From Escherichia coli (GTDB taxonomy: Bacteria; Pseudomonadota; Gammaproteobacteria; Enterobacterales; Enterobacteriaceae): a DNA stretch of 64,000 nucleotides. The notes below the pieces were generated by a model that was not told where the DNA came from, did not search any database, and worked only from the letters and a program-made list of their open reading frames with translations. Positions within the stretch are counted from its first letter, which is position 1; each line of letters starts with the position of its first letter. Location of the stretch: the NCBI RefSeq assembly GCF_050920415.1, contig NZ_CP169309.1; one strand, written 5' to 3'. Of this stretch, positions 1-64,000 are shown piece after piece. The translations under genes were made by a program, and so were the position numbers.

Positions 1-100
1 CTTTCGCTGAAAGAATTTTTAATGAAGGCGGCGCTGGTGCAAAAAATCACGCAATTGTCGATTTAGGTAACGGTTTTATTGATATTGTTAGAATCAAATA
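1..100 (+). CDS. hypothetical protein, 3' end only (5'-partial at window edge)
   Basis: Open frame 3 runs from the window edge to TAA at 98-100 and is followed by a stem-loop plus T-run; convergent with the phage structural genes. Confidence 0.3.
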
Positions 101-108
101 AGACAAAC

Positions 109-130
109 GCCCGGATCTACCGGGCTTTTT
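109..130. terminator. bidirectional rho-independent terminator-like hairpin
   Basis: GCCCGG-ATCTA-CCGGGC stem-loop followed by TTTTT on the plus strand, lying between convergent ORFs. Confidence 0.5.
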
Positions 131-803
131 CTTGCTCACGATTTTTCATTCTTTCGAGTACCTTTTTAGCGGCCTCCATTTGCTCGTCATAAGCACGTTT
201 ATTTATGTGAACGTTTGGTTTGCTTCTTTCGTTTCTTTCGTCTGGCGGCGTTTTAGCACGCACAGCGGCCCTGTATCCGGTCATAGTCATATTCCATGCT
301 TCGGATTCTGATAACCCCAGGTGAGCTACGGCAGAATAAACGAATTCAAGAACGTCAAATGTCGGCTTATACTCCCCCTCCCGGATCTCCCCGACGTCTT
401 CTTCCGGGCCGTCTCCGATTAATCCATGGTACATGCAATGCTGCGCCAGCGTGATAACGTCATCAGTAGGCATCAAACCGGGCTTTAGTCGTAACTTGCC
501 TGAAGGGGTAAACCTACATTCGCCCAATAACGAGCCTATTTCGTCGTCTGAGCAACATTTAAGGATGTGCATAGATGTTTGCACCATCTCACCATAACAC
601 CGCGCCAGAATACGATTGCGTAGGTCTGGATCTGCTGGCAAGCGTGATGGATATTTGCCACCGTGGATTGTTGCGAAGTATTCGACCAGTTCGCTGTCAC
701 CACCGATCTTAGCCATTGCAGCGAAGCACGGATTGAATACATAACGCTTGCCGTCTACCACCGCAGCGAATTGCCCGGTACGAACATGAATCATAATTAT
801 CAC
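117..803 (-). CDS. hypothetical phage protein (possible tail assembly protein)
   Basis: 228-aa ORF downstream of the putative tail tube gene in a co-directional structural operon; no recognisable motif. Confidence 0.35.
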   Translation of the reverse strand: MIIMIHVRTGQFAAVVDGKRYVFNPCFAAMAKIGGDSELVEYFATIHGGKYPSRLPADPDLRNRILARCYGEMVQTSMHILKCCSDDEIGSLLGECRFTPSGKLRLKPGLMPTDDVITLAQHCMYHGLIGDGPEEDVGEIREGEYKPTFDVLEFVYSAVAHLGLSESEAWNMTMTGYRAAVRAKTPPDERNERSKPNVHINKRAYDEQMEAAKKVLERMKNREQEKAR

Positions 804-848
804 CCTAAAAGAAAGGGGCCAAATGGCCCCGATTATTGATCTTGTTTG

Positions 849-1325
849 TTATTCTACCGGGATATCGCCTACCGTTACCTGGCCCGCGCTTTCGCACTCA
901 ATAGACCAGGTGGAAACGTCGTCGTGTGGATCTTCTTCTTTGAAGGTCGTGCAAAGGAACGGACCTTCAGTTACGTCTACAGGAGAAACAATCTTCAGCC
1001 ATACATAAGGTTGCGCTCCGGTGGCTTCACCTGGCGTCATTACGTGGCGTTTCAGCGCTTTCTGATTATGGATTTCTTCAGTACGGGATACGCCGTCGCC
1101 GGAGAAAGAAACGGATTTGTAAGTAACCATTGATTCTTTCGTGTAATCGGCTGATTTATCGGCGGTGGCGTCTGCGGTTTCCCATTCAACGGAAAGTGTT
1201 TTACCACGCATCATGCCTAACGCTTTGTACGCTCCAGCTTCCGGCTTCGCATTTGGACAAGCGATAGCGAAGAATACAGCAACGTCACGGCCTGTAAACG
1301 TGCCTTTTTCGCAAGTCTGAGACAT
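849..1325 (-). CDS. putative phage major tail/tube protein
   Basis: 158-aa ORF; position after neck/tail-completion genes and composition typical of siphovirus tail tube proteins. Confidence 0.4.
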   Translation of the reverse strand: MSQTCEKGTFTGRDVAVFFAIACPNAKPEAGAYKALGMMRGKTLSVEWETADATADKSADYTKESMVTYKSVSFSGDGVSRTEEIHNQKALKRHVMTPGEATGAQPYVWLKIVSPVDVTEGPFLCTTFKEEDPHDDVSTWSIECESAGQVTVGDIPVE

Positions 1326-1337
1326 GTTAATTACCTC

Positions 1338-1724
1338 TTATCTTGATATGATGGTTTGAAAAGCTACGGTAAAAATAAAGCGCCCTTCTCTTGTCTGTAT
1401 TGCAGGAATAGCGCCAACTGGCTTCATGTGTGTAATTTTATCAGTTTTATATTCTGTTAACATACTTTGGCGGATGGCGTCAGCAAGGTCTTCCACTTCA
1501 CTGATATTTGCATCATTACGCGCCGAAATAACCAGGATGCGGAAATAATCACGGGTTATTGATTCTTCACCAGCCGCGCCGCCGTTCTGCTGGATCACGA
1601 TGTATCTGTCATTATTCGAATTACTTCGCTCATTCCAGAAACGGGCCTGCAAAATATAGCCCTCATCGTATCCGTGAGACTGTATCCAGTCTCTTATATT
1701 GTCGTAGACTTCGCTGCGTTTCAT
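1338..1724 (-). CDS. phage tail/neck component
   Basis: 128-aa ORF, start/stop overlap with neighbours in the structural operon. Confidence 0.35.
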   Translation of the reverse strand: MKRSEVYDNIRDWIQSHGYDEGYILQARFWNERSNSNNDRYIVIQQNGGAAGEESITRDYFRILVISARNDANISEVEDLADAIRQSMLTEYKTDKITHMKPVGAIPAIQTREGRFIFTVAFQTIISR

Positions 1725-2185
1725 ACTTTGTAACCTTCTACAATCTCTTTATAAATATCGTCGGCGTTGTTTGGATCTTCGAATGCCTTACGCAAAAATT
1801 CCGGCTCCGCGTTTGGGTCCCAATATTTACCTTTGCCAGTACCGCCGCCGAACTCAATTACCTGTTTCGGGCCGAAATCTGAAAGGTTATTGGTTTTCCC
1901 GAAATGTTCGCGCGGCTGGCCTTTTAATGTGCCCGGCATATTGTGCACCCATTCAGCATAGCGGGCCGTGTATCCAAGACGTAATTGCAAACCGTCCGCC
2001 GTGTTACCTATATACTGAAATTGACTGTTAATTAAAAACCCCGTATCGACCGGGGTCATGTTCGCCGCGAAGCCACCAGCCAGCATCCCTACTCGCCATA
2101 ACACCTCATGAGTTTTCTTATCTGTGATTTCCTTTAGCTCCTGCTTTAATCGCTCCCTGACACGTTTAACACCCTTGATAGGCAT
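1721..2185 (-). CDS. phage head-tail joining / tail completion protein
   Basis: 154-aa ORF in the structural operon, 4-nt overlap with the downstream gene. Confidence 0.35.
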   Translation of the reverse strand: MPIKGVKRVRERLKQELKEITDKKTHEVLWRVGMLAGGFAANMTPVDTGFLINSQFQYIGNTADGLQLRLGYTARYAEWVHNMPGTLKGQPREHFGKTNNLSDFGPKQVIEFGGGTGKGKYWDPNAEPEFLRKAFEDPNNADDIYKEIVEGYKV

Positions 2186-2187
2186 GA

Positions 2188-2556
2188 TTAACCCCCTGTC
2201 ACGATCTTATAATCCGGCGTGTCGTTAAACATGCTCATGTCCCATTCAACGATCCCGGTAATAACGTTGGCCCCAGCCGCCAGCGGGTCGGAAATATTAG
2301 TAGTGTCGCCAGTGGCAATCATCCAGCCGTTTTTCGGGCGCTGCACTGGCTGCATATTATGAAGCAGTTCGGTAAATACGGTTATTGTATTGCTAACCTC
2401 ATTGCCGTTTGTGTCTGTTGCAGTGCCGTCGGTGCGCTCCCATGCGCAGTTAATCAGGTATGGTGCGCCGTATACGTCGGCGTTTGTCCAGTCGTCATGC
2501 GTTACGGGGTAGATGGTGGCTAATGCCTTGTAACTGAATCGCGCAATCTTACTCAT
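2188..2556 (-). CDS. phage structural protein (head-tail adaptor-like)
   Basis: 122-aa ORF, position between capsid and tail genes. Confidence 0.3.
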   Translation of the reverse strand: MSKIARFSYKALATIYPVTHDDWTNADVYGAPYLINCAWERTDGTATDTNGNEVSNTITVFTELLHNMQPVQRPKNGWMIATGDTTNISDPLAAGANVITGIVEWDMSMFNDTPDYKIVTGG

Positions 2557-2734
2557 AGCCGTAACTCCAGCTAATGACCTTTGGATGATTTTTCGCCACG
2601 CGCGGGCAAAGAATCACCCATTCACCAGCATCATTGAGATATGCCGCCACCTGTCGCCCGGTGTCAGTCTTCACCCATACGCGGGTAAACGGCTTCGGCA
2701 TTAGTGGCTTCGGTAGTGTTAGGTCGTTCCACAT
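2549..2734 (-). CDS. small hypothetical phage protein
   Basis: 61-aa ORF with coupled start/stop in the structural operon. Confidence 0.3.
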   Translation of the reverse strand: MWNDLTLPKPLMPKPFTRVWVKTDTGRQVAAYLNDAGEWVILCPRVAKNHPKVISWSYGYE

Positions 2735-2736
2735 TG

Positions 2737-3123
2737 TTACATCCTCCTACTCTTACCGATCCATAGTCCGGCGTGCGCGGTGGCTTCGGGATCTGCCGGG
2801 ATTAGTTCGGCTGTGCAATTATGTTTGTCAATTGAACGAAGCAACGAGCAAGCTGCCTTCCATCTTTTATTAAAATCGACATAGCGGTAGGACTGGCTCG
2901 CGCCGTTCGGCCCTGTCTGTGAGGAAATGTATTTATCAGCCTGAGTTAGTCCTAACAGGCCAATGAGATAAAGCTGAATTAATGTTGCAGTGGAGGCCGG
3001 ATAATTGGCATCAAGGCATTCGTTTACGCTATTAGCCTGCTCCACCAGCAAAGATAAGATAATGTCTGGCAGGTCAATACCCTGGCTTTCAAGATATTCC
3101 CGTGCCTGTTCTGTAGTGACCAT
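2737..3123 (-). CDS. phage head-tail connector-like protein
   Basis: ORF starting MVTTEQAREYL with a GGAG SD, immediately downstream of the capsid-gene terminator. Confidence 0.35.
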   Translation of the reverse strand: MVTTEQAREYLESQGIDLPDIILSLLVEQANSVNECLDANYPASTATLIQLYLIGLLGLTQADKYISSQTGPNGASQSYRYVDFNKRWKAACSLLRSIDKHNCTAELIPADPEATAHAGLWIGKSRRM

Positions 3124-3141
3124 TTTGTTTGCTCCACATAC

Positions 3142-3169
3142 AAAAAAAATCCCCGGCATTGCGCCGGGG
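3142..3169 (-). terminator. rho-independent terminator after the major capsid gene
   Basis: Minus strand CCCCGGCGCAATGCCGGGG hairpin followed by T8. Confidence 0.6.
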
Positions 3170-3189
3170 AGTTACAGGAAACGTTCTAA

Positions 3190-4245
3190 TTAAGATTTTT
3201 TACCGTAAACGACACCGGAACGGCCTAACATGTCGCTGGTGATCTGTAAGCCTTCTGCTGACATGATGCGGAAGTTGTAGTTATCGGTAGGCATGAGGCG
3301 CGGTAGCGGAACTACACCAGTAGTCATACCGATCAGCGGGGTAATCACTGATTTCTGGCGCTGGTAAGCGATGAACTCGTTACCTTTCAGTGCGAAGGTC
3401 TGACGAATTTCACCAACCGGGATGTACGGTTTAATTACATCCAGGACGCGACCAACAACCGCACCATTAACGACGTGAGGCGCGGCAAGGTTAGCCATGA
3501 TTTCAGGGGATACCCACATAACATCGTATTTAGCTACGAAGTTGTTGCGGGCCAGAGTACCGAAAGCGCCAGTAGTAAAGAATGCGATAATTTCCTGGAA
3601 GGTCATCGTAGTGAGATCTTCATTGGTCATCTTTAACTGCTGGGTATTGCGGTGATTTTTGATACCCTGTGCTTTTTTGCCTTCAACGACGATACGGTCG
3701 CTCCCTTCAAGGTAGAAGCGAACACGTTCTTTGTTGAATTTTTTCAGTTTCAGGCGCTGGCTATCCAGAGCAAGGTCGACACCAACGGTGTTTAAACCTG
3801 CTGCGTGACGCCAGTTAACCCCGTAACCTGCCGTGAACATCGGAATCGGATCGCCATCGCTACCGTATTCAGTATGATCGAAGCCATGAGGGGCTTGACC
3901 ATCCATAGAAATGACGACTTCATCATTGATGTCACCTGCTACGCTGTACATTTTCAGTGTTTTACCGATTGGCAGTACAGTCTGCACCCCCATCAGGTCG
4001 TTTACGATCTCGATACCAATTTCTTCGGTGTTTAGTTCGATGATCTGGTTGTCAATTTCCTGCCAGAACTCACGGGCAAAACCGCCAACGGCGTTACATG
4101 CCAGCATTTCAGGGGTCATATTGGCACGGTTAGCAGCAATCATAGAATCATGCTGCTGATTAAAGATGTTACGTTGCGCCCACATTTCTTGCCAGTGACT
4201 TTGCATACGGGCGTTAGTAGCAAGGTTTTCCCTAGTAAAATACAT
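3190..4245 (-). CDS. major capsid protein
   Basis: 351-aa ORF downstream of scaffold/decoration-like genes and followed by a strong attenuating terminator. Confidence 0.5.
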   Translation of the reverse strand: MYFTRENLATNARMQSHWQEMWAQRNIFNQQHDSMIAANRANMTPEMLACNAVGGFAREFWQEIDNQIIELNTEEIGIEIVNDLMGVQTVLPIGKTLKMYSVAGDINDEVVISMDGQAPHGFDHTEYGSDGDPIPMFTAGYGVNWRHAAGLNTVGVDLALDSQRLKLKKFNKERVRFYLEGSDRIVVEGKKAQGIKNHRNTQQLKMTNEDLTTMTFQEIIAFFTTGAFGTLARNNFVAKYDVMWVSPEIMANLAAPHVVNGAVVGRVLDVIKPYIPVGEIRQTFALKGNEFIAYQRQKSVITPLIGMTTGVVPLPRLMPTDNYNFRIMSAEGLQITSDMLGRSGVVYGKKS

Positions 4246-4260
4246 TATGTATACCTCTCG

Positions 4261-4683
4261 TTATGCAATACGGACGCGAATAAAGTCAACTTCTCCCAGG
4301 GTTACGTTTTCCTGGCAGTAGGCGACAGCAATTTCAGGTGTTTCTGCTTCTGCATTAACCAGACGGAAGCCAGTTGCATCAATGGTGATAGCTGCGTCTT
4401 TGACGTAATCGCCAGCCGGGAGACGGATTGCGAACTCACGCCCCTCTTCCATGTAGTCAGCGACCATCATTTCATCTTTTGCGATCTTGTCACCAATGCC
4501 TTTACCCTGGTGATAAGCAGGCATAGCAACATATAAACGACCTTCTCCTTTGGTTGCCGGAGTGAATTTGCCGTTAGCGATAACAACAGGTGCGCCAGGT
4601 TGAACGTCAGCGGCTGCTAGATAGCTTTCGGTAATGGATTTACCGTCAATATTTACACGACGAAAACGAAACATTGTTATCAC
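4261..4683 (-). CDS. phage head structural protein (decoration-like)
   Basis: 140-aa ORF between the scaffold-like and capsid genes. Confidence 0.35.
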   Translation of the reverse strand: MITMFRFRRVNIDGKSITESYLAAADVQPGAPVVIANGKFTPATKGEGRLYVAMPAYHQGKGIGDKIAKDEMMVADYMEEGREFAIRLPAGDYVKDAAITIDATGFRLVNAEAETPEIAVAYCQENVTLGEVDFIRVRIA

Positions 4684-4686
4684 CCC

Positions 4687-5961
4687 TTATGCTTTGAAAT
4701 AGGTGTTAAAGTCCGGGACTTCGCCTTTTTTACCTTCGTTTGCTGCGTTGGTTGCCATCGGCGCGGCTTTGCCCAGGGATTTAAACATTGCATCGAGCGC
4801 ATCACCGCTTAATGCGTTAGCAACAATTTCGCCGTGTACTTTCGCAACTGCGGCGCGTTTTTCTGCTTCTTCTTTATTTGCGTTGGCTGCAATTTTTTCT
4901 TTAATTGCTTTCTGGTTGGTCTGTAATTCTTCCACGCTTGCCTGTACTGGTTTCAATGCCTCTGCTACTGCATTAGCGATATTGGCTGATAAGCCTTCGT
5001 TAATTTCTTTTACCAGTTCGGCGCGTTCTTCTTTGGTCAAAGGCATGGGATCGTCCTCCGATTTATTGGCCTTAATTTTTTCATTCAGGGAGAAAAGATT
5101 AGAAAGGTGTTCAGCGAACTGCGTAAACCAGGATTTACTTTCCTCGTTGGTTGCAAGCTCGCCATTATTGAGAATAATTTTATCAGCCTGTTTTTCATAT
5201 GCGCAAACTTGAGCACTTTCTGTATTAGTGGCGATCGTCACCTCTTTATCAGTAAAGTCCACTACATACACATAATCAGCATCAGGGAATAATTCCCGCG
5301 CCGCGTCGGTTAATTGTTTCTCAAGTGTGCGGTAGCTGTTTTCTTTCATTGCCACTGCCATTAACGGTCTCGCCTGGTCAGTATTAACCATCAGGCCAAC
5401 CCCTTGCTCAGGTGATGCGGCGGGCGGCTCATGCAGCAAAATAGCGTCATGGTCGATCGACATGATTTTCACTACATGATCAGCACCCTGGGCTTTCATT
5501 TCTTCGGTGGCTGGCATACGCTGGCGATATACAGCGACGGAGGACCAGATCGGATCCTTGCTTTCACCTTTTTCCAGTGCTTCCAGTCGGGTTAATAATT
5601 CGCGCCCCTGTTCTGAATGGCTGGCTGTTTCAATATCCACCCATTTTTCCACATAAACACGATTGCCGCGTAATTCAACGTTTCTGTTCCACGCTCCACA
5701 AAAACCCGTATTCAATCCTTCAGGGCTAAATGCGGAAACAAATTTACCGTCCACGGTAGGATGGCCCAGCGGGGCAAGCGTACCCTCCAGTGACTGGTAA
5801 TTAGCGATAATTTCAGCTTCCGGGTAATATTCCCGATTCATTACGATGTTAAAGGGTAACGTGTAGGACGGGACAACAATATGTTCACGCCCGTTATACG
5901 TTTCACGGCGGATTGTATTAGCGGTTAATTTTGTATTAACCTGAATCAATTCTTTACTCAC
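4687..5961 (-). CDS. phage scaffolding/prohead protein
   Basis: 424-aa ORF with a long charged coiled-coil-like C-terminal half (EEAEKRAAVAKV...), position before the capsid gene. Confidence 0.4.
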   Translation of the reverse strand: MSKELIQVNTKLTANTIRRETYNGREHIVVPSYTLPFNIVMNREYYPEAEIIANYQSLEGTLAPLGHPTVDGKFVSAFSPEGLNTGFCGAWNRNVELRGNRVYVEKWVDIETASHSEQGRELLTRLEALEKGESKDPIWSSVAVYRQRMPATEEMKAQGADHVVKIMSIDHDAILLHEPPAASPEQGVGLMVNTDQARPLMAVAMKENSYRTLEKQLTDAARELFPDADYVYVVDFTDKEVTIATNTESAQVCAYEKQADKIILNNGELATNEESKSWFTQFAEHLSNLFSLNEKIKANKSEDDPMPLTKEERAELVKEINEGLSANIANAVAEALKPVQASVEELQTNQKAIKEKIAANANKEEAEKRAAVAKVHGEIVANALSGDALDAMFKSLGKAAPMATNAANEGKKGEVPDFNTYFKA

Positions 5962-5967
5962 GGTTTT

Positions 5968-6912
5968 TTACTCCCAATCTTCGCCATATTTAGCGTGCGC
6001 AACTTTATAGTTTTCTTGCGCCCGATTTAATATTCGTTCGTTTAATATGTTACCGTCTTCGTCAACTAATACGGTAATCGTGCTACATTTGCAGTTAATA
6101 GAATTTGGGGATCTGCTCCACCATTCGCGCTGCTCATCTATGGTGTATGTTTTCCCGTGCCGTTGCGCGTGCGATAGCCTGGTTGTCGGTGACAATGCCG
6201 AAATGTGCATTTGCATAGTGCGCAGATTAAATTCTTCTGTCGCCGCTTCTGCCTCATCCATACGCGCTGTGCGTAACGCTGTGCATATTTCAGTTCGGGC
6301 AATACGTTTGCATCTGTATAGCGGTAACTGCGTATCCTGATTCAATGTGCGCGCTATTTCCAGTGGATTTAAACCACGGGCCATGCCTTCAGTTAATCGG
6401 CGGGCCATATCCTTTTTTATCTGTGCGGTCAGACCGCGCATCTCTTCAAATACACGGGTACGCACCAGGGCAAGGCGTGTGCGGTAAGTTGTGCTGGATA
6501 GCACGGCGGATACATCAGGATAAGCGCTTGAATATGTGACAGACTGGTTAGCAAGGTTGGCGTATTCCTGCGCGGTCCCTCGCTGATATGCAACCTTCAC
6601 GTACTCCTGCCAAAACCAAAAACTTTCCGGGTCGGTTAGCTCGAATATCTCATCAATCATGTTGCTGGCATCCTCCAGCATGTCGTGCAATTCATCCATG
6701 TAAATCTGGAAGGTGTATTTCTTATTAACAGCCAGGCTATATTGTATTCTGTCCAGTATGGCGATATATGGATCGGCTATTTTCTTCAGGCAGGATTTAA
6801 AACGCTTAATAGCGCCCGACCGCAACTTACCTGTCATGGTCGGGTCTTCGGTGTTAGATGGCATTATCGCGGAGGGCGGTATTCTCCTGATTATTTTCTT
6901 CACCTTCATCAT
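5968..6912 (-). CDS. phage head morphogenesis protein (Mu F / SPP1 gp7-like)
   Basis: 314-aa ORF directly after the portal gene; true start possibly internal (table start overlaps the portal gene end). Confidence 0.4.
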   Translation of the reverse strand: MMKVKKIIRRIPPSAIMPSNTEDPTMTGKLRSGAIKRFKSCLKKIADPYIAILDRIQYSLAVNKKYTFQIYMDELHDMLEDASNMIDEIFELTDPESFWFWQEYVKVAYQRGTAQEYANLANQSVTYSSAYPDVSAVLSSTTYRTRLALVRTRVFEEMRGLTAQIKKDMARRLTEGMARGLNPLEIARTLNQDTQLPLYRCKRIARTEICTALRTARMDEAEAATEEFNLRTMQMHISALSPTTRLSHAQRHGKTYTIDEQREWWSRSPNSINCKCSTITVLVDEDGNILNERILNRAQENYKVAHAKYGEDWE

Positions 6913-8227
6913 CGTTTTCCTCGTCTTCCAGTTCTACTTCACTAGCTGGGCCATCGTATCCGGCAGCTTCGCGGATCTCATCGCCGCTAAATATTTCCTC
7001 ACCAGTAGCGAGACATGCCTGATTGATTTGCGCCATCTTGTGTGCCGCTTCCAGTAGTTCGGCTTTTGTCATAGCATTCAGGTCATCCCATAAAACTGAT
7101 ATATCGACTGGCATACTGATAAGGCGTAGATCTGCCATCTTGCGGAATAGTTCTTCAAGCTCGCCTCCGATTTCCTCACGACGGGTCATACAGCGATTAT
7201 TGAAGTAGCGGAGGTCTTCAGTTGATGCGCGTTCACCCTGCTGATTGCCAACCAGAATACGCGTTGGAATGTCGATACCAGCGGCGGCGGTTTGCAGGTT
7301 GACGTCATAGGTTGCAGATGGATCGGCTACGGCAGTGACCAGCGGGCTAACGGTAGCTCCCTGTAATGCCATCATCACATCATTACCTTTGTTTATATCC
7401 TCTGCCGCTTCATTGAATTTTTCGCGTAGCTCTGTAACGTCGCAACCGTATGTTGCAGCCAGAGAACGGAAATCAATCTCTTTGTCGAATGAGATAGCTA
7501 GTTGACGTGCGGCGTTTTTAAGGAATGACTCACCGCTACCACCTTCCACTTTCTCCAGCGAAACGAAAGCGTTATAGGATGGCTCAAGGAAAGCGATAGC
7601 ATCATCAGAATAGTCACCAAATATAAAGATCCGGTCTGGATGGATTTTCCTTGCTATGGTCTTATTGTTGATGCGTTCTTTGTATTCCCACCATGTCGGC
7701 AGGCCATAGTTTTCATTATCCGGGTTTTCTTCGAAGTCCTTCGGCGTCAGAGCGCCAGCCCACACAGGGGTGAATTTGGCAATGCCTGCACCTTTCGTCA
7801 CTGGCTTATCCCACGGCTGGCTATCTCTGACATGAATTAACAGGCCCGCATAACGACCGATGAGGCGGCGGCGATCACATTCAGCTATGACGCGCCAGAA
7901 TCGATTATCGAATCGTTTTTTGATTTCTCTTTCCCACGGCGTTTCCTTTTCTGCTTTCTCGTCTTCCGTGCCTTCAATCATCGCTGGCCTGGTGCGCCAA
8001 CACGTCGTGATAATCTTTTCAATAGCACCGTGAGCGATACCACCGCGACGATACAGCTTATAAAGATCATCATAGGTGATCTCTTCTTTGAATCCGTATT
8101 CACTCCAGGCGGCATCACGCTTTGCATCAATACCCATTGAGAAAGGATGCGCGGCGGCATAGCGTGCAAAGGCCACCTGACGTTGTGACAAGGCAGCATT
8201 AACCGCCAATTCTAAATTGGATGGCAT
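6854..8227 (-). CDS. phage portal protein
   Basis: ~457-aa ORF immediately downstream of terL; start chosen at MPSNLE with an AGGAG SD. Confidence 0.45.
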   Translation of the reverse strand: MPSNLELAVNAALSQRQVAFARYAAAHPFSMGIDAKRDAAWSEYGFKEEITYDDLYKLYRRGGIAHGAIEKIITTCWRTRPAMIEGTEDEKAEKETPWEREIKKRFDNRFWRVIAECDRRRLIGRYAGLLIHVRDSQPWDKPVTKGAGIAKFTPVWAGALTPKDFEENPDNENYGLPTWWEYKERINNKTIARKIHPDRIFIFGDYSDDAIAFLEPSYNAFVSLEKVEGGSGESFLKNAARQLAISFDKEIDFRSLAATYGCDVTELREKFNEAAEDINKGNDVMMALQGATVSPLVTAVADPSATYDVNLQTAAAGIDIPTRILVGNQQGERASTEDLRYFNNRCMTRREEIGGELEELFRKMADLRLISMPVDISVLWDDLNAMTKAELLEAAHKMAQINQACLATGEEIFSGDEIREAAGYDGPASEVELEDEENDDEGEENNQENTALRDNAI

Positions 8228-8306
8228 AATGTTTACTCCTGAATGCATGTTTACGCGTTGCTACGCGAAAAATAGAAAAATTCGTGATGGATTTGTGAGA
8301 TGGTTT

Positions 8307-9791
8307 TTAAAATCCGCGCAGGCGCTTAGGTAACATAAGGCCCATTGCCTGAGGCTGGCTTAATTCAGTGATACCCCATACCATTGCGTCGAGGCGGTCC
8401 GGGGATTTTTTAGCGGTAGCTGGCACGTATTCCATCATTTGATTTTCCAGCGTGTACAGGCTGCCTGTGTGGGCCACCCTTCCCTGTGCATACAGTGCCG
8501 ATATTGGCTCGGCGCGGGCGAATTTACCTTTGCTTGCGTGCACCTTAACAATGCGGCCTTTGAATCCGGCATTACGTAGCGTGGCTTCCGCCATCTCCCC
8601 GCCCTGGTTTGTTTCGATAACTATCGCGTCAGCTTCATGGATCTCATAAGCGTTCATTGCGGCTTGCGCCCAGTCGTTAGGAGACATGCGGCCTGAGTAG
8701 TCGCCGTCTACTGAATATTGCGCGTGCTTACCACCACCATAAGCGGAACAAGCCATAATCCCTGTTTCGTCAGACTCTTCCGATGATGTTGTTGCCGGGT
8801 CAATGGCTATCACCGTGCGGATCTTGTCCTGCGTTATCTGCATCCGGTGAGCGGCGGTTATCATCGCTTCAGTCCATAACGCGCCTTCTTCGTCGAATTT
8901 ACGCGGGCGCTGCATGTACTGGGCCTCAAATGACCGTCTGTGCGCCTTCAGTCCGGCTTCATGGCTGTCATTGTGCTTTTTAGGCCATAGCCAGCCGTCC
9001 GGCAGGTTGTGAGCAATAGGGATGGCGAATTCGTTTTCCGGGTACAGATCCCAATAGTCGATGCTATTGTCGATCTTCACTGGCAGGTTAAGGTGATACC
9101 ATTTCTCACCACTGCCACCGCGTAACAGGTAGCCGGACAAATCATCGTAGTGGATGCGCTGCATAATGACGATCACGGGCGTGGTTTGCACTGCCAGACG
9201 TGAAGCCAGCGTGTCGTTATAGTTGGTCTTTACCTTCTCCCGCATCACATCAGAGTAAGCGTCAGCGGGCTTTAATGGGTCGTCGATAATCATCGCGCCG
9301 TTAAAGCCTGGCTCCATGTAACCAGCACGAAAACCCGTAATCTGACCGTGTGACGATGCGGCATATATCCCGCCGCCCTGTTCCGTCCACCACATCGATT
9401 TACTGTTGGCATCGTTGCGGATCTTCATGGGCCATAGCTTTTGGTATTCCTGCGAACAAACCATGCTTCTGACTGTCGATGAATTGAGTAATGCCAGATT
9501 GTCGGAATAGGAAACATGAAGGAAGCGTGTGCGGGGATTTATTGCGAGGGACCGCGCCATCATATTGATGGTTGCGATCATGGTTTTACCGTACCCTGGG
9601 GGGATGTTAATGATGAGGCGGGTAATCTCACCATTAATAACACGCTGTAGCGCATCACGGATGGCTATGTGGTGTCCTGAGATTAACATCTTCGTTCCGT
9701 TTGCTTGCTTGTAGAAGTAACGGTTGAAGAACAGGCCATCGTTTTCACATTTTGACTGAATAACCCTTTCTTTGATGGACAACATAATCAC
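8307..9791 (-). CDS. terminase large subunit
   Basis: 494 aa; Walker A-like PPGYGKT motif near the N-terminus, nuclease-like C-terminal half; follows terS. Confidence 0.6.
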   Translation of the reverse strand: MIMLSIKERVIQSKCENDGLFFNRYFYKQANGTKMLISGHHIAIRDALQRVINGEITRLIINIPPGYGKTMIATINMMARSLAINPRTRFLHVSYSDNLALLNSSTVRSMVCSQEYQKLWPMKIRNDANSKSMWWTEQGGGIYAASSHGQITGFRAGYMEPGFNGAMIIDDPLKPADAYSDVMREKVKTNYNDTLASRLAVQTTPVIVIMQRIHYDDLSGYLLRGGSGEKWYHLNLPVKIDNSIDYWDLYPENEFAIPIAHNLPDGWLWPKKHNDSHEAGLKAHRRSFEAQYMQRPRKFDEEGALWTEAMITAAHRMQITQDKIRTVIAIDPATTSSEESDETGIMACSAYGGGKHAQYSVDGDYSGRMSPNDWAQAAMNAYEIHEADAIVIETNQGGEMAEATLRNAGFKGRIVKVHASKGKFARAEPISALYAQGRVAHTGSLYTLENQMMEYVPATAKKSPDRLDAMVWGITELSQPQAMGLMLPKRLRGF

Positions 9792-10273
9792 ACCTCGTCT
9801 TCTACTTCCTGGACGATGCGGGCGATCTCTTCTTTCGTGACTTCAACCTGGACGGGCGCTTCTTCCTTGTTGCCAATAATCTCTTGTGTGACGCGTTCGC
9901 CATATTTACGCGGTTGCAGTTTTGCCAGTAACCATTTGCGCGTTTCAATCATTAGTTGGTGGCGGCGTAGTTGGTCTTTATCAACGTTTTTAGCATCATC
10001 AGCAATGTCGATGATTTCATCAGCTAATACCTCGAAACCGATCTCCTTCGCGCGCATATACATGTCCGAAAATTCAGGCACATCCCTAAACCACTTAAGA
10101 ATTGTTGAACGTGATGGCATACCAGGCATCTTCGAAATTTTGTTAACGCTCTGACCGTCCGCCACCAGCTCACAAATCTCTAACGCCTTTTCTTCGGTAT
10201 AACCATGCGGACGGCCCACCTTTTTAGCGGCTGGCTTTTTGTCGTCAGCATTTGCCTTTTTAGTGCGGGCCAT
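9788..10273 (-). CDS. terminase small subunit
   Basis: 161 aa, N-terminal HTH-like segment, acidic C-terminus, 4-nt overlap with terL. Confidence 0.5.
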   Translation of the reverse strand: MARTKKANADDKKPAAKKVGRPHGYTEEKALEICELVADGQSVNKISKMPGMPSRSTILKWFRDVPEFSDMYMRAKEIGFEVLADEIIDIADDAKNVDKDQLRRHQLMIETRKWLLAKLQPRKYGERVTQEIIGNKEEAPVQVEVTKEEIARIVQEVEDEV

Positions 10274-10283
10274 ATTTCACCTC

Positions 10284-10367
10284 TCAATATTTATTGATGA
10301 TATATACGCAAGCTACAAAACTTGCACAGTATGTTAATACTTCCAACCAGTCGAATAGCTCTTTCAT
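10284..10367 (-). CDS. small hydrophobic peptide 1 (27 aa, MKELFDWLEVLTYCASFVACVYIINKY)
   Basis: ATG 10367 to TGA 10284; single predicted TM helix; first member of a nine-gene tandem array. Confidence 0.4.
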   Translation of the reverse strand: MKELFDWLEVLTYCASFVACVYIINKY

Positions 10368-10377
10368 TGTTTACCCT

Positions 10378-10449
10378 TTACATAATCGAAAGCGCCCAGG
10401 TAATAAGGACGATAGCCAAAACCATGCAGATAAAATCTGACTCTCTCAT
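10378..10449 (-). CDS. small hydrophobic peptide 2 (23 aa, MRESDFICMVLAIVLITWALSIM)
   Basis: AAGGTGG SD 7 nt upstream of the ATG; single TM helix; 10-nt gap to the next ORF. Confidence 0.45.
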   Translation of the reverse strand: MRESDFICMVLAIVLITWALSIM

Positions 10450-10524
10450 ATTGTCCACCTTGTTTACGCGAAGAAAACAATAACAGCTAACAGCGTGCAT
10501 ATAGCCATAATTAAGAAATCACTA

Positions 10525-10599
10525 TCAGACATTGATAATCACTCCCACGATAATTAACGCTGCTATACATACGAACAATACAGCTTCGATAACATCCAT
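10525..10599 (-). CDS. small hydrophobic peptide 3 (24 aa, MDVIEAVLFVCIAALIIVGVIINV)
   Basis: AGGTGAG SD upstream; single TM helix. Confidence 0.45.
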   Translation of the reverse strand: MDVIEAVLFVCIAALIIVGVIINV

Positions 10600-10607
10600 T
10601 CGCTCAC

Positions 10608-10676
10608 CTATTGAGTTAGCGCGGTCATGGTAAGAACAATCGCAACGATCAGGAAAAAGAAATCAAGCCATTTCAT
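10608..10676 (-). CDS. small hydrophobic peptide 4 (22 aa, MKWLDFFFLIVAIVLTMTALTQ)
   Basis: GGGAG SD; start overlaps the stop of peptide 5 (ATGA); single TM helix. Confidence 0.45.
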   Translation of the reverse strand: MKWLDFFFLIVAIVLTMTALTQ

Positions 10677-10753
10677 TTTTTAAACTCCCGATAAACATCT
10701 ACGGCAATCACTGTAATAACAGCCACCAGCAATAGCATTTCATATGCGTTCAT
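10673..10753 (-). CDS. small hydrophobic peptide 5 (26 aa, MNAYEMLLLVAVITVIAVDVYREFKK)
   Basis: AGGTGAA SD; single TM helix; translationally coupled to peptide 4. Confidence 0.45.
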   Translation of the reverse strand: MNAYEMLLLVAVITVIAVDVYREFKK

Positions 10754-10761
10754 GCTTTCAC

Positions 10762-10836
10762 CTATACAACGTTATTCCACCAGAAATAGATAATGACTGC
10801 GACCAACGACCACCAGATGAGATCGTAAATGTTCAT
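10762..10836 (-). CDS. small hydrophobic peptide 6 (24 aa, MNIYDLIWWSLVAVIIYFWWNNVV)
   Basis: Single TM helix, Trp-rich; 8-nt gap to peptide 5; weak SD. Confidence 0.35.
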   Translation of the reverse strand: MNIYDLIWWSLVAVIIYFWWNNVV

Positions 10837-10848
10837 GATTAAATACCG

Positions 10849-10923
10849 TCAGCTCTCAATGAATATCATGATCGCCAGCCATACAGCGACGCAGGCAGAA
10901 AGAACAATAAGCGGATCAATCAT
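10849..10923 (-). CDS. small hydrophobic peptide 7 (24 aa, MIDPLIVLSACVAVWLAIMIFIES)
   Basis: GGGTGG-like SD; single TM helix. Confidence 0.4.
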   Translation of the reverse strand: MIDPLIVLSACVAVWLAIMIFIES

Positions 10924-10935
10924 ATTGCCACCCAT

Positions 10936-11031
10936 CTAATATTTGCTCATTACGGTTATAAGCACGGCGATAACGAAGCCAACCAGAAATATAGATATAC
11001 CTATTAATCCGGCGATGATGCTTTCGTCCAT
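10936..11031 (-). CDS. small hydrophobic peptide 8 (31 aa, MDESIIAGLIGISIFLVGFVIAVLITVMSKY)
   Basis: Single TM helix; start 2 nt after the stop of peptide 9. Confidence 0.4.
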   Translation of the reverse strand: MDESIIAGLIGISIFLVGFVIAVLITVMSKY

Positions 11032-11033
11032 AA

Positions 11034-11123
11034 CTAATCCTGCATAGACATAACCACCAGAAACAAGCAAAGGATGAATCCAGCCGCCATCCCACCGATG
11101 AAAGTTAGTATTGATGCGATCAT
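11034..11123 (-). CDS. small hydrophobic peptide 9 (29 aa, MIASILTFIGGMAAGFILCLFLVVMSMQD)
   Basis: Starts 2 nt after the stop of the upstream 176-aa gene; GAGG SD; single TM helix. Confidence 0.4.
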   Translation of the reverse strand: MIASILTFIGGMAAGFILCLFLVVMSMQD

Positions 11124-11125
11124 AA

Positions 11126-11656
11126 TCAGCCTCGTTTAAAGCTCATAACACGCGGTACAAGCGCTTCTTTTGCTTTCGGCTTACGTTTGCCTTTCTTTGC
11201 GGGTTTTTCTTCCTTCGGCTGTTCTAATGCCTGCTCGACGACTTCAGCCGCCTGCATTGCCGCTACTTGTGCTTCGTTTGATTCAGCCAGGATAGGGAAA
11301 AATGCATCGAAGATACGGCCTACCATGTAAGCGTAAGTCTCATTCGCCGGGTGAGTTGGATCAGTGATCGCCACGACGCCAACATCACTTAAAACGTGGA
11401 ATGTAGTGTGAGCGCATTCATGTACCAGCGTTCCTAACTCATTGTCGAATACTGCGATCACGTAGAAGTTACCGCCTTTCTCACCAGTGCAAGTAAGCGT
11501 CAATCCTCCAGCCAGTTCGAAATCAGGTTCGATTGGAATTCCTGCCTTTTCGCAAAATTCATAAAACATCTCGCGGGTCGGGCAAAAGAAAACGGTTGTA
11601 TGCTCAAAGAGCGGGATCTTGAATTGAGGCAACTTAATGCCTTTAGCCTTAGCCAT
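11126..11656 (-). CDS. hypothetical protein with HExxH motif (possible SprT-like zinc-metallopeptidase fold), basic C-terminal tail
   Basis: 176 aa; AGGAG SD; motif LVHECAHTTFH; lysine-rich C-terminus. Confidence 0.4.
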   Translation of the reverse strand: MAKAKGIKLPQFKIPLFEHTTVFFCPTREMFYEFCEKAGIPIEPDFELAGGLTLTCTGEKGGNFYVIAVFDNELGTLVHECAHTTFHVLSDVGVVAITDPTHPANETYAYMVGRIFDAFFPILAESNEAQVAAMQAAEVVEQALEQPKEEKPAKKGKRKPKAKEALVPRVMSFKRG

Positions 11657-11983
11657 CAGAATAATCTCCTGTCTGGTTTGCTTTTACTTCCTGTTTATAC
11701 AGCGGAAGGAATGACATAAAACACTGAAAACGGCGCTTCATCAGTACCGTTTCCAGAATTTTATAAAACTGGACCTGCTTAACATCTCTGATAAACAGAT
11801 CCGGGCGCTCGTCCTACGCATGGCAGGTGAGTGAATGGCGCTTTCTTCTACCCGGGTAGCGCCGACCTGTTAATGGGATGGATGATCCGGTATTACGTGT
11901 TTTTGACTATTCCGCCGTCGCTCGCGGGAAGGATTGCCCCGGTTATGGCTGGCTGGCGGAAACGGCGACACGTCCACGCGCTG

Positions 11984-12454
11984 TTATTTTTTGCGTAAGC
12001 ACTGCGTTTTGATATAGCTCTGAAGTCCGGTGATCTTCGCGTCTTTCTCTTTTAGTTGTTCTCTGAGGGATAGATAAGCCGATTCAGCGTCGGGAGTGAG
12101 TCTACAGGTGGCTCCATCAATGCGGCTGGCGGTTCCGGTATTGTCGAGTAATCGCACTGGCTCGGCGTTGACGTGCAACCGGATAGTACCGCTATCAATG
12201 CCTGCACGCAGATCGGCAATGTCAGATCTGATAGCTTTAATTTCATCGTGATACCTCTTATCAAGTTTTGACAGTTCGGCGTTTCGCTCCTTCATCTGCT
12301 GAATAGTGTTACTTGCTGTTTTTAGTGCGCCTTGCGTCACCGTGACTTCTTCCTGTAACCTTGCCGCCTCACCGTGGTAATAACATGTAACGGCAGCTAG
12401 CCCGGCAATAATGCAAACAACAACGGCGATGATTAACGCCTTTACCTTGTCCAT
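11984..12454 (-). CDS. i-spanin (Rz-like)
   Basis: 156 aa; N-terminal TM anchor, coiled-coil periplasmic domain; overlaps the endolysin 3' end; embedded Rz1 frame. Confidence 0.6.
12052..12246 (-). CDS. o-spanin (Rz1-like lipoprotein) embedded in the Rz frame
   Basis: Alternate frame inside Rz; signal peptide with LSGC lipobox; proline-rich mature part. Confidence 0.5.
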   Translation of the reverse strand: MKLKLSDLTLPICVQALIAVLSGCTSTPSQCDYSTIPEPPAALMEPPVDSLPTLNRLIYPSENN

Positions 12455-12933
12455 GTTTCACCCCATTCGCAAACGGCATATTCAACATCACGGCGATTGA
12501 TTAAACCTTGCCACTGCTTACCGCCAGCATAGATCCAGCGTTTAAGCTGTGCGCACGCTTCTGATTTCTTGCCGTCATTGAGTAGCTTCAATAAGGTTGA
12601 TGTTTTGAAATTGGTTGCGCCTACGTTATAGGCGAATGAATAAAGCGCCGCGCGGGTAAAATCTGATATTTCGACTTTAATATACGGGTCAATCGCTTTT
12701 GCGGTCTTGTGGAGATCTTTGTTTAACAAAGCATCGCATTCTGATTGCGTGTAAGTCTTACCAAGCATGATGTCTTTTCCGGTGTGACCATAGCAAACAG
12801 TCCATACACCGATAACATCACGATACGGATCGTACTCCACGCCTTCTAATGGTTTAACCATCACAGCCGCAATAGCGATCGCCCCACCAGCCGCCGCAGC
12901 AATAATCTTATTCTTCAGCGATTGGCTAATCAT
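12442..12933 (-). CDS. SAR endolysin (T4-lysozyme-like, phage 21 R-type)
   Basis: N-terminal Gly/Ala-rich SAR helix [17 protein letters not shown] then [18 protein letters not shown] catalytic region; start at MISQSL, 1 nt after the holin stop. Confidence 0.7.
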
Positions 12934-12934
12934 G

Positions 12935-13135
12935 TTACTTATTCCCCATTCGCGCGTCGTGTTCCTCTTGCGCTCGTTTGTTCTCCTGTGATTTGAAGTA
13001 ATAATTAACGGCAAATGTGCCTATGGTTGATAAGATACCCACAAATACAGCAACATCATTAATGGTTATCGCACCAAAAAAGGCCGTTACGGCCCCTACT
13101 GCATACGCGCACACCTCCCGTATTTTGTCGAACAT
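12935..13135 (-). CDS. pinholin-type holin (S21-like)
   Basis: 66 aa, two hydrophobic helices, charged C-terminus [15 protein letters not shown] resembling S21; GGAGG SD. Confidence 0.6.
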
Positions 13136-13153
13136 AGATTTACCTCCAACAAA

Positions 13154-13177
13154 GCAAAAACCCGGCGCGGGGCCGGG
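13154..13177 (-). terminator. rho-independent terminator just upstream of the holin (tR'-like)
   Basis: Minus strand CCCGGCCCCGCGCCGGG hairpin followed by TTTTT, about 20 nt before the holin RBS. Confidence 0.5.
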
Positions 13178-13413
13178 TAATTACAATTTCGCATTGTTAG
13201 GAAATATTTTAATCTATTTGTTTTTTATGCGCGATTATGGCTACAGTTTCTTAATTAATAGCCCATTATCAAGTAATAATTGCATTTGCTCGCGGCTCAT
13301 TAGTGAATCTTTCCAGTATGGGTCATCAATAGTCATAATCATCACTTTGTCGCCTTTTAGCATGTAGGCTATACCGAACAAAGTATGTGAATAAACACCA
13401 TCTTCGATCTCAT

Positions 13414-13596
13414 TCATAGTCCGCTAACCCTTACCACATCGCCGTTATAAAGCATGATTTCAATCATTGCTCGCGTCATCTCGATGAATGGCTTCCTCCA
13501 GTCACCACCATCAATACAGACACGAATATCATCACCTTCCACGCGGTAAAACATCTCGTCGATTAGTGTTACGGCGTATATACCATCTTCAATCAT
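13414..13596 (-). CDS. hypothetical protein, paralog of the adjacent gene
   Basis: 60 aa; shares a YR(V/L)EG...PF(I/L)(E/T)MT...I(I/E)(A/I)M core with the next ORF. Confidence 0.4.
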   Translation of the reverse strand: MIEDGIYAVTLIDEMFYRVEGDDIRVCIDGGDWRKPFIEMTRAMIEIMLYNGDVVRVSGL

Positions 13597-13866
13597 TTAA
13601 CTATCCTCTTTGAATAGCCTAAATTTAATATCGCCAATCTTGCGCCAGTATCCGTGATTAAACATCGCGATGATCTCCGCAGATGTCATAGTTAAAAACG
13701 GTTCATGCCACGGCTCAAGCTGGTGTAATCGCATCATTACGTGTTCACCTTCAAGGCGATAATAAGCGCGTGACGCCAATGACTGATAAACACCGTCATA
13801 TTTATGGTCGCTATTTCCCATTTTTACGCCCCTTAATGGCTCTTTTGATCTGCGTGCGCGTGGCAT
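13597..13866 (-). CDS. hypothetical protein, paralog of the adjacent gene
   Basis: 89-aa ORF, start uncertain; tandem duplicate of 13414-13596. Confidence 0.35.
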   Translation of the reverse strand: MPRARRSKEPLRGVKMGNSDHKYDGVYQSLASRAYYRLEGEHVMMRLHQLEPWHEPFLTMTSAEIIAMFNHGYWRKIGDIKFRLFKEDS

Positions 13867-14011
13867 CGACGAAAGCGATAAACACCGCTACAGGCCAGAA
13901 AGGAATCTCAAGGCCACCACGATCGAGATCATTAGATTTGATAAAACAATACATCAGGATAGCGCCAGCGATATAAAGGAGAAACACAGCAATGATAAGA
14001 CATTCAATCAT
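13811..14011 (-). CDS. small membrane protein
   Basis: 66 aa, two hydrophobic helices; GAGG SD; start overlaps the upstream ORF. Confidence 0.4.
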   Translation of the reverse strand: MIECLIIAVFLLYIAGAILMYCFIKSNDLDRGGLEIPFWPVAVFIAFVDATRTQIKRAIKGRKNGK

Positions 14012-14144
14012 CCTCTTTCTCCCCGCCTAAATATTGATATATTTCTTCAGCATTTTCCCCGCGCTCAAAACAATAATGTTCAAACATGCGCCAGTGTTCA
14101 CTAAGAAACATAACAATAAAATTGTTAACGTATTCGTCATCCAT
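14004..14144 (-). CDS. hypothetical small protein (46 aa, not in the ORF track)
   Basis: ATG 14144 with AGAGGA SD; fills the gap between flanking genes. Confidence 0.35.
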   Translation of the reverse strand: MDDEYVNNFIVMFLSEHWRMFEHYCFERGENAEEIYQYLGGEKEDD

Positions 14145-14146
14145 AG

Positions 14147-14398
14147 TTAATCATCCTCTTCATCGTCTTCTTGTTCAGCCAGGAAATCATCGACGGCACG
14201 GTAAGTGACTGGCGGGACGTATTCGAAATCATCACTATCAAGATCGAGCGTCCGGCTGTCGCCGTCGTCGTCCATCGTGTTCATCCCCAGCTCACCGAAA
14301 GGACCGTATCCAATGTGGCCCAGGTATTCGCAACCAGTCGTAAAGCCAGGGTATTCACCTTTACAACGGATTTTGTAAGGTTTATTTGATGCGCTCAA
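14147..14398 (-). CDS. highly acidic small protein (candidate DNA-mimic / anti-restriction)
   Basis: 83 aa with Asp/Glu-rich stretches (DDDGD, DLDSDD, EQEDDEEDD). Confidence 0.4.
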   Translation of the reverse strand: MSASNKPYKIRCKGEYPGFTTGCEYLGHIGYGPFGELGMNTMDDDGDSRTLDLDSDDFEYVPPVTYRAVDDFLAEQEDDEEDD

Positions 14399-14705
14399 TT
14401 TTTGAGTCTCCGTCTTCTGTCGGGGTTATTTTGTATTCTGCCGCCAGTTCTGCACCAACCAATTCAACCTCGATTTCAGGGAAAGGATTAAGCATCAGTG
14501 CGGCAAAAACAAAATGTTTAACGTGATTTGCATATTCAAGGTGTTTCACGTCAAAAGGTGGTTCCGATACGTGGAAGCATTTAACGTGCGCGTCGTCTTC
14601 AGTAGCTACACGGAAACATACGCCAGGTTGCCCGGCGAATTTGCCATTTTTTTCATCTTCTGAAATAGTGCCACGGAAAACTTTAACGCTGATAAATTTA
14701 GACAT
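14382..14705 (-). CDS. hypothetical protein
   Basis: 107-aa ORF in the co-directional array. Confidence 0.35.
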   Translation of the reverse strand: MSKFISVKVFRGTISEDEKNGKFAGQPGVCFRVATEDDAHVKCFHVSEPPFDVKHLEYANHVKHFVFAALMLNPFPEIEVELVGAELAAEYKITPTEDGDSKIERIK

Positions 14706-14708
14706 TGT

Positions 14709-14963
14709 TTATTCTCCTTCGTAAAAAACAGCTACCAGTTCAGGATTGTTTAATGGGTTGGAGCAAGAATAAAAACCACTTCGCAATAATCCTCTAAGCG
14801 CCTTTATTTTTCTGTGCGCCGGGATTGACTCGCTTAAATAGAAATCATCTTTCCTTTTGTCATAAGGTAGCTCGTAAAACCTACCATAATTGACGAATTG
14901 AACGACGCGGCTGTACTCACCATCAATCCTACTAACGCCGCGCCAAATCCTAAATACAACCAT
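14709..14963 (-). CDS. hypothetical protein
   Basis: 84-aa ORF, 3-nt gap to the downstream gene. Confidence 0.35.
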   Translation of the reverse strand: MVVFRIWRGVSRIDGEYSRVVQFVNYGRFYELPYDKRKDDFYLSESIPAHRKIKALRGLLRSGFYSCSNPLNNPELVAVFYEGE

Positions 14964-14965
14964 AA

Positions 14966-15265
14966 TTAAAACTCCGCACCAGGTAAGCTACGCGCTTCGT
15001 TAATATCGTCCTTTTCAATCCATTTCTTAGCGTGTATATCCATTACGGATATAGCGGCAACTGGCGCATAGTTATTTACTGAGTTGATGTGAAACAATTG
15101 GTTTTTGGTAAAAATCATGTCGTCGTCTGTTATATATAACCAGTCGCCGCGCTTACCAACAACAGTATGAGATCTTCCTAAGCTGTCTTTAAATTCATAA
15201 TTGCAGAAAACATCATCATTAGGCACTTCAACAAAACAGCACGCAATGAATTTAGCACTTTTCAT
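14966..15265 (-). CDS. hypothetical protein
   Basis: Start at MKSAKF with a GAAGGGTG SD; the longer table ORF would run through an intergenic hairpin. Confidence 0.35.
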   Translation of the reverse strand: MKSAKFIACCFVEVPNDDVFCNYEFKDSLGRSHTVVGKRGDWLYITDDDMIFTKNQLFHINSVNNYAPVAAISVMDIHAKKWIEKDDINEARSLPGAEF

Positions 15266-15308
15266 AATTACACCCTTCTGGTTTGATGGGGCCATCCGGC
15301 CCCGTGTT

Positions 15309-15449
15309 TTATTCTTCTTCGTCTCCTTTGAATCCTAAACACTCCGCGTATTCGTCAATGCTTAATGCTTCTTCCCCTGGTGCCAGTAATTCAAAATAGC
15401 GGGCGTATAACTCAAAAACCCAGGCCGGATATTTAGCGTTAGCGTTCAT
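15309..15449 (-). CDS. hypothetical small protein (46 aa, not in the ORF track)
   Basis: ATG 15449 preceded by an AAGGGGGTG SD. Confidence 0.35.
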   Translation of the reverse strand: MNANAKYPAWVFELYARYFELLAPGEEALSIDEYAECLGFKGDEEE

Positions 15450-15460
15450 GGTTCACCCCC

Positions 15461-15733
15461 TTAAGCCATGCGTGCGAATTCAAGCGCTTTGCATTCATAG
15501 TCTTCTTCTGCCTGTTCCACTACACGGATAATCATCTGATCGGCGTTTTCGAAGCCATAACCTTTAGCGAATTCATTAGCACCGCCTTCGTGGTCATGTT
15601 CTGCGTTCATCGCTTCCACATAGTGGAACTCAAGATTGTTAAGGTAGGGACTAGAAACGCCGTCCTCTTTTTCAATCAGATCCCAAATTGCATTGAATCG
15701 GGACTCTGTTTCTTCGTTAATCCAGCGTTTCAT
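15461..15733 (-). CDS. hypothetical acidic protein
   Basis: 90 aa; GGAGGG SD; preceded by a 108-bp intergenic region with an inverted repeat and a G13 tract. Confidence 0.4.
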   Translation of the reverse strand: MKRWINEETESRFNAIWDLIEKEDGVSSPYLNNLEFHYVEAMNAEHDHEGGANEFAKGYGFENADQMIIRVVEQAEEDYECKALEFARMA

Positions 15734-15774
15734 TTTTCTGCCCTCCGCATCGTTCTCTCTTCAGCTTCTTTATA

Positions 15775-15808
15775 ACAAAATGGCACTGCCGAAACAATGC
15801 CATTTTGT
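15775..15808. promoter_or_regulatory. inverted repeat ACAAAATGGCA-N12-TGCCATTTTGT (operator/promoter-like)
   Basis: Perfect 11-bp arms at 15775-15785 and 15798-15808; overlaps a TGTTATAAA extended -10-like element on the minus strand. Confidence 0.4.
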
Positions 15809-15815
15809 AAACTTT

Positions 15816-15828
15816 GGGGGGGGGGGGG
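15816..15828. repeat. homopolymeric G13 (C13 on the coding strand) tract
   Basis: 13 consecutive G at 15816-15828 in an intergenic region directly next to the inverted repeat. Confidence 0.9.
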
Positions 15829-15841
15829 TAGATCACGCTTT

Positions 15842-16057
15842 TTATTCGTCCTGCTTGAAGGCCACTACAACCGCGCGATCTTTGTTCTGAATCAACCACC
15901 AGCCACGCGCCTTGCTTGGCGCTGCATACCATAAGTGACCGTAAGTGTCTGTGACAACTAAAAACGGGTTTTTCTGTAATCCGCCTGGCTTTTCCGCTTC
16001 GTACTGGCAACCGTCCTCAAAACAATCAAGATCAGATCCGTGACACGTTAAAATCAT
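15842..16057 (-). CDS. hypothetical protein
   Basis: 71-aa ORF. Confidence 0.35.
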   Translation of the reverse strand: MILTCHGSDLDCFEDGCQYEAEKPGGLQKNPFLVVTDTYGHLWYAAPSKARGWWLIQNKDRAVVVAFKQDE

Positions 16058-16066
16058 ATTGCCCCC

Positions 16067-16279
16067 TTAATAACGCTCAAAACTGGCGGAAAAATCAATG
16101 CCTGATATCTCACCGCCACGATAAGTTGGCATAAATCCCCACACATCATCATGATCATCAATCAATACAAGCGCCACGCCAACATCGCTAATCCCATTGC
16201 CATAAACAATGTGAACATCATAAATACGCCCAGGAGTGAAAACGCTGTCATTACTTGAGTATGTGCATTTAACTTGCAT
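16067..16279 (-). CDS. hypothetical protein
   Basis: 70-aa ORF. Confidence 0.35.
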   Translation of the reverse strand: MQVKCTYSSNDSVFTPGRIYDVHIVYGNGISDVGVALVLIDDHDDVWGFMPTYRGGEISGIDFSASFERY

Positions 16280-16553
16280 TATCAGCCACCTTTAAATAAT
16301 TTTTTACATCAACATCAGCCGGATATCTGGAAAATTGCGCTAACCATTGTCCGGTAATGTTTTTCACCAGTGCATAATCAAGATCGCCGCAGTAGAATAC
16401 CTGGTACATTGCCCCTTCGTTATCACTCATAACGAATACCATCTGGTCAGTAGTCGCATTGCGCAATCTGTGAATTGTGTACGCCTGCCCCGTGGTAAAT
16501 TTATATTCGTTACAAGTTGTGCGGCAAAACATCCGGTCAAAATAGCTTTCCAT
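16269..16553 (-). CDS. hypothetical protein
   Basis: 94-aa ORF overlapping its neighbours. Confidence 0.35.
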   Translation of the reverse strand: MESYFDRMFCRTTCNEYKFTTGQAYTIHRLRNATTDQMVFVMSDNEGAMYQVFYCGDLDYALVKNITGQWLAQFSRYPADVDVKNYLKVADNAS

Positions 16554-16798
16554 CAGAAAACCCCTTTATAATCGACCGTGTATTTTGCTATCAGGTTCCA
16601 GTCGCAATAATTAAGCATGTCTCGCGGTTGCCAGCCTTTCATCCCGACCGCCCGCCGCGCAGCGTGACGGCGATAATCATCGTTATAGTCAGCTATGCAC
16701 CACGGCTGGAGAACAAACATATAATTTGCTTCATTAACCAGGATAGCCACCCGCTTTCCTGTTGCCTTGTCTTTTGCCCTGAAATAATTCACTTTCAT
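16553..16798 (-). CDS. hypothetical protein
   Basis: 81-aa ORF, ATGA-type overlap. Confidence 0.35.
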   Translation of the reverse strand: MKVNYFRAKDKATGKRVAILVNEANYMFVLQPWCIADYNDDYRRHAARRAVGMKGWQPRDMLNYCDWNLIAKYTVDYKGVF

Positions 16799-17010
16799 TT
16801 TAATACCTCGTCGATCAACATTTCTTCTTCCAGGTTAGCCGGACGTTTACGGAATATCCCGGCAAAAACCAGATCGTCGAGTAGGTCTTTACGCTTAAAT
16901 AACCACTCTTTCATTATTACCCCGTCATCGCTGCGATATACGACGCCGTTTTTCAGAAAATAAAAAGTGCGGGTATTTGTCTGAAGGTATAAATCTTCGT
17001 AAACGTCCAT
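16795..17010 (-). CDS. hypothetical protein
   Basis: 71-aa ORF. Confidence 0.35.
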   Translation of the reverse strand: MDVYEDLYLQTNTRTFYFLKNGVVYRSDDGVIMKEWLFKRKDLLDDLVFAGIFRKRPANLEEEMLIDEVLK

Positions 17011-17014
17011 GATA

Positions 17015-17242
17015 TTAACCCTCGACTATTTGCAGACCGCGCCCCTTGTCACCCACGAAGTCACCAAGACTGAACGTATACGACCACGCCGGATTGATAT
17101 AATGGTCATCAGCACCAGCGGCAATGAGATCAGCACCATTAATCATGCAAGTAACATCATCGCTATGAACTACATTAACTACCTTACCAACAACCTGTTT
17201 TAATGACGGGTATCCGTGATCGTGCAAGAATTTAACTTTCAT
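17015..17242 (-). CDS. hypothetical protein
   Basis: 75-aa ORF. Confidence 0.35.
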   Translation of the reverse strand: MKVKFLHDHGYPSLKQVVGKVVNVVHSDDVTCMINGADLIAAGADDHYINPAWSYTFSLGDFVGDKGRGLQIVEG

Positions 17243-17472
17243 TCCACTGTCTCCCAGCGGTCAATGCTGATTAAAAAATCCCGGATAGCGTGGCGTTCGT
17301 CGCGCGTTGGCTTGCGCTTCCGGTAAATCTTGAAATCGAACCATTCTTTTTCTTGTTCGAAATCCAGATCGTAAGCAAGCGCCTCAATATATCCGCATTC
17401 GTGATACTGGTACGCCACGCCAGCACGAACAAAAAAGCGGGTTTTATCCCGCTTGTGTTCATAAATACGCAT
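17239..17472 (-). CDS. hypothetical protein
   Basis: 77-aa ORF. Confidence 0.35.
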   Translation of the reverse strand: MRIYEHKRDKTRFFVRAGVAYQYHECGYIEALAYDLDFEQEKEWFDFKIYRKRKPTRDERHAIRDFLISIDRWETVE

Positions 17473-17482
17473 ATTTACCCCG

Positions 17483-17713
17483 TTATGCAGTTGTGTAGCT
17501 GTCTACCAGCTTTTCATCCTTCATTCTGGCAAGCTGTGCGATGTTCATCGTGTAGCCGCCATCAGAGAAAAGCCACTCCGCCGCCTTGCGACGAAAAGTA
17601 ATATCATCATGGTTGCGCGTCCATGTGGCGATCACCACGCGCTTTCCGTCAGTGGCAAACATAGATAATTCATTATCAACTACGTCGATAGCCTGCCAGA
17701 TTTTTAGCTCCAT
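17483..17713 (-). CDS. hypothetical protein
   Basis: 76-aa ORF. Confidence 0.35.
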   Translation of the reverse strand: MELKIWQAIDVVDNELSMFATDGKRVVIATWTRNHDDITFRRKAAEWLFSDGGYTMNIAQLARMKDEKLVDSYTTA

Positions 17714-18069
17714 GATTTATCCCCGTAAATTTTGAATAATTCCCGTGCTTCCTGATCTTCGAATAACTTCATATGCAGATCATGCAGGCGTCGCATTGTG
17801 CGGAAGCGTGGTCTGAATTCTTGACCCCTTTTAATGTATTTATCGCCAATTGAATAAATATGACCGTATGAATACCATCTATTACCGACCCAAATTAGAT
17901 AAATTTCACCCTCATAATTAAATTTGATTGTAAGCTCGTCAACCTCCATTATTAATCCTTTATCGAGTATATCATTTAGCATATCATCCCATTCTTTGAG
18001 GAATGGTTGTTGATAAAAACCGAAAAGAGTATTTACAGCGTGGCAAAGGTAATCAAGGATTATTTGCAT
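17704..18069 (-). CDS. hypothetical protein
   Basis: 121-aa ORF. Confidence 0.35.
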   Translation of the reverse strand: MQIILDYLCHAVNTLFGFYQQPFLKEWDDMLNDILDKGLIMEVDELTIKFNYEGEIYLIWVGNRWYSYGHIYSIGDKYIKRGQEFRPRFRTMRRLHDLHMKLFEDQEARELFKIYGDKSWS

Positions 18070-18073
18070 ATTA

Positions 18074-18289
18074 TCACCACATCATATAATAAACGTTATC
18101 GTTAGCTACTTCGTCGGCTTGTTCTTGTGTTAATAGCGGTGCGCTTTCCATAAAAGCATCAGAGTAATGCCACTCATAAACAAGCATACGCGCCCATTTG
18201 CGGCGCTGGCGCTTATTGTGTCGCAGATCATCAAAAGCCTTTAACGCTTTGTCATACGCCCTTACCAGGCGTTTACGGTTACTTTTCAT
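18074..18289 (-). CDS. hypothetical protein
   Basis: 71-aa ORF. Confidence 0.35.
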   Translation of the reverse strand: MKSNRKRLVRAYDKALKAFDDLRHNKRQRRKWARMLVYEWHYSDAFMESAPLLTQEQADEVANDNVYYMMW

Positions 18290-18299
18290 TTATTACACC

Positions 18300-18635
18300 T
18301 TAAAATCTGTATTGCCAGTAAATATCACACTTTATTGCGAATACCTTCACAGGATCAGGGCCGAATAGTGGATGTTGAATCGACTTGATTTCGTACCCCA
18401 TATAAGGCAATACGATAATCCGGTCTTTCTCATCATCAGATGGATAACCCCATTTAATGATTAATCTTGTGTACTCCCGCCCCTCAAGGCGTTTGCGCCA
18501 ATAGTCATTATAAAGCCGGTATTCCTCCACCTTCTTTCCAGCCCTGATAGCGTGGAAGTATTCTCCTTTTAAATTCAAATGCAGGTGCTTACTTGCCATT
18601 GCTATGATCCTGTAAACAGTCGTTATAGCCTTCAA
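18300..18635 (-). CDS. hypothetical protein (possible ASCH/PUA-like fold)
   Basis: 111-aa ORF; start uncertain; fold assignment is a weak impression only. Confidence 0.3.
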   Translation of the reverse strand: MKAITTVYRIIAMASKHLHLNLKGEYFHAIRAGKKVEEYRLYNDYWRKRLEGREYTRLIIKWGYPSDDEKDRIIVLPYMGYEIKSIQHPLFGPDPVKVFAIKCDIYWQYRF

Positions 18636-18870
18636 TGTATCCGGTTAATCCGGTGTTACTCACTGACCATTCAGCCGTCCGGCGCTTGATGGCTTCGTCC
18701 ATCGTGATTTCGCCACCTGGCCCGCCTGGCTCAATATATTTTTTTAAATCTCTTGCTATCCACGCCCTTAATTGTTGTGTATCACGGCACAACCTCGCGG
18801 ATAATGTCAGGTCATTAACCAGCTTTGCAAATAGATGTTCTTTTAATTTAGGCTTCATCATCGTCACCAC
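18589..18870 (-). CDS. hypothetical protein
   Basis: 93-aa ORF, start uncertain. Confidence 0.3.
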   Translation of the reverse strand: MVTMMKPKLKEHLFAKLVNDLTLSARLCRDTQQLRAWIARDLKKYIEPGGPGGEITMDEAIKRRTAEWSVSNTGLTGYIEGYNDCLQDHSNGK

Positions 18871-19048
18871 GCTTGTAAATTTTCACAGGCTTAATAGGGA
18901 TGGCGGGTAATTCACCTTCATTTAACGCGCTTGCCATACCCAATATTAAACGCGCTTCAGCACCAGTGACTTTTTTGCACCATGCGCCGCCTGTTTTATC
19001 TTCGAATAAGATAACGGCAAACTGATCGTTTATTTCCAGCTTATCCAT
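18848..19048 (-). CDS. hypothetical protein
   Basis: 66-aa ORF whose ATG overlaps the Q-like stop codon (TAATG). Confidence 0.35.
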   Translation of the reverse strand: MDKLEINDQFAVILFEDKTGGAWCKKVTGAEARLILGMASALNEGELPAIPIKPVKIYKRGDDDEA

Positions 19049-19770
19049 TATTCACCCCGTGTTACTCGTTTAATCTCACTTTCCGCGCGGGCCTCTTCTT
19101 TGAATAGCTCAGCTATGGCGTCTTCATAGAAAACCCGGTATTTTTTCCACCATGTTGATCGGCTTACCGGAAAGACAAGCTGGTTAACCGCCTGCCGGAC
19201 AAGATCTACCGGGAAACGCGAGTACCCGCGCCCGCCGCAGTGTTGGCACGTTTTGAATACTGGCATTTCCGCCGCTTCGCTGGCTGCTTTATCCGGTATC
19301 TCGCCGCGACCTTTGCATTGTTTACAATGATTGCGAACCTTTCCATGCCCCTTGCATTTTTTGCAAAGGTGTTTTTCTCCGTAGTCGTCAAACGTAAATT
19401 TATATCCGCCGCACTCCATACAAGTTTTTTCCGTCGCGGCGCTTTGGCAATAATCCCGAAACGCGAAAACGGCAACAAGAATAATAAGATCATTGCGTTG
19501 TTCTTCATTTAATTCCATCACGTATTCGTAATCTTTCGCCATAGCTCTTAAACGCTCTGTAAGTAATACTACGGCCCTGTGTTTTTCGGCTTGCGATAGT
19601 TCCATCTTCCCTAAAAAAGCGCTATATCCAAGCTCTACGCGCGATTGCGCCATACCAGCGGCGGTAAGCGCATCCGTCGTATTAAGTGCATCAGGTGATG
19701 TTCCCCGGCTTTCGTCTGATAATCGCGGTGATTTTGGGAAGTGGAATTTAAGAATGGATTCTAAATTCAT
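19048..19770 (-). CDS. antitermination protein Q-like
   Basis: 240 aa, cysteine-rich zinc-binding region (CMECGG...CKKCKGHGK...CKQCKGRG...CQHCGGRG), position after ninG/rusA as in lambdoid phages. Confidence 0.55.
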   Translation of the reverse strand: MNLESILKFHFPKSPRLSDESRGTSPDALNTTDALTAAGMAQSRVELGYSAFLGKMELSQAEKHRAVVLLTERLRAMAKDYEYVMELNEEQRNDLIILVAVFAFRDYCQSAATEKTCMECGGYKFTFDDYGEKHLCKKCKGHGKVRNHCKQCKGRGEIPDKAASEAAEMPVFKTCQHCGGRGYSRFPVDLVRQAVNQLVFPVSRSTWWKKYRVFYEDAIAELFKEEARAESEIKRVTRGE

Positions 19771-19952
19771 TATTTGCCCTCATAACGTGCCGCCAGCCGT
19801 TTACGATCAGAAATGGATTGCACCAGCTTTCTTTCAAACTCTTTCAGCGCAAGTAATTCGCGCATGTGGAAAGCCTGGATTTGTCTGACCGTCTCTAAAT
19901 CACGCTCGTCGCGCTGAATATCTATTTGCAGATCTTTAACTTCGTTTTTCAT
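19770..19952 (-). CDS. small hypothetical protein
   Basis: 60 aa, charged helical; coupled between rusA and the Q-like gene. Confidence 0.35.
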   Translation of the reverse strand: MKNEVKDLQIDIQRDERDLETVRQIQAFHMRELLALKEFERKLVQSISDRKRLAARYEGK

Positions 19953-20356
19953 TGCTCACCCCACATATTCGTCGCGTATTCGTCAATATCCGGTAGCAGG
20001 TCGCCGCGTTCGCGTACCTTGATAAACAATCGCCCGCCTTTTACCTTCCGGCAGCGTACAATTTTTATTGAGTCGATTTGTCCGTCGTCAGTCCAGAATC
20101 CGGCGTAAGTAAGGCTATCAAAAAGGCATTTGGGGATATTATCCAGATCTCTGATCCGGTTATCCGGCGGCGCGGCATAAATGGCGATTGCCAGTCGGCA
20201 AGATAGGTTAATGTCTAAATTTAATAATTCGATGATGTCTTTTACTTGCTCCCGGTATTCCTTCCCCACTTTGCTGATATAGTGAAAACCGCGCGAATGT
20301 CGGTAATAGCGGTTATTCGATGGCGGGTAAGGCAGGCTAAAAGTATATTCATTCAT
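19949..20356 (-). CDS. rusA: Holliday junction resolvase RusA
   Basis: 135 aa; N-terminal LPYPPSNNRYYRH and downstream RDLDN match the RusA family. Confidence 0.75.
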   Translation of the reverse strand: MNEYTFSLPYPPSNNRYYRHSRGFHYISKVGKEYREQVKDIIELLNLDINLSCRLAIAIYAAPPDNRIRDLDNIPKCLFDSLTYAGFWTDDGQIDSIKIVRCRKVKGGRLFIKVRERGDLLPDIDEYATNMWGEQ

Positions 20357-20958
20357 GCCGCCTTTCTCCTTAAGGCGTCCAATTTTGCCTGATAGATGTT
20401 TATTAGCTCCTTACATTCTGCGATCGTCCATTTGTGCGTATCGTTGTTGTTCTCCAGTGCTACCACCCTGGCGAGGCCAATTTTTCGAATCAGCGCCGGG
20501 CGATACCCTCCGATGTTGCCGTCTAGTGTCTGGTTGCAGTGCCTGCATTGCTTGTGACAATTATCCTCGTTGAAGCGAAGGTGTCCGGCGGCGGCTACCG
20601 TCCTGTAATGGCCTGCATCCCACCCGCATTGCTCACCGTAGTAAGTCCCGCATGATATGCACGGCAATCGCGCGTCACGCTCGCGTATATAAGCGTTAAA
20701 AACGTTTTGCGCCTGTTTAATCCAGTAGCTACGCGGATTTAACTGCTTCCGCTTCCGGTTGCGTTCTTCCCGCTGGCTATCACGGCGTTTCTTCCGTTCC
20801 ATAGCCTTCATAGCCTTCTCACGGTCGCGGCATAGCTGATCAAACTTCAGTTCTTCCAGACATTCATCGCTGCACCACGTTTGATTGTGATATTTAGGCT
20901 CAAAAAAAACGCCGCAGCATTTGCAACGGCGTCTTATGGGTTTTTTAGGGTTCTGCAT
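20353..20958 (-). CDS. ninG: NinG (Rap) recombination protein
   Basis: RSYWIKQAQ...AYIRERD...PCISCG...WDAGHYRT...LRFNE...HKQC closely matches lambda NinG; start at MQNPKK with a GGGGTGG SD. Confidence 0.75.
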   Translation of the reverse strand: MQNPKKPIRRRCKCCGVFFEPKYHNQTWCSDECLEELKFDQLCRDREKAMKAMERKKRRDSQREERNRKRKQLNPRSYWIKQAQNVFNAYIRERDARLPCISCGTYYGEQCGWDAGHYRTVAAAGHLRFNEDNCHKQCRHCNQTLDGNIGGYRPALIRKIGLARVVALENNNDTHKWTIAECKELINIYQAKLDALRRKAA

Positions 20959-20972
20959 AAAAACCACCCCTA

Positions 20973-21149
20973 TTATTTTTGATTCTCTGTTTCGTTCAGC
21001 CTTTCGGCGTGTCCGGCCCTTAGCCGATGATCTAAGCATTCGTTGCACTCGTTACGGCCTCCTTTCTTCGTGCTGCATACATTGCACATTGCACGCATGA
21101 CGCTCTCTCGTTCATAGTCGTCATGCCATTGGTAATCATCAAAAGACAT
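20973..21149 (-). CDS. ninF: NinF-like small zinc-ribbon protein (58 aa, absent from the ORF track)
   Basis: AAGGAGAG SD; ESV(M/E)RA..C..C motifs and length equal to lambda NinF; directly upstream of ninG. Confidence 0.5.
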   Translation of the reverse strand: MSFDDYQWHDDYERESVMRAMCNVCSTKKGGRNECNECLDHRLRAGHAERLNETENQK

Positions 21150-21270
21150 AATGCTCTCTCCTTTTCAGGTGATTTCTACGCATTTCAGCGCTGCCGGATT
21201 TTTAAAGAGCATTTCGTTTGCTTGAAGTATACAAAATGGATGCACCTGAACAAGGCAAAAAGCGCCATTA

Positions 21271-21286
21271 TGTGACCAAAATCACA
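21271..21286. promoter_or_regulatory. CRP-like palindrome TGTGA-N6-TCACA
   Basis: TGTGACCAAAATCACA in the intergenic region upstream of ninF, 8 bp from a GCCATTTTGTAAACTTT element. Confidence 0.4.
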
Positions 21287-21308
21287 CAATGACGCCATTT
21301 TGTAAACT

Positions 21309-22067
21309 TTAGTCCGGTAAAACGCGGTTAAGCGTAGTCCGCGTGATGGCCCGGTCGTTAGCCAGGAATACAGCACGGGCGAAGCCGCGCGGCGTTAGTG
21401 ACCGGATCATCTTTGTTCGCTTTGCCCGGCCTCCGGTTTTCGCCCACCCAGGGTTATCACCAGAGTTAAGATCTACAGGTCTAAAAATCGGCTGTTTAAA
21501 TCCGTTGCCGCACCAGATGCAAGTTTTCTTCGTGTACGCGTCGCGCGCCGGGTAAACATCCGGGAAAGCAGGATGCTTGTCATCTTCCGGCAGATAGCCA
21601 CCGTAAGCGCACGGATTGAAGATAAAATCTGGTTTACGCCATAACGTTGACAGTGCTCCTACCGGATTTTCCACCATCCACGGGACGTTATACATGTCAG
21701 CCAGTGTTTCGACCAGTTTCGCGTTATATGCCGCCTTCACCTGGAAGTCAGGATCTTTTTCACGCTTGCTGGAGAACCAACGAGCGCCGGACACGGCGAG
21801 ATCGTCGCATGGTGGGAAGGCAAAAATAATGTCAGGATCTGGATAAACAGACAATTCAGGGGAGAATATTACCAGGAAATGGCTATCAATCCAGACATTG
21901 ACATATTCAATATTGGGATGAATTACTTTTACTCCGTCATAATCCCCGTGATTAGCGCCGTCATAGTTGAAGCAATAGCACTTATATCCAGCTTCAGCCC
22001 AATCTTTAACGGCGTACCCGCTGCCATCGTAAAGCGACCATACCACCCAATTTTTAAGACTGCTCAT
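21309..22067 (-). CDS. DNA cytosine-5 methyltransferase-like protein (compact, PCD variant)
   Basis: 252 aa with motif I-like LYDGSG, motif IV-like FPPCDDLAVSG (D where C5-MTases have Q), motif VI-like ENPVG. Confidence 0.45.
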   Translation of the reverse strand: MSSLKNWVVWSLYDGSGYAVKDWAEAGYKCYCFNYDGANHGDYDGVKVIHPNIEYVNVWIDSHFLVIFSPELSVYPDPDIIFAFPPCDDLAVSGARWFSSKREKDPDFQVKAAYNAKLVETLADMYNVPWMVENPVGALSTLWRKPDFIFNPCAYGGYLPEDDKHPAFPDVYPARDAYTKKTCIWCGNGFKQPIFRPVDLNSGDNPGWAKTGGRAKRTKMIRSLTPRGFARAVFLANDRAITRTTLNRVLPD

Positions 22068-22573
22068 CTTCTACCCTCAAACGTAAAATAGCGGCGCATG
22101 ATGATAGTAATCACCGTTACCGCTGCCATTTTTGAGATGAATTGCATAGCTGATATTTCAGGCATGAATGCCATAAACGATAGCGTAGGAAAAATTAACG
22201 CATCGCCAATGGCGGACGCTATATTTGCAGGCCAGCGTTTTGAATCGAAATCACCAGGTAAAACCCGGTAAACGCCGCCAGAAATAAGCGCACCGGAAAC
22301 AACCGCGACGAATGACGCGATCGCCACCATCCCGGCGTCGTAATTTATCAGCACCGTGATTGCGCCAGCGGCGGCGCATGTTGTAGCCGACCATTTCAGG
22401 CCGCCGTCATATAACAAGAAGTCACGAATCATCATATTGACGCACACAGCGGCTACCGTGGTGATCGGAATTACCCACGGGCCGCAATGGTTAACAATAA
22501 GATTAATGATCACGAAAACGGCGACATAAACGCAGGCTAATAACCTGTCAATTGTCACCTTTTCCATTTGGAT
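22064..22573 (-). CDS. integral membrane protein (4-5 predicted TM helices)
   Basis: Hydrophobic ORF between the two methyltransferase-like genes; start uncertain. Confidence 0.4.
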   Translation of the reverse strand: MQMEKVTIDRLLACVYVAVFVIINLIVNHCGPWVIPITTVAAVCVNMMIRDFLLYDGGLKWSATTCAAAGAITVLINYDAGMVAIASFVAVVSGALISGGVYRVLPGDFDSKRWPANIASAIGDALIFPTLSFMAFMPEISAMQFISKMAAVTVITIIMRRYFTFEGRR

Positions 22574-23060
22574 CATACCTCTTATCGCGAATAGCTTCTG
22601 ATCTATCAAACTTCACATTAAGCCGATTAGTGGCCTCACCGTTAAACATCACAGTATGGATTGTTTTTCCTGGAATAAGCGACGGATCCGGCCCTGATAA
22701 ATCATCGTAAAGTTTTATCCCTCCGCCAATTGGGAGATCAAAAACAGCTTGTTTCTTCCTTTGTTCTTCCTCACGCTCCGTTAATATTTGTTCAGCTTTT
22801 AGTGCGCTGTAGCTAATCAAATCGATTAACGTATCAGTAGGGTCGCTTCCATTGCTTAAAATGGCCTCTAATCGCGCTTCCTTAAGGCAAATCATTAGAT
22901 CCCATACATCAAGCGGGGTTAAATCTGCTCCCTTCTTAGCGTTGTAAATAGCGGCTATTTTTGGCGCTGATTTTTCCTCTTTTTTGTCGTAGCCGTTTTG
23001 TTTGCCTCTTTGCTCTATTGTTTCCGCTGCAAGTCTTAACAAGTCTGTTGCCTTAGTCAT
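22548..23060 (-). CDS. hypothetical protein
   Basis: Start at MTKATDLL with an AGAGGTG SD; about 170 aa. Confidence 0.35.
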   Translation of the reverse strand: MTKATDLLRLAAETIEQRGKQNGYDKKEEKSAPKIAAIYNAKKGADLTPLDVWDLMICLKEARLEAILSNGSDPTDTLIDLISYSALKAEQILTEREEEQRKKQAVFDLPIGGGIKLYDDLSGPDPSLIPGKTIHTVMFNGEATNRLNVKFDRSEAIRDKRYDPNGKGDN

Positions 23061-23592
23061 TATTCGCACCTCTTGCATATAGCTCTTTACGTGTTATCTG
23101 CGTGAAAATACATTCATGTCTGCACCGTGGATGCCAGATTAAAAACAAGCTCCCCTTATTATTCCCGCTCGCTGGCTTACCAGTAGCGGCATTAATAAAC
23201 GCCAGCCGCCCGCGCGTAATTAATCGGCATTCGTTTGCCGTCTCCACGCCGTTCATAAACCAGCCAACAGAAATGTCGGCTGGCAATAACATTACGCATC
23301 CGATATGGTTTCGGTTGTGTTCAAGCGCCGCTTTATCAACGAATGGCCCCGGATTAGAATATGGTGGATTAAGCCAGACATACTCACCAGGCATTGCCAC
23401 CGCTCCCCACGGATAATGCAACGTGTCCATTTCTTCGGTTATATATCGCGGAACTAATGCGTTTGCTTTGTTTGCCGCCACGTCCGCGACGAATTCGAAT
23501 TCCCGATCCATTCCTCTAAAAACTGGTTTTGGCGTTTGCCATAAGTCTTTTATTTCTTTCGGCGTATGGCTGCCGCCGTAATCATTTTTCAT
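23053..23592 (-). CDS. DNA N6-adenine methyltransferase (phage Dam-like orphan MTase)
   Basis: 179 aa with the catalytic NPPY motif (WLNPPYS) and Dam-family size. Confidence 0.6.
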   Translation of the reverse strand: MKNDYGGSHTPKEIKDLWQTPKPVFRGMDREFEFVADVAANKANALVPRYITEEMDTLHYPWGAVAMPGEYVWLNPPYSNPGPFVDKAALEHNRNHIGCVMLLPADISVGWFMNGVETANECRLITRGRLAFINAATGKPASGNNKGSLFLIWHPRCRHECIFTQITRKELYARGANND

Positions 23593-23601
23593 TACGCCCC
23601 C

Positions 23602-23835
23602 TTAGAAATAATCCTGATCTGTTCCCCAGCGGTTATTCAGATACCCCACCAACCACACAAAACGCTCAATACTGATTAGCGGGGCGACCTTGCGATAATG
23701 CTTGTCGAGTATCAGCCGCGTGGCTTTATCGCTGTAGCCGTTCTTTTCTACCTCCGCTTTGCAGGCCGAAAGCGCGGCGCGTGCGGCAGTCTTTACGGCG
23801 TTAAATTGCGGCTCAGACATATTAAATAAAGCCAT
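23602..23835 (-). CDS. hypothetical protein
   Basis: ORF in the array; start codon uncertain. Confidence 0.3.
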   Translation of the reverse strand: MALFNMSEPQFNAVKTAARAALSACKAEVEKNGYSDKATRLILDKHYRKVAPLISIERFVWLVGYLNNRWGTDQDYF

Positions 23836-23839
23836 AGGA

Positions 23840-24091
23840 TCACCATGTATCATCCCAATCCGGCGCGGCAGTCCAGCAAAAACCAATGAATGCGCTCACA
23901 GCCAATAAAGCGCGGGCTGCAAAAAGAATATTCCCAATGTCGTTAAATTCAGGCAGCGACCACGTAATAAACATAGCCCCAAGCATGACAACACCGATAA
24001 CAGTCAGGGCCGCAAGGAAAACAAAAAGCGTAGCCAAAAGCCACGCCCCCAACCAGTTAAAAAAGCTCTTAAGCATTTTAAACGTCCTCAA
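23840..24091 (-). CDS. small membrane protein
   Basis: 83 aa, two to three hydrophobic helices. Confidence 0.4.
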   Translation of the reverse strand: MRTFKMLKSFFNWLGAWLLATLFVFLAALTVIGVVMLGAMFITWSLPEFNDIGNILFAARALLAVSAFIGFCWTAAPDWDDTW

Positions 24092-24281
24092 TTACCCCGC
24101 CTTTCACGCGTTCTTTAATATCCCATACGTGAGGCTTGCATATTTCTTGATAATAGCGATCCGGCCTGCTGCCGAAATACCATTTACCATCCATATAAAA
24201 ATAAACGCCAGAAAAATTACCAGGTGCGGCCTTTGTTGCTGATTCTGGAATTTTCCATTCTCTGTAATTTTTAAATCGCAT
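24078..24281 (-). CDS. hypothetical protein, paralog of the adjacent gene
   Basis: 67 aa; G(N/G)FSG(V/C)Y(F/Y)Y motif shared with 24271-24465. Confidence 0.35.
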   Translation of the reverse strand: MRFKNYREWKIPESATKAAPGNFSGVYFYMDGKWYFGSRPDRYYQEICKPHVWDIKERVKGGVIEDV

Positions 24282-24465
24282 GTAATGACACCTCCCTGAT
24301 AAGTTTGCTTAACTCAATGTTTATTAATCTGCGGAAATGTTGCTTTCCATCAGCAAAGTGCACCAAGTAAATATCACCAACAATGTTATAGTAGTAACAG
24401 CCGCTAAAACCAATTCCTGCCAATTTAGCGTTATCAGGCAACGTATAACCGCCAACATTTTTCAT
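24271..24465 (-). CDS. hypothetical protein, paralog of the adjacent gene
   Basis: 64 aa; GAGGTGA SD. Confidence 0.35.
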   Translation of the reverse strand: MKNVGGYTLPDNAKLAGIGFSGCYYYNIVGDIYLVHFADGKQHFRRLINIELSKLIREVSLHAI

Positions 24466-24468
24466 ATA

Positions 24469-24561
24469 TCACCTCATATGGTATTCAATAAACCACCTGA
24501 TAAACAGGCATAAGGCAATAAAACCCCAGCAACAGCACATATAAAACAATGTGTCGTCCAT
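24469..24561 (-). CDS. small hydrophobic peptide (30 aa, MDDTLFYMCCCWGFIALCLFIRWFIEYHMR)
   Basis: ATG 3 nt after the upstream stop; TGAGG SD; single TM helix; not in the ORF track. Confidence 0.35.
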   Translation of the reverse strand: MDDTLFYMCCCWGFIALCLFIRWFIEYHMR

Positions 24562-24563
24562 AA

Positions 24564-24782
24564 TTAAGCCTCAATAACACCGTAATCAAACGTGCCTAAA
24601 TACCGTTCGATACTTACAACCTCAATACCATCAATGCACCGTTTCCACACAGACACCTGGCTTTCATTTTCTCTGAAGTGCATATTAGAAAGCACTTCAT
24701 CGGCTGGATAGCCTTTCCCAGCGGCGTAGGCATCGTGACCTACGCCACCTTCTACGCAATAAAGCATGAATTCGCGTTCCAT
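24564..24782 (-). CDS. hypothetical protein
   Basis: 72 aa; GGAGG SD. Confidence 0.4.
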   Translation of the reverse strand: MEREFMLYCVEGGVGHDAYAAGKGYPADEVLSNMHFRENESQVSVWKRCIDGIEVVSIERYLGTFDYGVIEA

Positions 24783-24863
24783 TTTTGCTTCCTCCGCACC
24801 GTAAACCTTTTGATTTCGGATTACAAAACGGATATGCGATTACAATACATAATGTATATTCAT

Positions 24864-24879
24864 GTGATCGGAATCACTC
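24864..24879. promoter_or_regulatory. CRP-like palindrome TGTGA-N6-TCACT
   Basis: TGTGATCGGAATCACT in the intergenic region upstream of gene 24564-24782, flanked by an ATACAT-A-ATGTAT palindrome. Confidence 0.35.
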
Positions 24880-24881
24880 GG

Positions 24882-25501
24882 TTAATGCAGTACACGTTTT
24901 CCCTGTTCAGGCATCGGCTGTGCGTTTTTCCTTGCATCGTTAAGCGTAGCGATAGCTGCCTGTACTCCCAAAACACTAGCGCGCATATCATCGCCAACAA
25001 AATTACCGTAAAGCACAGGAATAAAAGCCTTAATGTTATCTTCTTCGTGTCCTTCCTCAATAAATTTCTGCAACATCTTAACTTCAAATATTTTTTCATC
25101 ATTCCGCGAATAGAATACAAAGAAGCGCTACCCATTCTGTTTTCATCAATAGGGAAGATAACAGCACTACCAAAAGCCATAGGATCAACATCTTCAGGCA
25201 CTGGAACGCGTCCGAATTCTTCCTCCATGCGTTTTACAAAAGAAAGGCAGAATACATAACGCGCCACCGTTGTTTTTTCTTCCAGGCTTAAAGACACGTA
25301 ATCGCGGATTGACGCATCCATCATAATATCAACAATATGTAGCGCCAGGTTTAAATCACCGTCATACACGCCAGCATCCATATCTTTTAATACTTCGTGA
25401 TAATCCTTAGTTACCACTTCGTGAAAGCTCGCGTCTTCTGTGTAGCGAGTGATTAACATGCCTTCGCTGCCGAGTGAATAAGCTGTTTTGATGTTGTTCA
25501 T
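24882..25501 (-). CDS. hypothetical protein with an apparent -1 frameshift at an A6 run (programmed shift or pseudogene)
   Basis: N-terminal ~135 aa in one frame; a protein-like C-terminal 64-aa ORF in the -1 frame ends just before the intergenic region; frames join near A6 at 25091-25096. Confidence 0.35.
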
Positions 25502-25514
25502 GATATTTATCCTT

Positions 25515-25847
25515 TTATAGTGGGTGATGCCATTTCATTTCTGTTTCTGAATTAAACGGGTTTCCTTCGCTTGAAAGGAATAAATCACGCTCCCGTTTCA
25601 GTTCTTCCGGGCTTATTTCTATTTCATCAATCTGACCGAACGATCCCGGCATCATTCTTTTTAAATCAGATAGCGGACGCATAAGGCCGCAACCGCGTAA
25701 CAGCATATCGACCGCGAATTGTCTACGTCCGGCGGCGTCATTAAAGCGCCGTGCCCAGGGCACAACCACGATCCGGCGTTCGAATTCGATAAATAGTGAT
25801 AGCTTGTTTGTTTCGCTATCATATGCTTTATGGAATTTAATTTTCAT
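25515..25847 (-). CDS. hypothetical protein
   Basis: 110-aa ORF. Confidence 0.35.
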   Translation of the reverse strand: MKIKFHKAYDSETNKLSLFIEFERRIVVVPWARRFNDAAGRRQFAVDMLLRGCGLMRPLSDLKRMMPGSFGQIDEIEISPEELKRERDLFLSSEGNPFNSETEMKWHHPL

Positions 25848-26028
25848 TTAACACCTCGACGTATTGCTCAAGATGCCATTTACCAACTTCATCCATGTTT
25901 TCGTCGTATATAATGACCTCTCCGCCTTGCCTGAATCTGAAAGCAGTAGCTGTAAATTCACGGCCCCACCACGCCTTTAAGCGCTCCCCGCCTTTCAGGT
26001 GTTTAACCTTTACTTCTTTTATAGCCAT
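25837..26028 (-). CDS. hypothetical protein
   Basis: 63-aa ORF. Confidence 0.35.
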   Translation of the reverse strand: MAIKEVKVKHLKGGERLKAWWGREFTATAFRFRQGGEVIIYDENMDEVGKWHLEQYVEVLNEN

Positions 26029-26291
26029 ACGCCAAACATCCCATTCAGTCCGGCGAACAATTTCCGCCAGTGGTTTTCAGCATAAGCCCGGAACGGCTTA
26101 ACGCGAACATTGCGGGCCTTCAGTTCAATCTTGTCGAAGAAACGCGGCTCTATAATTGTTCCGTCCAGATATTTAACCAGGATCGGGCGCTCAAGATCGT
26201 TATAAGTCTTGTTCAGCACGACCAGGCCAGGGTCGCTACGATATTCTGGCAAAATAACAAGATCGCCCTCTTTTGCATTCCAAGTAACCAT
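26019..26291 (-). CDS. hypothetical protein
   Basis: ATG at 26291 overlaps the stop of the upstream small peptide ORF. Confidence 0.35.
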   Translation of the reverse strand: MVTWNAKEGDLVILPEYRSDPGLVVLNKTYNDLERPILVKYLDGTIIEPRFFDKIELKARNVRVKPFRAYAENHWRKLFAGLNGMFGVWL

Positions 26292-26410
26292 CACATCACC
26301 CCCTTACCAATAAAAGCCAATACCGCAGCAAGTGCTCCACAAAATACAACCGTAAACAGGAAACAAATAACGCAAAACGCGACATTCACAATGTCCTTAC
26401 CGACTTTCAT
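26291..26410 (-). CDS. small hydrophobic peptide (39 aa)
   Basis: MKVGKDIVNVAFCVICFLFTVVFCGALAAVLAFIGKGVM; GAGG SD; not in the ORF track. Confidence 0.35.
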   Translation of the reverse strand: MKVGKDIVNVAFCVICFLFTVVFCGALAAVLAFIGKGVM

Positions 26411-26418
26411 GATTAACC

Positions 26419-26532
26419 TCACATATTAGTAATCAGTTTTATGATCGCTACCGTGATATAAAGAGAAGCAGCAAGATAAGCAACAGCTATTGCAACTCCA
26501 GCGGATAACGCTGCTATTTTGATTATGTTCAT
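26419..26532 (-). CDS. small hydrophobic peptide (37 aa)
   Basis: MNIIKIAALSAGVAIAVAYLAASLYITVAIIKLITNM; GGAGG SD; ATGA overlap with the upstream gene. Confidence 0.4.
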   Translation of the reverse strand: MNIIKIAALSAGVAIAVAYLAASLYITVAIIKLITNM

Positions 26533-26780
26533 TTTTCAGCCTCCGCAATAAATCTATCCAACCATTTATTATTCGCCAGGCGTTCGGCATCTTCGCCAAA
26601 TGATTTACGATCGCTTAATTCCTGTCGAGTAGGGAAAGGCCATTTATCAACCCAGCCCGCAGACGTTTCGAATTCATAGTTGCCGCCGCCGAAATCAACA
26701 AATACATCACTATCATCAAGGCTTTCAGCAGTTCTCTGAAAACCTCTACCGTTATTTTCGCTTAATGTTGTAGCTGTCAT
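26529..26780 (-). CDS. hypothetical protein
   Basis: About 83 aa starting MTATTLSENN; table start is probably too long. Confidence 0.3.
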   Translation of the reverse strand: MTATTLSENNGRGFQRTAESLDDSDVFVDFGGGNYEFETSAGWVDKWPFPTRQELSDRKSFGEDAERLANNKWLDRFIAEAEK

Positions 26781-26793
26781 GATTAACACCTCA

Positions 26794-27072
26794 TTAATCG
26801 TTAATAACCTGGCCCATACGCCCGCGATATTTGCGCATACGTGGATCGACATATTCAGGCCAATGCATATCCGGTTTTCTTTGCAGTGGGTAAAAACTTG
26901 CCTGCCAGTTGTCGAACCATATTTGCTTTGCGTACAGGTCACTAAATCTTTTTGCCATCCGATCCGCTGCCGTGCCGCATAAAAAAAGCCCGCGATCGAT
27001 TTGATCACGGGCTTCTTTTAATACTTGCTCTTTTGTTCGTGGTTGCGGTGGCGGTTTTAGATAATCACTCAT
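26794..27072 (-). CDS. hypothetical protein
   Basis: About 92 aa starting MSDYLKPPPQ; the upstream extension overlaps ssb. Confidence 0.3.
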   Translation of the reverse strand: MSDYLKPPPQPRTKEQVLKEARDQIDRGLFLCGTAADRMAKRFSDLYAKQIWFDNWQASFYPLQRKPDMHWPEYVDPRMRKYRGRMGQVIND

Positions 27073-27088
27073 CGCTAACGCATTGATT

Positions 27089-27508
27089 CTAAAAAGGAAT
27101 ATCGTCGTCGAAGTCCATCGGAGGCGGATTATTCCCGTTATTATTCTGCTGCTGCGGCGGCGCTTTCTGCTGCTGTCCTTGCTGCTGGCCTTGTTGGTTA
27201 ACATTCATGAATTCAAATTCGTTAACCGCCACTTCTACCGCAGTCCCCTTCGTGCCGTCGTTCCGGTCATATTGCCGAACATCCAGGCGACCGCTTACCA
27301 CTATTTTTCCACCCTTGCGGATATGTGGCGCTAATTTTTCCGCACGCTCGCCAAATACCAGACAAGTGATCCACATTACCCGCTTATTATCACCGTAGCC
27401 ATTCGTTACAGCTAACGGGAAGCTACCGATCGCTTTACCGCTTTGCGTGTAGCGGACTTCCATGTCATTTCCGATATTCCCGCCCAGCGTAATTGAATTT
27501 AAGCTCAT
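27089..27508 (-). CDS. ssb: single-stranded DNA-binding protein
   Basis: 139 aa; OB-fold region, Gln/Gly/Pro-rich linker and acidic C-terminal tail MDFDDDIPF. Confidence 0.75.
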   Translation of the reverse strand: MSLNSITLGGNIGNDMEVRYTQSGKAIGSFPLAVTNGYGDNKRVMWITCLVFGERAEKLAPHIRKGGKIVVSGRLDVRQYDRNDGTKGTAVEVAVNEFEFMNVNQQGQQQGQQQKAPPQQQNNNGNNPPPMDFDDDIPF

Positions 27509-28149
27509 TAACCCATCTCCCCGTTAAGCTCTGATTTTCTGATCTGGTATACGTCGCTCGCTTTCTGTCGTTGCTCTGAGTTTTCAGGTAATAACTTCCA
27601 GCATTTAGCAAAAATATCTTTAAGTGCTTTTTCGTCCTGCGCTTTCGCTGCCGCATCACAGAAACGTGCTAATACTTCATCAGGATTTGGCGGCGCTTTC
27701 TGCTGCTGCGGTTGTTGTTTTGGTGGGTTTTTCTGTTGTCGCGGCTGCTGGCCTGTCTGCTTCGCGTAAGCATCAGTATCAGGATCGCGAGCATCATCTA
27801 TACAGAATAAACCGTTCAAAGCATATTTCCGCGCGTAACTTGATGTTGCTCCTGTTAGCTGGCTGGCGTCCATACCCTTCTTGCTTTCTTCCTCCCTGGC
27901 ATAAGCAGTTACCGCTATTACGTCTTCACCGTCGCTTAGCGTCGCCGTAGCTTTCACATAATAGCGATTGCCGATCAGGACAATTTCATCACTAACAGTC
28001 AGCGTGATATTTTGAAGCAGTGGTTTAACCGCCTCTAAAATATCCTCCGCCGACCTGTAATTATACCCGCCAAAATTATTACGCTGATTTTTCGGCGCGT
28101 TCAGCGTTTGCTGAATCGTCCATAGTTTTTTATGTAACTCTGTTTTCAC
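27508..28149 (-). CDS. Erf-family single-strand annealing protein
   Basis: 213 aa; N-terminal LNAPKNQ...FGGYNYRSAEDILEAVKPLL resembles P22 Erf; followed by ssb. Confidence 0.55.
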   Translation of the reverse strand: MKTELHKKLWTIQQTLNAPKNQRNNFGGYNYRSAEDILEAVKPLLQNITLTVSDEIVLIGNRYYVKATATLSDGEDVIAVTAYAREEESKKGMDASQLTGATSSYARKYALNGLFCIDDARDPDTDAYAKQTGQQPRQQKNPPKQQPQQQKAPPNPDEVLARFCDAAAKAQDEKALKDIFAKCWKLLPENSEQRQKASDVYQIRKSELNGEMG

Positions 28150-28298
28150 CCTTTAATCTCCTTCGCTGTTAACACTACGTATAAGGCTTTATTCGCGGCG
28201 CTCCACATTTCGGCATCGTGAAGCATTTCCGCTACCGCCAGTTTGAATTGAAGCGCCCGAATAACCATAATGTCACCTCCGGATGTTTACATTTTGTA

Positions 28299-28589
28299 TT
28301 AATGGTAGCGGACTTTATCCAGGGGTTTTTCCCCTAAATGGCGTGGTTGCGTTGCGTGGTAGTAGCTGCCGCTTTCATTTTCCGTATACCATTTTACTGG
28401 TCCTTTGCGACGTTCTTTAATGCTATTTGGTTTGCATCTTTCCTCGTTTGCAAATCGAATAGCTTTATCCACATTGTCTGTTTTATTGATTGCAGGTGAT
28501 GATTTTCTTTCGTTTTCTCTTTTTATCCTTCTGCGTTCCCTGGCATTCAGTTTACTGTCACATTTGCCATACATAATTGTAACGCTCAT
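28299..28589 (-). CDS. N-like transcription antitermination protein
   Basis: 96 aa with an arginine-rich motif NARERRRIKRENERK near the N-terminus; first gene after pL; boxA/boxB nut site in its leader. Confidence 0.5.
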   Translation of the reverse strand: MSVTIMYGKCDSKLNARERRRIKRENERKSSPAINKTDNVDKAIRFANEERCKPNSIKERRKGPVKWYTENESGSYYHATQPRHLGEKPLDKVRYH

Positions 28590-28644
28590 AATCTGATCTC
28601 CGTATATCCTTGATGAAACTTAATAAAAATCATCTTCGTTAATT

Positions 28645-28682
28645 GCCGCACTTCCAGCGGCTGACCAGATTGTTAATGAGCG
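28645..28682 (-). promoter_or_regulatory. nutL-like site (boxA CGCTCATTAACAA + boxB hairpin)
   Basis: Minus strand CGCTCATTAACAA, then TCTGGTCA, then GCCGC-TGGAAGT-GCGGC, ~60 nt upstream of the N-like ATG. Confidence 0.5.
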
Positions 28683-28936
28683 GCTTAACATCTTTCAACT
28701 AATCCCGCAATCATCGCCGTTCCCGGCGTGACCTTGCTCACTCCAAGCAAGCTGACTCGTCGCCTTGCGTGCGGTTTCGTGGGGGATGTAACGCTTTAAA
28801 CACCCCATGCGCCTTGTTATCAGTGCCGCTTTCGGTCCCCCATCGGGGAGTTACTCCACGGTTGACAAGGTGTTAAGCCTGATTTTTAAAGTGCCAGGAA
28901 GTTGCTTTTGTTACCTGCGCCCTTCCTTTGACTCGC

Positions 28937-28965
28937 AATATACGCCCCGTAAAACACCGAGTCAA
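28937..28965 (-). promoter_or_regulatory. pL-like sigma-70 promoter
   Basis: Minus strand TTGACT, 17-bp spacer, TATATT; two CATTTTGTAT motif copies immediately upstream. Confidence 0.45.
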
Positions 28966-29057
28966 TCCATTTTGTATACTTTTTTAAAACATTTTGTATG
29001 CTATTGATATTTAAGCAATAAATAACGCTTCCTGTTTACGTTTTGGTGTTTTCCGGG

Positions 29058-29082
29058 CAAAGAAAAGCCGCCATCCGGCGGC
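29058..29082 (-). terminator. rho-independent terminator downstream of the repressor gene
   Basis: Minus strand GCCGCC-GGAT-GGCGGC hairpin followed by TTTTCTTT, 7 nt after the CI stop. Confidence 0.6.
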
Positions 29083-29088
29083 TAATGT

Positions 29089-29736
29089 TTATGGCAGGTT
29101 TACGATCTTCGCATCAACCACCACACCTATGATTTTTGATTCTGGATTCATAGGGATTGGCGGATACAGAGGGTTGAGCGAACGTAAAAGCCTTTGACCT
29201 CCATCAATAATCAACTGTTTAAACGTCGGTATCTGCCCTTCCTCAAGCTGGGCTATAACCAGTTTGCCGTCAATAGCTGGCGCGTGCGGATCGACAAGTA
29301 TCATCGTCCCCGCTGGTATACTCAATCCTTGCGGCGCGTTCATTGATTCGCCTTTAGCTACCAGCCAATAACTATCATCTGAACAAATAACGCTAGTCGT
29401 AACGTGTGGTAATGTTGATCGCCTTGTATCATCCATATTGTTTACTGTGTCCTTCCAGTCAACAACCGGGTAACTGCCTAAATCACGCTGCGGCGCTCCC
29501 GGTAACGTGTTAGAAACAGAATCATCAATGACCATTCCATCATGTGTAACAGTGAATTGCCGACGACCAAGCGCCCGCATAATCCGCGCAATATCTTCAA
29601 GATTTGGCTCGCGGCGACCGTTAAGCCAGTGTGACAGGCCGCCTTTAGTTATCCCCATGAGATCCGCGAGTGAATCCTGGCTCATGCCTTGCGCTCGCAT
29701 GAGCTGCTTTGCTAAGTCATACCATTTTGTTTTCAT
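29089..29736 (-). CDS. CI-type prophage repressor (HTH + S24 LexA-like peptidase domain)
   Basis: 215 aa; N-terminal XRE-type HTH (QDSLADLMGITKGGLSHWLNGRR), C-terminal AKGESM serine and downstream Lys of S24 self-cleaving repressors. Confidence 0.75.
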   Translation of the reverse strand: MKTKWYDLAKQLMRAQGMSQDSLADLMGITKGGLSHWLNGRREPNLEDIARIMRALGRRQFTVTHDGMVIDDSVSNTLPGAPQRDLGSYPVVDWKDTVNNMDDTRRSTLPHVTTSVICSDDSYWLVAKGESMNAPQGLSIPAGTMILVDPHAPAIDGKLVIAQLEEGQIPTFKQLIIDGGQRLLRSLNPLYPPIPMNPESKIIGVVVDAKIVNLP

Positions 29737-29795
29737 GTCGCTACCCTATAACCTCAAAAAGTTTGATACAAGTCACAAAATGTATTTTTCAAGTC

Positions 29796-29823
29796 TTGAC
29801 CTAAAAACGCCATTCTGTAAACT
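29796..29823 (+). promoter_or_regulatory. pR-like sigma-70 promoter overlapping an operator-like motif
   Basis: TTGACC, 16-bp spacer, TAAACT; GCCATTCTGTAAACTT overlaps the spacer and -10. Confidence 0.45.
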
Positions 29824-29900
29824 TGCAGACAAGGTAGGGCCATAGTTGCAAAGACGCAAGAAAAAAGATAACGGAATAGCACAAAAAGGCGCATACCTTA

Positions 29901-29933
29901 TGCTCTTTAATAATCTGGTGTCGCTGCGAAGCG
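29901..29933 (+). promoter_or_regulatory. nutR-like site (boxA TGCTCTTTAATAA + boxB hairpin)
   Basis: TGCTCTTTAATAA, then TCTGGTGT, then CGCT-GCGAA-AGCG in the pR leader. Confidence 0.5.
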
Positions 29934-30041
29934 AAAAACAAATATCACGCAACGGCGGGATCTGTTAAGCGGTCAATCACTGCTACCTAATACTAATGGG
30001 ATACCCGCCCGCGCGTTCACTCTAACATAGGAGAAAACACA

Positions 30042-30296
30042 ATGAGTATGCACATGATGAATGAAGTATGGAAATTAAAACTTAACAGCCCTATTCAAAA
30101 ACTTGTCTTAATGGCGATGGCTGAAAAGGCAGATAACAAAGGACGGGTACATGTATCACGCAAAGAAGTAGCCGCAATGTGTGAACTTCCTGTTTATACG
30201 GTACATGATGCCTTCGCCGCGTTAATGGATAAAGGATTTGTTTGTCGTCTTGATGCATTCAGTGATGTCTATGTAGTGATGTTGCCGGAGGAATGA
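30042..30296 (+). CDS. winged-HTH DNA-binding protein (Cro-position, replication-associated HTH)
   Basis: 84 aa; first gene of the rightward operon with an AGGAG SD; directly precedes the replication initiator gene. Confidence 0.4.
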   Translation: MSMHMMNEVWKLKLNSPIQKLVLMAMAEKADNKGRVHVSRKEVAAMCELPVYTVHDAFAALMDKGFVCRLDAFSDVYVVMLPEE

Positions 30297-30299
30297 TCC

Positions 30300-31400
30300 A
30301 TGAAGTGGTTTAAGCATGATAGCGATGCGAACCGCGATGAAAAGCTCCAAAACGTTTTGCTTGATTATGGTCTGGAAGGATACGGGCTTTACTGGTATTG
30401 CATCGAGTTAATAGCTTATGAAGTAGATCAACATAATCTGACATTCGAACTAAAACACGATGCGAGAATTATTGCCCGTAACGTCGGATCAACTCCGAAA
30501 CGTGTAGAAGAAATGATGAGATACTTCATCGAAGTTGGCTTGTTCGATTGCTCGCATGGCGTTGTAAGATGCCTGTCGTTAGCAAAAAGACTTGATCAAT
30601 CAATGGCTTCATCAAAAAGCGAATTTAGGGAAGCAATTAAAAGGCTAAACGTCAAAAAAAATAAAAAGTTAGATAATCCTTTAGTGGAAGTAAATAATTC
30701 ACCAGATACAGAAAAAGAAAAAGAAAAACCATGGCACAACCATGATGCAGCCATGGCACAACCATGTCATAGCCATGGATTAGAAGTAGAAGTAGAAGAA
30801 GAAATAGAAAAAGATATATACACTTCGTGTATTAGCGAAAATGGACAAAAAACGGTCAATCAGGACGGTGTAAGCGAAGCTGCCTTGCGTTGCCTGGCTT
30901 TCTACAACGAAAAGGCAGGATGCAAGTGTCGTGATACTAAGCCATTCATCGAACTACTGACAGAAACAAAAACACGTAAGGCATATACGGAGGAAGAGAT
31001 CACATTAGTAATTGAGTGGGCTTTAACCCAATGGCGTAGCCGTGGTGGAGTACCTAAGCCTATCAACATTTGCCGGGTAACTAAGTTTGATGGGTATCTG
31101 GCTGATGCTGAACAATGGCGCAAGTTATCAGCTACTGTAAACGCTGCCGACGTGGTGGGAGAATTTAACAGCACGTTTGACGGCCTGTTACCACCTGCCG
31201 AACTGGATCGGGATCTTGAACGCAAGATCTATGCGTTCACTGACTACCTGAAAGACAAAAGTATTAACGGCTTTGTCGCCTACTTCGAAACGTTCAAAAA
31301 CACGGCTTCAGATTTTTACTTCGGCAATGGCTTCACTGCGACACTTGATTTTCTGCTTAAACCAAAAACGCTACGTGATACACGCGCTGGCGTTCTTTGA
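30300..31400 (+). CDS. phage replication initiation / replisome organiser-like protein
   Basis: 366 aa; N-terminal MKWFKHDSDANRDEKL segment typical of phage replisome organisers; acidic repeat-containing middle; position upstream of the helicase. Confidence 0.4.
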   Translation: MKWFKHDSDANRDEKLQNVLLDYGLEGYGLYWYCIELIAYEVDQHNLTFELKHDARIIARNVGSTPKRVEEMMRYFIEVGLFDCSHGVVRCLSLAKRLDQSMASSKSEFREAIKRLNVKKNKKLDNPLVEVNNSPDTEKEKEKPWHNHDAAMAQPCHSHGLEVEVEEEIEKDIYTSCISENGQKTVNQDGVSEAALRCLAFYNEKAGCKCRDTKPFIELLTETKTRKAYTEEEITLVIEWALTQWRSRGGVPKPINICRVTKFDGYLADAEQWRKLSATVNAADVVGEFNSTFDGLLPPAELDRDLERKIYAFTDYLKDKSINGFVAYFETFKNTASDFYFGNGFTATLDFLLKPKTLRDTRAGVL

Positions 31401-31533
31401 CCAACCACGATCCGCAAAAATCCAAAATTACCCATAAAACAACCTCACCAGCGAGCTAAATAGCATATGCTGCTACACTTGCTTACCTTTTTGCGATTAG
31501 CTCGTTATAGAGCGTTACAGAGAGGATTTTAAA

Positions 31534-31635
31534 ATGGACGGTAAACACGTTTTCGCCCTGGCCTTTGCCATCGCTGCGGCAATCGCTGTTAACGTCGCTT
31601 TGTTCGGCGGTTTGTACCTTCTCGTTAATCCATAA
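31534..31635 (+). CDS. small hydrophobic peptide (33 aa, MDGKHVFALAFAIAAAIAVNVALFGGLYLLVNP)
   Basis: GAGAGGA SD 7 nt upstream; single TM helix; in the intergenic region after the initiator gene. Confidence 0.4.
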   Translation: MDGKHVFALAFAIAAAIAVNVALFGGLYLLVNP

Positions 31636-31796
31636 CCTACCTACCAGTCTGTAAATCGAAAATTAGCCACCTGATAGCGCCTCTGGCGCAAAAAAGACAC
31701 TGCACCCTTACAAGTGGGTTACGCGGTGGAATTTTGCGTTGTAGCGCGTTTTACGGAAAATAAATATACATTCTGTAAACATGAGGAAGTAACATT

Positions 31797-32915
31797 ATGT
31801 CGCAAAGAAAGATCAGCGATGAGGAATTAATCGCTGAGTACAAGAAGGGGAAAACTTACAAGCAAATAGCCGAAGAATATGGAATGGCAAAACGCAACGT
31901 CGAACGACTGGGCGCGCGGTTGGCGAAACGCGGTTTAATATCCACGCGTCGCGCGCCGGGTTTTGGCGTCAATGGTGAGTCTTTGCTCGTTGATAAAGAT
32001 GGCAATGTAATCATGCGCTGGATTAAAACAGCCCGTGACCGTGATGAAATGGAAAGGCTAATGCAAGCGGCTTGCGATGCTTTCACGGAAGAAATACCCC
32101 GAGCGGAGGCCGTGCCAGTGCCGGAAATTGATTTTCAAAAAAGTCTGGCCCTTTATCCGGTATTCGATTTGCATATAGGGGCGCTTGCTCATAAAGCTGA
32201 GTGCGGCGAAAGCTACGACACCGGGATCGCTGAACGCGTGCTAAATGATTTCTTTGACTACGCGGTAGGCGCTGCGCCAATGTCTGAAAAGGCTGTTTTG
32301 CTTCTCGGCGGTGATGTGCTTCACACTGACGGCCTGTTACCAGTGACGCCATCAAGTAATCACGTTTTAGATTGTGATTCACGCTACGCAAAACTGGTTT
32401 ATGTGGCGATCCGGTCGGTCCGGCGTGCGGTCGGGAAGATGTTACTAAATCATAAGGATGTCGAGATCCAGGTATTATCCGGTAATCACGACCAATCAGG
32501 TATGATCTGGCTACGTGCTGCGCTTGCGGCTTTTTACGAAGATGAGCCGCGTGTGACTGTTGACGTGTCACCTGCCATTGTCCACCACACACAGTACGGC
32601 AAAACATTCCTTGCTTACCACCACGGGCACACTATCAAAAAGCCAGAAAATTTACTTTCTGCCTGCGTTTCTGACTGGCGGGAGGATTTCGGCAAGTCGT
32701 CGGCGGTTTACGCTCATTGCGGGCACTGGCATCATCAACGGCTGATTGAATCATCGTTAGGCGTTGTCGAGTATCACGGCACATTAGCTGGCAAAGACGC
32801 TTATTCAACGAATGGCGGCTGGCGGTCGCGGAGGCTGGCGGCGGTAATAATTTACAGTCCTGATCACGGGGAGATCGGGCGCTTTGTTTATTACCCTGAA
32901 TATTCCATTTTGTAA
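31797..32915 (+). CDS. HTH-domain / calcineurin-like metallophosphoesterase fusion protein
   Basis: N-terminal HTH (KTYKQIAEEYGMAKRNVERL); C-terminal phosphoesterase motifs DLH, GGDVLH, GNHD, GHWHH; GAGGAAG SD. Confidence 0.5.
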   Translation: MSQRKISDEELIAEYKKGKTYKQIAEEYGMAKRNVERLGARLAKRGLISTRRAPGFGVNGESLLVDKDGNVIMRWIKTARDRDEMERLMQAACDAFTEEIPRAEAVPVPEIDFQKSLALYPVFDLHIGALAHKAECGESYDTGIAERVLNDFFDYAVGAAPMSEKAVLLLGGDVLHTDGLLPVTPSSNHVLDCDSRYAKLVYVAIRSVRRAVGKMLLNHKDVEIQVLSGNHDQSGMIWLRAALAAFYEDEPRVTVDVSPAIVHHTQYGKTFLAYHHGHTIKKPENLLSACVSDWREDFGKSSAVYAHCGHWHHQRLIESSLGVVEYHGTLAGKDAYSTNGGWRSRRLAAVIIYSPDHGEIGRFVYYPEYSIL

Positions 32916-32933
32916 ACCTGAGGAAATACCATA

Positions 32934-34355
32934 ATGGTGACTGAGCAAGTAAACTCATTACGCCAGGAACGGGAAGCTGCTGTGATAGGTGGACTCCTGT
33001 TAGGCGGGCTTACTCCTAACGCGCAAGATGTTCTTGCTACGCTCGATCCTGAAGTCTTCACCATTCCACTATATAAACGAGCGTTTGAGATCATCCGGGC
33101 GCAAGCCAGAAACAGAAACCTTATTGACGCGCTGATGGTCGGTGATGAAATCGGTAACGAAAATTTTGTCCCGCTAATGCAAACTGCGCGATCGTGTCCA
33201 TCTGCCGCCAACCTGAAGGGGTACGCCGCGCTATTGCAGGAGGAATATCAGCGGCGGCAAATGCTGGAACTAATGGACGATATACGCTACAACCTGGAAA
33301 CCGGGACACTTGAATCTGTCAGGGAGACGATGAAATATTTTGATTCCCGGTATTCAAAATTAAAGGTAACAAAAGATCAGATTATCCCGGTGCTGTTGCG
33401 CGATGCTGTCCAGGAATACACGGAAGTGCTAAGTAAACGCATGGAGTGTGGCGTGAACTCTGACAACATCAAAACAGGGATTGACCCACTCGACGAAATG
33501 TTAGGCGGCATTAACGCTACTGATCTGGTGCTTATAGCTGGACGCCCAGGGTCTGGTAAATCTGCGTTGGCGTTGGCAATTGCCCGCGCGGCGGCTGAAC
33601 GTCCATACCCTGGCAGCGAAGGTCAACGGGTCGGCGTTTTGCTGTTCACGCTTGAAATGTCGCTCGATCAGATGACTGAACGAGCTATCGCTGGCGCTGG
33701 GAATTTATCAACGGATTGCCTACGTAATCCGGTAAAACTGGATGACGAAGGATGGGCGCACGTTGCCCAGGGGATGAGCGCCCTTGCCGATCTCGATGTG
33801 TGGATTGTTGACGCATCGCAGTTAACGGTTGAGGAAATACGCGCCACCGTCGAACGGATGAAACAGGACCATCCTAATCTTGGAATGGTGATGATTGACT
33901 ACATCGGGTTAATGAAACTGGCTAAGGCCGAACGTCATGATCTCGCCGTAGGGCAATTGTCGTGGTCATTGAAAATGATGGCGAAAGAGTTGCGCGTGCC
34001 AGTGGCGGCGCTGGCGCAATTATCCCGCCGCGTTGAAGAACGACCGAACAAGCGCCCGAACAATTCTGATCTGCGTGATTCCGGTAATCTTGAACAAGAC
34101 GCAGACCGGATCATCATGGTCTACCGCGACGGCTACTACAACGAACAATCAGTTGCCCGCGAATACATGGAGATCATCGTTTCAAAAAACCGTCACGGGA
34201 AAACGGGGACTGTTTACCAGCGGTTTGACGATAACGGCAACATCATTCCATGCGACCAGGCTCGCGCGGCGTCCGCCTGCATCCAGTCAATGCAACAACG
34301 TCCGGCAGCAAGCCGATTCTCCCCACGAAATAACCAGAATAACTCATCCTTTTAA
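32934..34355 (+). CDS. replicative DNA helicase (DnaB family)
   Basis: 473 aa; Walker A GRPGSGKSALAL, Walker B VMIDYIGLM, C-terminal LAQLSR...RPNNSDLRDSG...ADRIIMVYRD motifs. Confidence 0.8.
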   Translation: MVTEQVNSLRQEREAAVIGGLLLGGLTPNAQDVLATLDPEVFTIPLYKRAFEIIRAQARNRNLIDALMVGDEIGNENFVPLMQTARSCPSAANLKGYAALLQEEYQRRQMLELMDDIRYNLETGTLESVRETMKYFDSRYSKLKVTKDQIIPVLLRDAVQEYTEVLSKRMECGVNSDNIKTGIDPLDEMLGGINATDLVLIAGRPGSGKSALALAIARAAAERPYPGSEGQRVGVLLFTLEMSLDQMTERAIAGAGNLSTDCLRNPVKLDDEGWAHVAQGMSALADLDVWIVDASQLTVEEIRATVERMKQDHPNLGMVMIDYIGLMKLAKAERHDLAVGQLSWSLKMMAKELRVPVAALAQLSRRVEERPNKRPNNSDLRDSGNLEQDADRIIMVYRDGYYNEQSVAREYMEIIVSKNRHGKTGTVYQRFDDNGNIIPCDQARAASACIQSMQQRPAASRFSPRNNQNNSSF

Positions 34356-34434
34356 TTAACTTGAGCAAACGGCTTACCGGAAAGTTGATCTCTTTCTGGT
34401 GGCTGTTTTCGCGCTTAAAACGAGGCGAAAAACA

Positions 34435-34992
34435 ATGAGCATTGAACTTGAAACAAAAGTTATCAATATCCTTGAACTGGACGGCATCGCAACAATGCAC
34501 CAGCTACGCCAGAAAACCGGATTATCAGCGGAATATGACGAAGCCGGATGTTTGCCTGAGACAATTAAACACTTGATTGATACTGGTATTGTCGAGCGTG
34601 TATATACATATTTCGGACCGCGCCGCAGATTATTGGGGTATCGAATTAAATATTTGTATGCACAACGTCGTGATCGTGTGGCGGCGTTATTTAGTGACTA
34701 CAGCGTTAAGAAGCGTATGCGTGACATTAGCGCGGAAACTGGTATCCCGTGGAATTACCTGTCGCGCACGCTGCGTTTAATGGTACTTGATGAAACGCTT
34801 TGCATAGACACCAATAAACACGGCCTTAACTTTTACTCACTGTTTAAACCTGGTCGCTTTGGTCACGCTAATGATCTCGCGTTTGATTTTGACAGCCGCC
34901 TGAATGAATACCGGAAAAATAACGGCCTGTTACCGGATAAACCAGTATTTGAGATCGAAAAACTTAACGGTGAAACGGGGTTAGAATTATGA
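34435..34992 (+). CDS. hypothetical protein (N-terminal winged-helix-like)
   Basis: About 185 aa starting MSIELETK; unknown function. Confidence 0.35.
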   Translation: MSIELETKVINILELDGIATMHQLRQKTGLSAEYDEAGCLPETIKHLIDTGIVERVYTYFGPRRRLLGYRIKYLYAQRRDRVAALFSDYSVKKRMRDISAETGIPWNYLSRTLRLMVLDETLCIDTNKHGLNFYSLFKPGRFGHANDLAFDFDSRLNEYRKNNGLLPDKPVFEIEKLNGETGLEL

Positions 34993-35195
34993 GACGGGTA
35001 ATCTTTTATTCAGTTGAAACGTTTGTCGACGATACGCGCGTTTATTATCCGTGGGAAGTATACGACGCAAAGGTGTATACACCGCCACTGATGCGGAAAT
35101 ATAAACACGTAAAATTTAACCGGGTTTTTGTGCCAATGCGCGATGCATTGCGGGCGCTGCGCGGGGAATTACGAAACACAATGCGGATTGTGTAA
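34989..35195 (+). CDS. hypothetical protein
   Basis: 68 aa, 4-nt overlap with the upstream gene. Confidence 0.35.
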   Translation: MRRVIFYSVETFVDDTRVYYPWEVYDAKVYTPPLMRKYKHVKFNRVFVPMRDALRALRGELRNTMRIV

Positions 35196-35206
35196 GGAGG
35201 GGATTA

Positions 35207-35403
35207 TGAACAAGGATTTAGAATTGACCGTGGAGGATTTAAGCACGATTGCGGAATACATGCGCGGCGATGATCCTGATAAACCTGTCACTGTTGACAT
35301 GAAATATTTAAAAGGCGCTTACATGACAAGCTCGCGGCTAATTTCTTTGCAGGCGATTATGTATGCGCGGGCGCAATGGAAAAATAGCAACGGTGTATTA
35401 TGA
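35207..35403 (+). CDS. hypothetical protein
   Basis: 65 aa starting MNKDLELT with an AGGAGG SD; overlaps the ninB start. Confidence 0.4.
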
Positions 35404-35831
35404 GGCAAATTAGATTTGAAGTAGTTAATGACGCCGTGAAAGAAAATGCTATCAGGCAGATAAGGGAAATACAGCCTGATAGCAAAAGCCCGCTGATAAT
35501 TACCATCCAGGAGAAAACCCGCTCACTAAGCCAAAATGCGTTGCTTTGGGCGCTGCTAACCGACATTAGCGATCAGGTTAATTGGTACGGCAAGAAGCTG
35601 TCTCCGGAAGACTGGAAAGCGGTATTCACTGCCGGACTTAAGAAATATGGCGTCGTCCCTAACCTGGATAAATCCGGCTTCGTTGTATTGGGAACGTCTA
35701 CAAGCCGGATGAGCAAATCGGAATTCAGTGAACTAATCGAATTAATTTACTCGTTCGGTGCTGAACATAATGTCCAATGGTCGGGTGATACGAAATTAAA
35801 TGAGGAATTCATAAAACGCTGGGGGCAATAA
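35400..35831 (+). CDS. ninB: NinB recombination protein
   Basis: 143 aa; IQEKTRSLSQNALLWALL...VPNLDKSGFVVLGTSTSRM closely parallels lambda NinB. Confidence 0.75.
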   Translation: MRQIRFEVVNDAVKENAIRQIREIQPDSKSPLIITIQEKTRSLSQNALLWALLTDISDQVNWYGKKLSPEDWKAVFTAGLKKYGVVPNLDKSGFVVLGTSTSRMSKSEFSELIELIYSFGAEHNVQWSGDTKLNEEFIKRWGQ

Positions 35832-36007
35832 TGGCGCGTTATTATATGGCTAAACCTACCGGAATTTTGTATAAGGTTGATGGCGAATACGTTTTTTATT
35901 TTCACAACCAGGCGCGAGAGTGGCGATTGTGTCACGCGCACTTTCAGCACGAAATAGAAAACCACCCTGAATATTTTATTAAGGTTGACAATGTAACGGT
36001 GGCGTAA
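35831..36007 (+). CDS. hypothetical protein (58 aa, not in the ORF track)
   Basis: ATG overlaps the ninB stop (TAATG). Confidence 0.35.
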   Translation: MARYYMAKPTGILYKVDGEYVFYFHNQAREWRLCHAHFQHEIENHPEYFIKVDNVTVA

Positions 36008-36022
36008 CTGAGGATAGGCAAA

Positions 36023-36667
36023 ATGAATAAACTTAAAGCAATTGGCGTAATTCGCCATCGTGTAGACCCGGACTACCCTTCTTTTGAGGTTGCCACATAC
36101 CGCAACGAATACCAATATGGATCATCTTTCCTTGTGGGTGTTCGCGCTGATACTGGCGGCACTTATTCAGTTATGGCGGCTTCATGTGTTTTTGAAGAAT
36201 ATAAAAATATAGATGATGACGGCATGAATAAAGAAAGCGAAATTATTGATGAATTAATCGAAGATGAGCGGCATGATTGCGATGCGCCGAAAGTCACGGA
36301 ATGGAAACCAGGAGAAAAGCCTCCGTGCGGCGTGTGGCTTGATTGTTATTATCCTGATGGCTATCACATTGGGATTTTAATGTTTAAATTTATCGGTGAT
36401 AAATACGGGGTATACACAGAAAAAGGCAGTATACAGAAAGAAAATGCTATTGAATGGGGTTTTTATAATTATTATTTATACGTTGATCCGAAAGAAAAAG
36501 CACTGGCACAAATTGCGTTTGCGTTGGCTGCTAAGGTTATTGGTGAGGATGCGGCAGGAGAAATAAATTTCAATCGTGATAATGATTATTCGCGTGATTA
36601 TCGGAATATGGCAAAAGCCATTATTAATGGGGATATCCCGCTAACTAAATATAACGGGGATAAGTGA
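36023..36667 (+). CDS. hypothetical protein
   Basis: 214 aa; GAGG SD; unknown function. Confidence 0.4.
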   Translation: MNKLKAIGVIRHRVDPDYPSFEVATYRNEYQYGSSFLVGVRADTGGTYSVMAASCVFEEYKNIDDDGMNKESEIIDELIEDERHDCDAPKVTEWKPGEKPPCGVWLDCYYPDGYHIGILMFKFIGDKYGVYTEKGSIQKENAIEWGFYNYYLYVDPKEKALAQIAFALAAKVIGEDAAGEINFNRDNDYSRDYRNMAKAIINGDIPLTKYNGDK

Positions 36668-36897
36668 TGGATAAAACCGCGACATTGTTATTGACTACGG
36701 CACGAATAAGGGAAATGCTCGGAGGAATAAGTAGGACAACATTCAGAGTATGGAAAATGAAATGGGAAGCGGCTGGAACACCATTTCCTGAACCGCTTCA
36801 CGAATTATCAACTACGTCGCGCCCTGTATATCGTTATCAAGATGTAATGCAGTTCTTTAAGTCAGTAGGCTTGCTTTCTGATACTGATAAAACGTAA
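36664..36897 (+). CDS. AlpA/Xis-family DNA-binding protein (putative excisionase)
   Basis: 77 aa; IREMLGGISRTTFRVW...FPEP...RPVYRYQDVMQFF fits the AlpA-type HTH pattern; adjacent and convergent to the integrase. Confidence 0.55.
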   Translation: MMDKTATLLLTTARIREMLGGISRTTFRVWKMKWEAAGTPFPEPLHELSTTSRPVYRYQDVMQFFKSVGLLSDTDKT

Positions 36898-38057
36898 TTA
36901 GCCCATAATTCCGCAGCGTCTTTCTGTTCTTCTACATAATCATATCTGTCATAAACTCCTAATACTCCGCCCAGGGTATGGCCCAACATTTTTTCGGCTA
37001 CCTGGGCGGTCACGCCTAATGCCGCTAAATGCGTGCGGCACGTCCGGCGCAAATCATGCGCAGTAAAACCCGCCTTAAATCCAATTTCATTACTAAGCCT
37101 TGTCGCTAGTCTTGTGCACACAGCTTTATCCATTGGTTTACCATCCAGCGACAATACCGCAGGGAAAACTATGTCGAAGTTGTGACAATTAAACATCATG
37201 CTTAATAGCTCGACGCTTAACGTTGACAGGCCGCGCGTAAACCGCTTTTTGTTTTTGGATAGTTCCGCAGGAATATTCCATACCCTGTTATTGAGATCAA
37301 AATGTTCACGCTTTGCTAGCCTCAATTCTACCGTCCTGCATCCTGTTAATAGCAGTAGTCTGAAGAATGTCATATTGGCCTTAGACATAAAATCGCCAGT
37401 CGTAAAACGCCAGAATTCCCCTACTTCCTCGCCAGATAAATATCTGTCGATCTTGCGCGGCGGTTTGCCAACGTCTTCCACTCGCAACAAGCGGATCTCG
37501 TTGTCTTTTACTATCCCTTTCCTTTGCGCCATAGCGACAATGGATTTCATGCGTCGTAACATCGCGCCAGCCTGTACCGGATGGCCCGCTTTCGTTATCT
37601 CTGAGAATATTGCCTCCCACGCCCTTGCGTTAATGTCATCCACAATAAAATCGCCATACCTCTTGATTATGTGCTTTTGTAAGTTTTGCTTGATCTCTTT
37701 GTATCCCTTAATTTCCCTGGTCGTCTGTTTATTAAGATAGTTGTTAACGATATCGCTAACGGTTGCTCTCGCCCTCGCCTCTTCAATGCGCTGCTTCTTA
37801 GCAAGTCCGGGATCTTTGCCGTCTGCTAATATCGCCTTGCACTCAATTACCGCTAGCCTGGCTTCCTTTAGCGTCATTATGCCATAGTTGCCTAGCTTCA
37901 TTCTTTTAGGCTTCCCGTCATACCTGTAGCGATACTGAAACGTAATTACGCCTTTCGGGCTTACCCTTACTGACAGACCGCCGCCATCCGGGATCTCGAC
38001 CGGACCATCATAACTTTTACCGTGGATGCTTCTTAACTTAGTGTCAGATAACGCCAT
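36837..38057 (-). CDS. tyrosine-type site-specific integrase (P4-like)
   Basis: 406 aa; C-terminal catalytic region with HDLRRT and LGHT...Y; lies at the prophage-chromosome junction. Confidence 0.8.
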   Translation of the reverse strand: MALSDTKLRSIHGKSYDGPVEIPDGGGLSVRVSPKGVITFQYRYRYDGKPKRMKLGNYGIMTLKEARLAVIECKAILADGKDPGLAKKQRIEEARARATVSDIVNNYLNKQTTREIKGYKEIKQNLQKHIIKRYGDFIVDDINARAWEAIFSEITKAGHPVQAGAMLRRMKSIVAMAQRKGIVKDNEIRLLRVEDVGKPPRKIDRYLSGEEVGEFWRFTTGDFMSKANMTFFRLLLLTGCRTVELRLAKREHFDLNNRVWNIPAELSKNKKRFTRGLSTLSVELLSMMFNCHNFDIVFPAVLSLDGKPMDKAVCTRLATRLSNEIGFKAGFTAHDLRRTCRTHLAALGVTAQVAEKMLGHTLGGVLGVYDRYDYVEEQKDAAELWANYVLSVSESKPTDLKNCITS

Positions 38058-38404
38058 AATCGCCCCTTATTTGGTGCACAACATGGTACACAAATCATGG
38101 TTTACGCAATATAACGCAAAAGCGCGCTTGTTTACAGCGAAAACCAGTAAATCTACTAAATTCATGGCGTTAGGGGTGATTTTGCTTGCGTATGTTTACG
38201 CTTGTGCGCGGTATGTAGCATTAGAAAGAGAAATGCTGCTGACCAACAGCGCACAACACGTGACTGAAACAGAGTGCTTCATAAGTTACCCTCAAACCTG
38301 CGTTAATAATCATGCGTAATTATTTGTTTCGCCTTAAAGAAATGCAAACAACTTCCGGCAAAAAAGTGATACGAGATCGATAACATAGCGTTGAAGAAAA
38401 GGAT
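38058..38404. mobile_element. prophage right attachment junction (exact att core not determinable)
   Basis: Non-coding region between the integrase 5' end and host mpaA; no tRNA recognised. Confidence 0.35.
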
Positions 38405-38464
38405 TTGATAATCCGCAAAATTTGCACAACACTGCCTGTAATACTTCCTGAACCAGAGACGATC

Positions 38465-39193
38465 ATGACCGTAACTCGCCCACGCGCCGAACGCGGCGCA
38501 TTTCCGCCCGGTACAGAACATTACGGACGTTCATTATTGGGCGCGCCTTTGATCTGGTTTCCGGCCCCAGCCGCCAGTCACGAAAGTGGTTTGATTCTGG
38601 CTGGCACCCACGGTGATGAAAACTCTTCGGTCGTGACCCTCTCCTGTGCTCTGCGGACATTGACACCTTCTTTGCGCCGCCATCATGTGGTGCTGTGTGT
38701 GAATCCTGACGGCTGCCAGTTAGGGTTACGGGCCAATGCTAATGGCGTGGATTTAAATAGAAACTTTCCGGCAGCAAACTGGAAGGAAGGTGAAACGGTT
38801 TATCGCTGGAACAGCGCCGCTGAAGAACGTGATGTCGTTTTACTGACAGGTGACAAACCTGGCTCCGAACCTGAAACTCAGGCGCTGTGCCAGCTTATAC
38901 ATCGCATTCAACCTGCCTGGGTGGTCTCATTCCACGATCCACTGGCCTGTATTGAAGACCCCAGACACAGCGAATTAGGTGAATGGCTGGCCCAGGCGTT
39001 TGAATTGCCACTGGTAACCAGCGTCGGTTATGAAACGCCTGGCTCTTTCGGCAGTTGGTGTGCAGATCTGAACTTGCATTGCATCACCGCAGAGTTTCCG
39101 CCCATCTCCTCCGACGAAGCCAGCGAAAAATATCTCTTTGCGATGGCAAACTTGCTGCGCTGGCATCCTAAAGATGCAATTCACCCGTTGTGA
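38465..39193 (+). CDS. mpaA: murein peptide amidase A
   Basis: 242 aa starting MTVTRPRAERGAF, matches E. coli MpaA. Confidence 0.8.
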   Translation: MTVTRPRAERGAFPPGTEHYGRSLLGAPLIWFPAPAASHESGLILAGTHGDENSSVVTLSCALRTLTPSLRRHHVVLCVNPDGCQLGLRANANGVDLNRNFPAANWKEGETVYRWNSAAEERDVVLLTGDKPGSEPETQALCQLIHRIQPAWVVSFHDPLACIEDPRHSELGEWLAQAFELPLVTSVGYETPGSFGSWCADLNLHCITAEFPPISSDEASEKYLFAMANLLRWHPKDAIHPL

Positions 39194-40133
39194 ACTGAAG
39201 CGCCGGTTCCACATCTACCGCCAGCCAGGTCGGTCCGTCAAGATCGGCGAAACTGACCTGCGGCACCAGCGGTAAAGCGGCGCTAATGGCACGAGAGGTA
39301 CACAACATGCAGCCCAGCATCAGACTAAAACCTTGTGCACGTGCTTCAGTCGCCAGCGCCAGCGCTTCCGTCAGGCCACCCGTTTTATCGAGCTTAATGT
39401 TAACCATCTCATAGCGCCCTTGCAGCGCCTTCAGATTGCTACGAGTATGACAACTTTCATCTGCACAAATCGGTAACGGATGAATAAAATTCTCCAGTGC
39501 CGCATCGTCCTGCGCAGGAAGCGGTTGTTCAAGCATCGCAACGCCTAAATCCGCCAATAGCTGGCAACGCGCCGCCAACCCTTCTGAACGCCAGGATTCA
39601 TTTGCATCAACGATCAGCGTCGCATCGGGCACAGCTGTGCGAATTGCCACCATCCGCTCACTGATAAGATGGTTATCCAGCTTCACTTTCAGTAATTTCG
39701 CGCCTGCCTGCCAGAGTGTTGATGCACTATTGGCCATCTGATCAGGCGTACCGATGACTACCGTCTGGGCAGTGGTGACTGTCTCGGGAAGCGTTATGCC
39801 GATCAAATCAGCCAGCGATTGCTGCTGTTTTCGCGCCGCCAGATCCCACAATGCACAATCCAGCGCATTACGTGCTGCGCCGGCAGGGAGAATTTTTTGC
39901 AACTCCTCCCGTGTCAGCCCTTTCTCTAATTGCGGCACGACGCTCATAATTTGCGCCATTACCGAGGCATCACTTTCTCCATAACGCGGATACGGCGTGC
40001 ATTCACCGGTGCCTTTAATACCTTCTTCTTCCAGTTCAACCACCACCACGCGCGCTTCACTACGACTTCCCCGAGCAATCACAAACGGGGTATGTAAGGG
40101 CCAGGCTTCCTCAAATACCTTAACGGTTCTCAT
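39168..40133 (-). CDS. ycjG: L-Ala-D/L-Glu epimerase
   Basis: 321 aa starting MRTVKVFEEAWPLH, enolase-superfamily; conserved neighbour of mpaA and tpx. Confidence 0.8.
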   Translation of the reverse strand: MRTVKVFEEAWPLHTPFVIARGSRSEARVVVVELEEEGIKGTGECTPYPRYGESDASVMAQIMSVVPQLEKGLTREELQKILPAGAARNALDCALWDLAARKQQQSLADLIGITLPETVTTAQTVVIGTPDQMANSASTLWQAGAKLLKVKLDNHLISERMVAIRTAVPDATLIVDANESWRSEGLAARCQLLADLGVAMLEQPLPAQDDAALENFIHPLPICADESCHTRSNLKALQGRYEMVNIKLDKTGGLTEALALATEARAQGFSLMLGCMLCTSRAISAALPLVPQVSFADLDGPTWLAVDVEPALQFTTGELHL

Positions 40134-40251
40134 CTTTACTCCTTGTTGTCGCGGTGGTCTGCAGATTAAGCGCAAATAGCGTTTGCTGTGTTATTGACAG
40201 TTAGCATAAACTAGGTGTGACGTTAACTATATGTAAACAGGAAAGATAATC

Positions 40252-40758
40252 ATGTCACAAACCGTTCATTTCCAGGGCAACCCGGTTACAGTCGCCAATT
40301 CCATCCCGCTGGCGGGTAGCAAAGCGCAGACTTTTACTCTCGTGGCAAAAGATCTGTCTGACGTCACCCTCGGTCAGTTTGCGGGTAAACGCAAAGTGCT
40401 GAACATTTTCCCGAGTATTGATACCGGTGTTTGCGCCGCATCAGTACGTAAGTTTAACCAACTGGCAACCGAGATCGACAACACCGTTGTGCTGTGTATC
40501 TCTGCTGATCTGCCGTTCGCCCAGTCTCGTTTCTGCGGCGCAGAAGGTCTGAACAACGTTATCACCCTCTCCACTTTCCGTAACGCTGAATTCCTGCAAG
40601 CCTACGGTGTGGCAATTGCTGATGGCCCACTGAAAGGTCTGGCAGCGCGTGCCGTTGTGGTTATCGATGAAAATGACAATGTGATTTTCAGCCAGCTGGT
40701 TGATGAAATCACCACCGAGCCGGATTACGAAGCAGCTCTGGCTGTACTGAAAGCATAA
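40252..40758 (+). CDS. tpx: thiol peroxidase
   Basis: 168 aa, matches E. coli Tpx. Confidence 0.9.
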
Positions 40759-40764
40759 GTTAAT

Positions 40765-40793
40765 ATGCCTGATGGTGTTGCACCATCAGGCAT
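40765..40793. terminator. bidirectional terminator hairpin between tpx and tyrR
   Basis: ATGCCTGATGGTG-TTGC-ACCATCAGGCAT perfect palindrome. Confidence 0.6.
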
Positions 40794-40801
40794 ATTCGCG
40801 C

Positions 40802-42343
40802 TTACTCTTCGTTCTTCTTCTGACTCAGACCATATTCCCGCAACTTATTGGCAATCGCGGTATGCGAAACGCCGAGACGTTTTGCCAGTTTGCGCGTGCT
40901 GGGATAATTGCGATAAAGCTGACTTAATACCGAGCGTTCAAAACGGCTGGTAATTTCGTCCAGCGAACCTTCCATCGCATCTTCGCCCACGGCTACCGTT
41001 GCGGCGTCATAATCCGGCAACAAAATATCCTGAGGACGCAGCTCATAGCCGTCCAGTTGTGTCAGTGCGCGATAGATAGCGTTCTTTAACTGCCGCACAT
41101 TTCCCGGCCACGCATAACGCGTAAGTACAGTATTCAGGTCAGCGGCCAGTTTCGGACGCGGCACGCCCTGCTCGTCGGCAAAGCGGGCGACGAACAGCTC
41201 GGTTAACGGCATGATGTCCTGCGGACAGTCACGTAACGGCGGCAGATTGAGCGTCAACACGTTCAGACGATAATAGAGATCTTCACGGAACACGCCTTTT
41301 TGCACCAGTTCGACCAAATTCTTCTGCGTAGCGCAAATAACCCTTACATCGACATGCACTTCATGATCTTCACCAACTCGACGGAAAGTACCATCATTAA
41401 GGAAACGCAGTAATTTCGCCTGCATCCTTGGCGACATCTCGCCTATCTCATCTAACAGCACCGAACCACCGTTCGCCTGCTCAAAGAACCCTTTTTTACC
41501 TTCCGGAGCATGACCAAACAGTTCACTCTCGACCGCATCTTCCGGTATAGACGCGCAGTTCAGCGCCAGATAAGGTTTGCCCGCTCGTGGGCTTGCCTGA
41601 TGGCAGGCGTAGGCAAAGAGATCTTTACCTGTACCGGTGTCACCCGTAATCAGCAACGGCGCGCTTAGCATCGCCAGTTTCTGCGCCTGTTCGACAACAT
41701 GCTTCATTTTCGGGCTGACGGCGACAATTTGACTGAAGGCACTGACGTCCTGTGCAGCGACATTCTGCAACTGACGACCCATACGAATCGTCGAGCGCAA
41801 CATCACCACCGCACCGGTCAGAACGTGTTGATCATTTTCATCCTGAAGATAAACAGGCGTAATCTCCATCAGGAAATTCTGCCCATTAATAACGACATGC
41901 TCGTTATGCGAGTCTTGCGGTTCGCTTTCCAGCCAGCGTAAAAAATTAAAGCCGTTAATTAATTGCGCGGCGGTATGGTTGCGCAGGCGATCCAATTTTT
42001 GCCCAAAAAGCTGACAGCTCGCCGGGTTCGCCATATCCACTTTGCTTTTCATATCAACAGAAAGCACAGGCTCAGGCAACGCCTCCAGTAACGCGCTCAA
42101 CGCCAGATGCTCACGTTCGGAAGGCATCCACGGAACAGTGCGCACATCGGTAACACCTGCAATACGGCGTATTTCGGCCATCAGACTGCTGAAACTTTCA
42201 AATTCCAGTTCGGCAAAATTGAGGTAGATTCGCCCAATGGGGTCAATCTCAATACCGCGTAAATCAATACCTCTTAGCACGAGTAGATCGAGTAATTCGC
42301 GGGTCAGACCGAGTCGGTCTTCACAAAAGACTTCCAGACGCAT
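40802..42343 (-). CDS. tyrR: transcriptional regulator TyrR
   Basis: 513 aa starting MRLEVFCEDRLG; sigma-54-type AAA+ core and C-terminal HTH. Confidence 0.9.
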   Translation of the reverse strand: MRLEVFCEDRLGLTRELLDLLVLRGIDLRGIEIDPIGRIYLNFAELEFESFSSLMAEIRRIAGVTDVRTVPWMPSEREHLALSALLEALPEPVLSVDMKSKVDMANPASCQLFGQKLDRLRNHTAAQLINGFNFLRWLESEPQDSHNEHVVINGQNFLMEITPVYLQDENDQHVLTGAVVMLRSTIRMGRQLQNVAAQDVSAFSQIVAVSPKMKHVVEQAQKLAMLSAPLLITGDTGTGKDLFAYACHQASPRAGKPYLALNCASIPEDAVESELFGHAPEGKKGFFEQANGGSVLLDEIGEMSPRMQAKLLRFLNDGTFRRVGEDHEVHVDVRVICATQKNLVELVQKGVFREDLYYRLNVLTLNLPPLRDCPQDIMPLTELFVARFADEQGVPRPKLAADLNTVLTRYAWPGNVRQLKNAIYRALTQLDGYELRPQDILLPDYDAATVAVGEDAMEGSLDEITSRFERSVLSQLYRNYPSTRKLAKRLGVSHTAIANKLREYGLSQKKNEE

Positions 42344-42490
42344 GGGAACCTTCACCTGAAAAAAGAACAATTAATATGATGATATGACACTATTTGGATA
42401 GCAGGAAGGTTTCTGTCAACAATCATTGACACAAAGACGGAAAAACGGGCACTTCGGCGTAAAGATATCCGGTCAGCACCCGATATTGCA

Positions 42491-43552
42491 TTATTTTTCG
42501 CTGGGCGTTTTGCCTTTTTGCAGCGTCTCTTTCACCTGACCGATAAGCTGACGACGGAAATCCCCGAGGCGAGGTTTGTCATCGTCAATCCACGGCAGCG
42601 GGCGGCAAAGCTCCATAGCTTTAATCCCCAGTCGTGCCGTCAGAAGTCCAGCACCAATTCCCTGAGCTGCGCGGGTAGACAAACGCGCAGCGAGATCTTG
42701 CGACATCCAGTCCATCCCCACTTCGCGCACCAATTCGCTGGCTCCGGCAAAAGCGATATTCAGCAATACCAGCTTAAACAGGCGCAAACGGCTGTAATAT
42801 CCCAGTTCAATGCCATACAGCGTGGCGATGCGATTGATCAAACGCAGATTGCGCCAGGCGATAAATGCCATATCCACCAGCGCCAGCGGGCTAACGGCGA
42901 TCATTAACGTTGATTCCGCCGCTGAGCGACTGATTTCGCGCCGCGCCTGGGCATCTAAAACCGGCTGGACCAGATGAGCATACAGGCTGACCACTTCACG
43001 ATCGTTCTGCGTTTCATGGATTGAGGCATACCAGCGTTGCAGTGCCGGATGCGACTGGTCGATGCCCGCCTGCTGCGCCAGTTTTTCGCAGAATGCACGG
43101 CCTTTACCCGTGCCGTGGCTGTGCAACAAATCGCGCGCTTCGTCGCGTTCATGGGCGCGCTGTCGCAAGCGCCATAAGCGCCGCCACTCTGTTACCACAG
43201 AACCTACGCCAGCGCCGATAATCAATGCCCCAGCGGCACAGCCGCCCAGGGCCACCCAGTCCTGAGTTTGCCAGGCGTTCATCGTCCACTGCACACCCTG
43301 ACCAACAACGCTTGCACCAAACAGAGCCAACCCGCCCATCACCATTTTGCGCCACAGGCTGCGTTTCGGACGTAACGCTGCGTCCATCACCGCTTCAACT
43401 TGCCCCTCTTCTTCCTGCGCTTCGTCGAGCGTGGCCGGGGCAAAATTTTGCGCCTGATTTTCGTCAAAGGTCTGCTGCGCCCTGAATTTTGGATTCTGAT
43501 CGACCTCCAGTGGACCGTCGAAATCAATACGTGGTTTTAACGGTTCGGTCAT
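42491..43552 (-). CDS. ycjF: UPF0283 inner membrane protein YcjF
   Basis: 353 aa; conserved partner of ycjX. Confidence 0.8.
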
Positions 43553-44946
43553 CGCAATTTATCTCCTATTAAAAATTCCAGCGCAGCATCAAGGCGAATA
43601 TGCGGCAACGGTTTGTCGACATCCATTACCTGCGGGCGAAACGCCTCAAACTGGAAGCCTTGCTTATCCCAGAACGCCTGGCCAGGCAAACGTGCGGGAA
43701 CTTCGCCAGGATACACAGTGAGCGGTGCGCCATCGCTGAGTCGATTACCGCGCAGCGCCGGGATTTTCTCACCGTTAACATCAATAATGCCGCTGGTGGT
43801 CGCCTGAACTGACGCCAGCCCCAGGCAGTCCATGCTGATCCCTTCGAACGCCGCATTTTGCCAGGCATCCTGAATCAGTTGTTGCAGTAATGAAACCATA
43901 TTGGCGTGCTGATCGATGGTCACATGATCCGCTTTAGTGGCAGCAAACAATAGCTTATCGATAACCGGCGAAAACAAGCGCCGGAACAAGGTACGCTGCC
44001 CGTAGTGGAAGCTTTGCATCAGCTGCGTCAGCGCCAGACGCATATCATTGAATGCTTGTGGTCCACTGTTGAGAGGTTGCAGGCAATCCACCAGCACAAT
44101 CTGCCGATCAAAGCGCAGAAAATGATTTTTATAGAATCCCTTCACCACTTTCTCGCAGTAATAATTAAATCGTTCGCGCAGCATTCCGGCATTGGTGTGC
44201 TTGTCGGCTTGTGCTAGTTTTGATTCGCCCCAGGCATCGACATCTGGCCACGGGAAGAATTGCAGCGCGGGCGCACCTGCCATATCGCCCGGCAAGACAA
44301 AACGCCCAGGCTGAATAAAGTGCAGCCCCTGCTGTTTGCAGTGGTGGAGATAATCGGTCCATGCGGCAGCAATGTCTGCAAGACGGTTTTCGTCGGCAGG
44401 TGCTAGTGGGTCCAGCCCTTCGCACATCATTCGCCATTTTGCCGACCATTCGCCGCGCTGACCATTGAGTAAGCCCGTCATCTGGCGCGACCAGCTTAAA
44501 TAGTCCTGCGCCAACATCGGCAAGTCGAGTAACCATTCGCCAGGATAATCCACTATCTCCAGATACAACGTGGAAGTGTCTTTGAAGTGACGCAACAGCG
44601 AATCGTTCGATTTATAGCGTAGCGCCAGGCGAATCTCACTGACGCCGCGTGTTGGGGTTGGCCAGGCGGGAGGATCGCCATATAACTGCGCCAGCCCTTC
44701 ATCGTAGGTGAAGCGCGGAATGCCAAAGTCACGCTGGGGAATGCGTTTTACGCCCAGCAGGCGCTCTTCACGCACCGCACTTAATAGCGGCAAGCGTGCT
44801 CCGGCATGAATATTGAGCAACTGATTGACCATCGCAGTGATAAACGCGGTTTTGCCGCTGCGGCTAAGTCCGGTTACAGCGAGGCGCAGATGTCTGTCGA
44901 CACCCCGATTCACCAGCGCATTAAGTTCATTTTTAAGTCGCTTCAT
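43549..44946 (-). CDS. ycjX: P-loop NTPase YcjX
   Basis: About 465 aa from MKRLKNELN; Walker A GLSRSGKT. Confidence 0.8.
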
Positions 44947-45090
44947 TGCTGTCCTGTGGACCAGAAAAAAATCATTCGTAAGGATATGAATGTGGGGGCC
45001 ATGCCCTTGATTATCAACTGCCCGTGTTGTCATCTTGAGGCGAACTCCATAAGATGTGCAGCATTCACGTTCGGACGGAGTTCCTGACCT

Positions 45091-46089
45091 ATGTCCCCTA
45101 CTATTTATGATATTGCCAGGGTTGCCGGCGTATCAAAATCCACCGTATCACGCGTGCTGAATAAGCAAACCAATATCTCCCCGGAAGCGCGCGAAAAAGT
45201 GTTACGGGCCATTGAAGAATTACAGTATCAGCCAAATAAACTGGCCCGCGCGCTGACCTCTTCGGGCTTTGATGCCATTATGGTGATTTCTACCCGCTCG
45301 ACCAAAACTACGGCGGGTAACCCGTTTTTCTCCGAAGTTTTGCATGCCATTACCGCCAAAGCGGAAGATGAGGGTTTCGACGTGATATTGCAGACGTCGC
45401 ACAACCCGGCTGAAGACTTACAAAAATGTGAAAGCAAAATTAAGCAGAAAATGATTAAAGGCATTATTATGCTAAGTTCGCCAGCAGATGAGTCTTTTTT
45501 CGCCCAACTCGATAAATACGATATTCCGGTGGTAGTAATTGGCAAAGTTGAAGGTGAATATGCCCATGTTTATTCTGTCGATACCGATAATTTTGGCGAC
45601 AGTATTGCGCTGACCGATGCATTAATTGAAAGTGGACATAAAAATATTGCCTGCCTGCATGCTCCGCTTGATGTTCATGTTTCGGTTGATCGCGTTAATG
45701 GCTATAAGCAAAGTCTGGAAGATCATAATATTGCAGTGCGCAGTGAGTGGATCGTTGACGGCGGTTATACCCATGAGACAGCATTAAAAGCCGCACGGCA
45801 ATTATTAAGTCAGTCACCGTTGCCTGAGGCAGTGTTTGCTACTGACAGCCTGAAATTAATGAGCATTTATCGTGCGGCGGCAGAGAAAAACATTGCTATT
45901 CCGCAGCAGTTAGCGGTGGTGGGTTATAGTAATGAAACGCTGTCGTTTATATTAACGCCTGCACCGGGCGGCATCGATGTTCCGACGCAGGAGTTAGGTC
46001 AACAAAGCTGCGAGTTATTATTCCGCTTAATTGCCGGAAAACCGTCACCACAAAATATTACCGTTGCCACGCATATGTCGTTGAAATAA
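45091..46089 (+). CDS. ycjW: LacI-family transcriptional regulator YcjW
   Basis: 332 aa; N-terminal LacI HTH ([21 protein letters not shown]). Confidence 0.85.
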
Positions 46090-46109
46090 ATGCCAGCTAC
46101 GTTGCCTGA

Positions 46110-46186
46110 ATGCCGGATGCGATGCTGGCGCATCTTATCCGGCCTACATTTATAAACCGGATAAAGTACTCGCGCCGCATCCGGCA
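46110..46186. repeat. REP/BIME-type extragenic palindromes
   Basis: GCCGGATGCGATGCTGGCGCATCTTATCCGGCC and CGCGCCGCATCCGGCA copies. Confidence 0.55.
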
Positions 46187-46199
46187 ATTTAGCACATTA

Positions 46200-47105
46200 T
46201 CAGAACGCGTAATTCACACCGACACCTGCATAATGGAATTTATCGCTGTCGCCTTCATCGTGATCCTGCCACTCAAACGCGTATTCCAGCGAAACGGAAA
46301 GACCATTCTGGAAATCATAACCGTAAAACAAACCAAGACGGTTAAAATCATGGCCTTCACGTTCGATATCATCCTGCCAGTCCCAGTTACTCCAGCGATC
46401 CAACCCAATGCGCGTATACGGTGTTACCGAGTGATTGCCGAGCGTCAGCGGTAAATAGGCGCGAATTTCTTGCGTGGAGAATTCACCGTTATTGCGGCTG
46501 TCGTCCATATTGAAGCCGCGCTCGAGATAATAGTTCACCCGCAAGGCAACCGTTTCGTTGAAGGTATATTGCAGACCCGTTTCCGTTTCGACACGGGTAT
46601 CAGCATAACCGGTCGTATTCAGATCGTTGGCAAATTTATACATCGACAGCCAACCGTTGAAACGTAAATCGTCAGTCAGTTTCACATCCCAGTCTGGCGC
46701 GATTTTCCAGCGCTGCATATTTGCCGTGTCTTTACCCGGTTCATCAACGTAGTGATAACCATAGTTACGGAAACCACCGGTCAGGCCGAAACTGAAATCA
46801 TCGCTTTCGAGAAACTGATAATGCACTTCCAGTTCCGGGCGATCAAACCAGGTTCCACGTTTACCCGCGCTATAATCTACCGGCCCTTCCTGGTAATAAG
46901 CCAGCGATATTCTCCACGGCCCATTGGCAGCATTAAAATAGACGGAAGGCTCCGCCAGCCCGTCCATATCTTCGCCATAACCCTCAACGTTTTCTATTTC
47001 GTACATCGCGCCGATATTAAAGTGCCAGTCTTTTTTTTCCTCAGCCTGTGCGCAGGCCATTCCCGCACACATCACCAGTGCGGTACAGGGTAATAACTTT
47101 TTCAT
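46200..47105 (-). CDS. ompG: outer membrane porin OmpG
   Basis: 301 aa with signal peptide; matches OmpG. Confidence 0.9.
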   Translation of the reverse strand: MKKLLPCTALVMCAGMACAQAEEKKDWHFNIGAMYEIENVEGYGEDMDGLAEPSVYFNAANGPWRISLAYYQEGPVDYSAGKRGTWFDRPELEVHYQFLESDDFSFGLTGGFRNYGYHYVDEPGKDTANMQRWKIAPDWDVKLTDDLRFNGWLSMYKFANDLNTTGYADTRVETETGLQYTFNETVALRVNYYLERGFNMDDSRNNGEFSTQEIRAYLPLTLGNHSVTPYTRIGLDRWSNWDWQDDIEREGHDFNRLGLFYGYDFQNGLSVSLEYAFEWQDHDEGDSDKFHYAGVGVNYAF

Positions 47106-47149
47106 TATTGTTCCTTGTATTATCCTGGGGGAATGCCTTCCCCCTGTAT

Positions 47150-48232
47150 TTAGCGAATTGCTATTTCCGTTTCTGCATCAAAGAAATGACATTTGGTCAT
47201 ATCAAAATGAATAGTGACGTTTTCTCCTGCATGATAATCATTTAACGCACCGGCACGGACCACCAGCTCGTGCCCCCCAACCGTGGTGTAGAGCATAAAT
47301 TCCGCACCGGTTAATTCCGCCACGCTAATTTTGGCGGAAATGTTATTTTCCTCTTGCGCATCCGGATGAATATCCTCCGGGCGTATTCCCATCACGATGG
47401 GTTTATGCAAACTTTCCTGCGTTTTCAGAACGGCTAATTTATCTTCGGGAATGGTTAATTTAAGCGTTTCCGTAACGAATTTATCGCCATCGATCGTGCC
47501 GCGAATAAAATTCATTGCTGGTGACCCAATAAATCCGGCAACAAACATATTCGCCGGTTGGTTATAGACCGTTTTCGGCGCACCGACCTGCTGAACAATC
47601 CCATCCTTCATAATGACAATCCGCGTCGCCATGGTCATCGCTTCGGTCTGATCGTGGGTCACGTAGATCATGGTGGTGTTCAGTTTCTGATGCAGCTTGC
47701 TGATTTCCGCGCGCATTTGTACGCGCAGCTTGGCATCCAGGTTAGAGAGCGGTTCATCCATCAAAAACACGCCCGCTTCACGCACAATCGCCCGTCCGAG
47801 CGCCACACGCTGGCGTTGCCCGCCGGAAAGCGCCCCCGGCTTGCGTTTCAGGTACTCACGCAGGCCGAGGATTTGCGCCGCCCAGTTAACCCGCTCATCA
47901 ATCACCTCTTTGGCGATTTTTTGCATCTTCAGGCCAAACGCCATGTTGTCGTAGACCGTCATATGCGGATACAGCGCGTAGTTCTGGAAAACCATCGCAA
48001 TATTGCGCGCTTTGGCCGGAACGTCATTCATTCGTTTGCCGTCGATCAACAGATCGCCGCCGCTGATCTCCTCAAGCCCGGCAATCATACGCAGCGTCGT
48101 CGATTTACCGCAGCCCGACGGACCGACAAACACGATGAACTCTTTATCGGCAATCTCCAGGTTGAAGTCCTTCACCACATGCACCTGGTTATCGTAGATC
48201 TTTTGAATATGTTGTAACGAAAGCTGTGCCAT
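47150..48232 (-). CDS. ycjV: ABC transporter ATP-binding protein YcjV (intact)
   Basis: 360 aa; Walker A GPSGCGKST, signature LSGGQRQR; MalK-like. Confidence 0.85.
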   Translation of the reverse strand: MAQLSLQHIQKIYDNQVHVVKDFNLEIADKEFIVFVGPSGCGKSTTLRMIAGLEEISGGDLLIDGKRMNDVPAKARNIAMVFQNYALYPHMTVYDNMAFGLKMQKIAKEVIDERVNWAAQILGLREYLKRKPGALSGGQRQRVALGRAIVREAGVFLMDEPLSNLDAKLRVQMRAEISKLHQKLNTTMIYVTHDQTEAMTMATRIVIMKDGIVQQVGAPKTVYNQPANMFVAGFIGSPAMNFIRGTIDGDKFVTETLKLTIPEDKLAVLKTQESLHKPIVMGIRPEDIHPDAQEENNISAKISVAELTGAEFMLYTTVGGHELVVRAGALNDYHAGENVTIHFDMTKCHFFDAETEIAIR

Positions 48233-48245
48233 GTTGATTCCTTTG

Positions 48246-48905
48246 CTATACGTTTTGCCAGAAGGCCGATAACCGCGGCCAGGTCAGAGATTCCGTTGAG
48301 GGCAGCAACAGTTGCGCCCCGGTTAAGCTCGTGCCGATCCCCACCGAGCGCATACCGCTGGCGTTAATGGCGTCAATGCCCGCCTGCGCATCTTCAATGC
48401 CAATGCAGGCCTGTGGAGGCACGCCCAGCCCGGCACAGGCGGCGAGAAAGATTTCCGGATCCGGTTTCGAGTGTTTAAGTTGGGAAGCGTCCGCGCAGAA
48501 GGTGAAAAACTCGCGCAGCTCCAGCGCCGCTAAAATTGTTGGGGCATTCAGAGAGACGGAGGCCAGCCCTACCGGGATGCCTTGCGCCCGAAGATCTGCC
48601 AGCAAAGGCCGAATTCCCGGCAGAACAGCGTTAACCGTCAGTTCGCGCAGTGAGTGGACGTAGAGCAGATTTTTGCGATACGCCAGTTGCGCCCGCTCTT
48701 GCACGTTAAAGTCGCCCTCTTTGCCCCCGTGTTGCAGAATGCGCCGCAGGGACTCATCGCGGCTGATCCCTTTTAACGTCTCGTTAAATTGCGCATCGAT
48801 GCTGATGCCGATTTCGGCGGCAATCTGCTGCCATGCCTGGAAGTGCAGATGTGCGGTGTCGGTGATCACGCCATCCAGATCGAAAATTACCCCTTGTAGT
48901 TTCAT
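48246..48905 (-). CDS. ycjU: beta-phosphoglucomutase
   Basis: 219 aa; HAD motif [10 protein letters not shown]. Confidence 0.85.
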
Positions 48906-51169
48906 TCATCCTCCTGATGTTTGGTAGCGGTCCCATTGAAGGGCAAAATAAAATCACCCAAACAGAAAACAGATTCTTCAGTCACGGAAATAAGCTGACC
49001 GTTCAACCGCATTGAAACGGGCGCAGAAGTTCGAATCGCAATACGCTGCGCGTCGAGAGTGACCTGTAATTCGCAGCCCTGCCAGAACAAAGGGAAAGAT
49101 AACTGTTGCCACTGCTCAGGTAACGCTGGGTTCAGATGTAATTCGCCGTCGCGCACGCTGACTCCGGCAAAACCCTGAATCGCCCCCAGCCAGATAGCGC
49201 CAGTTGCGGCGGCATGGATACCGTCATCGCAGCTATGCGGATCAGCACCAAGATCGATTTCACTCCCCTCGCGCCAGAACGGGTAACTCTGCGCAAGCAA
49301 GCCACAACGCGCGGCAACAATGCCGTGGATCGCTTTACTCAATGACGAGTCGTGAATGGTGCGCGGTTCATAAAATTGCAGATTGGCGAGACAAGAGGCC
49401 GCTGAAAATTGTTCTGGTAGCATGTAATTGAGCATCACCACATCGGCCTGCTTGAGGATCTGCATCTCGTTCACTTCTGCGCGTGAATAATCCAGCAGAA
49501 TGGTTTGTTTGCCTGCCGCCGCTTTGTATTTCGCCAGATCTATCGCCGGTTTCGCCATAAACGAATCATCCTGCGGCAAAACGCCGTCGGGCTGAATTTC
49601 TGGCATCCACAGCTCTTTGAGGAACATGTCGGCACGATGAATAAACGCATCGTCGCTACAGCCAAACTGGCGAGCAATATTCAGTGCCTGTTGGACGTTG
49701 TAGCAGGCCATATAACTTGTGTATGCGTTATTGTTAACGTGTTCGGTATATTCGTCTGGCCCAATAACATCATGAATTTCCAGACGATCGTTAACCCTTA
49801 CCGCGCGGCTAATCCAGAACTTTGCGGTCTCCAGCAGTAGCGCCATGCCTTCGTGAGCAACGAAGCTTTCATCCCCCGTTACCTGCCAGTATTGAATAAC
49901 CGCCCAGGCGATATCGGCAACCAGATGATGTTCCGCCTGCGCTGAGGCCACTTTTTGCCGTAGCCCGGTACGAATGTTTATGGCGGCAAATTCCGGGGTC
50001 TCTTCTTCGCCGCTGCGTGCGCTTTCCCACGGAAATAGCGCGCCCTGCCAGCCATTGCGTCGCGCTTTCTCCTGCGCCCCCGGTAAGTTGTGCCAGCGAT
50101 AGCGCAGCAAACTCCGGGCAATCGTCGGTTCGCTAAACAGATGGAACGGCAGCAGGAACACTTCCGTATCCCAGAAAACATGGCCTTTGTAGCCTTCCCC
50201 GGTTAAGGCTTTTGCCGCAATGCTGCTACGCTCGTCGTGGGCGGGCGTCATAATACGCAAATGATAAAGCGCATAGTCTAACGCCCGCTGATCGTGCGTA
50301 TCGCAACTCTTTACCGTGATACGACGTTTCTGCCACCATTGCTGCCAGTTTTCTGTCGATGCTGCAAGAAGTTGGTCATAACTCTGTTGTGTACACATTT
50401 CAAGCTGGCGAAGCGACGCACTGCCCCACTCGTCTAAAGCGGCTTGTCGGTCATCCCGCCAGTCAATCCACACCCGCTTTTGCAAGGTCAGTGTTTCACC
50501 TGTGCGAAGTTGCGCGCTGGTATGTTGCAGCAAACGGCGCTCTTTGGCGGTATAGCACTGCTGAACGTCACCACTCGCCTGACAGTGACAACTGATTGCC
50601 ACATCACTGCGCCCATCCTGGGTGGTGTAGATCCCCTGCATCAAATGCTGACCAAACACCCGGACCTGGGTTTCATCCAGATGCTGGCGACCGTGGTTGG
50701 TTTGCGTGGCGTTAATGCCTGTTGAGATCAGCACTGATGCCTCGGCGTCCAGCGGGGTAATACTGATTTCCAGCGCGATCAGCGGCAGTTGATCTGTCGA
50801 AACAAAACGACGACTTGCAAGGGTAAACCGTGCGCCGTCGCTGCTGCGCCAGATAACACTGCGGCGTAATTCTCCACTGGCAAAGTCAAGCTCACGCTGC
50901 CACGCTTCGCGGGATAACGAAAAAATCTCGCCGTTTAGGGTAATTTCCATTCCCACCACGTCTGGCAGATTCACCAGTTCGTTGATTTCTCCTTTCCCGG
51001 CTCGATGATAAAGCCCTGCCAGATACATGCCGCGCGTCTGCCGCGTGTAATCTTCTTCATGGCTGGCACGAAGCCCAAGATAGCCGTTCCCCTGCGCCAT
51101 TAATGAGGCATATTTATTCAGGGTATGCTGGCTGAATTGGGGTTCCGTTAATGTTACTGGCCTGGTCAT
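48902..51169 (-). CDS. ycjT: kojibiose phosphorylase (GH65)
   Basis: 755 aa; conserved ycj operon position. Confidence 0.85.
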
Positions 51170-52221
51170 AATTCCACACGCATCCCTGTTTCTGCGGATT
51201 GATACAGCGCCGCCACCAGTTGCTGGATGATGTACCCTTGCTCGGCGTCGGCAATCATCACAGGCTTGCCCTGTACGTGATTGATAAAGGCTTCCATGCT
51301 GCGCAAATGACGGTTGTCGTCGGCCAGTTCCCGTTGCATCAGCGTCATTAATTCACCGTTGTTATCGGTGTAGATATGCGCCGGAAACAGCGTGGCTCCC
51401 GCTTTATCGCCGCAAAAGCTGACGTTCATCATCGACTGTTCGCGGATGTTGAGTGCAAATGATGTCTCCAGCAAAAGAATGCCGCCGTTATGAAATTCAA
51501 TGGTGCCAAACAGCGAATCTTCGACGCTGTAGGTTGCCGGGTCCCACTCACCAAATTGACCACAGCTCTTTTGAGTACCTATTTTCTGAAAGCTGTGCGC
51601 CGTGACGCTTTTCACCGCCGGAAAGCCCAGCACATACATCGCGGCATCCAGCATATGAATGCCAATGTCGATCAGCGGGCCGCCACCCTGCAGTTCTTTA
51701 TTGGTAAAGACACCCCAGCCGGGAACGCCGCAGCGACGCAGGGCGCGGGCGGTCGTGACGTAAATCTCACCCAAAACGCCGTTGGTCACCTGTTCACGCA
51801 ATTGTTGCGTATCAAGGGCAAAACGATGGTGAAAGTCGTAGGCCAGCACCTTGCCCCGTTTGCGCGCGGTATCACACATCTCCCGCGCCTGTTCTGGTGT
51901 CATGGCGGGCGGTTTCTCGCACATCACATGGCAGCCTGCCTCCAGCGCCATCAGGGTATGCTCGTAATGAAAACGGTTAGGTGAACAGACGCTTACCACG
52001 TCAGGTTTTACCGCCAGCAGCATGGCCTGCGGATCGTCCCACACGGATGCGTTCCCGTATTTCTCTGCCAACGCCTGCGCCTGGGAAAGGCGGCTGTCAC
52101 AGACAGCCACCAGTTCCAGATCGTTGCGGGTGCAGTAGTACGAAGCATGAACCTTATCCGCCACCTGGCCCGCGCCTATTATCGCGACCCGCAGCGGAGA
52201 GCTTGTCATTGCACTTTTCAC
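51166..52221 (-). CDS. ycjS: Gfo/Idh/MocA-family sugar dehydrogenase
   Basis: 351 aa; N-terminal Rossmann motif VAIIGAGQVA. Confidence 0.85.
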   Translation of the reverse strand: MKSAMTSSPLRVAIIGAGQVADKVHASYYCTRNDLELVAVCDSRLSQAQALAEKYGNASVWDDPQAMLLAVKPDVVSVCSPNRFHYEHTLMALEAGCHVMCEKPPAMTPEQAREMCDTARKRGKVLAYDFHHRFALDTQQLREQVTNGVLGEIYVTTARALRRCGVPGWGVFTNKELQGGGPLIDIGIHMLDAAMYVLGFPAVKSVTAHSFQKIGTQKSCGQFGEWDPATYSVEDSLFGTIEFHNGGILLLETSFALNIREQSMMNVSFCGDKAGATLFPAHIYTDNNGELMTLMQRELADDNRHLRSMEAFINHVQGKPVMIADAEQGYIIQQLVAALYQSAETGMRVEL

Positions 52222-52230
52222 AAAGACCTC

Positions 52231-53019
52231 TTAGCAGGTGCGCAACCAGGCCAAAGAATCACGGTACGCCTGAGCAGGATCTTCTGCCCGAATGCGCCCT
52301 TCATACACCACATAGCCCTGATAGTTATCGGCGCGCAGCTGTTCAAACAGCGCGTGGAAATCGAGGGTGCCGCTGCCCGGCTGATAGCGATGGTTATCGG
52401 CAATATGCACATGACCAAGCAGGTCACGGTTGTCATGCAGCGCCTGCGCCAGGTTATCCTCTTCGATGTTCATGTGATAGAAATCGCCGATAATCTGCAC
52501 ATGTTTAAGGTTGTTTTCGACGATGTAACGACGAGCATCGGCGAGCGTGTTGATCATGTGGTCCTGATAGCGGTTTAGCGGTTCGAGATACACCACCGTT
52601 CCGGTACGCGCGGCCACCTTTTCCAGGAAACGCAGGGAATCGCTCACCATTTGACGATCGCCGTCCAGGCTGCGCGGTGAGGTCATCGGCGGTAAGCGGA
52701 AGGTAAACATGCCCCACGCAGCCGGAACGACAATACCTTTACCGCCCACTTCCGCCAGCGCCTCAAGAATGCGCTCGATCTGCTTTAAACCATTAAGACG
52801 ACGCTCTTCGATAAAGTCGCCAATCCAGCCGTCATAGCCGCCGCAGGCGGTGGTCACCGGTAAACCGGTTTCTTTGATCGCTGCTTTGACTTCTTCGAGA
52901 TTGTTGACCAGCAGTTTGCCGTCAATCTCAAAACCATCAAAACCCATCTCTTTGATATAACGAAATTTCTCCAGAATATTTTCCGGAAAGAAGGCCTGAT
53001 TCTGTGTGCCGATTTTCAT
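52231..53019 (-). CDS. ycjR: sugar-phosphate isomerase/epimerase (xylose-isomerase-like TIM barrel)
   Basis: 262 aa; conserved operon position. Confidence 0.85.
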   Translation of the reverse strand: MKIGTQNQAFFPENILEKFRYIKEMGFDGFEIDGKLLVNNLEEVKAAIKETGLPVTTACGGYDGWIGDFIEERRLNGLKQIERILEALAEVGGKGIVVPAAWGMFTFRLPPMTSPRSLDGDRQMVSDSLRFLEKVAARTGTVVYLEPLNRYQDHMINTLADARRYIVENNLKHVQIIGDFYHMNIEEDNLAQALHDNRDLLGHVHIADNHRYQPGSGTLDFHALFEQLRADNYQGYVVYEGRIRAEDPAQAYRDSLAWLRTC

Positions 53020-53035
53020 TTTTCCGTCCTTAGAA

Positions 53036-54088
53036 TTAAAAAGTTACGCCCATTTTGATGCTCTGTTCCGGATGCTGGTCGACATACTGCATGTAGCTTT
53101 CCGGGCTGTTAGCAAAGGTCACCACCGGGTCGATTAAATCTTCACAATTGAGATAACCGTTCATCAGCAGTTCCCAGCAGGTTTCTTCAATACGCTTGCG
53201 GCTCCAGCGCGGATAATCCGGGTTCGGTTCACTGCACGCACGAGAGAAGACAATTTTGGCGTTGTTGAAATGCGCTTCGCGTCCGAGGTTAAAACCTTCG
53301 GCAAATGGTTTGGCAAATGCGACATACGAGATGGTGCCGCCATAAGCCAGGCCGCGCAGTGCCGATTGCAGCGCGTCGGCGTAGCCGCTGGTTTCGATAA
53401 TCACATCGGCACCCTGCTTGCCGGTCAGCGTTTTAATCTCTTTGCCTACATCCGTGCCAATGGGGTTAAGGCAGAAATCCGCCCCGTGGCGACGGGCAAT
53501 ATCACAGCGATGAGCGATAGGATCGACACCAATCACCACCGACGCGCCAGCGCGTTTTGCCAGTTGAATGGCAATTTGACCAATCGCGCCAAGCCCGACT
53601 ACCACCACAAAATCGCCCACACGCACGTTGGCATCGCGCACGCCGCTCATGGCAAACTGCGCCGGGTCGTAACAGACGGCGTTTTTCCACGAGCTACCTT
53701 GCGGCATTTTGCGCAGTTTGTAGTTATTCACCGCGTTAATGATGACCGTTTCGGAAAGCGGGCCGTAGCCGCATACGCTGTCGCCCACCGCGTAGTCGGT
53801 AACCTCGCTGCCGCACTCGATAATGTCGCCAACCACCATGTTGCCAAGCTGGAACTTGCCAAACTCAATGCCGCGCGGCGCATCTGCCGGACGGGGGGTG
53901 AACATCTGCCATTCGCCATTAAAGTCTTCATTAATAAACGGGCTGGCGGCGCGGAAATCGACCACTTCCGTCCCGTGTTTCGGCGCGCCGAACCGCACGC
54001 GGATCTTCACTTCATTGGCTGAAATCGCCCTGTCTTCATACTCCACCAACGCGGCAACGCGCGGTGCTGTGGCTACTAACTTTTTCAT
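53036..54088 (-). CDS. ycjQ: zinc-type alcohol/sugar dehydrogenase
   Basis: 350 aa; MDR family GLGAIGQ NAD-binding motif. Confidence 0.85.
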   Translation of the reverse strand: MKKLVATAPRVAALVEYEDRAISANEVKIRVRFGAPKHGTEVVDFRAASPFINEDFNGEWQMFTPRPADAPRGIEFGKFQLGNMVVGDIIECGSEVTDYAVGDSVCGYGPLSETVIINAVNNYKLRKMPQGSSWKNAVCYDPAQFAMSGVRDANVRVGDFVVVVGLGAIGQIAIQLAKRAGASVVIGVDPIAHRCDIARRHGADFCLNPIGTDVGKEIKTLTGKQGADVIIETSGYADALQSALRGLAYGGTISYVAFAKPFAEGFNLGREAHFNNAKIVFSRACSEPNPDYPRWSRKRIEETCWELLMNGYLNCEDLIDPVVTFANSPESYMQYVDQHPEQSIKMGVTF

Positions 54089-54118
54089 GTAAAACTCCTT
54101 GTCAAGAAACTGGCCGCT

Positions 54119-54961
54119 TTAGCCCTTCACGCCACCGGCGGTCAAACCACTCTTAATAAAACGTTCCGAAAGTGCATACATAATCACCACCGGCAATGCG
54201 GTCACCAGCGAGGCCGCCATCATTCGGCCCCAGATGTAATCAGGGGTACTGAACAGCGCGTTCAGGCCTACCGGTAAAGTGAAATTGCTGGCGCTGGAGA
54301 GGAAAATCGAGGCAAACAGATAGTCGTTCCACGCCACCATAAAGCAGTAGACGAACACGGATATCAGCCCGGACATCGCCAGCGGTACCGTGATGCGGAA
54401 GATGATTTGCAGCCGGTTGAGGCCATCCATCATCGCCGCTTCTTCGATTTCATCGGGGATGGTGTCGAAGTAGCTTTTCAGCATAAACACAGCGGTAGGC
54501 AGGGTTTGCGTCACCATGGTGATGATCAGCGCCATCTCGGTGTCATAAACGCCAAGCGCGGTGATGATTTTGAACAGCGGCACCACCAGCAAAATGCCGG
54601 AGAACATGTACACCGTGTAAAAGCTGGCGTTGATGGTCATTCGCCCTTTAAAGCGCAGGCGGGAAAGCGCGTAAGCCCCGAGAATGCCGAGAAATACTGC
54701 TATCACGGATGAAACTACCGACACCACCAGGCTGTTACGGAAATAATCGACAAACGGGAAAATCACCGGGTTAAAAATGTCGACGTAATGCTCCAGCGTC
54801 CACTGCTGTGGCAGCAGCGTAGGATGCAGCGAGATCGCCTCTTTCGCGCTTTTGAACGAGGTCATCAGCATCACAAAAAAGGGAAACAGCGTGATGATGA
54901 GAAACAGCGCCAGCCCGCAGTAAAAACCGATGCGACTGAGTGTGCGTTTATTTGTTGCCAT
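54119..54961 (-). CDS. ycjP: ABC transporter permease
   Basis: 280 aa; MalG-like multi-TM permease. Confidence 0.85.
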   Translation of the reverse strand: MATNKRTLSRIGFYCGLALFLIITLFPFFVMLMTSFKSAKEAISLHPTLLPQQWTLEHYVDIFNPVIFPFVDYFRNSLVVSVVSSVIAVFLGILGAYALSRLRFKGRMTINASFYTVYMFSGILLVVPLFKIITALGVYDTEMALIITMVTQTLPTAVFMLKSYFDTIPDEIEEAAMMDGLNRLQIIFRITVPLAMSGLISVFVYCFMVAWNDYLFASIFLSSASNFTLPVGLNALFSTPDYIWGRMMAASLVTALPVVIMYALSERFIKSGLTAGGVKG

Positions 54962-55829
54962 TGAGGTTCACCCGTTTTCTGGTCAGCAGAATGACAGCGA
55001 AAATAATGATGAAGAGCACCACTGAGATCGCCGCCGCTTTCCCTAAGTCATTAAAGGCAAAGGCGGTTTTGTAGAGATAGACGCCGAGAATATCGACCTT
55101 GGTCGTCAGCAAATAAACGTCAGCGAACATGTAGAACATCCAGATGGTACGCAGAGTCACCACCGTCGCCAGGACCGGCATAATCGCGGGCAGCGTGACG
55201 ATGCGAAACCGTTGCCAGGCATTCGCGCCGTCCATCTCTGCCGCTTCGTACAGCGATTTATCAATGGTCTGCAAAATCGCCAGAAACGAGATAAAGGCAT
55301 ACGGGAAGTAGCGCCAGATGGCGAACAGCACCACCAGCACAAAACTACTGCCCGGGTTATCGAACCACAGCGGCGCCTGCTCATAGAGATGCAGAAGATC
55401 GACGCCGAGGTAGTTCACAATGCCGTAGCCGTTGTTGAACATGTATTTCCAGGCGAACACCAGCGAAATGGACGGCGTTACGTAGGAGAGGATTACCAAC
55501 GAACGCGCGGTTTTGCGCAGGCGAAACTCGCGGTTGAAAAACATCGCCACCGCCAGGCCGAGCACGGTGCTACCTGCCACCACCAGCGCGGTATACCAGA
55601 CCGTCATCCACAGCGAGTGCCAGAAGCCGGGATCGGAGAGAATACGCACATAGTTGCTCACCCCAACAAACGTTGCCTCGATGTTGGGATTGAGCGGCAG
55701 ACGTAAAAAACTAATTTCGATATTCGACACCATTGGCCACGCCACCAGACCGCCCAGCAGTAATAAGCTGGGCGCGAGAAGCAGCAGCGCAAAGGGCATA
55801 TCGGAACGACCTGAAAAAAGCCTGTTCAT
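54948..55829 (-). CDS. ycjO: ABC transporter permease
   Basis: 293 aa; MalF-like permease. Confidence 0.85.
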   Translation of the reverse strand: MNRLFSGRSDMPFALLLLAPSLLLLGGLVAWPMVSNIEISFLRLPLNPNIEATFVGVSNYVRILSDPGFWHSLWMTVWYTALVVAGSTVLGLAVAMFFNREFRLRKTARSLVILSYVTPSISLVFAWKYMFNNGYGIVNYLGVDLLHLYEQAPLWFDNPGSSFVLVVLFAIWRYFPYAFISFLAILQTIDKSLYEAAEMDGANAWQRFRIVTLPAIMPVLATVVTLRTIWMFYMFADVYLLTTKVDILGVYLYKTAFAFNDLGKAAAISVVLFIIIFAVILLTRKRVNLNGNK

Positions 55830-55849
55830 TGCGGATTCCTGTCCTGGGA

Positions 55850-57142
55850 TTAGTGCTGTTCGATCAGTTCATCCAGCTTTTTCTGGCTCGCTTGCAGCGT
55901 GGTTGAGAGATCGGCTTTCCCCACGGTGACGTTATGCACCATTGAACTCACCACACCAGACCCCGTCACATCGCCCATGCGGGTAAAGTTTTTGTCCCCT
56001 ACCGCACCAAAGACCTGAATGTTTGGCAGTTCGCTAATCAACTGATTCGGCAAGTCTCCCAGCGCCTTAATCACGTCGTTATCTTTCCAGGTGGCAGTCG
56101 TCACAACCGCTTTGTTCACCGGCAGCGCCGCGCCTGGCGACATCATCACCCAGTCGGCAATGTTGTCCGCCTGCTCCATAAAGGTGACAAATTTTTCTGC
56201 CGCTTCCGTCTCTTCGCTCTTTTGCCCGGCGGTAATGGTCAGCGAGGTCAACATGCCGTAGACCGCCGAGTTTTTCTCGGTTGGCACCACGAAACCGACA
56301 TTTTTCGGGTCACCTTCTTTAATCACAGCCGGAAGGATATAGGTGGAGTAAATCGCCATCGGCGCGGTGCCGTTCATAAAGGCGTCTTTCACTTCCATAA
56401 TGTCGTTAGAACCCGGCATGGTGTTGGCAGCAAGGTCGCGGTAATAGGTCAGCGCCTGCATCATCTCCGGCGTATCAAGGGTGATTTTGCCTTCGGCGTT
56501 AAAAACGTTGGCCTGATTGGATAACGCAAACTGAGAGAACGATTGTTCCGTCAGTACGCTTTCTGCCGTCGGCAGTGCAATACCGTATTTTTTATTCGCC
56601 GGATCGTTCAGTTTCTGTGCGACATCCAGCAACTGTTGCCAGTTTTTCGGCTCATCCAGCCCGGCTTTTGCCAGCACATCTTTGCGATACCAGATACCGC
56701 CAATCCATGCGCTGACAGGAACACCGGTCCAGGCGCTACCATCTTCGGTGCGCACAATCCGCAGAACGCCGTCATAAAACGCGCCTTCACCGACATTACT
56801 GATGACCGTAGCAACCGCTTTGCGATCGATAAGCTGTTCTTTGTCCATCACTTTCGCGTAGTCATGGCTGGTTTCGATCACTTCCGGCAGCGAGCCGCTA
56901 CGGGAAAGGGTGATGACTTTGGTGTTATAGGCATCTTCTTCCACCGGCACTTGTTTAACAGTGATGCCTGGGTTTTCTTTTTCAAAACGCGCAATTAAAT
57001 GACTAATTACCGCCTGGCGTTCCTGTTCCACCGAAGAATGCATAAACTCGATGGAAACATTCGTTTTATTTTCTTCTTTACAACCTGAAATCAGGGCGCA
57101 GGAAACCAGTGCTGATAACAGCACGATTTTTGATTTAATCAT
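55850..57142 (-). CDS. ycjN: ABC transporter periplasmic sugar-binding protein
   Basis: 430 aa with signal peptide/lipobox-like N-terminus. Confidence 0.85.
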   Translation of the reverse strand: MIKSKIVLLSALVSCALISGCKEENKTNVSIEFMHSSVEQERQAVISHLIARFEKENPGITVKQVPVEEDAYNTKVITLSRSGSLPEVIETSHDYAKVMDKEQLIDRKAVATVISNVGEGAFYDGVLRIVRTEDGSAWTGVPVSAWIGGIWYRKDVLAKAGLDEPKNWQQLLDVAQKLNDPANKKYGIALPTAESVLTEQSFSQFALSNQANVFNAEGKITLDTPEMMQALTYYRDLAANTMPGSNDIMEVKDAFMNGTAPMAIYSTYILPAVIKEGDPKNVGFVVPTEKNSAVYGMLTSLTITAGQKSEETEAAEKFVTFMEQADNIADWVMMSPGAALPVNKAVVTTATWKDNDVIKALGDLPNQLISELPNIQVFGAVGDKNFTRMGDVTGSGVVSSMVHNVTVGKADLSTTLQASQKKLDELIEQH

Positions 57143-57155
57143 GAGATGTTCCTTT

Positions 57156-58835
57156 TTATTTAATCCACATAACCTGCCAGGGGCGCAGCGTTATTTCATT
57201 ATCCACTATATCAACTTCACTAATCAGATCCCGACCGTGCAGGTCAGTAATATTTATATGCAGAATATTTTCACTGACATTAAACAACCCCGTCAGACAA
57301 TCACCAGTTGCAGTGCTTCTTCGAATACGCATTACAGATGAATTAACCGTATCGATGGTAAAACTATTATCCGGATGAAATTCTTTATGCCGGCGACGAA
57401 GCGTAATTAAATGCGACAACTGATGATATACTGCGTGCCTGAGTGTCGTTTCATCGTTCAGTTCACTGGCTATCTCTTCACTACGATATTTCTTACGGTT
57501 AATCGCACGGTTATATCCCGGCTTTTCGACACCAGCGTAATCATTACGTGAACCCAGAATACTTTGAATATAGACAGCAGGCACACCGGGAAAGGTTAAC
57601 AATATGGCATGAGCAAGAATAAACCGGGCACAGCGTTCTTCGTCACTGCAATCGCGATGGCTCAATGCGTCCATGTAGGTCACATTCATTTCATACGGAC
57701 TGCGCGTACCATCGGGATTATTTTTCCAGTTTACTAATGCCCCTTCCTGCTGTAACGCCTCGACTAGCGCTAATATCTCGCTTTCAGGCAACAAGCCTCG
57801 CAGTGGGTTAAGTCCAATACCATCATGAGACGCGAGGAAGTTAAACCAGGTGGTTTTGCTGGAAGGCAACGTCAGACTTTGCGCCCACTGGCACAGCGCC
57901 TGGACGTTCTGTTTTTGCACCGCATGTAACACCAGCGGCGGCAGTGAGAACTGGTACACCATATGCGCTTCGTCATCGCCGTTGCCAAAGTAAGCAATGT
58001 TGTCTTTATGCGGGACATTGGTCTCAGTAATGATGACCGTCCCCGGCGCGACGCTGTCAGTAATGGCGCGTAACAGTTTGATAATTTGATGTGTTTTATC
58101 CAGGTGGATGCAACTCGTTCCCGGCTCTTTCCACATAAAGCCAACGGCATCCAGACGGACATACTCTGCGCCTTTTTCCAGGTAACACATCAGCACATCT
58201 ACCATCGCCAGTAATACATCTGGGCTGCGATAATTGAGGTCAATTTGATCGTCGCTAAAGGTCGTCCATAAATGGCGCATTGAATTATCGTGCATTTTAA
58301 ACGGCGTTAATAAGGGTAACGCGCGTGGGCGAGTGACGGCGCTAAGATCGGTTTGCGGGTCAACAGCAATGAAAAAGTCTTCAAAGCCTGGCTTTTGTTG
58401 TAAATAGTTTTTAAACCATTCACTTTTAGCCGACATGTGGTTGCAGACAAAATCAAACATTAAATGACTGCATTCACCGAGTTGCTGAATATCCTGCCAC
58501 TCCCCCGCTTCACTGGCGACCTGATGATAATCAATTACCGAAAAGCCATCATCAGATGACCATGGATAAAACGGCAATAAATGAACATGTGAAAAAATGC
58601 TTTGCAGCCAGTGATGGTAAAACTGATTAAATGTGGGTAGTGGTTTTAAATCATTACTGTGAAATTGATCGGCATAGGTAATTAACACGACATCACTTTC
58701 ATCCCAGTGTTTTTTACGTCGCTGTGTAATTAATCTTTTCGCACTCTCAAGACGCGTTACAAGTTTCTGTAAATGAGTCGCGGTAAATGTTCCACCGTAG
58801 ATTTCGTCCAGGTAATCCGTAATTTTCTGTTTCAT
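57156..58835 (-). CDS. ycjM: sucrose-phosphorylase-family glycoside phosphorylase
   Basis: About 559 aa from MKQKITDYLDEIYG; GH13_18-like. Confidence 0.8.
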   Translation of the reverse strand: MKQKITDYLDEIYGGTFTATHLQKLVTRLESAKRLITQRRKKHWDESDVVLITYADQFHSNDLKPLPTFNQFYHHWLQSIFSHVHLLPFYPWSSDDGFSVIDYHQVASEAGEWQDIQQLGECSHLMFDFVCNHMSAKSEWFKNYLQQKPGFEDFFIAVDPQTDLSAVTRPRALPLLTPFKMHDNSMRHLWTTFSDDQIDLNYRSPDVLLAMVDVLMCYLEKGAEYVRLDAVGFMWKEPGTSCIHLDKTHQIIKLLRAITDSVAPGTVIITETNVPHKDNIAYFGNGDDEAHMVYQFSLPPLVLHAVQKQNVQALCQWAQSLTLPSSKTTWFNFLASHDGIGLNPLRGLLPESEILALVEALQQEGALVNWKNNPDGTRSPYEMNVTYMDALSHRDCSDEERCARFILAHAILLTFPGVPAVYIQSILGSRNDYAGVEKPGYNRAINRKKYRSEEIASELNDETTLRHAVYHQLSHLITLRRRHKEFHPDNSFTIDTVNSSVMRIRRSTATGDCLTGLFNVSENILHINITDLHGRDLISEVDIVDNEITLRPWQVMWIK

Positions 58836-59004
58836 GTTGCCTTTCCGTGGTAGCGGTCCCATGAGACGAGAGACTACTCCGCAGAAAATAAACTGTCAAT
58901 TGAGCACAAGGGTTTTAGTCACGCAGGAAATCATTTTTTACCAGGGAAAAAGCGTATTTGTGAACTGACGCAAATAATCTATGGGGATGTAAATAAGGTG
59001 TGAC

Positions 59005-59031
59005 AGAAAAAGTAAACGGCGCATAAGCGCC
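59005..59031 (-). terminator. rho-independent terminator of the psp operon
   Basis: Minus strand GGCGCTTATGCGCC hairpin followed by a T-rich run, just downstream of pspE. Confidence 0.55.
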
Positions 59032-59048
59032 GCTTAGGGGGGATTCTT

Positions 59049-59363
59049 TTAACCTTTGACCTTCGGCATTGCGATGTCTTTCAGGCCGCCAGCGTTCTCA
59101 ACGTGGGTATATCCCATCTCGCTAAGGATCTCTTTTGCCTGCCCTGACTGGCGTCCGGCATTGCAATACACTTTCACGGTGTCGTTTTTATCCGGAACGG
59201 CGGTGGCAATGCGCTCTTTCACTTCCTTCAGGGGAATATTGATGGCTCCCTGAACGTGCTCTTGCTGATACTGCTCTGGAACACGAACATCGATCCAGTG
59301 TTCAGCGGCGAAAACGGGCAGTGAAAACACCAGTGTCAGAGCAAGTAAGCCTTTTTTAAACAT
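59049..59363 (-). CDS. pspE: thiosulfate sulfurtransferase PspE (rhodanese)
   Basis: 104 aa with signal peptide; matches PspE. Confidence 0.9.
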   Translation of the reverse strand: MFKKGLLALTLVFSLPVFAAEHWIDVRVPEQYQQEHVQGAINIPLKEVKERIATAVPDKNDTVKVYCNAGRQSGQAKEILSEMGYTHVENAGGLKDIAMPKVKG

Positions 59364-59437
59364 GTAAGCGTCCTTCTATGGATGAAAATTGCCATCCATA
59401 ATACGCCTTAGCTTTAACAATTTTTGCGAAACTCCCC

Positions 59438-59659
59438 TCACCTTTTATAACGCTGCGCCAGTTTATTGGCAGCCCGACTTAACAGCGGTTCCAGCGCCAC
59501 GGCCAGCAACATTTTCAGCGGTCGGCGAGCAACTGATTTTATCGCCCAGCCAGCTACACCTGCCGGGCCATAGCGCAGTGCGGTAAGAAGTACCAGCTTG
59601 CCTGCTAATTTGAAACCAGGCTTCACCTTTTGCCCGGCCTGTTGCCAGCGAGTATTCAT
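59438..59659 (-). CDS. pspD: phage shock protein D
   Basis: About 73 aa from MNTRWQQAG. Confidence 0.8.
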
Positions 59660-59667
59660 AACTTTCC

Positions 59668-60027
59668 TCACAGTTGACGGAAACGGCTACGTAACGTGAA
59701 AGTATCGGAAGTGACATAACGTTCCATCTCGCGTAAACGCGTTTCACTTGCCGCCAGTTCACGGTCGACATCATCCAGCAATTCGCTGCTGGAAGGTAGC
59801 TGCTCACCAAAGGCCATGTTGTCCGGCATTGGATCAAGCGCAAATGACAAAATGATGTAAGCAACCAGGGTAAACAGCGCCAGGCCGAAGAAAATCGACA
59901 GCACCACCAGGATACGTACCAGTTTTACCGGTACATCAAAATAGTTGGCAATCCCGGCGCAGACGCCACGTACCATGCCCTGCTGTGGAATACGCCATAA
60001 TTTTTTATTGAGATTAATACCCGCCAT
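59668..60027 (-). CDS. pspC: phage shock protein C
   Basis: 119 aa; membrane anchor. Confidence 0.9.
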
Positions 60028-60251
60028 TAGCGATCCCTCCAGTTCGGATGTTCTGCATCAAGAATGGATTCCAGTGCCTGAATACGTTCGCGCATCCGTT
60101 TTGCTTCATCAGCCAGTTGCGCTAATCGTTGCTGCTCACTTTGCGACAATTCACCGCGACCGGAACGATTGCTGTAATGCAGCCATAACCAGATCGGTAA
60201 AACAAACAGCACAAAAATGGTTAACGGAATAGCCAGAAATAGCGCGCTCAT
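60027..60251 (-). CDS. pspB: phage shock protein B
   Basis: 74 aa, matches PspB. Confidence 0.9.
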   Translation of the reverse strand: MSALFLAIPLTIFVLFVLPIWLWLHYSNRSGRGELSQSEQQRLAQLADEAKRMRERIQALESILDAEHPNWRDR

Positions 60252-60304
60252 AAGGACTCCTTAGACGATGAGCGGCGGCGCGTTCGGACGCCGCCTGGAT
60301 GTTA

Positions 60305-61045
<741 letters not shown>

Positions 61046-61139
61046 TTATCTTTTTGATTTATAAAGATCTGATTGAAGAATCAACAGCAACATGCCAGGA
61101 TGAGTTAGCGAATTACACTAACAAGTGGCGAATTTCATC

Positions 61140-62117
61140 ATGGCAGAATACAAAGATAATTTACTCGGTGAGGCGAACAGCTTTCTCGAAGTGCTGGAAC
61201 AGGTTTCGCATCTCGCACCGCTGGACAAACCGGTGCTCATCATCGGCGAGCGCGGCACAGGTAAAGAGCTGATTGCCAGCCGTCTGCATTATCTCTCCTC
61301 CCGTTGGCAGGGGCCGTTTATTTCCCTTAACTGCGCGGCGTTAAATGAAAATCTGCTGGATTCCGAACTGTTTGGTCACGAAGCGGGCGCGTTTACCGGT
61401 GCGCAAAAACGTCATCCAGGGAGATTTGAACGTGCCGACGGCGGTACGCTATTTCTTGATGAACTCGCTACGGCACCGATGATGGTACAGGAGAAATTAT
61501 TGCGCGTGATTGAGTACGGTGAACTGGAGCGCGTTGGCGGCAGCCAGCCATTGCAGGTGAATGTGCGGTTGGTATGCGCGACGAATGCCGATCTCCCGGC
61601 GATGGTCAATGAAGGTACTTTTCGCGCTGACCTGCTCGACCGGCTGGCTTTCGATGTAGTGCAACTGCCGCCCCTGCGCGAGCGCGAAAGCGACATTATG
61701 CTGATGGCAGAACACTTTGCCATTCAGATGTGTCGGGAAATCAAGCTGCCTCTGTTCCCGGGTTTTACGGAGCGCGCCAGAGAAACATTGCTGAATTATC
61801 GCTGGCCAGGAAATATTCGTGAATTGAAAAACGTGGTGGAACGTTCGGTGTATCGCCACGGCACCAGCGATTATCCGCTTGATGACATTATTATTGATCC
61901 CTTTAAACGGCGTCCGCCTGAAGACGCTATCGCCGTTTCAGAAACCACCTCGCTTCCAACGCTGCCGCTGGATTTACGTGAGTTTCAGATGCAGCAGGAA
62001 AAAGAGTTGCTGCAACTCAGTTTGCAACAAGGGAAATATAACCAGAAGCGCGCGGCTGAATTACTGGGGTTAACCTATCATCAGTTCCGCGCGTTGTTGA
62101 AAAAGCACCAGATTTAG
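61140..62117 (+). CDS. pspF: psp operon transcriptional activator PspF
   Basis: 325 aa from MAEYKDNLLGEANSF; sigma-54 AAA+ activator with GAFTGA. Confidence 0.9.
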   Translation: MAEYKDNLLGEANSFLEVLEQVSHLAPLDKPVLIIGERGTGKELIASRLHYLSSRWQGPFISLNCAALNENLLDSELFGHEAGAFTGAQKRHPGRFERADGGTLFLDELATAPMMVQEKLLRVIEYGELERVGGSQPLQVNVRLVCATNADLPAMVNEGTFRADLLDRLAFDVVQLPPLRERESDIMLMAEHFAIQMCREIKLPLFPGFTERARETLLNYRWPGNIRELKNVVERSVYRHGTSDYPLDDIIIDPFKRRPPEDAIAVSETTSLPTLPLDLREFQMQQEKELLQLSLQQGKYNQKRAAELLGLTYHQFRALLKKHQI

Positions 62118-62136
62118 CGAAGTTGGGCAATACAAC

Positions 62137-62218
62137 TTGCCGGATGCGGCGTGAACGCCTTATCCGGCATACATAATGAATACGTCGTTTGCAGGCCTGA
62201 TAAGCGCAGCGCATCAGA
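62137..62218. repeat. REP-type extragenic palindromes
   Basis: GCCGGATGCGGCGTGAACGCCTTATCCGGC and GCAGGCCTGATAAGCGCAGCGCATCAG copies between pspF and puuE. Confidence 0.55.
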
Positions 62219-62236
62219 CATTATTGCGTTGGGCTA

Positions 62237-63502
62237 TTAATCGCTCAGCGCATCCTGCAATATTTTCATTGCCGCATCGAATTGCGCATCCGGGATGGTC
62301 AGCGGATACAGGAAGCGAATCACGTTGCCGTATGCACCACAGGTCAGCAGGAGCAGCCCCTGCGCCAGCGCGCGTTGCTGGATTTTCTGTGCAATCGCCG
62401 CTGACGGCTCGCCCGTTTGCGGATCGTTAAACTCTGCCGCAATCATCGACCCCAGACCGCGTACCGCCGCGATGGCCGGAACGCTTTCTTTGGCATCAAT
62501 CAACGTATTTGTCAGACGCTGGCCCAGTTGATTAGCGCGTTCACAGAGTGATTCTTTGTCGATAATGTTGAGCACCGCGTGCGCGGCAGCCACCGCCAGC
62601 GGGTTCCCGGCGTAGGTACCACCAAGTCCGCCCGGCGCGGGCGCGTCCATAATATTCGCGTTACCGACCACGCCCGAAAGCGGCATCCCGCCCGCGAGGC
62701 TTTTCGCCATTGTCATTAAGTCCGGCTTATCGGCGTAGTGATCCATGGCAAACAGTTTACCGGTACGCGCAAAGCCGCTTTGCACTTCATCGGCAATCAT
62801 CACAATACCGTGCTCGTCGCACAGGCGGCGAATGGCGGCAACCAGCTCTTTTGGCGCAACGTTGAAACCGCCTTCGCCCTGCACCGGTTCGAAAATAATC
62901 GCCGCCACCTGCTTCGCTTCAATGTCCGATTTAAACAAGCGTTCGATGGCATCGAGGGAGTCCTGCGTTGAAACGCCATGTAAATCTGACGGATAAGGTA
63001 CGTGATACACCGAACCGGGGAACGGGCCGAAGCCGATTTTGTACGGCGCGACCTTTCCGGTCAGCGCCATGGTCATATATGTACGACCGTGGAAGCCGCC
63101 GCTAAACGCAATCACGCCAGGGCGTCCGGTATGGGCGCGGGCGATTTTCACCGCGTTCTCCACCGCTTCCGCATCGGTGGTGAAGAACGCGGTTTTAGCC
63201 TGCCCGCTCACCGGGGCAAGGGCGTTGATTTTCTCCGCCAGGGTGACGTAGCTTTCGTACGGCACAATCTGATACGCCGTGTGGGTAAACTGTTGCAATT
63301 GCTGCTCCACCGCCGCGACCAGATCAGGGTGGCGATGCCCGGTATTCAGCACCGCAATGCCTGCGGCGAAATCGATATATTCGTTGCCCTCTACATCCTT
63401 CAGCGTGGCGTTTTCTGCCGACTGGGCGAAGAAGTTACACATCACGCCAACCCCGCGTGGGGTAGCAGAAAGACGACGCTGATGGAATTCATTGTTGCTC
63501 AT
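62237..63502 (-). CDS. puuE: 4-aminobutyrate aminotransferase PuuE
   Basis: 421 aa class-III PLP aminotransferase, matches PuuE. Confidence 0.9.
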   Translation of the reverse strand: MSNNEFHQRRLSATPRGVGVMCNFFAQSAENATLKDVEGNEYIDFAAGIAVLNTGHRHPDLVAAVEQQLQQFTHTAYQIVPYESYVTLAEKINALAPVSGQAKTAFFTTDAEAVENAVKIARAHTGRPGVIAFSGGFHGRTYMTMALTGKVAPYKIGFGPFPGSVYHVPYPSDLHGVSTQDSLDAIERLFKSDIEAKQVAAIIFEPVQGEGGFNVAPKELVAAIRRLCDEHGIVMIADEVQSGFARTGKLFAMDHYADKPDLMTMAKSLAGGMPLSGVVGNANIMDAPAPGGLGGTYAGNPLAVAAAHAVLNIIDKESLCERANQLGQRLTNTLIDAKESVPAIAAVRGLGSMIAAEFNDPQTGEPSAAIAQKIQQRALAQGLLLLTCGAYGNVIRFLYPLTIPDAQFDAAMKILQDALSD

Positions 63503-63539
63503 GTTTCACACCTTTTGACTCTTCACTGTTAATCGGAAA

Positions 63540-64000
63540 TTAAACGCCCAGACGATCGCGCAGGCTGTAATAAGCCGCGCCCATCGCGGTAAATGGCACG
63601 CGCAGCGTGCGCCCGCCGGGGAACGGGTAATGCGGCAGATTGGCGAAGGCGTCGAAGCGTTCGGCGTCACCGCGCAGCAGTTCAGCAATCAAACGCCCGG
63701 CAAGATGGGTACAGGTGACGCCGTGGCCGCTGTAACCCTGCATGTAATAGATGTTGGTATCAAGGCGATCGAACTGCGGCATGCGCGACAAGGTCAGCAG
63801 GAAGTTGCCCGTCCAGCGGTAATCAATTTTCACGCCCTTCAGCTGCGGGAAGGTTTTCAGCAGTTTCGGCACCACAAGACGCTCAACGTCATCCGGGTCG
63901 CGCGCGCCGTAGACCACGCCGCCGCCGTACAGCAGGCGGTTATCGGCAGTCAGGCGGTAGTAATCAAGAAGATAGTTACAGTCTTCCACACAGTAGTTTT
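63540..64000 (-). CDS. puuB: gamma-glutamylputrescine oxidase PuuB, 3' part (5' end beyond the window)
   Basis: C-terminal FAD-oxidase-like sequence reading to the window edge. Confidence 0.75.
   Translation of the reverse strand, partial: NYCVEDCNYLLDYYRLTADNRLLYGGGVVYGARDPDDVERLVVPKLLKTFPQLKGVKIDYRWTGNFLLTLSRMPQFDRLDTNIYYMQGYSGHGVTCTHLAGRLIAELLRGDAERFDAFANLPHYPFPGGRTLRVPFTAMGAAYYSLRDRLGV

Follow-up and report, generated by a model that had tools for sequence, protein, structure and literature searches.

The phage immunity region in the window (the whole 64,000-nt stretch of Escherichia coli DNA analyzed here) is flanked by two boxA-boxB elements whose hairpin loops differ in size, which raises the question of whether a single N protein could recognize both. 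An earlier note on this DNA had regarded such a difference as unusual for one N protein. Very probably, the window contains an N-type early processive antitermination system of a temperate coliphage of the mEp021 group.

Identity of the Prophage and the Published System

The DNA of the mEp021 group is 91-97% identical to the window, and the gene order of the immunity, replication and recombination region matches that of mEp021, which indicates that the window represents an E. coli temperate prophage of this group (mEpimmI). In section 3.5 of PMC11893012, which cites Valencia-Toxqui et al. 2023 (Arch Virol 168:92), Gp17 of mEp021 is described as an N-like early antiterminator that acts via nutR1, nutR2 and nutL. 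Passages of the same paper, a later account of the mEpimmI group (Negrete-Mendez et al. 2025), also state, with reference to Valencia-Toxqui et al. 2023, that Gp17 is required for early antitermination and that the system is experimentally characterized in mEp021; they further report terminator read-through by the Gp17 system and, citing Kameyama et al. 1999, the dependence of the mEp collection phages on host Nus factors. The N-like protein and the nut sites have been catalogued in 48 genomes of the mEp021 group. In PMC11739229, Gp17 appears merely as a His-tag control.

The three nut sites of mEp021 occupy the same map positions as those in the window. The published positions upstream of gp17 and downstream of the cytosine methyltransferase gene are both matched, as is the remaining one, which falls within the leader of the operon that diverges toward the replication side, on the side of gp15 (the repressor gene) away from gp17; PMC11893012 words this last position as upstream of gp15. 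The nutR1 site of mEp021 is identical to that of the window, as are the boxB elements of nutL and nutR2, and the nutL boxA and spacer read AGCUCUUUAAAAAUCCGG in mEp021 versus UGCUCUUUAAUAAUCUGG in the window, with differences that are merely allelic. The published names, which are used below, are opposite to the L and R labels of the earlier note; the published map is inverted, and the discrepancy is one of map orientation only. Both members of the pair of nut sites in that note exist, but nutR2, the third site, had been missed. The proposal of nut sites with an N-like protein was therefore right in outline and already known from the near-identical mEp021, and as stated it matters little, since both have been characterized in that phage.

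Three nut Sites with an rrn-Type boxA

The boxA of nutR1 (nutL in the earlier labeling) is located at 28670..28682 on the minus strand (CGCUCAUUAACAA), upstream of the N-like gene. From 28682 to 28645, this strand reads CGCTCATTAACAA TCTGGTCA GCCGC TGGAAGT GCGGC, exactly as previously given for the pL-side boxA, spacer and hairpin. The boxA of nutL (formerly nutR) occupies 29901..29913 on the plus strand (UGCUCUUUAAUAA) in the replication-side leader, and this segment reads TGCTCTTTAATAA and is followed by TCTGGT, again as described. Each of these boxA elements has one mismatch to YGCTCTTTAACAA, in agreement with the claimed 12 of 13 positions, and the spacer TCTGGT is indeed common to the two sites. 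The third boxA is at 21199..21211 on the minus strand (UGCUCUUUAAAAA), within the nutR2 site at 21178-21211 (-), which lies shortly after the gene for the cytosine methyltransferase (phrog_757), as published. All three sites follow early promoters and have boxA ahead of boxB on the strand that is transcribed. The boxA of nutR1 is conserved in 44 related loci, and in short-leader relatives the boxA at this position is the exact rrn consensus UGCUCUUUAACAA.

Taken alone, boxA occurs near chance frequency in the window (six matches at ≤2 mismatches versus 3.8 expected), as would be anticipated if these elements were chance matches or had another RNA role unrelated to antitermination, for example in RNase III cleavage or attenuation. 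However, the 19-nt composite of boxA and spacer occurs twice in the window, with 0.01 occurrences expected. A covariance model of boxA, spacer and boxB gives three matches in the window at 52-57 bits and no other above 11 bits; because the window's own sequences were included in building the model, the informative part of this result is the absence of further matches. Over the related loci, the model gives 142 matches in 49 sources, three per complete locus. The comparison with the nut sites of related phages, which had been proposed as a check, thus reveals sites that are syntenic in 49 of 49 related loci and that covary. Although trained on mEp sites only, this model also recovers sites outside its training set in L050, a distant relative (42.5 and 26.2 bits), and in the immunity region of P22 its top two matches are the annotated nutL and nutR (14.7 and 14.3 bits), followed by a match of 5.4 bits.

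A fourth model match (1743-1800 (+); 11 bits, E 0.24) was discarded, as it is antisense, with a 20-nt loop and a position within coding genes of the minus strand. Additionally, a boxA-like CGCTCTTTAATAT on the antisense strand is conserved in relatives and was set aside for having no hairpin. Over the whole window, Rfam gave no match that reached its gathering score, and at E ≤ 10 only sub-threshold chance matches were obtained between 28560 and 30060, with no nut, put or hammerhead family. The three sites are nut sites, with nutR1 and nutL in the leaders of two divergent early operons.

A Common Apex in the boxB Loops

The boxB of nutR1 (28645..28661, minus strand) is GCCGC-UGGAAGU-GCGGC with a U-GGAAG-U loop, and that of nutR2 (21178..21191, minus strand) is GCGC-UGAAAU-GCGU with a U-GAAA-U loop. 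For the boxB of nutL, the earlier reading of CGCT-GCGAA-AGCG contains an inserted A: positions 29921-29934 (+) are T CGCT GCGA AGCG A, which form the 5-bp stem UCGCU/AGCGA and a 4-nt GCGA loop, i.e., a GNRA tetraloop closed by U-A (UCGCU-GCGA-AGCGA). The misread hairpin led to the false puzzle of a 5-nt loop. The loops of nutR1 and nutL do differ in size, but formally as 7 versus 4 nt rather than 7 versus 5, and as 7 versus 6 nt in the family-wide register (U-GGAAG-U versus U-GCGA-A).

In divergent relatives, the nutR1 orthologues have the stems GCAC/GUGC, UCGC/GCGA, UGCAC/GUGCA and GCUAC/GUAGC with U-GAAA-U/A loops, the nutL loop occurs as GCAA, GUGA or U-GCGA-U, and the nutR2 stem variants ACGC/GCGU and CCGC/GCGG preserve pairing. 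Across the related loci, 98.7% of the boxB stem cells are paired, and compensatory changes are found in three of the five pairs; the nutR1 stem of one relative (L006) contains an A.C mismatch. The covariation score of 0.458, compared with 0.132 for shuffles, is reached by none of 500 shuffles, and slid registers all score ≤0.073. The apex is G-N-R-A in all 30 distinct sites (GAAA, GCGA, GCAA, GUGA or GGAA(G)) and has U.U or U-A on its two sides throughout; the same motif with one additional G makes up the 7-nt loop. A simple rule thus describes the boxB elements of the group, with U on one side of a GNRA apex and U or A on the other, and the helix is maintained by selection together with a GNRA-like loop. 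This apex is common to the three loops of the window, and the nut sites of P22 also have formal loops of 5 and 7 nt within one phage; therefore, unequal loop size is no argument against recognition by one N protein.

By folding energy, the three hairpins are not set apart from shuffles (z -0.2 to -0.7), and the support for them is comparative, not energetic. The minimum free energy structure of nutL is its boxB hairpin; that of nutR1 favors a competing fold involving another GCCGC immediately 5' of boxA. A functional role for this fold, in which the upstream GCCGC pairs with the 3' arm of boxB, was rejected because short-leader relatives do not have the upstream copy. Although unremarkable energies would be consistent with chance matches or another RNA role, the comparative data contradict that explanation, the probability of which is negligible.

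The rule that holds for lambda and P22, in which an internal base is extruded to leave GNRA, covers the GGAAG loop only if its 3' G is the extra base. The loops of the group would presumably adopt the GNRA three-dimensional fold, with the 3' G as the probable additional base of the 7-nt loop.

The N-Like Protein

The gene for the 96-aa protein (28299..28589, minus strand) is the first after the promoter and nut site, and the arginine-rich motif of the protein is N-terminal (approximately residues 13-29; K13-K29 is KLNARERRRIKRENERK). The protein is 94.8% identical to Gp17 of mEp021, with R17, R19, R20, R21 and R24 kept, and 92.7-96.9% identical to seven phage orthologues. In PHROG 271 ("anti-termination protein N-like"), the Gp17-like sequence matches with E 1.2e-11 and gp24 of P22 with E 6.9e-40. 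An hhalign comparison with P22 gp24 gives E 3.9e-4 at a probability of just 36%, and Gp17 and gp24 have the N-terminus M[ST]V..YGK...NA..RR in common. Resemblance to classical N proteins is otherwise weak, with a Pfam N_peptide score for the 96-aa protein of 16.9 bits, below the cut-off of 27.9. These similarities support the previous assignment of the arginine-rich protein as an N-like antiterminator and suggest that its classical relative is that of P22, not that of lambda.

No N protein was matched in PDB sequence searches with the single Gp17 sequence or the family profile, and among 50,697 phage records, the seven mEp-group phages alone were matched by Gp17 in tblastn. A profile search of 1.84 billion representatives returned four matches, including one distant relative (P0034), the contig of which contains two nut sites outside the training set of the model. 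P0034 has no family match in Pfam or PHROG and thus provides no bridge to classical N proteins.

Early Promoters, Terminators and the Leader Insert

The gp17 operon is preceded by a predicted sigma-70-type promoter at 28937..28965 on the minus strand (TTGACT-N17-TATATT), which matches 10 of 12 consensus positions, is the best of the region and is conserved in relatives; an operator-like 13-mer adjoins its -35 element. On the replication side, the promoter at 29796..29823 (+) is TTGACC-N16-TAAACT with the 13-mer CCATTCTGTAAAC over the -10 element. Between them, a cI/LexA-type repressor (HTH_3 and Peptidase_S24; 29089..29736, minus strand), an orthologue of Rep021, is encoded, and its gene is followed by an intrinsic terminator at 29066..29083 (-), which is TERM_1 of mEp021. 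Terminator-like sites are present downstream of the nut sites, and the mEp021 record also contains terminator annotations.

Between the gp17 promoter and nutR1, a conserved, GC-rich and strongly structured insert of ~213 nt occupies the leader (28690..28905, minus strand). A hammerhead-like core in this insert (CUGAUAA...GAAAC) was rejected because an A is present at the catalytic G8 position and Rfam gives no match. Small ORFs (mEp021_16 and PHANOTATE predictions) were also rejected, as the sole variable hairpin changes by compensatory, non-synonymous substitutions; PGAP calls no gene here.

The nutR2 site is ~7.4 kb along the gp17 operon, after a strong terminator hairpin and before NinF-NinG-RusA-Q. 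This hairpin (21261..21296, minus strand) has 16 bp and a T-run, lies between the methyltransferase gene and nutR2, and corresponds to TERM_4 of the mEp021 record; its loop is variable, and its G.U pairs occur on the minus strand only. The Q-type late antiterminator gene (PF03589; 19048..19770, minus strand) is reached only after nutR2, NinF, NinG and RusA, an order that is the same in relatives. At 21226..21253 (-), immediately before nutR2, a candidate third early promoter, TTGTTC-N16-TATACT with the 13-mer CCATTTTGTATAC over the -10 element, is suggested by conserved -35 and -10 blocks alongside hypervariable segments, and the nutR2 boxA begins ~8 nt after its predicted start.

A separate repressor-controlled promoter for nutR2 may be regarded as a lead. 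There is nearly an even chance that nutR2 has no promoter of its own and re-loads or reinforces Gp17 on polymerases from the gp17 promoter, with the upstream blocks serving as an operator or another protein site. The consensus scan did not list 21226..21253, whose -35 element matches at 3 of 6 positions, the operator-like 13-mer also occurs at 32905 and 21295, where a promoter is implausible, and nutR2 is simply an additional nut site in the description of PMC11893012. On the other hand, TTGTT and TATACT are invariant at a fixed spacing of 15-16 nt in 38 distinct sequences, whereas both flanks of the -35 element are hypervariable, and the arrangement, with 8 nt between the -35 element and a 13-mer that includes the -10, equals that of the promoter at 29796-29823.

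The boxA elements raise another alternative, namely, that antitermination is of the rrn type and independent of N, with a near-consensus boxA alone loading Nus factors, the hairpins incidental and the 96-aa protein otherwise employed. The boxA of the window has the rrn-type CUUUA core, which is absent from lambda, and the boxA core UGCUCUUUA is identical in the E. coli rrn leader; some relatives have the exact rrn consensus, and rrn boxA functions with neither a phage protein such as N nor boxB (PMC2724277). However, the rrn leader has the order boxB-boxA-boxC, which is reversed relative to the phage nut arrangement of boxA then boxB found here, and boxB is kept by compensatory changes with a strict GNRA apex. 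Additionally, rrn-type complexes suppress mainly Rho-dependent terminators (PMC2724277), whereas the strongest signal here is an intrinsic-type hairpin with a T-run, and published work, as summarized in PMC11893012, assigns early antitermination to Gp17. N-independent antitermination is thus very improbable.

Proposed Mechanism and Implications

In the proposed Gp17-dependent mechanism, the divergent sigma-70 promoters would fire when the cI/LexA-type repressor is absent. The minus-strand transcript would contain a nut site, the Gp17 gene and then recombination and accessory genes, and the plus-strand transcript would contain a nut site followed by replication genes. In each nut RNA, the rrn-type boxA (..GCUCUUUA..) should recruit NusB-S10 and would be followed by the conserved UCYGG spacer and the short boxB hairpin, at the apex of which U.U or U-A would enclose a GNRA tetraloop (as U-GGAA-G-U in the site closest to gp17). 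Gp17 would bind boxB through its N-terminal arginine-rich motif and, together with Nus factors, may render RNA polymerase terminator-resistant, allowing it to read to the Q-type regulator and through the replication operon.

We tentatively consider a broader reading, which is possible but somewhat doubtful: that the group has its own boxB class (GNRA between U.U/U-A, tolerating one 3' base, as in U-GGAA-G-U) and three repressor-controlled early promoters, each with a nut site, and that the structured leader insert adds control of N synthesis. If so, the third promoter would drive NinF-NinG-RusA-Q directly, which would explain the extra nut site, and the ~213-nt leader RNA might add a further layer of control over N synthesis. 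These two leads bear on why a prevalent gut-phage group uses three nut sites.

Comparison with Known Systems

In P22, whose record attributes antitermination at the nut sites to gene 24, gp24 shares with Gp17 both PHROG 271 and the N-terminus MxV..YGK..NA..RR, whereas the C-terminal halves do not align. The P22 boxA has CUUUA as in the mEp group, an AAUCUG spacer is found in P22 nutR, and the boxB stems are of the CCGC/GCGG and GCGC types, also as in the mEp group, with loops that have either a U-A closing pair or a flanking pyrimidine-pyrimidine pair. However, the loops of P22 are pentaloops (GACAA) from which the C is extruded (PDB 1A4T; bioRxiv 10.1101/2025.07.03.663028), whereas in the window two of the three sites have a plain GNRA tetraloop and the third has GGAAG. 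Two nut sites rather than three are annotated in the P22 record, and P22 nutR follows cro, a gene that the phage of the window does not have at that position.

The logic of lambda is similar, with a protein bearing an arginine-rich motif, boxA then boxB, Nus factors and read-through to Q, and N is the first gene of its operon, as gp17 is here. The lambda boxA is CGCUCUUA, with one U fewer (PMC2724277), its boxB loops are GAAAA/GAAGA, unlike those of the window, and lambda N has no sequence similarity to Gp17 detectable in PDB searches. In the window, it is the N operon that leads to Q, not the replication operon, unlike in lambda. In phi21, a tetraloop-like fold exists inside a hexaloop, the terminal bases of which make a non-canonical flanking pair (C-UAAC-C; PDB 1NYB), which is comparable to U-GNRA-U here, but the loop class is UMAC rather than GNRA. 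The boxB class proposed for the mEp021 group, if correct, would add a fourth mode of recognition to those known from lambda and P22, with their pentaloops, and from phi21, with its hexaloop.

Relationship to phage mEp021 and its Gp17 protein

The region in the window is 91-93% identical to mEp021, mEp010, mEp013, mEp044, mEp515, mEp554 and MagusPhagus, and among 5,426 complete E. coli genomes, 34 contain prophages that match it at up to 96.8% identity. PMC11893012 (Front Microbiol 2025), which cites Valencia-Toxqui et al. 2023 (Arch Virol 168:92), describes mEp021 Gp17 as the N-lambda-like protein behind early antitermination, with residues R17, R19, R20 and R24 kept in 48 genomes. According to that paper, the phage group requires host Nus factors, and the Gp17 targets are three nut sites: nutR1 5' of gp17, nutR2 3' of a cytosine methyltransferase and, on the repressor side, nutL. 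The 96-aa protein of the window shares 94.8% identity with Gp17 and contains every named arginine. This identity, together with the published role of Gp17, bears out the proposal of the earlier note that the arginine-rich protein is an N-like antiterminator. The nut/Gp17 antitermination system is already known. The GenBank map of mEp021 is the reverse complement of the window, and solely because of this map orientation the names differ: the nutL of the earlier note is the published nutR1, and its nutR is the published nutL. The published names are used below.

The two nut sites around the repressor gene

The gp17-proximal site, nutR1 (28682-28645, - strand), reads CGCTCATTAACAA-TCTGGTCA-GCCGC-TGGAAGT-GCGGC, with the boxB hairpin as originally described when read on the - strand, and the 96-aa ORF (28299-28589, -) has its ATG 56 nt past the site. 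The replication-side site, nutL (29901-29934, +), reads TGCTCTTTAATAA-TCTGGTG-TCGCT-GCGA-AGCGA. Its hairpin had been given as CGCT-GCGAA-AGCG, but the extra A is absent from the sequence, and the loop is therefore the 4-nt GCGA. Each of the two boxA elements departs from YGCTCTTTAACAA at one position, in agreement with the 12 of 13 matches counted previously. BoxA-like 13-mers alone occur at near-chance frequency (6 found, 3.8 expected), and the 19-nt composite of boxA plus spacer is confined to these two sites (0.01 expected). Both sites are on the transcribed strand, each 3' of a good sigma-70-type promoter, TTGACT-N17-TATATT on the gp17 side (28965-28937, -) and TTGACC-N16-TAAACT on the replication side (29796-29823, +), with a cI/LexA-type repressor gene (29089-29736, -) between the two early promoters. 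The hairpin folding energies of the nut sites are unremarkable.

A third site and comparative analysis of boxA-boxB

A boxA-spacer-boxB covariance model returns three matches in the 64-kb window (52-57 bits; all others score 11 bits or less). The third site has its boxA at 21211-21199 (-), TGCTCTTTAAAAA, followed by TCCGGCA and GCGC-TGAAAT-GCGT. This boxA is 98 nt 3' of a 252-aa DNA methyltransferase gene (phrog_757), and genes for a NinF-like protein, NinG, RusA and a Q-type antiterminator (PF03589) follow 3' of the site, which is the published nutR2. The two sites claimed as a pair are real; this third one had been overlooked. A fourth match at 1743-1800 (+; 11 bits, E 0.24) is antisense, lying inside structural genes of the - strand, and was dismissed as a chance hit.

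The comparison covered 43 IMG/VR loci, 4 loci encoding Gp17 homologues of 67-79% identity, the distant relative L050 and the mEp021 record. In these 49 sources the model locates 142 sites, with three in every complete locus. The boxB stems vary among sites and lineages with pairing retained (GCCGC/GCGGC, GCGC/GCGU, ACGC/GCGU, CCGC/GCGG, UCGC/GCGA, GCAC/GUGC, UGCAC/GUGCA and GCUAC/GUAGC). Across 18 distinct sequences, 98.7% of the helix cells are paired, three of the five pairs show compensatory changes, and the covariation score of 0.458, against 0.132 after shuffling, is reached by none of 500 shuffles; covariation collapses in all slid registers. Outside the training set, sites in L050 score 42.5 and 26.2 bits, and the annotated P22 nutL and nutR are themselves the two top-scoring matches in that phage's immunity region (14.7 and 14.3 bits), ahead of one at 5.4 bits.

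All boxB loops fit one common register, U-[GNRA]-U/A, of which the U-GGAAG variants contain GNRA plus one base. The loop is U-GAAA-U in every nutR2 and in nutR1 of divergent relatives, U-GCGA-A in nutL of most loci, and U-GGAAG-U in mEp021-type nutR1; single loci carry U-GAAA-A (L046, L050), U-GCGA-U (mEp515), U-GCAA-U (L040), U-GUGA-A (L028) and U-GGAAG-C (L031). Fixed G and A with variation at N and R is the pattern expected of a GNRA tetraloop. The formal loop is 4 nt where the flanking U and A pair and 6 nt where the flanks are U and U. The gp17-proximal loop has one base more than the other sites, and we infer that this is the 3' G, which leaves GGAA as the GNRA loop. P22 offers a direct precedent for unequal loops: its record attributes antitermination at the nut sites to gene 24, and its boxB loop is 5 nt in nutL (GCGCU-GACAA-AGCGC) and formally 7 nt, with a C.C flank, in nutR (CCGC-CGACAAC-GCGG). 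For the GACAA loop of P22 and the CUAACC hexaloop of phi21, the literature reports a GNRA-like fold in which a base is extruded or the flanking pair is non-canonical (bioRxiv 10.1101/2025.07.03.663028). The unequal loop sizes, once considered unusual for a single N protein, are no longer puzzling given the common register and the P22 loops; the initial reading holds in outline, and its errors are in the very details from which the puzzle arose.

A candidate promoter at nutR2

A terminator-like hairpin of 16 bp, with a T-run, lies immediately 5' of nutR2 (21296-21261, -) and corresponds to TERM_4 of the mEp021 record. The hairpin has a hypervariable loop and G.U pairs that are confined to the transcribed strand, so that it varies as an RNA terminator would. 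Between this hairpin and the nutR2 boxA is a promoter-like element, TTGTTC-N16-TATACT (21253-21226, -), whose TTGTT and TATACT are conserved in 38 distinct sequences, with hypervariable sequence flanking the -35 to left and right. The 13-mer CCATTTTGTATAC contains the -10, and the replication-side promoter has the same layout of -35, 8 nt and 13-mer (TTGACC-N8-CCATTCTGTAAACT). The 13-mer CCATTTTGTAWAC is over-represented (11 matches with at most 2 mismatches, 2 expected), with sites at 28967-28979, 28989-29001, 29810-29822, 21295-21307, 15800-15812 and 32905-32917 on the + strand and 21227-21239 on the - strand. At the early promoters it lies next to or over the -35 or -10, two copies adjoin the gp17-promoter -35, and inverted pairs surround the terminator 5' of nutR2 and occupy an intergenic gap near 15.8 kb (15774-15812). 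The 13-mer probably serves as an operator for the repressor or another regulator; operators are not defined in PMC11893012.

These features suggest that the nutR2 element may be a third early promoter under repressor control, and the number of nut sites would then be accounted for. Its -35 is weak, and the element did not come up in the promoter scan; the chances of this role and of a purely re-loading role for nutR2 are about even.

Two further observations concern these regions. A terminator-like hairpin with a T8 run (20910-20928, -) is inside the 5' end of ninG, approximately 250 nt past nutR2, and may be a terminator served by nutR2 or a by-product of the ninG coding sequence. A 13-base poly-G run (15816-15828, +) in the intergenic gap 15734-15841 adjoins the inverted 13-mer pair and may be regulatory or prone to slippage.

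A structured insert in the gp17 leader

Between the gp17 promoter and nutR1, the window (28690-28905, -) and 36 of the 43 recovered leaders carry a GC-rich insert of approximately 213 nt; in the seven relatives without it, boxA begins approximately 45 nt past the -10. The insert was found in the mEp021 prophage group only; conservation is 97-100% for most copies and exceeds that of the flanking sequence. The insert folds better than shuffled sequences (z -2.9), with a single variable hairpin whose three compensatory pairs all come from one lineage, and has no Rfam match, PGAP gene or credible ORF.

In long-leader phages GCCGC occurs twice, at 28681-28685 (-), just 5' of and overlapping boxA, and at 28657-28661 (-), as the boxB 5' arm. 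The MFE fold of the gp17-proximal site pairs the upstream copy with the boxB 3' arm. This fold may compete with the nut structure, in which case boxA would be hidden; the upstream copy is absent from short-leader relatives.

Comparison with known systems

The best-supported reading is N-type processive antitermination of the standard kind at the three nut sites. Transcription of the gp17 operon would pass several terminator-like sites as well as the recombination and accessory genes before reaching NinG-RusA-Q, and that of the divergent operon would pass through the replication genes.

A cro-like gene is absent between the repressor and replication genes (29737-30041), and the first gene past the replication-side promoter and nut site encodes an 84-aa winged-helix protein (30042-30296, +) matching a replication-initiator N-terminus (phrog_4617). 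In L050, a 75-aa HTH_3 cro-like gene (3564-3791) lies 5' of a nut site.

Judged by sequence, the nearest classical system appears to be P22 rather than lambda, and the homology is remote. The Gp17-like protein and P22 gp24 both match PHROG 271, annotated 'anti-termination protein N-like' (E 1.2e-11 and 6.9e-40), share an N-terminal M[ST]V..YGK...NA..RR and align by hhalign over residues 3-48 and 2-68 (E 3.9e-4, probability 36%). P22 nutR and the gp17-proximal site have the AAUCUG spacer and the CCGC/GCGG stem in common. Against Pfam N_peptide the protein is below threshold, with a weak match in 14 of 16 family members, and neither the single sequence nor the family profile matches a PDB chain. 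P22 gp24 has nothing that corresponds to the conserved C-terminal third of Gp17, KWY.E.ESG.Y.HA.QPR.LGE.PLD.VRYH. The boxA of the window is of the rrn type (UGCUCUUUA), with an extra U that lambda boxA lacks and that has been reported to enhance antitermination (PMC2724277). Directly after the N-like gene, a 40-aa ORF (28146-28268, -) matches phrog_34942 and, weakly, Kil (phrog_2055; PF06301 is weak in the related locus L049). The gene order N, kil, erf, ssb resembles that of the P22/lambda left operon.

Follow-up and report, generated by a model that had tools for sequence, protein, structure and literature searches.

A pseudo-palindromic box before the ribosome-binding sites of three early genes is a candidate repressor operator in an mEpimmI-group prophage of Escherichia coli

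The window analyzed here, a 64,000-nt stretch of an Escherichia coli genome (RefSeq assembly GCF_050920415.1, contig NZ_CP169309.1), holds an mEp021-like prophage of the mEpimmI group. Phages of this group were first described in 2025 and are reported to be as common as lambdoid phages in one collection of human-faecal coliphage isolates. Rep021 confers immunity and a pRep021 expression plasmid exists, while the operators of the group are undefined (PMC11893012). Four genes of the prophage are central to this study:

28146-28268, minus strand: 40-aa kil-like gene (mEp021_18), directly upstream of the erf recombinase gene; Lambda_Kil match with E = 5e-5, under the curated cut-off.
29089-29736, minus strand: lambda-CI-like immunity repressor gene (HTH_3 and peptidase S24), whose product is proposed to bind the boxes described below.
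31797-32915, plus strand: 372-aa HTH and metallophosphoesterase gene, homologue of mEp021 gp11.
32934-34355, plus strand: 473-aa DnaB-type replicative helicase gene (Pfam DnaB_C, E = 1e-75; DnaB, 9e-12).

The immunity repressor is similar to the lambda repressor 3bdn (E = 3e-19). The label "HTH-phosphoesterase" given to the 372-aa protein by the first-pass annotation is reasonable and was confirmed in part: the metallophosphoesterase motifs DLH, GDVLH, GNHD and GHWHH are visible in the sequence, but the sole Pfam match, HTH_28, is sub-threshold. Homologues of the protein bear the names phosphoesterase or DNA repair exonuclease, and sigma70_r4/HTH_23 matches occur in them.

The first-pass annotation had also reported near-identical translation-initiation regions before the phosphoesterase and helicase genes, and these are real. 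Both strings were recovered, copy 1 at 31769-31799 (plus strand) and copy 2 at 32905/32906-32936 (plus strand), and 26 of 31 positions are identical without gaps when 31769-31799 is set against 32906-32936. A degenerate 23-mer fitting both copies matched twice in the window and never in 100 shuffles. When the 115 Shine-Dalgarno (SD)-bearing ORF starts of the window were compared as 6,555 pairs of start regions, the two copies ranked first, sharing 23 of 28 upstream bases; the mean was 7.9 (sd 2.5), and the runner-up pair shared 19.

These copies belong to a set of three paralogous cassettes, each adjacent to a gene start. Tying the element to two adjacent genes was thus incomplete, as the same cassette precedes the kil-like gene in the opposite operon; it occurs before these three genes only. 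Each cassette consists of a 17-bp AT-rich pseudo-palindrome of the form (R)TWTAC-N5-GTAAAC (the box), which ends 16 nt upstream of the ATG, followed by an SD and ACAT(T/A)ATG:

31764-31780, plus strand: Box 1, before the phosphoesterase gene, ATATAC-ATTCT-GTAAAC; holds the left part of copy 1.
31783-31799, plus strand: phosphoesterase start, with SD GAGGAAG (31783-31789), spacer and ACATTATG containing the ATG (31797-31799).
32901-32917, plus strand: Box 2, before the helicase gene, TATTCC-ATTTT-GTAAAC; good right arm, degenerate left arm.
32920-32936, plus strand: helicase start, with SD GAGGAAA (32920-32926), spacer and CCATAATG containing the ATG (32934-32936).
28266-28301, minus strand: third cassette, before the kil-like gene, with box TAATAC-AAAAT-GTAAAC (28301 to 28285), SD GGAGG (28280 to 28276) and ACATTATG containing the ATG (28268 to 28266).

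In Box 1, one arm matches at 5/6 positions and the other at 6/6. The left arm of Box 2 is degenerate because it encodes the final codons of the phosphoesterase (Y-S-I-L-stop); the stop codon itself is the TAA within TGTAAAC of copy 2 (32913-32915), which the first reading had missed. The third cassette appears as a 34-nt inverted match, 79% complementary to 31766-31799. Each of the three boxes either occupies the gap that separates the upstream stop codon from the SD or overlaps that stop codon; they lie 0.7 kb from the immunity region on the left and 2.0 and 3.1 kb from it on the right. They are co-oriented with their own genes, an orientation that has little meaning for a pseudo-palindrome. 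A candidate fourth copy before erf was dropped, being a palindrome inside the kil coding sequence that is broken by synonymous changes in relatives.

Conservation was assessed in a family set of 48 members, comprising 43 close relatives, mEp021 and four more diverged members. All three cassettes are retained in every one of the 48, in non-coding sequence and in coding sequence of two different frames alike. The helicase box encodes the phosphoesterase C-terminus YSIL-stop, or a different one, YKM-stop, in L172; elsewhere it is read in another frame as the end of an inserted HNH gene, or is non-coding. The left flank of the phosphoesterase box comes in at least six unrelated contexts, all joining at (A/G)TATAC. 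Retention of the box through changing reading frames, C-termini and left flanks indicates that selection acts on the nucleotides of the cassette. The cassette is absent from phosphoesterase homologues in lytic phages and from the P22-type helicase, and is thus inherited separately from the genes. Within the boxes, the arms are conserved and the AT-rich centre is variable, even flipped (TTC/AAA/TTT), with 30 distinct variants of Box 1. In L175/L176 the box is the perfect palindrome GTTTAC-ATTCC-GTAAAC. The box-to-ATG distance is 16 nt in nearly all of the 130+ copies, though the kil SD has shifted by 2-3 nt, and all 57 distinct variants have C at -6. An IMG/VR scan with the 14-mer CCATTTTGTAAACT gave mostly random matches and was useful for two family genomes only; species-representative genomes scanned with the helicase alignment yielded nothing.

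The sequence of the box recurs in the window. The core CA-N4-GTAWAC occurs 11 times vs 3.2 expected, always in prophage regulatory DNA, both early promoters included, and GTWTAC-N5-GTAWAC with up to two mismatches occurs 19 times vs 7.3 expected, at the 5-nt spacer only. CCATTTTGTA is the commonest non-homopolymer 10-mer in the prophage. The proposal that the two copies and the operator-like sites form one motif family is borne out: the helicase copy matches the sites at 15800 and 21295 at 13/13 bases and that at 29810, on the early rightward -10, at 12/13. In most relatives, the 15-mer TTCCATTTTGTAAAC is common to the helicase box and the site over the rightward -10 (O_D1, below). Copies of the promoter type occur in both orientations (15800, 21295 and 28967 on the plus strand vs the minus-strand operon).

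Lambda-CI-like repressors bind 17-bp pseudo-symmetric operators as dimers. An external position weight matrix (PWM) was built solely on OR/OL sites, 9-15 in number, taken from three unrelated prophages whose CI repressors are homologous. These CI homologues have the same recognition helix, and each of the three cI-cro regions holds three 17-bp sites of the form WATAC-N5-GTATW. On its source loci the PWM recovered the expected OL clusters and nothing else; embedded intra-operon sites were not found in that scan of the three model prophages. Applied to the 63,984 positions of the window, the PWM gave the kil box 16.5 (rank 2-3; family median 16.6), the phosphoesterase box 14.3 (rank 4-5; family median 14.6) and the helicase box 9.6 (rank ~19), a moderate match only. 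In relatives with an HNH gene inserted upstream of the helicase, the box is AAAATACATTTTGTAAAC and scores up to 16.6. Six window sites score at least 14 vs 0.7 in shuffles, and sites on both early promoters were also picked. Arm preference differs, as the external model prefers ATAC whereas the commonest arm of the family is GTAAAC/GTTTAC. The operator-type sites outside the cassettes are as follows:

29771-29823, plus strand: early rightward promoter TTGACC-16-TAAACT (29796-29823), conserved, with two operator-type sites.
29771-29787, plus strand: O_D2, AGTCACAAAATGTATTT; external PWM 13.6.
29806-29822, plus strand: O_D1, AACGCCATTCTGTAAAC, overlying the spacer and -10; external PWM 1.6 in this phage.
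28937-29001, minus strand: early leftward promoter TTGACT-17-TATATT (28965 to 28937) with three operator-type sites, 28938-28954, 28963-28979 and 28985-29001 (scores 8.4, 15.4 and 11.5; centre-to-centre 25 and 22 bp).
21226-21307: second nut-linked promoter region, with minus-strand promoter TTGTTC-16-TATACT (21253 to 21226), kept in relatives; operator-type site at 21227-21243 on the promoter and plus-strand copy CCATTTTGTAAAC at 21295-21307.
15769-15812: putative late/lysis promoter region, conserved in relatives, with two inverted CCATTTTGT copies and plus-strand CCATTTTGTAAAC at 15800-15812.
24819-24859: intergenic operator-type pair, GATTACAAAACGGATAT and CAATACATAATGTATAT, 24 bp apart (scores 12.5 and 19.8).
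4238-4254: top-scoring operator-type palindrome of the window, AAATACATTATGTATAC (score 20.4); its centre falls on the start codon of a minus-strand late gene of 351 aa.

By eye, 14/17 bases of O_D2 agree with operator O2 of the Tatumella and Enterobacter prophages. A tandem operator pair, formed by each box and a start-codon site 24 bp away, was considered and rejected; start-centred 17-mers score nothing and CA[TG][TA]ATG is unenriched.

The match in motif family together with that to the external operator model makes shared transcription-level control by one regulator plausible. The transcriptional part of the coordinated control originally suggested for the two genes is retained on this ground; the translational part is unsupported. 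In our judgement the chances are a little better than even that the boxes are operators for the phage's lambda-CI-type repressor, embedded in intercistronic gaps. Repressor binding to the boxes, and its effect, we infer from sequence. The functional core would be the 17-bp pseudo-palindrome, read by the CI-type repressor and by any Cro-like partner using the same sites. Site clusters at the two early promoters would block initiation, and the three extra copies would fill the sole free DNA within the two early operons, the gap from stop codon to SD. In a lysogen, repressor on the boxes could act as a second lock on kil, phosphoesterase and helicase, either by obstructing escaping or read-through polymerases or by looping of the distal sites to the promoters, stabilising repressor there. 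The SD, ACAT(T/A)ATG and the fixed 16-nt distance would then reflect common descent of the entire intercistronic spacer. Several features sit less easily with operators, among them the moderate score of the helicase box, the poor score of O_D1 and the differing arm preference. The embedded sites are single rather than in cooperative clusters, and roadblocking is not, to our knowledge, an established mechanism for lambda-type repressors. As the model prophages are without embedded sites, there is no precedent inside the repressor family. The strict box-to-ATG distance, kept despite the shift of the kil SD, would be explained more naturally by a role in translation initiation. Given that each site directly adjoins the SD and keeps a constant 16 nt to the ATG, the same element could additionally act in the mRNA.

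A purely mRNA-level function, in which the cassette is a translation-initiation module shared by the three early genes, we regard as unlikely. Such a module could be an AU-rich enhancer, a site recognised by a translational regulator, or a weak helix, CA-WWWW-GU/ACA-WW-AUG, masking the start codon. The three strong copies are indeed all on the sense strand directly before an SD, and the invariant C at -6 and the near-constant box-to-ATG distance would fit; start-associated sequences of cluster K mycobacteriophages offer a precedent (PMC3203893). Folding of the three regions was no better than that of shuffles (z = -0.9, +0.9 and 0.06). The box-to-start helix pairs in 80.7% of cells vs 25-64% in slid controls, and two of its pairs change on both sides, but the helix is trivial and its covariation score was equalled by a slid control; the apparent pairing arises because both partners copy the same CA-WWW-TG palindrome. 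A local hairpin pairs in just 61.7% of cells over the 57 variants and has no convincing covariation. Complementarity to 16S rRNA was no better than in shuffles, in an analysis that recovered the T7 epsilon control, and Rfam held no match for the cassette regions. CA[TG][TA]ATG is not enriched at gene starts generally (7 observed vs 4.2 expected). A linear RNA motif would not tolerate a centre that flips between A-rich and U-rich, and the same word lies in both orientations and in untranscribed promoter DNA. The earlier idea that the core acts at the RNA level thus finds no backing in folding, covariation, rRNA complementarity or Rfam. Antisense RNA from 28985-29092 against the cassettes was dropped as a candidate, with duplex-energy ranks of 25, 43 and 142 of 148; the energies looked unreliable.

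It is also rather improbable that the spacers have no present regulatory role and are old duplicates of one intercistronic joint. They would then persist through their SD and start context and through ~30 bp of border homology that lets Erf-type recombination swap gene cassettes. Mosaic junctions do coincide exactly with the left box edges, although they are expected there anyway, since the upstream gene ends at that point. The slot upstream of the phosphoesterase gene varies in content (Zn-ribbon, pRha/ANT and other genes), at least four contexts have an HNH insertion directly before the helicase box, and a phosphoesterase allele has been replaced by a 60%-identical one with the box kept. Similarity between copies is stable across the family at ~22/34. 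There is, on the other hand, no sign of gene conversion, as identity within genomes equals identity between genomes (p = 0.56). Duplication by itself would leave unexplained the match to an operator model derived from other prophages, the same core on four promoter regions, and the conserved arms with a drifting centre.

The first-pass annotation had further suggested that the core may mark internal promoters. Repressor-controlled weak internal promoters, with the box serving as operator and -10 in the manner of the dispersed C1 operators of phage P1, are very unlikely. The 13-mer supplies the -10 at two promoters (TAAACT, 29818-29823; TATACT, 21231 to 21226), and the boxes differ from these only at the last base. 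That base leaves the hexamer as TAAACA/TAAACC, however, and TAnnnT is found in none of the 57 distinct family variants. A sigma-70 consensus scan found no promoter at the phosphoesterase or helicase site, and the best -35 candidates seen on inspection match at 3/6 positions at most. None of the host transcription-factor sites considered (IHF, Fis, LexA, TyrR, CpxR, EvgA and GntR type) fits the cassette. Chance likeness of two AT-rich ribosome-binding regions has practically no probability left and is refuted by the pair ranking, the shuffles and the three copies kept across 48 genomes, even though GTAAAC followed by an SD and ATG is also found once in host DNA (40233) and a host 17-mer gets 15.2 in the family-trained model.

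For mEpimmI phages, the reading of the boxes as operators supplies a testable operator consensus, (R)TWTAC-N5-GTAWA(Y), and a map of ~12 candidate sites. Should repressor occupy the embedded sites, operon interiors as well as promoters would come under the control of a classical lambda-type repressor, an idea that so far rests mainly on unusual monomeric mycobacteriophage repressors, and the silencing of kil and the replicative helicase in the prophage despite read-through transcription would be explained. We offer only tentatively the wider proposal that a prevalent gut coliphage family has, besides the promoter operators of its lambda-CI-type repressor, placed further ones at the ribosome-binding sites of genes for host killing and replication, and silences inside operons, in a stoperator-like manner that arose independently and with an ordinary dimeric repressor. 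For annotation, the cassettes caution that near-identity of ribosome-binding regions need not mark a translational signal but can come from DNA operators.

Among known systems, the boxes resemble OR1-3 and OL1-3 of lambda in their 17-bp length, their pseudo-symmetry and the unequal quality of their halves, one good and one poorer, and the repressor (HTH_3 and S24) is related to lambda CI. Clusters of sites 22-25 bp apart lie on the early promoters of this phage and of the three prophages with homologous repressors. In the window, promoter-like clustering at ~24 bp is displayed by sites 28938-29001 and 24819-24859 and not by the boxes, which are single, promoterless and inside operons just before ribosome-binding sites; we know of no lambda-type system that places operators in this position. 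In P1, one immunity repressor, C1, acts on many scattered operators and controls, for example, the DnaB-type helicase ban and a kil/replication unit. The P1 operators are asymmetric 17-mers that each overlap their own promoter, whereas the boxes are unrelated in sequence and have no detectable promoter. Lambda OL-OR looping and the FL/FR sites of coliphage 186 illustrate extra sites, hundreds to thousands of bp from promoters, that act via looping. The kb-scale distances are alike; the placement at ribosome-binding sites has no counterpart there, and looping is hypothetical in this prophage.

The SAS/ESAS elements of cluster K mycobacteriophages are family-specific repeats upstream of the start codons of a subset of non-structural genes, with unproven function; ESAS is an imperfect inverted repeat with a variable spacer and is not RNA-hairpin-like (PMC3203893). 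The cassette is likewise family-specific, located at the starts of a gene subset and independent of gene family. SAS is a 13-bp element, 5'-GGGATAGGAGCCC, that contains the SD and lies 3-7 bp from the start, whereas the box precedes the SD and ends 16 nt short of the ATG, is unrelated in sequence, and shares its word with promoters. In L5 and other cluster A mycobacteriophages, repressor sites termed stoperators are found at the early promoter and in short intra-operon gaps near stop and start codons, and it is proposed that they shut down transcription already under way (PMC9283540). The boxes share with them the location in short intergenic gaps inside operons. The L5 sites are asymmetric 13-mers, numbering more than 20; their orientation strictly follows that of transcription, and the repressor that binds them is a monomer equipped with a special second DNA-binding domain. 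The sites described here are pseudo-palindromic, comprise 3-5 embedded copies with promoter copies in both orientations, and would be served by a lambda-CI-like repressor.

Two look-alike stretches, each terminating in the ATG of its gene, are present at 31769-31799 (copy 1) and 32905-32936 (copy 2), as the first-pass annotation had reported. Aligned without gaps, they are identical at 26 of 31 positions. A degenerate 23-mer spanning both copies had two matches in the window and none in 100 shuffles. Among the 6,555 pairs formed by 115 ORF starts with an SD sequence, this pair was the most similar, with 23 of 28 upstream bases identical compared with 19 for the runner-up and an all-pair mean of 7.9 (sd 2.5). 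A third copy, TAATACAAAATGTAAACATCCGGAGGTGACATTATG, lies on the minus strand before a kil-like gene and is identical to copy 1 at 27 of 34 positions. Each copy is a cassette composed of a 17-bp AT-rich pseudo-palindrome (the box), an SD and a start region. The genes concerned and their settings are as follows.

28146-28268, minus strand: kil-like gene (40 aa), between the N-like gene and erf
31797-32915, plus strand: phosphoesterase-type gene (372 aa), upstream of the helicase gene
32934-34355, plus strand: DnaB-type helicase gene (473 aa), downstream of the phosphoesterase gene
Leftward order: cI (29736->29089), terminator, N-like gene, 40-aa kil-like gene, erf, ssb and, further on, Q, lysis and structural genes
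Rightward order: two replication genes, phosphoesterase gene, helicase gene, NinB and, further on, the integrase gene

The 372-aa product matched only an HTH in Pfam, below threshold; metallophosphoesterase signature motifs are visible in its sequence, and homologues bear the annotation phosphoesterase or DNA repair exonuclease. Its stop codon is the TAA within copy 2. The kil-like product has a weak Lambda_Kil match (E=5e-5, under the Pfam cut-off), and its gene occupies the position of kil in the lambda leftward operon. The window contains a prophage of the mEpimmI group, 91.6% identical to Escherichia phage MagusPhagus across 6 kb and ~87% identical to mEp021 and five sisters. A 2025 description of the group characterises its members as temperate, non-lambdoid, Nus-dependent coliphages sharing one immunity, and the operators recognised by the mEp021 repressor, Rep021, were left undefined by the authors (PMC11893012).

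In 43 close IMG/VR relatives and mEp021, the early-region genes carrying the cassette are exactly the kil-like, phosphoesterase and helicase genes. The cassette is also kept in four more diverged family members; phosphoesterase proteins of diverged members are 80%, 71% and 60% identical to that of the window. All 57 distinct variants align without gaps, with invariant positions at C7, G13 and A17 of the box, G24 of the SD, C31 (position -6) and the ATG. The end of GTAAAC lies 16 nt from the ATG in nearly all copies, although the kil SD is 2-3 nt further downstream. On its left side, the phosphoesterase box adjoins at least six unrelated contexts, all joining at (A/G)TATAC. The helicase box is kept as phosphoesterase coding sequence (Y-S-I-L-stop, or Y-K-M-stop in the relative L172), as the C-terminal end of an HNH endonuclease insert, read in another frame, and as non-coding DNA; once released from phosphoesterase coding, its left arm is improved to AATAC. 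Judged from these comparisons of sequence, the cassette is under nucleotide-level selection and is family-specific. It is absent from the phosphoesterase homologues of lytic T1-like and Dhillonvirus phages and from the P22-type gene 12 helicase (57% identical). Copies within one genome were not more alike than copies between genomes (p = 0.56); the resemblance is thus old and stably maintained, and recent gene conversion between copies was rejected on the same comparison.

The gaps before these genes also differ in content between relatives. In several prophages and in mEp021, mEp010 and mEp515, the phosphoesterase gene is separated from the helicase gene by a free-standing HNH homing-endonuclease gene (L001, an mEp021 sequence, 6818-7321, gp10; relatives L175, 8118-8645, and L176, 8115-8660). 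The inserts have at least four different upstream junctions, all ending just before the helicase box; the window (32880-32933) is without one. Directly upstream of the phosphoesterase box is a variable accessory-gene slot (31700-31768 in the window), which in relatives holds a Zn-ribbon protein, pRha/ANT-type antirepressor-like genes or small genes (L001 4140-5664, L172 5165-5968, L173 5285-5986, L175/L176 5697-6967). These inserts invariably begin after TTGCGTTGTAG(C/A)G, and only a remnant (ACGGA...AATAA) appears to be left in the window. We regard the role of the gaps as recombination joints for accessory and homing endonuclease genes as a consequence of their position, not their function. 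The stretch from the replication gene to the phosphoesterase gene contains a 33-aa hydrophobic small ORF (MDGKHVFALAFAIAAAIAVNVALFGGLYLLVNP, 31535-31636), kept in mEp021, L172 and L176, and after it a weaker core copy (CCAGTCTGTAAAT, 31644-31656). The replication-initiator gene contains two tandem 22-bp repeats (CCATGGCACAACCATG..., 30729-30772) and a nearby palindrome (ATATACACTTCGTGTAT, 30816-30832), which by analogy with lambda O are probably origin iterons. It also shares an exact 16-nt repeat, TGACGGCCTGTTACCA (31178-31193), with the phosphoesterase gene (32327-32342), and a third, 14/16 copy is found at 34920-34935.

Across variants, the box has a left arm TATAC and a right arm GTAAAC, GTATAC or GTTAAC around a 5-nt centre that varies and even flips (ATTCT, AAAAT, ATTTT, AATTT, ATTCC); L175 and L176 carry the perfect palindrome GTTTAC-ATTCC-GTAAAC. 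GTWTAC-N5-GTAWAC with up to two mismatches was observed 19 times (7.3 expected), and no excess of this pairing was seen at 4- or 6-nt spacers. The core CA-N4-GTAWAC was observed 11 times (3.2 expected), every time in the prophage and at a regulatory position, and CCATTTTGTA is, homopolymers aside, the top over-represented 10-mer of the prophage. The copies away from gene starts are at promoters.

Rightward early promoter, TTGACC-16-TAAACT (29796-29823): copy covering its spacer and -10
Second nut-linked promoter, TTGTTC-16-TATACT (21253->21226): copy covering its spacer and -10
Leftward early promoter, TTGACT-17-TATATT (28965->28937): copy adjoining the upstream side of its -35
Putative late promoter near 15770: copy adjoining the upstream side of its -35

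The 15-mer TTCCATTTTGTAAAC is common to the rightward-promoter -10 site and the helicase box in most relatives. Several further elements were observed in these regions. A perfect CRP consensus, TGTGACCAAAATCACA (21271-21286), and a CRP-like site kept in relatives, TTTGATACAAGTCACA (29762-29777), precede the predicted starts from the two nut-linked promoters by ~60 bp, each at 31-32 nt from the operator-type 13-mer; the two modules of promoter and nut appear to be paralogues, possibly subject to catabolite control. In the putative late-promoter region, the CCATTTTGTAAACTTT site is directly followed by a run of 13 G (15816-15828; GCGGGG in a relative), possibly an artefact of sequencing or a tract prone to slippage. 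The interval from the cI terminator to the leftward promoter contains CACCAAAACGTAAACAGGAAG (29034-29045, minus strand), which resembles a box and SD with no gene behind it; its GTAAAC part is kept in relatives and its SD-like part is not. Relatives carry an extra copy, GCCATTTTGTAAACTGGTTATAAT (L003, an mEp021 sequence, 42049; L081 1399; L088 814), adjoining a perfect TATAAT, between divergent genes and upstream of a minor tail gene; this copy has no counterpart in the window.

The repressor is lambda-CI-like in both domains. Three prophages, from Citrobacter, Enterobacter and Tatumella and unrelated in other respects, encode homologues 38-51% identical to it; of these, that of Tatumella is a classical lambdoid (cro, cII, O, DnaB). 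The recognition helix is nearly unchanged in the three (ITKGxxSHWLNxRREP), and each cI-cro intergenic region holds three 17-bp sites, (R)WATAC-N5-GTATW(Y). A weight matrix was built solely from comparison-prophage sites (window scores are for the 15-site version; the 9-site version was similar). In the comparison loci it recovered the expected second cluster (beside N or after cI, 25-bp spacing) and nothing else, so it can be treated as a valid model of the operator. Training sites score 13.5-18.2; of 63,984 window positions, the kil box ranks third (16.5) and the phosphoesterase box fifth (14.3). With the 9-site matrix, six window sites reached a score of at least 14, compared with 0.7 in shuffles. 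Across the family, the kil boxes have a median score of 16.6, the phosphoesterase boxes 14.6 and the helicase boxes 10.4; in the window the helicase box is the weakest of the three, and in relatives with the HNH gene upstream it scores up to 16.6. The matrix identified the following additional sites.

28938, 28963 and 28985: three-site cluster at the leftward promoter, spacing 25 and 22 bp
29771-29787: site between cI and the rightward promoter, by eye like the middle operator of two comparison prophages
21227: site on the second nut-linked promoter
24819-24859: two sites (24819 and 24843), 24 bp apart, intergenic among delayed-early genes
4238-4254: palindrome with the start codon of a late gene (351 aa) at its centre

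The last two entries are the window's best matches to the external model, which suggests that repressor targets exist far outside the immunity region.

The initial link of both gene-start regions to an operator-like motif was thus borne out by the core common to the promoter sites and by the external matrix. We judge it somewhat more likely than not that the boxes are CI-type repressor operators in the intercistronic gaps of two early operons. Bound repressor could halt polymerases that escape or read through; alternatively, it might serve as a distal looping partner of the promoter clusters, which lie 0.7 kb away on one side and 2.0 and 3.1 kb away on the other. The main observation ill-explained by operators is the fixed 16-nt distance from box to ATG, and this keeps alive an RNA-level role of the cassette as a rival or additional function. 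Such a role, proposed in the first-pass annotation, lacks support from folding of the three regions (no better than shuffles), 16S rRNA complementarity (none above shuffles) or Rfam (no match). A box-to-start helix pairs in 80.7% of cells, because box and start region are both CA-WWW-TG palindromes, and was rejected when its covariation score was equalled by a slid control; a local hairpin pairs in only 61.7%. Internal promoters, also proposed, fared no better: a promoter scan gave no match at the boxes, and in no variant does the -10-like hexamer form TAnnnT. A candidate antisense RNA lacked support.

The analysis yields an operator map, open to testing, for a prevalent and recently described family of phages, and the boxes are possibly a second, independent case of intra-operon silencing. 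The boxes are like lambda operators in form and likely binder, but overlap with a promoter, a defining feature of the lambda sites, is lacking. They are like L5 stoperators in placement and proposed effect, but differ in symmetry, number, orientation rule and repressor type. The dispersed C1 operators of P1 are similar in distribution and in the genes controlled, although the boxes are without promoters. Finally, the boxes differ in sequence and position from the start-associated sequences of cluster K, but are likewise family-specific and start-adjacent.

Follow-up and report, generated by a model that had tools for sequence, protein, structure and literature searches.

An HTH-metallophosphoesterase encoded between the initiator and helicase genes of an Escherichia coli temperate phage belongs to a large phage family and is a candidate DNA nuclease

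The gene located between the replication initiator and the DnaB-type helicase of a temperate lambdoid phage in Escherichia coli encodes an ordinary member of an already catalogued phage family, PHROG 704, which includes gp16 of phage T1. The window, the whole stretch of DNA analysed here, comprises 64,000 nucleotides of contig NZ_CP169309.1. All coordinates refer to the window, and every gene, domain, motif and ribosome-binding site given with coordinates below lies on its plus strand. The gene (31,797 to 32,915) specifies a protein of 372 residues in which an N-terminal HTH is joined to a metallophosphoesterase (MPE) domain. With modest confidence, we favour the reading that this protein is an HTH-tethered, metal-dependent DNA exo/endonuclease and not a helicase loader. 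The nuclease reading draws on the full active site of the protein, on the nuclease-type neighbours of its fold and on the DNA-metabolism contexts in which its homologues occur in unrelated phages.

The reading frame opens with ATG, closes with TAA and is preceded by a ribosome-binding site, read from the sequence as GAGGAAG (31,783 to 31,789), 7 nt before the ATG. The ORF of 372 residues that the initial annotation had placed between an initiator and a DnaB-type helicase is thus real. Its similarity to database proteins is far above chance, the best match having an E-value of 1.5e-244 and 4,330 representative clusters being matched at E ≤ 1e-3. It is 97% identical to a "DNA repair exonuclease" of Escherichia phage MagusPhagus. 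Upstream of the gene, homology to related phages breaks about 38 nt before the ATG. As it resumes only from that point, the conserved cassette begins in the region of the ribosome-binding site.

The AlphaFold2 (AF2) model of the protein has a mean pLDDT of 91.1. Residues 8–44 (31,818 to 31,928) form a three-helix HTH resembling sigma-70 region 4 and LuxR/GerE domains, as indicated by the model and by Pfam matches across the family. The helices span residues 8–16, 21–27, and 32–44, and the block has pLDDT values of 84–95. When the query sequence was used alone, the HTH signal was weak, with Pfam HTH_28 (E = 0.019) and Sigma70_r4_2 (E = 0.12) both sub-threshold. Other family members matched Sigma70_r4_2 (best E = 2e-9) and GerE (6e-8) in Pfam, and the family profile retrieved the GerE structure 1fse from the PDB at E = 0.005. 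Judged from these sequence matches, the HTH is solid at the family level, and it would be expected to bind DNA. A disordered linker (residues 52–56 in the AF2 model) leads into a connector at 31,962 to 32,087, which consists of a β-hairpin (residues 56–79) and a helix (residues 82–97) according to the AF2 secondary structure and pLDDT. The connector residues G69 and W75 reach a conservation of at least 90% in a 56-sequence alignment of the family, with identity down to 30%, in which conservation was scored throughout.

Residues 114–372 (32,136 to 32,912) form a binuclear MPE domain of the Mre11/SbcD/DP1 structural type, with the β-sandwich fold of MPEs. All five superfamily motifs, DxH, GDxx(D/H), GNH(D/E), H, and GHxH, are present and conserved. 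In motif I, D124-L-H126-I-G128 (32,166 to 32,180), D124, H126, and G128 are invariant in the 56 sequences. Motif II, G-G-D173-V-L-H176 starting from G171 (32,307 to 32,324), contains invariant G172 and D173 and an H176 conserved in at least 90%. N230 and H231 of motif III, G229-N230-H231-D232 (32,481 to 32,492), are invariant, and G229 and D232 reach at least 90%. Motif IV, H274-H-G-H278 (32,616 to 32,630), provides the invariant metal ligand H276. In motif V, G309-H310-W-H312-H313 (32,721 to 32,735), G309 and H312 are invariant and H310 is conserved in at least 90%. Motifs, alignment and AF2 model thus bear out the N-terminal HTH and the full phosphoesterase motif set that had been proposed for this ORF, with the active-site residues intact. 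Between motifs II and III lies a family-specific loop, T184-P-x-S-x-H189-x-L-D192-x-D194-x-R196 (32,346 to 32,384), which may serve as a substrate-binding element. Its T184 is invariant in the 56 sequences, in which L191, D192, D194, and R196 reach at least 90%; in a second family alignment, P185 and H189 are invariant. Pfam Metallophos (PF00149) did not match the query even at E ≤ 10; among the family members, 8 of the 56 matched at E ≤ 1e-3 and 16 at E ≤ 0.1. H126 is replaced by tyrosine in two related prophage contigs and motif III is lost in one T1-like contig, indicating that the gene can be dispensable.

The predicted fold is nearest to the nuclease branch of the MPE superfamily, represented by PolD DP1, SbcD, and Mre11. 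Searches of NCBIfam and, with the query sequence by itself, of the PDB gave nothing informative. Searching the PDB with the family profile retrieved Mre11/SbcD and a nuclease MPE of Pseudomonas putida, and both the DxHxG of motif I and the GDxxH of motif II align with Mre11 of T. maritima, motif II standing opposite its GDLLH. The protein shares with Mre11/SbcD the nuclease-type MPE core and the GDxxH of motif II, whereas overall sequence similarity is marginal (E about 0.04). It differs from them by the extra N-terminal HTH and the loop TPxSxHxLDxDxR, and it lacks the capping domain of Mre11, the AF2 model ending with the MPE core at residue 372. No Rad50/SbcC partner was found in the window or the left operon, and none is annotated in T1. 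DP1, the small subunit of PolD, is an exonuclease that proofreads in the 3'-5' direction and for which mismatched 3' ends have served as substrate (PMC11795197); in the replicative polymerases of eukaryotes, the B-subunits are inactive. Identity to DP1 is 13%, and the HTH takes the place of the N-terminal and OB modules of DP1. Neither a PolD catalytic subunit nor a phage polymerase is encoded near the gene.

Among phage MPEs, Bxb1 gp47 and L5 gp54 of mycobacteriophages act as RDF and are required for DNA replication. These MPEs, and likewise Gp48 of mycobacteriophage A10ZJ24 (see below), differ from the present protein in being about 255 residues long and devoid of an HTH. Bxb1 gp47 matches PHROG 221, not 704. 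When the family alignment was compared by hhalign with the single gp47 sequence, the probability was 57% (E = 1e-4); in the profile-profile comparison with a gp47 alignment, it was 3.6% (E = 0.012). We therefore rejected membership of the gp47 family, the relationship being at the superfamily level only and the PHROGs being different. Because the integrase of the phage studied here is of the tyrosine type, a function as RDF of a serine integrase is not applicable.

The match to PHROG 704 runs end to end (E = 2.1e-137), residues 4–368 aligning with positions 2–387 of the 390 in the profile. In tblastn searches, 2,044 phage records matched the protein, 1,959 of them with query coverage of at least 80%; in these 1,959, the alignments spanned 98–100% of the query. 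The matching representative clusters are mostly 370–420 residues long, the AFDB50 matches align over their full length with the HTH included, and hundreds of proteobacterial entries in the AlphaFold DB share the architecture. What had been taken for an unusual fusion is thus the norm of the family, as PHROG 704, the 1,959 phage records and the AlphaFold DB entries all indicate. Identity is 56% to T1 gp16 (ST16) and 67% to gp18 of phage egaa. Members of the PHROG 704/T1 gp16 family have the same length of 370–380 residues, the same order of HTH, connector and MPE, and the same invariant motifs; only the genomic setting differs, which here is the interval between initiator and DnaB in a temperate lambdoid phage.

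These settings are diverse. The T1 gp16 family belongs to the core gene set of Drexlerviridae, where it persists in 508 of 522 (PMC13164509), and is also widespread in Jersey-like phages. In Drexlerviridae, the gene sits before the lysis cassette, and in Jersey it is an independently oriented gene within the tail module, a moron-like placement. A podovirus carries it next to endonuclease VII and PNKP, and in a T4-like contig it is flanked by a clamp-loader-like gene on one side and a RegA-like (Translat_reg) gene on the other. The module that contains it in Salmonella phage ST44 also encodes primase, helicase, Erf and a PDDEXK-type nuclease (DUF3799), and in one lambdoid contig the homologue lies in a nin-like region directly before Q. 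A search for related loci, which used a 10-sequence subset of the alignment, yielded 28 diverse prophage loci from other bacteria, and no partner gene recurs among them. Database names for the family conflict, ranging from "DNA repair exonuclease", "putative phosphoesterase", and "oxidoreductase" to "DNA polymerase II small subunit" and "Rrf2 regulator". Our literature search found no biochemical or genetic study of the function of a PHROG 704 or T1 gp16-type phosphoesterase, and likewise none among publications on T1 host DNA degradation and on the phosphoesterase of Tunavirus and Jerseyvirus. A retron-trigger paper does not mention the T1 gp16-family gene, and a 2026 preprint on viral metallophosphatases covers Mre11-Rad50 fusions, not the PHROG 704 family.

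In the window, the gene is embedded in a replication module. Upstream, an 84-residue protein (30,042 to 30,296) corresponds to the N-terminal, origin-binding part of phage replication initiators (PHROG 4617, E = 2.7e-21); it also matches the O-like PHROGs 8540 and 391, in all cases on the N-termini of the profiles. The following gene (30,300 to 31,400) encodes a 366-residue replication protein that combines a Lin1244_N domain (Pfam PF14297, E = 2.3e-10) with a P22 gp18/O-like C-terminus. Its residues 190–364 match PHROGs 428 and 345 ("replication initiation O-like"), and its similarity to P22 gp18 covers the final 91 residues of the latter (34% identity, E = 3e-13). A variable spacer (31,401 to 31,782) separates it from the MPE gene. 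Among relatives, this spacer is a hot spot of accessory-gene insertion, where it spans 400–1,500 nt and carries pRha/Ant-like, zinc-ribbon or DUF559 genes. Here, no ORF of at least 40 residues lies inside the spacer, and between 31,401 and 31,796 we found no iterons, promoter matches or Rfam families and only short repeats at chance level, inverted repeats having been checked as well. Downstream, the DnaB-family replicative helicase of P22 gp12 type (32,934 to 34,355; TIGR00665, E = 1.6e-97; PHROG 19) begins 18 nt beyond the stop codon of the MPE gene with its own ribosome-binding site, GAGGAAA, and is 57% identical to P22 gp12 over 453 residues. The other neighbours include a MarR-like protein and NinB, and the left operon encodes Erf, SSB, Abc2, methylases, NinG, and Q. 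No tRNA was found in the window.

Since the helicase resembles P22 gp12 and the C-terminus of the initiator resembles gp18, the module is of the P22 type. In P22, gene 12 follows gene 18 directly, with no loader gene between them. The initial annotation had started from the premise that this slot belongs to a helicase loader, which is valid only for lambda O/P modules. It had also named a better loader candidate in the operon as evidence against its proposal, and in part such a candidate exists, namely the gp18-like C-terminus of the 366-residue protein, through which, on sequence grounds, this protein is likely to be the one of the two that recruits the helicase.

We propose that the HTH-MPE protein works as a stand-alone two-module enzyme, in which an HTH, a flexible linker and a hairpin/helix connector are followed by a binuclear MPE with all its metal ligands. 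The gene would be transcribed from pR along with the replication genes. The product would be a Mn2+- or Mg2+-dependent DNA exo/endonuclease kept on DNA by its HTH; that DNA is the substrate we infer from the active site, the fold neighbours and the gene contexts. Physiologically, it might trim or open ends, flaps, hairpins, and mismatched 3' ends on intermediates of phage replication and recombination, with host DNA as a possible alternative target. The helicase would be recruited by the gp18-like C-terminus of the initiator and not by the HTH-MPE protein.

A host-directed DNase, or counter-defence nuclease, is a rather unlikely alternative. Early degradation or nicking of host DNA would shut down host expression, including that of defence genes, and free nucleotides. 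The chemistry would be the same as in the proposed enzyme; the target and the purpose differ. Such an action has been reported for an MPE of mycobacteriophage A10ZJ24, Gp48, a toxic protein that in vitro breaks down linear, plasmid, and genomic DNA and without which the defences of M. tuberculosis are not overcome (PMC12287305). The core status of the family in virulent Drexlerviridae, its wide distribution in Jersey-like phages and its moron-like placement in the Jersey tail module also fit a host-directed function. However, Gp48 has no HTH, its motif I being located at D10, and Bxb1 gp47, to which it is closely homologous, belongs to PHROG 221 as opposed to 704. The copy studied here belongs to a temperate phage and is co-transcribed with replication genes from pR, a setting in which an indiscriminate host DNase would be hard to square with lysogeny decisions. 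PADLOC gave no match for the HTH-MPE ORF and no anti-defence signal.

Two further readings are improbable to a similar degree. The protein might be a processing or editing nuclease associated with the replisome and, in this lineage, coupled in function to the replication proteins of the phage itself; its conserved N-terminal module would anchor it on DNA or on another protein, for instance the DnaB-type helicase, in analogy to DP1 and the B-subunits. Alternatively, it might be a phosphodiesterase of small nucleotides, acting on cyclic or linear signalling nucleotides, Ap4A or 2',3'-cyclic phosphates, in which the HTH would serve autoregulation or localisation and which could counter defence by anti-signalling. 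A soluble nucleotide hydrolase would not need an HTH, whereas the HTH is kept family-wide. The top structural and sequence neighbours are nucleases, and the neighbouring genes belong to DNA metabolism. Moreover, no PADLOC model matched, and no report of such an activity for the family was found in the literature.

The idea that the protein is a divergent helicase loader, or a replisome factor coupled to the helicase, is very improbable. Its N-terminal module would attach to the origin or to the initiator, the protein would deliver or regulate the neighbouring helicase, and the MPE would be mainly a scaffold. In favour of this idea, the MPE gene lies 18–21 nt 5' of DnaB in all 34 E. coli genomes that carry it, and the same adjacency is seen in all of the roughly 40 IMG/VR contigs of the lineage, even where the type of initiator differs. 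This fixed spacing is a feature of one E. coli temperate-phage lineage only. DnaB adjacency is absent from T1-like, Jersey-like, ST44, podovirus, and T4-like phages and from all 28 diverse prophage loci, two of which hold a DnaB homologue about 4 kb upstream of the MPE gene; homologues thrive in T1, Jersey, ST44, and the T4-like contig without a DnaB-family helicase nearby. In addition, no match to the loader families lambda P, DnaC/DnaI, DciA, T4 gp59, or DnaD-like was found for the ORF in Pfam, PHROGs or NCBIfam. A scaffold requires no invariant catalytic residues, yet these are invariant here, and P22 uses the same pair of initiator and helicase without any such gene. The divergent loader of the initial annotation is thus contradicted by the lack of loader similarity, by the invariant catalytic residues and by a DnaB linkage confined to one lineage.

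Mosaic alleles at two E. coli loci (L012 and L013) were considered in the same context. Identity remains at 90–96% over their N-terminal 113 residues but drops to 46% in the catalytic domain, a pattern that could be read as retention of a helicase-interacting part. An HNH homing endonuclease is inserted right beside the swapped segment, and co-conversion with it is the simpler explanation, so the retained N-terminus was rejected as a sign of helicase interaction.

A Ser/Thr protein phosphatase like lambda NinI, or a transcription regulator with an incidental enzymatic domain, is barely credible: the MPE superfamily fold is common to NinI, one lambdoid contig has the gene just before Q, the place of ninI in lambda, and the N-terminus carries a sigma-70 r4/LuxR-type HTH, but hhalign gave a probability of 0.6% against NinI, the two fall in separate PHROGs (246 and 704), and no conserved operator-like DNA lies upstream. 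PPP phosphatases of the NinI type bear the signature motifs GDxHG, GDxxDRG, and GNHE, which in the HTH-MPE protein are replaced by FDLHIG, GGDVLH, and GNHD. NinI likewise belongs to the MPE superfamily and is encoded in the early-right operon of a lambdoid phage, but it has no HTH. With no detectable profile similarity and the PPP motifs replaced, kinship with NinI was rejected. An autoregulatory operator 5' of the MPE gene was discarded as well, given that homology ends 38 nt before the ATG.

For the locus itself, little changes: it is read as a P22-type pair of initiator and helicase with an extra enzyme gene between them. The family, by comparison, is very large: about 4,300 protein clusters match it, as do over 2,000 sequenced phages, and its annotation would affect thousands of genomes. 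It is also core in the T1-like phages used in therapy and in screens of defence systems. Should the protein prove to be a replisome-associated nuclease, all Drexlerviridae, together with many further phages, would count this enzyme among their core replication factors.

The metallophosphoesterase (MPE) gene of the prophage (31797-32915, plus strand) runs from an ATG start to a TAA stop and encodes a protein of 372 aa, with a ribosome-binding site, GAGGAAG, 7 nt upstream of the start codon. The phosphoesterase motifs named in the initial annotation are present, at D124-L-H126, G-G-D173-V-L-H176, G-N230-H231-D232, and G309-H-W-H312-H, as is H-H-G-H (ligand H276). Among 56 aligned homologues with identities as low as 30%, no variation occurs at the metal-ligand positions D124, H126, D173, N230, H231, H276, and H312, and H176, D232, and H310 are conserved at 90% or more. 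Judged by its sequence, the protein is an enzyme under purifying selection rather than a decayed fold. The helix-turn-helix (HTH) yields only a sub-threshold match in the window protein alone. It is well supported at the family level, where several members match Sigma70_r4_2 (2e-9) and GerE (6e-8) and the family profile matches the GerE structure. In the AlphaFold2 model (mean pLDDT 91.1), residues 8-44 form a unit of three helices; after it come a disordered linker, a β-hairpin (56-79), a helix (82-97), and, from approximately residue 114, the phosphoesterase domain.

The fusion of these two domains had been regarded as unusual, a view that the family as a whole contradicts. PHROG 704 ("DNA repair exonuclease") is matched along the entire protein (E=2e-137), and AFDB50 holds hundreds of full-length homologues with the same two-domain layout from Alpha-, Beta-, and Gammaproteobacteria. 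Homologues were detected by tblastn in 2,044 phage records (coverage at least 80% in 1,959), with hosts chiefly among Escherichia, Klebsiella, Salmonella, and Vibrio, and also Campylobacter, Rhodobacter, and Thermus. An exhaustive HMMER search against 1.84 billion representative proteins returned 4,330 matching clusters (E≤1e-3), almost all of 370-420 aa. ST16 (gp16) of coliphage T1 is a homologue with 56% identity, and a Drexlerviridae pangenome (2026) lists the gene as "persistent" within a conserved exonuclease-lysis module present in 508 of 522 Drexlerviridae (PMC13164509). Because full-length homologues abound and GenBank already contains near-identical copies (phage MagusPhagus, 97%; phage mEp010, 92%; and E. 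coli prophages), HTH plus MPE is the usual layout across a large, catalogued phage family. The window protein is a further member of this known family, and its only lineage-specific feature is its genomic placement.

Searched by itself, the catalytic-domain profile matches Mre11/SbcD of T. maritima and a "nuclease MPE" of P. putida, aligning motif I (D-x-H-L-G) and motif II (G-D-L-L-H). The structural neighbors of the protein are also of the nuclease type. In contrast to Mre11, the modeled protein has no capping domain. No Rad50/SbcC-like partner was found in the window or in T1, and none recurs among 28 diverse prophage loci. Of the proteins studied experimentally, the nearest analogues are the MPEs that cluster A mycobacteriophages encode as stand-alone proteins; A10ZJ24 Gp48, for example, breaks down DNA both in vitro and in vivo (PMC12287305). 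These MPEs lack the HTH and are related to the window protein at the superfamily level only, and they are a functional precedent from a different family. Several relatives lie in DNA-metabolism contexts: in a podovirus the gene adjoins endonuclease VII and PNKP, in a T4-like contig it is flanked by a clamp-loader-like gene and a RegA-like (Translat_reg) one, and in Salmonella phage ST44 it stands amid genes for primase, helicase, a PDDEXK-type nuclease (DUF3799), and Erf. With moderate confidence, we propose that the protein is a metal-dependent DNA exo- or endonuclease. DNA would be its substrate, the HTH would bind DNA and tether the nuclease, and the enzyme, co-expressed with the replication genes, would probably act on replication or recombination intermediates. 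We consider a host-directed or counter-defence DNase rather unlikely, and a phosphodiesterase of small nucleotides somewhat less probable again.

The neighbors confirm that the gene lies between a replication initiator and a DnaB-type helicase. Profile matches identify an 84-aa initiator-type N-terminal domain (30042-30296) and a 366-aa Lin1244_N/O-like protein upstream, and a DnaB-family helicase starting 18 nt downstream, all on the plus strand. Loader genes at such a position belong to lambda-type O/P modules that borrow the host DnaB, not to modules with their own helicase. The interpretation of the position as a helicase-loader slot was not sustained: the helicase is 57% identical to P22 gp12 over 453 residues, the 366-aa protein shares 34% identity with the C-terminus of P22 gp18 over its last 87 residues (E=3e-13), and in P22 gene 12 directly follows gene 18 with no gene between. 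A better candidate than the MPE protein for recruiting the helicase is the gp18-like C-terminal part of the initiator. A helicase-coupled factor would fit the adjacency to DnaB in the E. coli temperate-phage lineage of the window, which is seen in 34 of 34 complete E. coli genomes carrying the gene (5,426 searched) and in all of the approximately 40 IMG/VR contigs, and is kept even with an initiator of another type. Outside this lineage, however, the gene occupies quite different contexts and is not tied to helicases in general, which makes such a role very improbable. It lies 5' of the lysis cassette in T1-like phages, within the tail module in phage Jersey, and immediately 5' of Q in another lambdoid contig; DnaB adjoins it in none of 28 prophage loci of other species, 2 of which have a DnaB homologue approximately 4 kb upstream. 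Least probable of all is a protein phosphatase or regulator; the protein is unrelated to lambda NinI, with an hhalign probability of 0.6% and a different PHROG.

Homology with relatives starts only approximately 38 nt 5' of the MPE start codon. The preceding interval (31401-31796 and its equivalents in the related loci L012-L050) is a variable insertion hot spot: its length in close relatives ranges from approximately 400 to 1,500 nt, and some of them carry pRha/Ant-like, zinc-ribbon, or DUF559 genes there. In the window it contains no ORF of at least 40 aa, no repeats above chance, and no Rfam match. Therefore, the MPE gene is the first in a block conserved in the temperate lineage, comprising MPE, DnaB, and the following genes. 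Directly 3' of the helicase, a 197-aa protein (34399-34992, plus strand) weakly matches a MarR-family regulator PHROG (2e-8) and, faintly, a Ren-like exclusion protein; it sits where ren does in lambda. Relatives have either this allele or a version with only approximately 36% identity.

The prophage layout is unusual among lambdoid phages, with 117-28600 on the minus strand and 29800-36900 on the plus strand. The leftward operon contains an N-like antiterminator (28299-28589), NinG/Rap (20353-21048), and a Q-like antiterminator (19048-19770), all on the minus strand, together with Erf, SSB, Abc2 (anti-RecBCD), and two DNA methyltransferases; the large ORFs that follow on the same strand are presumably late genes. 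Only replication genes and NinB are present in the rightward operon, which continues into the tyrosine integrase (36837-38057, minus strand), whose 3' end is overlapped by a convergent gene for a 77-aa DNA-binding protein (36664-36897, plus strand; PHROG 4745, E=8e-9), a candidate excisionase. The initiator (30042-31400, plus strand) is apparently split into two ORFs sharing one reading frame, the 84-aa domain and the 366-aa protein, separated by one stop codon (30294-30296) and one extra codon. MagusPhagus has the identical layout, also in frame (CDS 955-1209 and 1213-2265); the split could reflect two genuine proteins or programmed readthrough.

In several unrelated phages, among them T1 (ST15; 42028-42510 in L004), HNH endonuclease genes (PF13392 HNH_3), presumably for homing endonucleases, directly follow or precede the MPE gene. 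Others are found in L012/L013 (5001-6645), L046, L047, and L050 (approximately 7115-7650), L110 (8254-8694), and L068, L070, L073, and L074 (approximately 5435-5994). The insertion in L012/L013 accompanies a mosaic allele of the MPE gene, in which residues 1-113 share 90-96% identity with the window protein and the catalytic domain only 46%; for the DnaB downstream the identity is 97%. Such a pattern suggests gene conversion associated with homing. Two IMG/VR contigs (L026 and L027), with proteins otherwise 96% identical, carry H126Y in metal-binding motif I (DLYIG), and a T1-like contig (L080) has EETTTKAA in place of EGNHDQSGM in the motif III region. These are possibly natural loss-of-function alleles or sequencing errors; such rare inactivating variants would imply that the gene is not always indispensable.

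Family members have been named "oxidoreductase", "Rrf2 family transcriptional regulator", "DNA polymerase II small subunit", "DNA methylase", "winged helix-turn-helix protein" ("winged HTH protein"), "calcineurin-like phosphoesterase", and "DNA repair exonuclease", which clearly illustrates annotation drift. As a locus this one is ordinary, but because its family is very large, belongs to the core of T1-like phages, and is inconsistently annotated, simple experiments would be of wide annotation value.

Follow-up and report, generated by a model that had tools for sequence, protein, structure and literature searches.

Site-specific integration of an mEp_immI-group prophage into the 5′ end of mppA as the most probable origin of a prophage–host junction beside mpaA in Escherichia coli

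The integrase end of a prophage that adjoins mpaA in the 64,000-nt stretch of E. coli DNA analysed here (the window) is a real, well-defined prophage–host junction. Taken as a whole, it is very probably explained by site-specific integration of an mEp_immI phage into the 5′ end of mppA. It is proposed that a temperate siphophage of this group entered the start of mppA, the gene for a periplasmic murein-tripeptide binding protein, by a single reciprocal crossover within an 8-bp core, which would be catalysed by the phage’s own heterobivalent tyrosine integrase; positions 36837–38464 would then represent the attR end. The attachment site itself was already published in 2025, and the case is tidy and largely ordinary. 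What is added to a site published from one genome is its definition at base level, that is, the core, the arm repeats, attP, and an isogenic attB. One detail, the phage-borne replacement of a start codon and signal peptide, is apparently absent from the literature.

The integrase gene (36837–38057, minus strand) encodes a 406-aa tyrosine integrase of the mEp_immI “type III”. Two Pfam domains were found above cutoff, PF13356 Arm-DNA-bind_3 (E 2e-19) and PF00589 Phage_integrase (E 8e-18), together with a match to PF22022 Phage_int_M below the Pfam cutoff, and the open reading frame matched a PHROG integrase family with an E of 2e-66. The catalytic R-H-R-H/W-Y set, read off the sequence, is represented by R241, H334, R337, H360, and Y369, the last of which we take to be the nucleophile because its distance to H360 resembles that in lambda Int. 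The start of the integrase gene is separated by 407 bp from mpaA (38465–39193, plus strand), an intact host gene for murein tripeptide amidase with a Peptidase_M14 match and the annotation MpaA in homologous genomes; the placement of the prophage’s integrase end beside mpaA in an earlier note on this DNA is therefore correct. A 77-aa small DNA-binding protein (36664–36897, plus strand; PHROG 4745 “DNA binding protein”, E 8e-9) is encoded convergently to int, the two genes overlapping at the int 3′ end. Its mEp021 counterpart carries the annotation HTH protein, and from its position it is a candidate excisionase. On the host side, positions 38214–64000 align to E. coli MFDS1022581 as a single 25,787-bp block of 99.98% identity, and the order mpaA-ycjG-tpx-tyrR-ycjF...pspF-puuE-puuB bears out the colinearity with K-12 that had been claimed. 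The absence of a tRNA gene from the junction was also confirmed: ARAGORN found no tRNA or tmRNA in the whole 64-kb window, and Rfam gave no credible match in 37800–38700, which rules out a tRNA or sRNA target at the junction and with it tRNA targeting of the P4 type.

The phage part of the window (1–38231) is the right-hand ~38 kb of a ~54-kb prophage of the mEp_immI group, and the left ~14 kb, including attL, lie beyond the window start. Positions 1–25000 show 86–89% nucleotide identity over 77–93% of their length to phages MagusPhagus, mEp010, mEp554, mEp044, mEp013, mEp515, and mEp021, and the remainder, to ~38230, is colinear with the prophage of strain GF66.2, in which a LexA-family repressor is annotated. 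Membership in the mEp_immI group is thus given by genome-wide similarity and synteny with mEp021-type phages, and membership in its type III by an integrase of the LSU61 type inserted at the mppA start. The group and its four integrase types were defined in 2025 (Front Microbiol; PMC11893012), and for type III, integration at the start of mppA was described from one example, a prophage of E. coli O157:H7 LSU61 (PMC11893012, Table 2, section 3.4). The integrase region of the window is ~96% identical at the nucleotide level to that of LSU61 and GF66.2, and the integrase protein shares 99% identity with that of an IMG/VR contig and 48% with mEp021 Int. The prophage occupies the same mppA site as that of LSU61, the two junctions being identical around the core, and represents a second lineage of the LSU61-type III kind in a new host context. 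The tail-tube protein is common to many mEp-like prophages and was uninformative for tracing attL.

When the junction was compared by BLAST with 5426 complete E. coli genomes, the segment ~38214–38369 was found to correspond to the 5′ end of mppA and its upstream region. In strains HCM-24C-3 and MFDS1022581, which have no prophage here, the divergently transcribed mppA (minus strand) and mpaA (plus strand) adjoin each other, and alignment places the native mppA ATG at 38282 on the minus strand. The att sequences were aligned as a set comprising the empty attB of MFDS1022581, one intact attP from IMG/VR, and attL and attR of two complete lysogens. As the earlier note had anticipated, alignment to a prophage-free genome could define the att core, and it gave MFDS1022581 as the empty site and an 8-bp core at 38224–38231 (minus strand), TCTCTTTC in the mppA sense. 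This is the sole stretch identical in attP, attB, attL, and attR across all eight att sequences. The core covers codons 18–20 of mppA (Ser-Leu-Ser), in the signal-peptide region, so the attachment site lies inside a gene of 537 codons and not, as had been supposed, in an intergenic region or a small gene. Within a 24-bp segment around the core attP and attB agree at 18 bases, and a 21-nt overlap zone (38214–38234) begins where host homology starts, at 38214, and ends where phage homology stops, at 38234. The attP of the IMG/VR contig reads GCATAATG-TCTCTTTC-TAATGCTACA, and attB, in MFDS1022581 and K-12, reads GCAGCATT-TCTCTTTC-GTATGCTGCA. The attR sequences (window, GF66.2, LSU61) consist of the left flank of attB and the right flank of attP, and the attL sequences (GF66.2, LSU61) of the left flank of attP and the right flank of attB; the overlap is short and identical, and the flanks recombine as predicted for reciprocal products. 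Excision would regenerate attB, ...ATTTCTCTTTCGTATGCTGC....

The phage P′ arm of attR (38058–38223) shares 95.7% identity with the attP contig from IMG/VR, an identity that extends up to 38234. This attP contains a 26-nt module composed of two TTTGyGTAnCCAT-like half-sites, present in one copy ~80 nt upstream and two copies ~110–160 nt downstream of the core; the downstream copies are found at ~38070–38121 in the window. The modules are putative arm-type Int-binding sites, as expected for an Arm-DNA-bind integrase, and with PF13356 in the protein and repeats on both sides of the attP core, arm-type DNA binding is predicted. A scan of viral and metagenome contigs with the 17-mer arm pattern TGTGTACCATATTATCT returned 50 loci, which were chance matches, and no further attP or attL. 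Among the 5426 complete genomes, the junction occurs in two, O157:H7 LSU61 and GF66.2, with a best junction match of 95.8%. The exact LSU61-type integrase is present in at least 223 index blocks of the assembly collection, and for this reason the mppA site is considered commonly used in draft genomes, with hundreds of assemblies, although it is rare among finished ones.

What remains beside mpaA at attR is the original promoter region of mppA with its first 20 codons, and the resulting stub points at int. The divergent mppA–mpaA intergenic region (38283–38464) is native and identical to that of the empty site in MFDS1022581. The stub is a truncated mppA′ ORF of 28 codons (38196–38282, minus strand), in which the ATG and signal-peptide codons 1–20 (MKHSVSVTCCALLVSSISLS) are followed by a switch to phage DNA (MKHSVSVTCCALLVSSISLSNATYRAQA, then stop). 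A matching 66-nt mppA fragment is annotated by PGAP as a pseudogene in GF66.2 and LSU61. This 28-codon ORF is the true remnant of the disrupted locus. The plus-strand ORF at 38026–38319, which had been put forward as the remnant, has no Pfam match, lies on the strand opposite the mppA fragment, and is broken up by a 1-nt indel in GF66.2; it also overlaps the int start and was rejected as a gene, being spurious.

Relatives (GF66.2, LSU61, plus 11 more contigs) show at attL how phage DNA makes good the displaced 5′ end of mppA in frame. In the IMG/VR contig, the attP core sits inside a 27-codon phage ORF (MNKIMIYISFLPLCIMSLSNATYRAQA, then stop), upstream of which lie the tail-fibre gene and a strong intrinsic terminator. 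The attL product in relatives begins ATG-MNKIMIYISFLPLC(V/I)(M/I)SLS-YA↓AEVPSG..., compared with the native MKHSVSVTCCALLVSSISLS-YA↓AEVPSG..., where the arrow marks the cleavage site. The phage supplies the start codon, the n-region with its Lys, and the hydrophobic core, and the c-region, cleavage site, and mature protein are native. In the chimeric leader of 21 residues, the in-frame ATG is followed by a Lys in the n-region and by a hydrophobic core of 13 residues that joins the retained SLSYA↓A site. A lipoprotein signal in the leader (LPLC) was considered and rejected. The residue that precedes the Cys of a lipobox must be G, A, or S, and the leader, read from the sequence, does not fit. 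PGAP annotates a full-length chimeric MppA of 536 aa at attL of both complete lysogens, and exact chimeric proteins are found in at least 35 and in 14 index blocks of the assembly collection, counts that are biased toward intactness since exact-sequence look-ups find intact chimeric proteins only. All 11 attL loci shown lie beside a phage tail-fibre gene. For the prophage of the window, whose attL is outside it, we infer from these relatives that integration would join the phage leader in frame to mppA. The expected left end in this strain would be ynaI followed by the mppA body, ...GTATGCTGC(A/T)GAAGTTCCG, preceded by TCTCTTTC, and further by the leader, ATGAATAA(A/G)AT..., and then the terminator GAAACGAGGCTAACGCCTCGTTTC and the tail-fibre gene.

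It seems rather likely, judging from the sequence features of the leader, that it is an adaptation that keeps mppA usable. Two synonymous and three hydrophobic-conservative changes are all that separates the three leader variants. In a crude test, an upstream in-frame ATG with a signal-peptide-like stretch was found at 0.27% of arbitrary prophage positions. Integration may instead inactivate mppA, a possibility that deserves consideration although it is somewhat doubtful on the available evidence. In that case the phage ORF would be a coincidence or a relic, the chimera would be silent, and lysogens would be mppA-null and rely on OppA for peptides. Such an outcome fits with the strong intrinsic terminator situated directly upstream of the leader and the lack of a consensus promoter after it: the stretch from the tail-fibre terminator to the phage ATG gave no sigma-70-like promoter at the tool’s threshold, and the best candidate, TTGyGT-16-TATTAT, matches at 8 of 12 positions. 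The Shine-Dalgarno sequence of the chimeric mppA, read from the sequence, is also weak, and because of this and the promoter result the chimeric gene may be poorly expressed. Inactivation is further consistent with the behaviour of related type I integrases, which disrupt dgcM without a new start. It is consistent as well with the nearest prophage-free relative, MFDS1022581, in which mppA is frameshifted; since this is the closest empty-site genome, mppA may already be dispensable in the host lineage of the window. However, a signal-peptide-like in-frame leader that retains the native cleavage site is expected at only ~0.3% of random positions, three phage variants preserve both frame and hydrophobic character, and the ORF is full-length in both complete lysogens, all of which argue against inactivation.

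A further extension, which we regard as unlikely, is a reciprocal swap of 5′ ends, whereby the leader ORF and a weak P-arm promoter would take over MppA expression and Sec export, while the native mppA promoter would drive int. The intergenic region contains a promoter-like TTTGCA-18-AATAAT (38348 to 38319, minus strand), which now reads toward mppA′ and int. No promoter-like site was found between the core and the int ATG, and int is convergent with the early genes. According to the swap proposal, the native mppA promoter, at a murein-peptide recycling locus, would be the only recognisable promoter into int in the lysogen. If the proposal is true, the supply of Int, and hence excision competence, would depend on a host cell-wall-recycling promoter. 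It is also worth noticing that type I phages cannot work by a promoter and leader swap, which lowers its prior.

If the leader does keep mppA usable, type III lysogens would retain murein-tripeptide uptake, whereas the type I sister phages knock out dgcM. This would make the locus a clear case in which a temperate phage lowers the cost of its own insertion at the 5′ end of a gene for a secreted protein, with a modest consequence that is limited to one phage group.

The relation of the prophage to the K-12 genes missing from this locus has to be considered separately. It had been proposed in the earlier note that the K-12 neighbours of mpaA were replaced by the prophage, and in its full form this explanation assumes that ymjC-ymjD-ycjY were replaced or deleted, that att lies between genes or within a small gene, and that the ORF at 38026–38319 was left over. 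The genes ymjC-ymjD-ycjY are indeed present between mpaA and mppA in K-12-type genomes, and in the window host ymjC, ymjD, ycjY, and pgrR are absent between mppA and mpaA. However, mppA and mpaA are adjacent without a prophage in 173 of the 5426 complete E. coli genomes, one of which has the 99.98% identical flank. Moreover, the lysogens GF66.2 and LSU61 contain the same junction yet keep pgrR-ycjY (and more) between attR and mpaA, as do all 10 of the 10 draft contigs found via the LSU61-type integrase. Compact genomes free of the prophage, on the one hand, and lysogens that keep the island, on the other, show that the phage did not replace ymjC, ymjD, and ycjY. The lack of a family match for the plus-strand ORF and its frameshift in relatives also speak against replacement, which is highly improbable and already refuted by the island survey, the att alignment, and the flank boundaries. 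A 30-nt sequence present in a single copy at 38340–38369 has two copies in K-12-type genomes, one at either end of the pgrR-ycjY-ymjD-ymjC island, as revealed by repeat comparison and overlapping BLAST blocks. The absence of the island is a separate host indel polymorphism bounded by this 30-nt direct repeat and unrelated to the phage. Under the preferred explanation, site-specific integration at mppA, the phage would have entered the gene in a host lineage without the island, hence its direct abutment on mpaA. The annotation of the locus is corrected accordingly: the target of the prophage is mppA, and the missing K-12 genes, being an unrelated indel, are not to be counted as phage-mediated gene loss. 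An assembly artefact, with a phage contig misjoined to the mpaA region, was named in the earlier note as a possible refutation and has a negligible probability: the one point in its favour is that the exact integrase protein of the window is absent from the assembly collection in an exact look-up, while the core region is the same base for base in two independently finished genomes and in the 10 of 10 draft assemblies inspected, and the junction equals the predicted product of attP and attB.

Compared with the LSU61 report, the host of the window differs in its compact mppA–mpaA arrangement, in which the prophage directly abuts mpaA, and the present analysis goes beyond that report in defining the core, the arm repeats, and the leader swap and in finding the site widely occupied in drafts. 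The main text of the 2025 paper makes no mention of restoration of mppA, of a signal peptide, or of a consequence for mppA (PMC11893012). The type I (mEp021; dgcM/ydaM) and type II (abgT) integrases of the group have the same three-domain organisation and the same tail-fibre/terminator/attP/int layout, but type III has another core and another target. In type I the core lies opposite dgcM codons ~15–17, in antisense orientation, and brings no new start, so that dgcM is disrupted, whereas type III rebuilds the mppA ORF. Rebuilding of the dgcM N-terminus by type I was suspected from the mEp021 P arm, ATGATTATTCACAAC, which resembles the dgcM start; it was ruled out by the lysogen MIN12, in which the core has this antisense position, the resemblance is absent, and no start is supplied.

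Similarities to other temperate phages can also be indicated. Like lambda Int and the P4-type heterobivalent integrases, the type III integrase combines an N-terminal arm-binding domain, with binding predicted, and a catalytic domain; the attP arm repeats flank a short identical overlap, and a candidate excisionase gene lies beside int. Unlike those systems, it targets neither a tRNA gene nor the lambda gal–bio site. A gene-preserving insertion at a 5′ coding end has been described for Rac and rac-like prophages in ttcA, which acquires an alternative N-terminus and stays intact (PMC4632033). In that case four residues are changed in a cytoplasmic protein, and the integrase and phage type are unrelated to type III, where the exchange takes in the upstream region, the start codon, and all of the n- and h-regions of a Sec signal peptide. 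The target sites of the mEp_immI integrases cluster within ~14 kb of the chromosome (PMC11893012).

The occupancy of the mppA site is greatly understated by the published count of a single type III prophage (PMC11893012), since the collection of draft and SRA assemblies lists the exact integrase of the complete lysogens LSU61 and GF66.2 in at least 223 index blocks (the compared loci L083-L092 among them), in contrast to 2 of 5426 finished genomes. Among prophage-free strains, MFDS1022581 (NZ_CP169399.1) is the closest to the window's host, with a flank that is 99.98% identical. In this strain mppA (L008 5095-6707) is annotated as frameshifted, and thus the gene may be decaying in this host lineage independently of the phage.

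The host flank at window 40000-50000 (tpx-tyrR-ycjF-ycjX-ycjW-ompG-ycjV and further genes) shows 90-95% identity to most complete E. coli genomes and at least 99% in only 8 of them, which, at the level of sequence, points to an unusually divergent allele block or a rare lineage. Between mppA and mpaA, K-12-type genomes carry the pgrR-ycjY-ymjD-ymjC island with a direct repeat of approximately 30 nt, AAATGCAAACAACTTCCGGCAAAAAAGTGA, at both edges (compared locus L003, approximately 4555-4585 and 7010-7040), the two copies being identical at 28 of 30 positions. One copy is present in the compact arrangement, that is, in the window (38340-38369) and 173 of the 5426 complete genomes. This distribution suggests that the polymorphism arose either by deletion between the repeats or by insertion of the island with duplication.

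In contrast to type III integration at mppA, that of the mEp021-type phages, carrying type I integrase, breaks its target gene. Their att core, TCCAGACAG, lies antisense to dgcM codons ~15-17 (compared loci L067 1-200, L068 3040-3156, and L070 2470-2700); no replacement start for dgcM is supplied by the phage in these loci, and the gene is truly interrupted. In the window (38058-38223) and in compared locus L007 (5861-6001), the stretch that separates the att core from the start of int showed no sigma-70-like promoter in the direction of int. In the circular phage, the tail-fibre gene is followed by its terminator and then, downstream, by int.

The GF66.2 prophage (L004) is annotated with a T6SS-associated TagO-like protein (13042-13701), an "anti-CBASS Acb1 family" protein (20819-22198), which by annotation occupies the portal position, and the toxin of a toxin-antitoxin system (39909-40172). 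In related loci of mEp-like prophages sharing the tail-tube protein, ParE-like and antirepressor (ANT) morons are located between tail genes.
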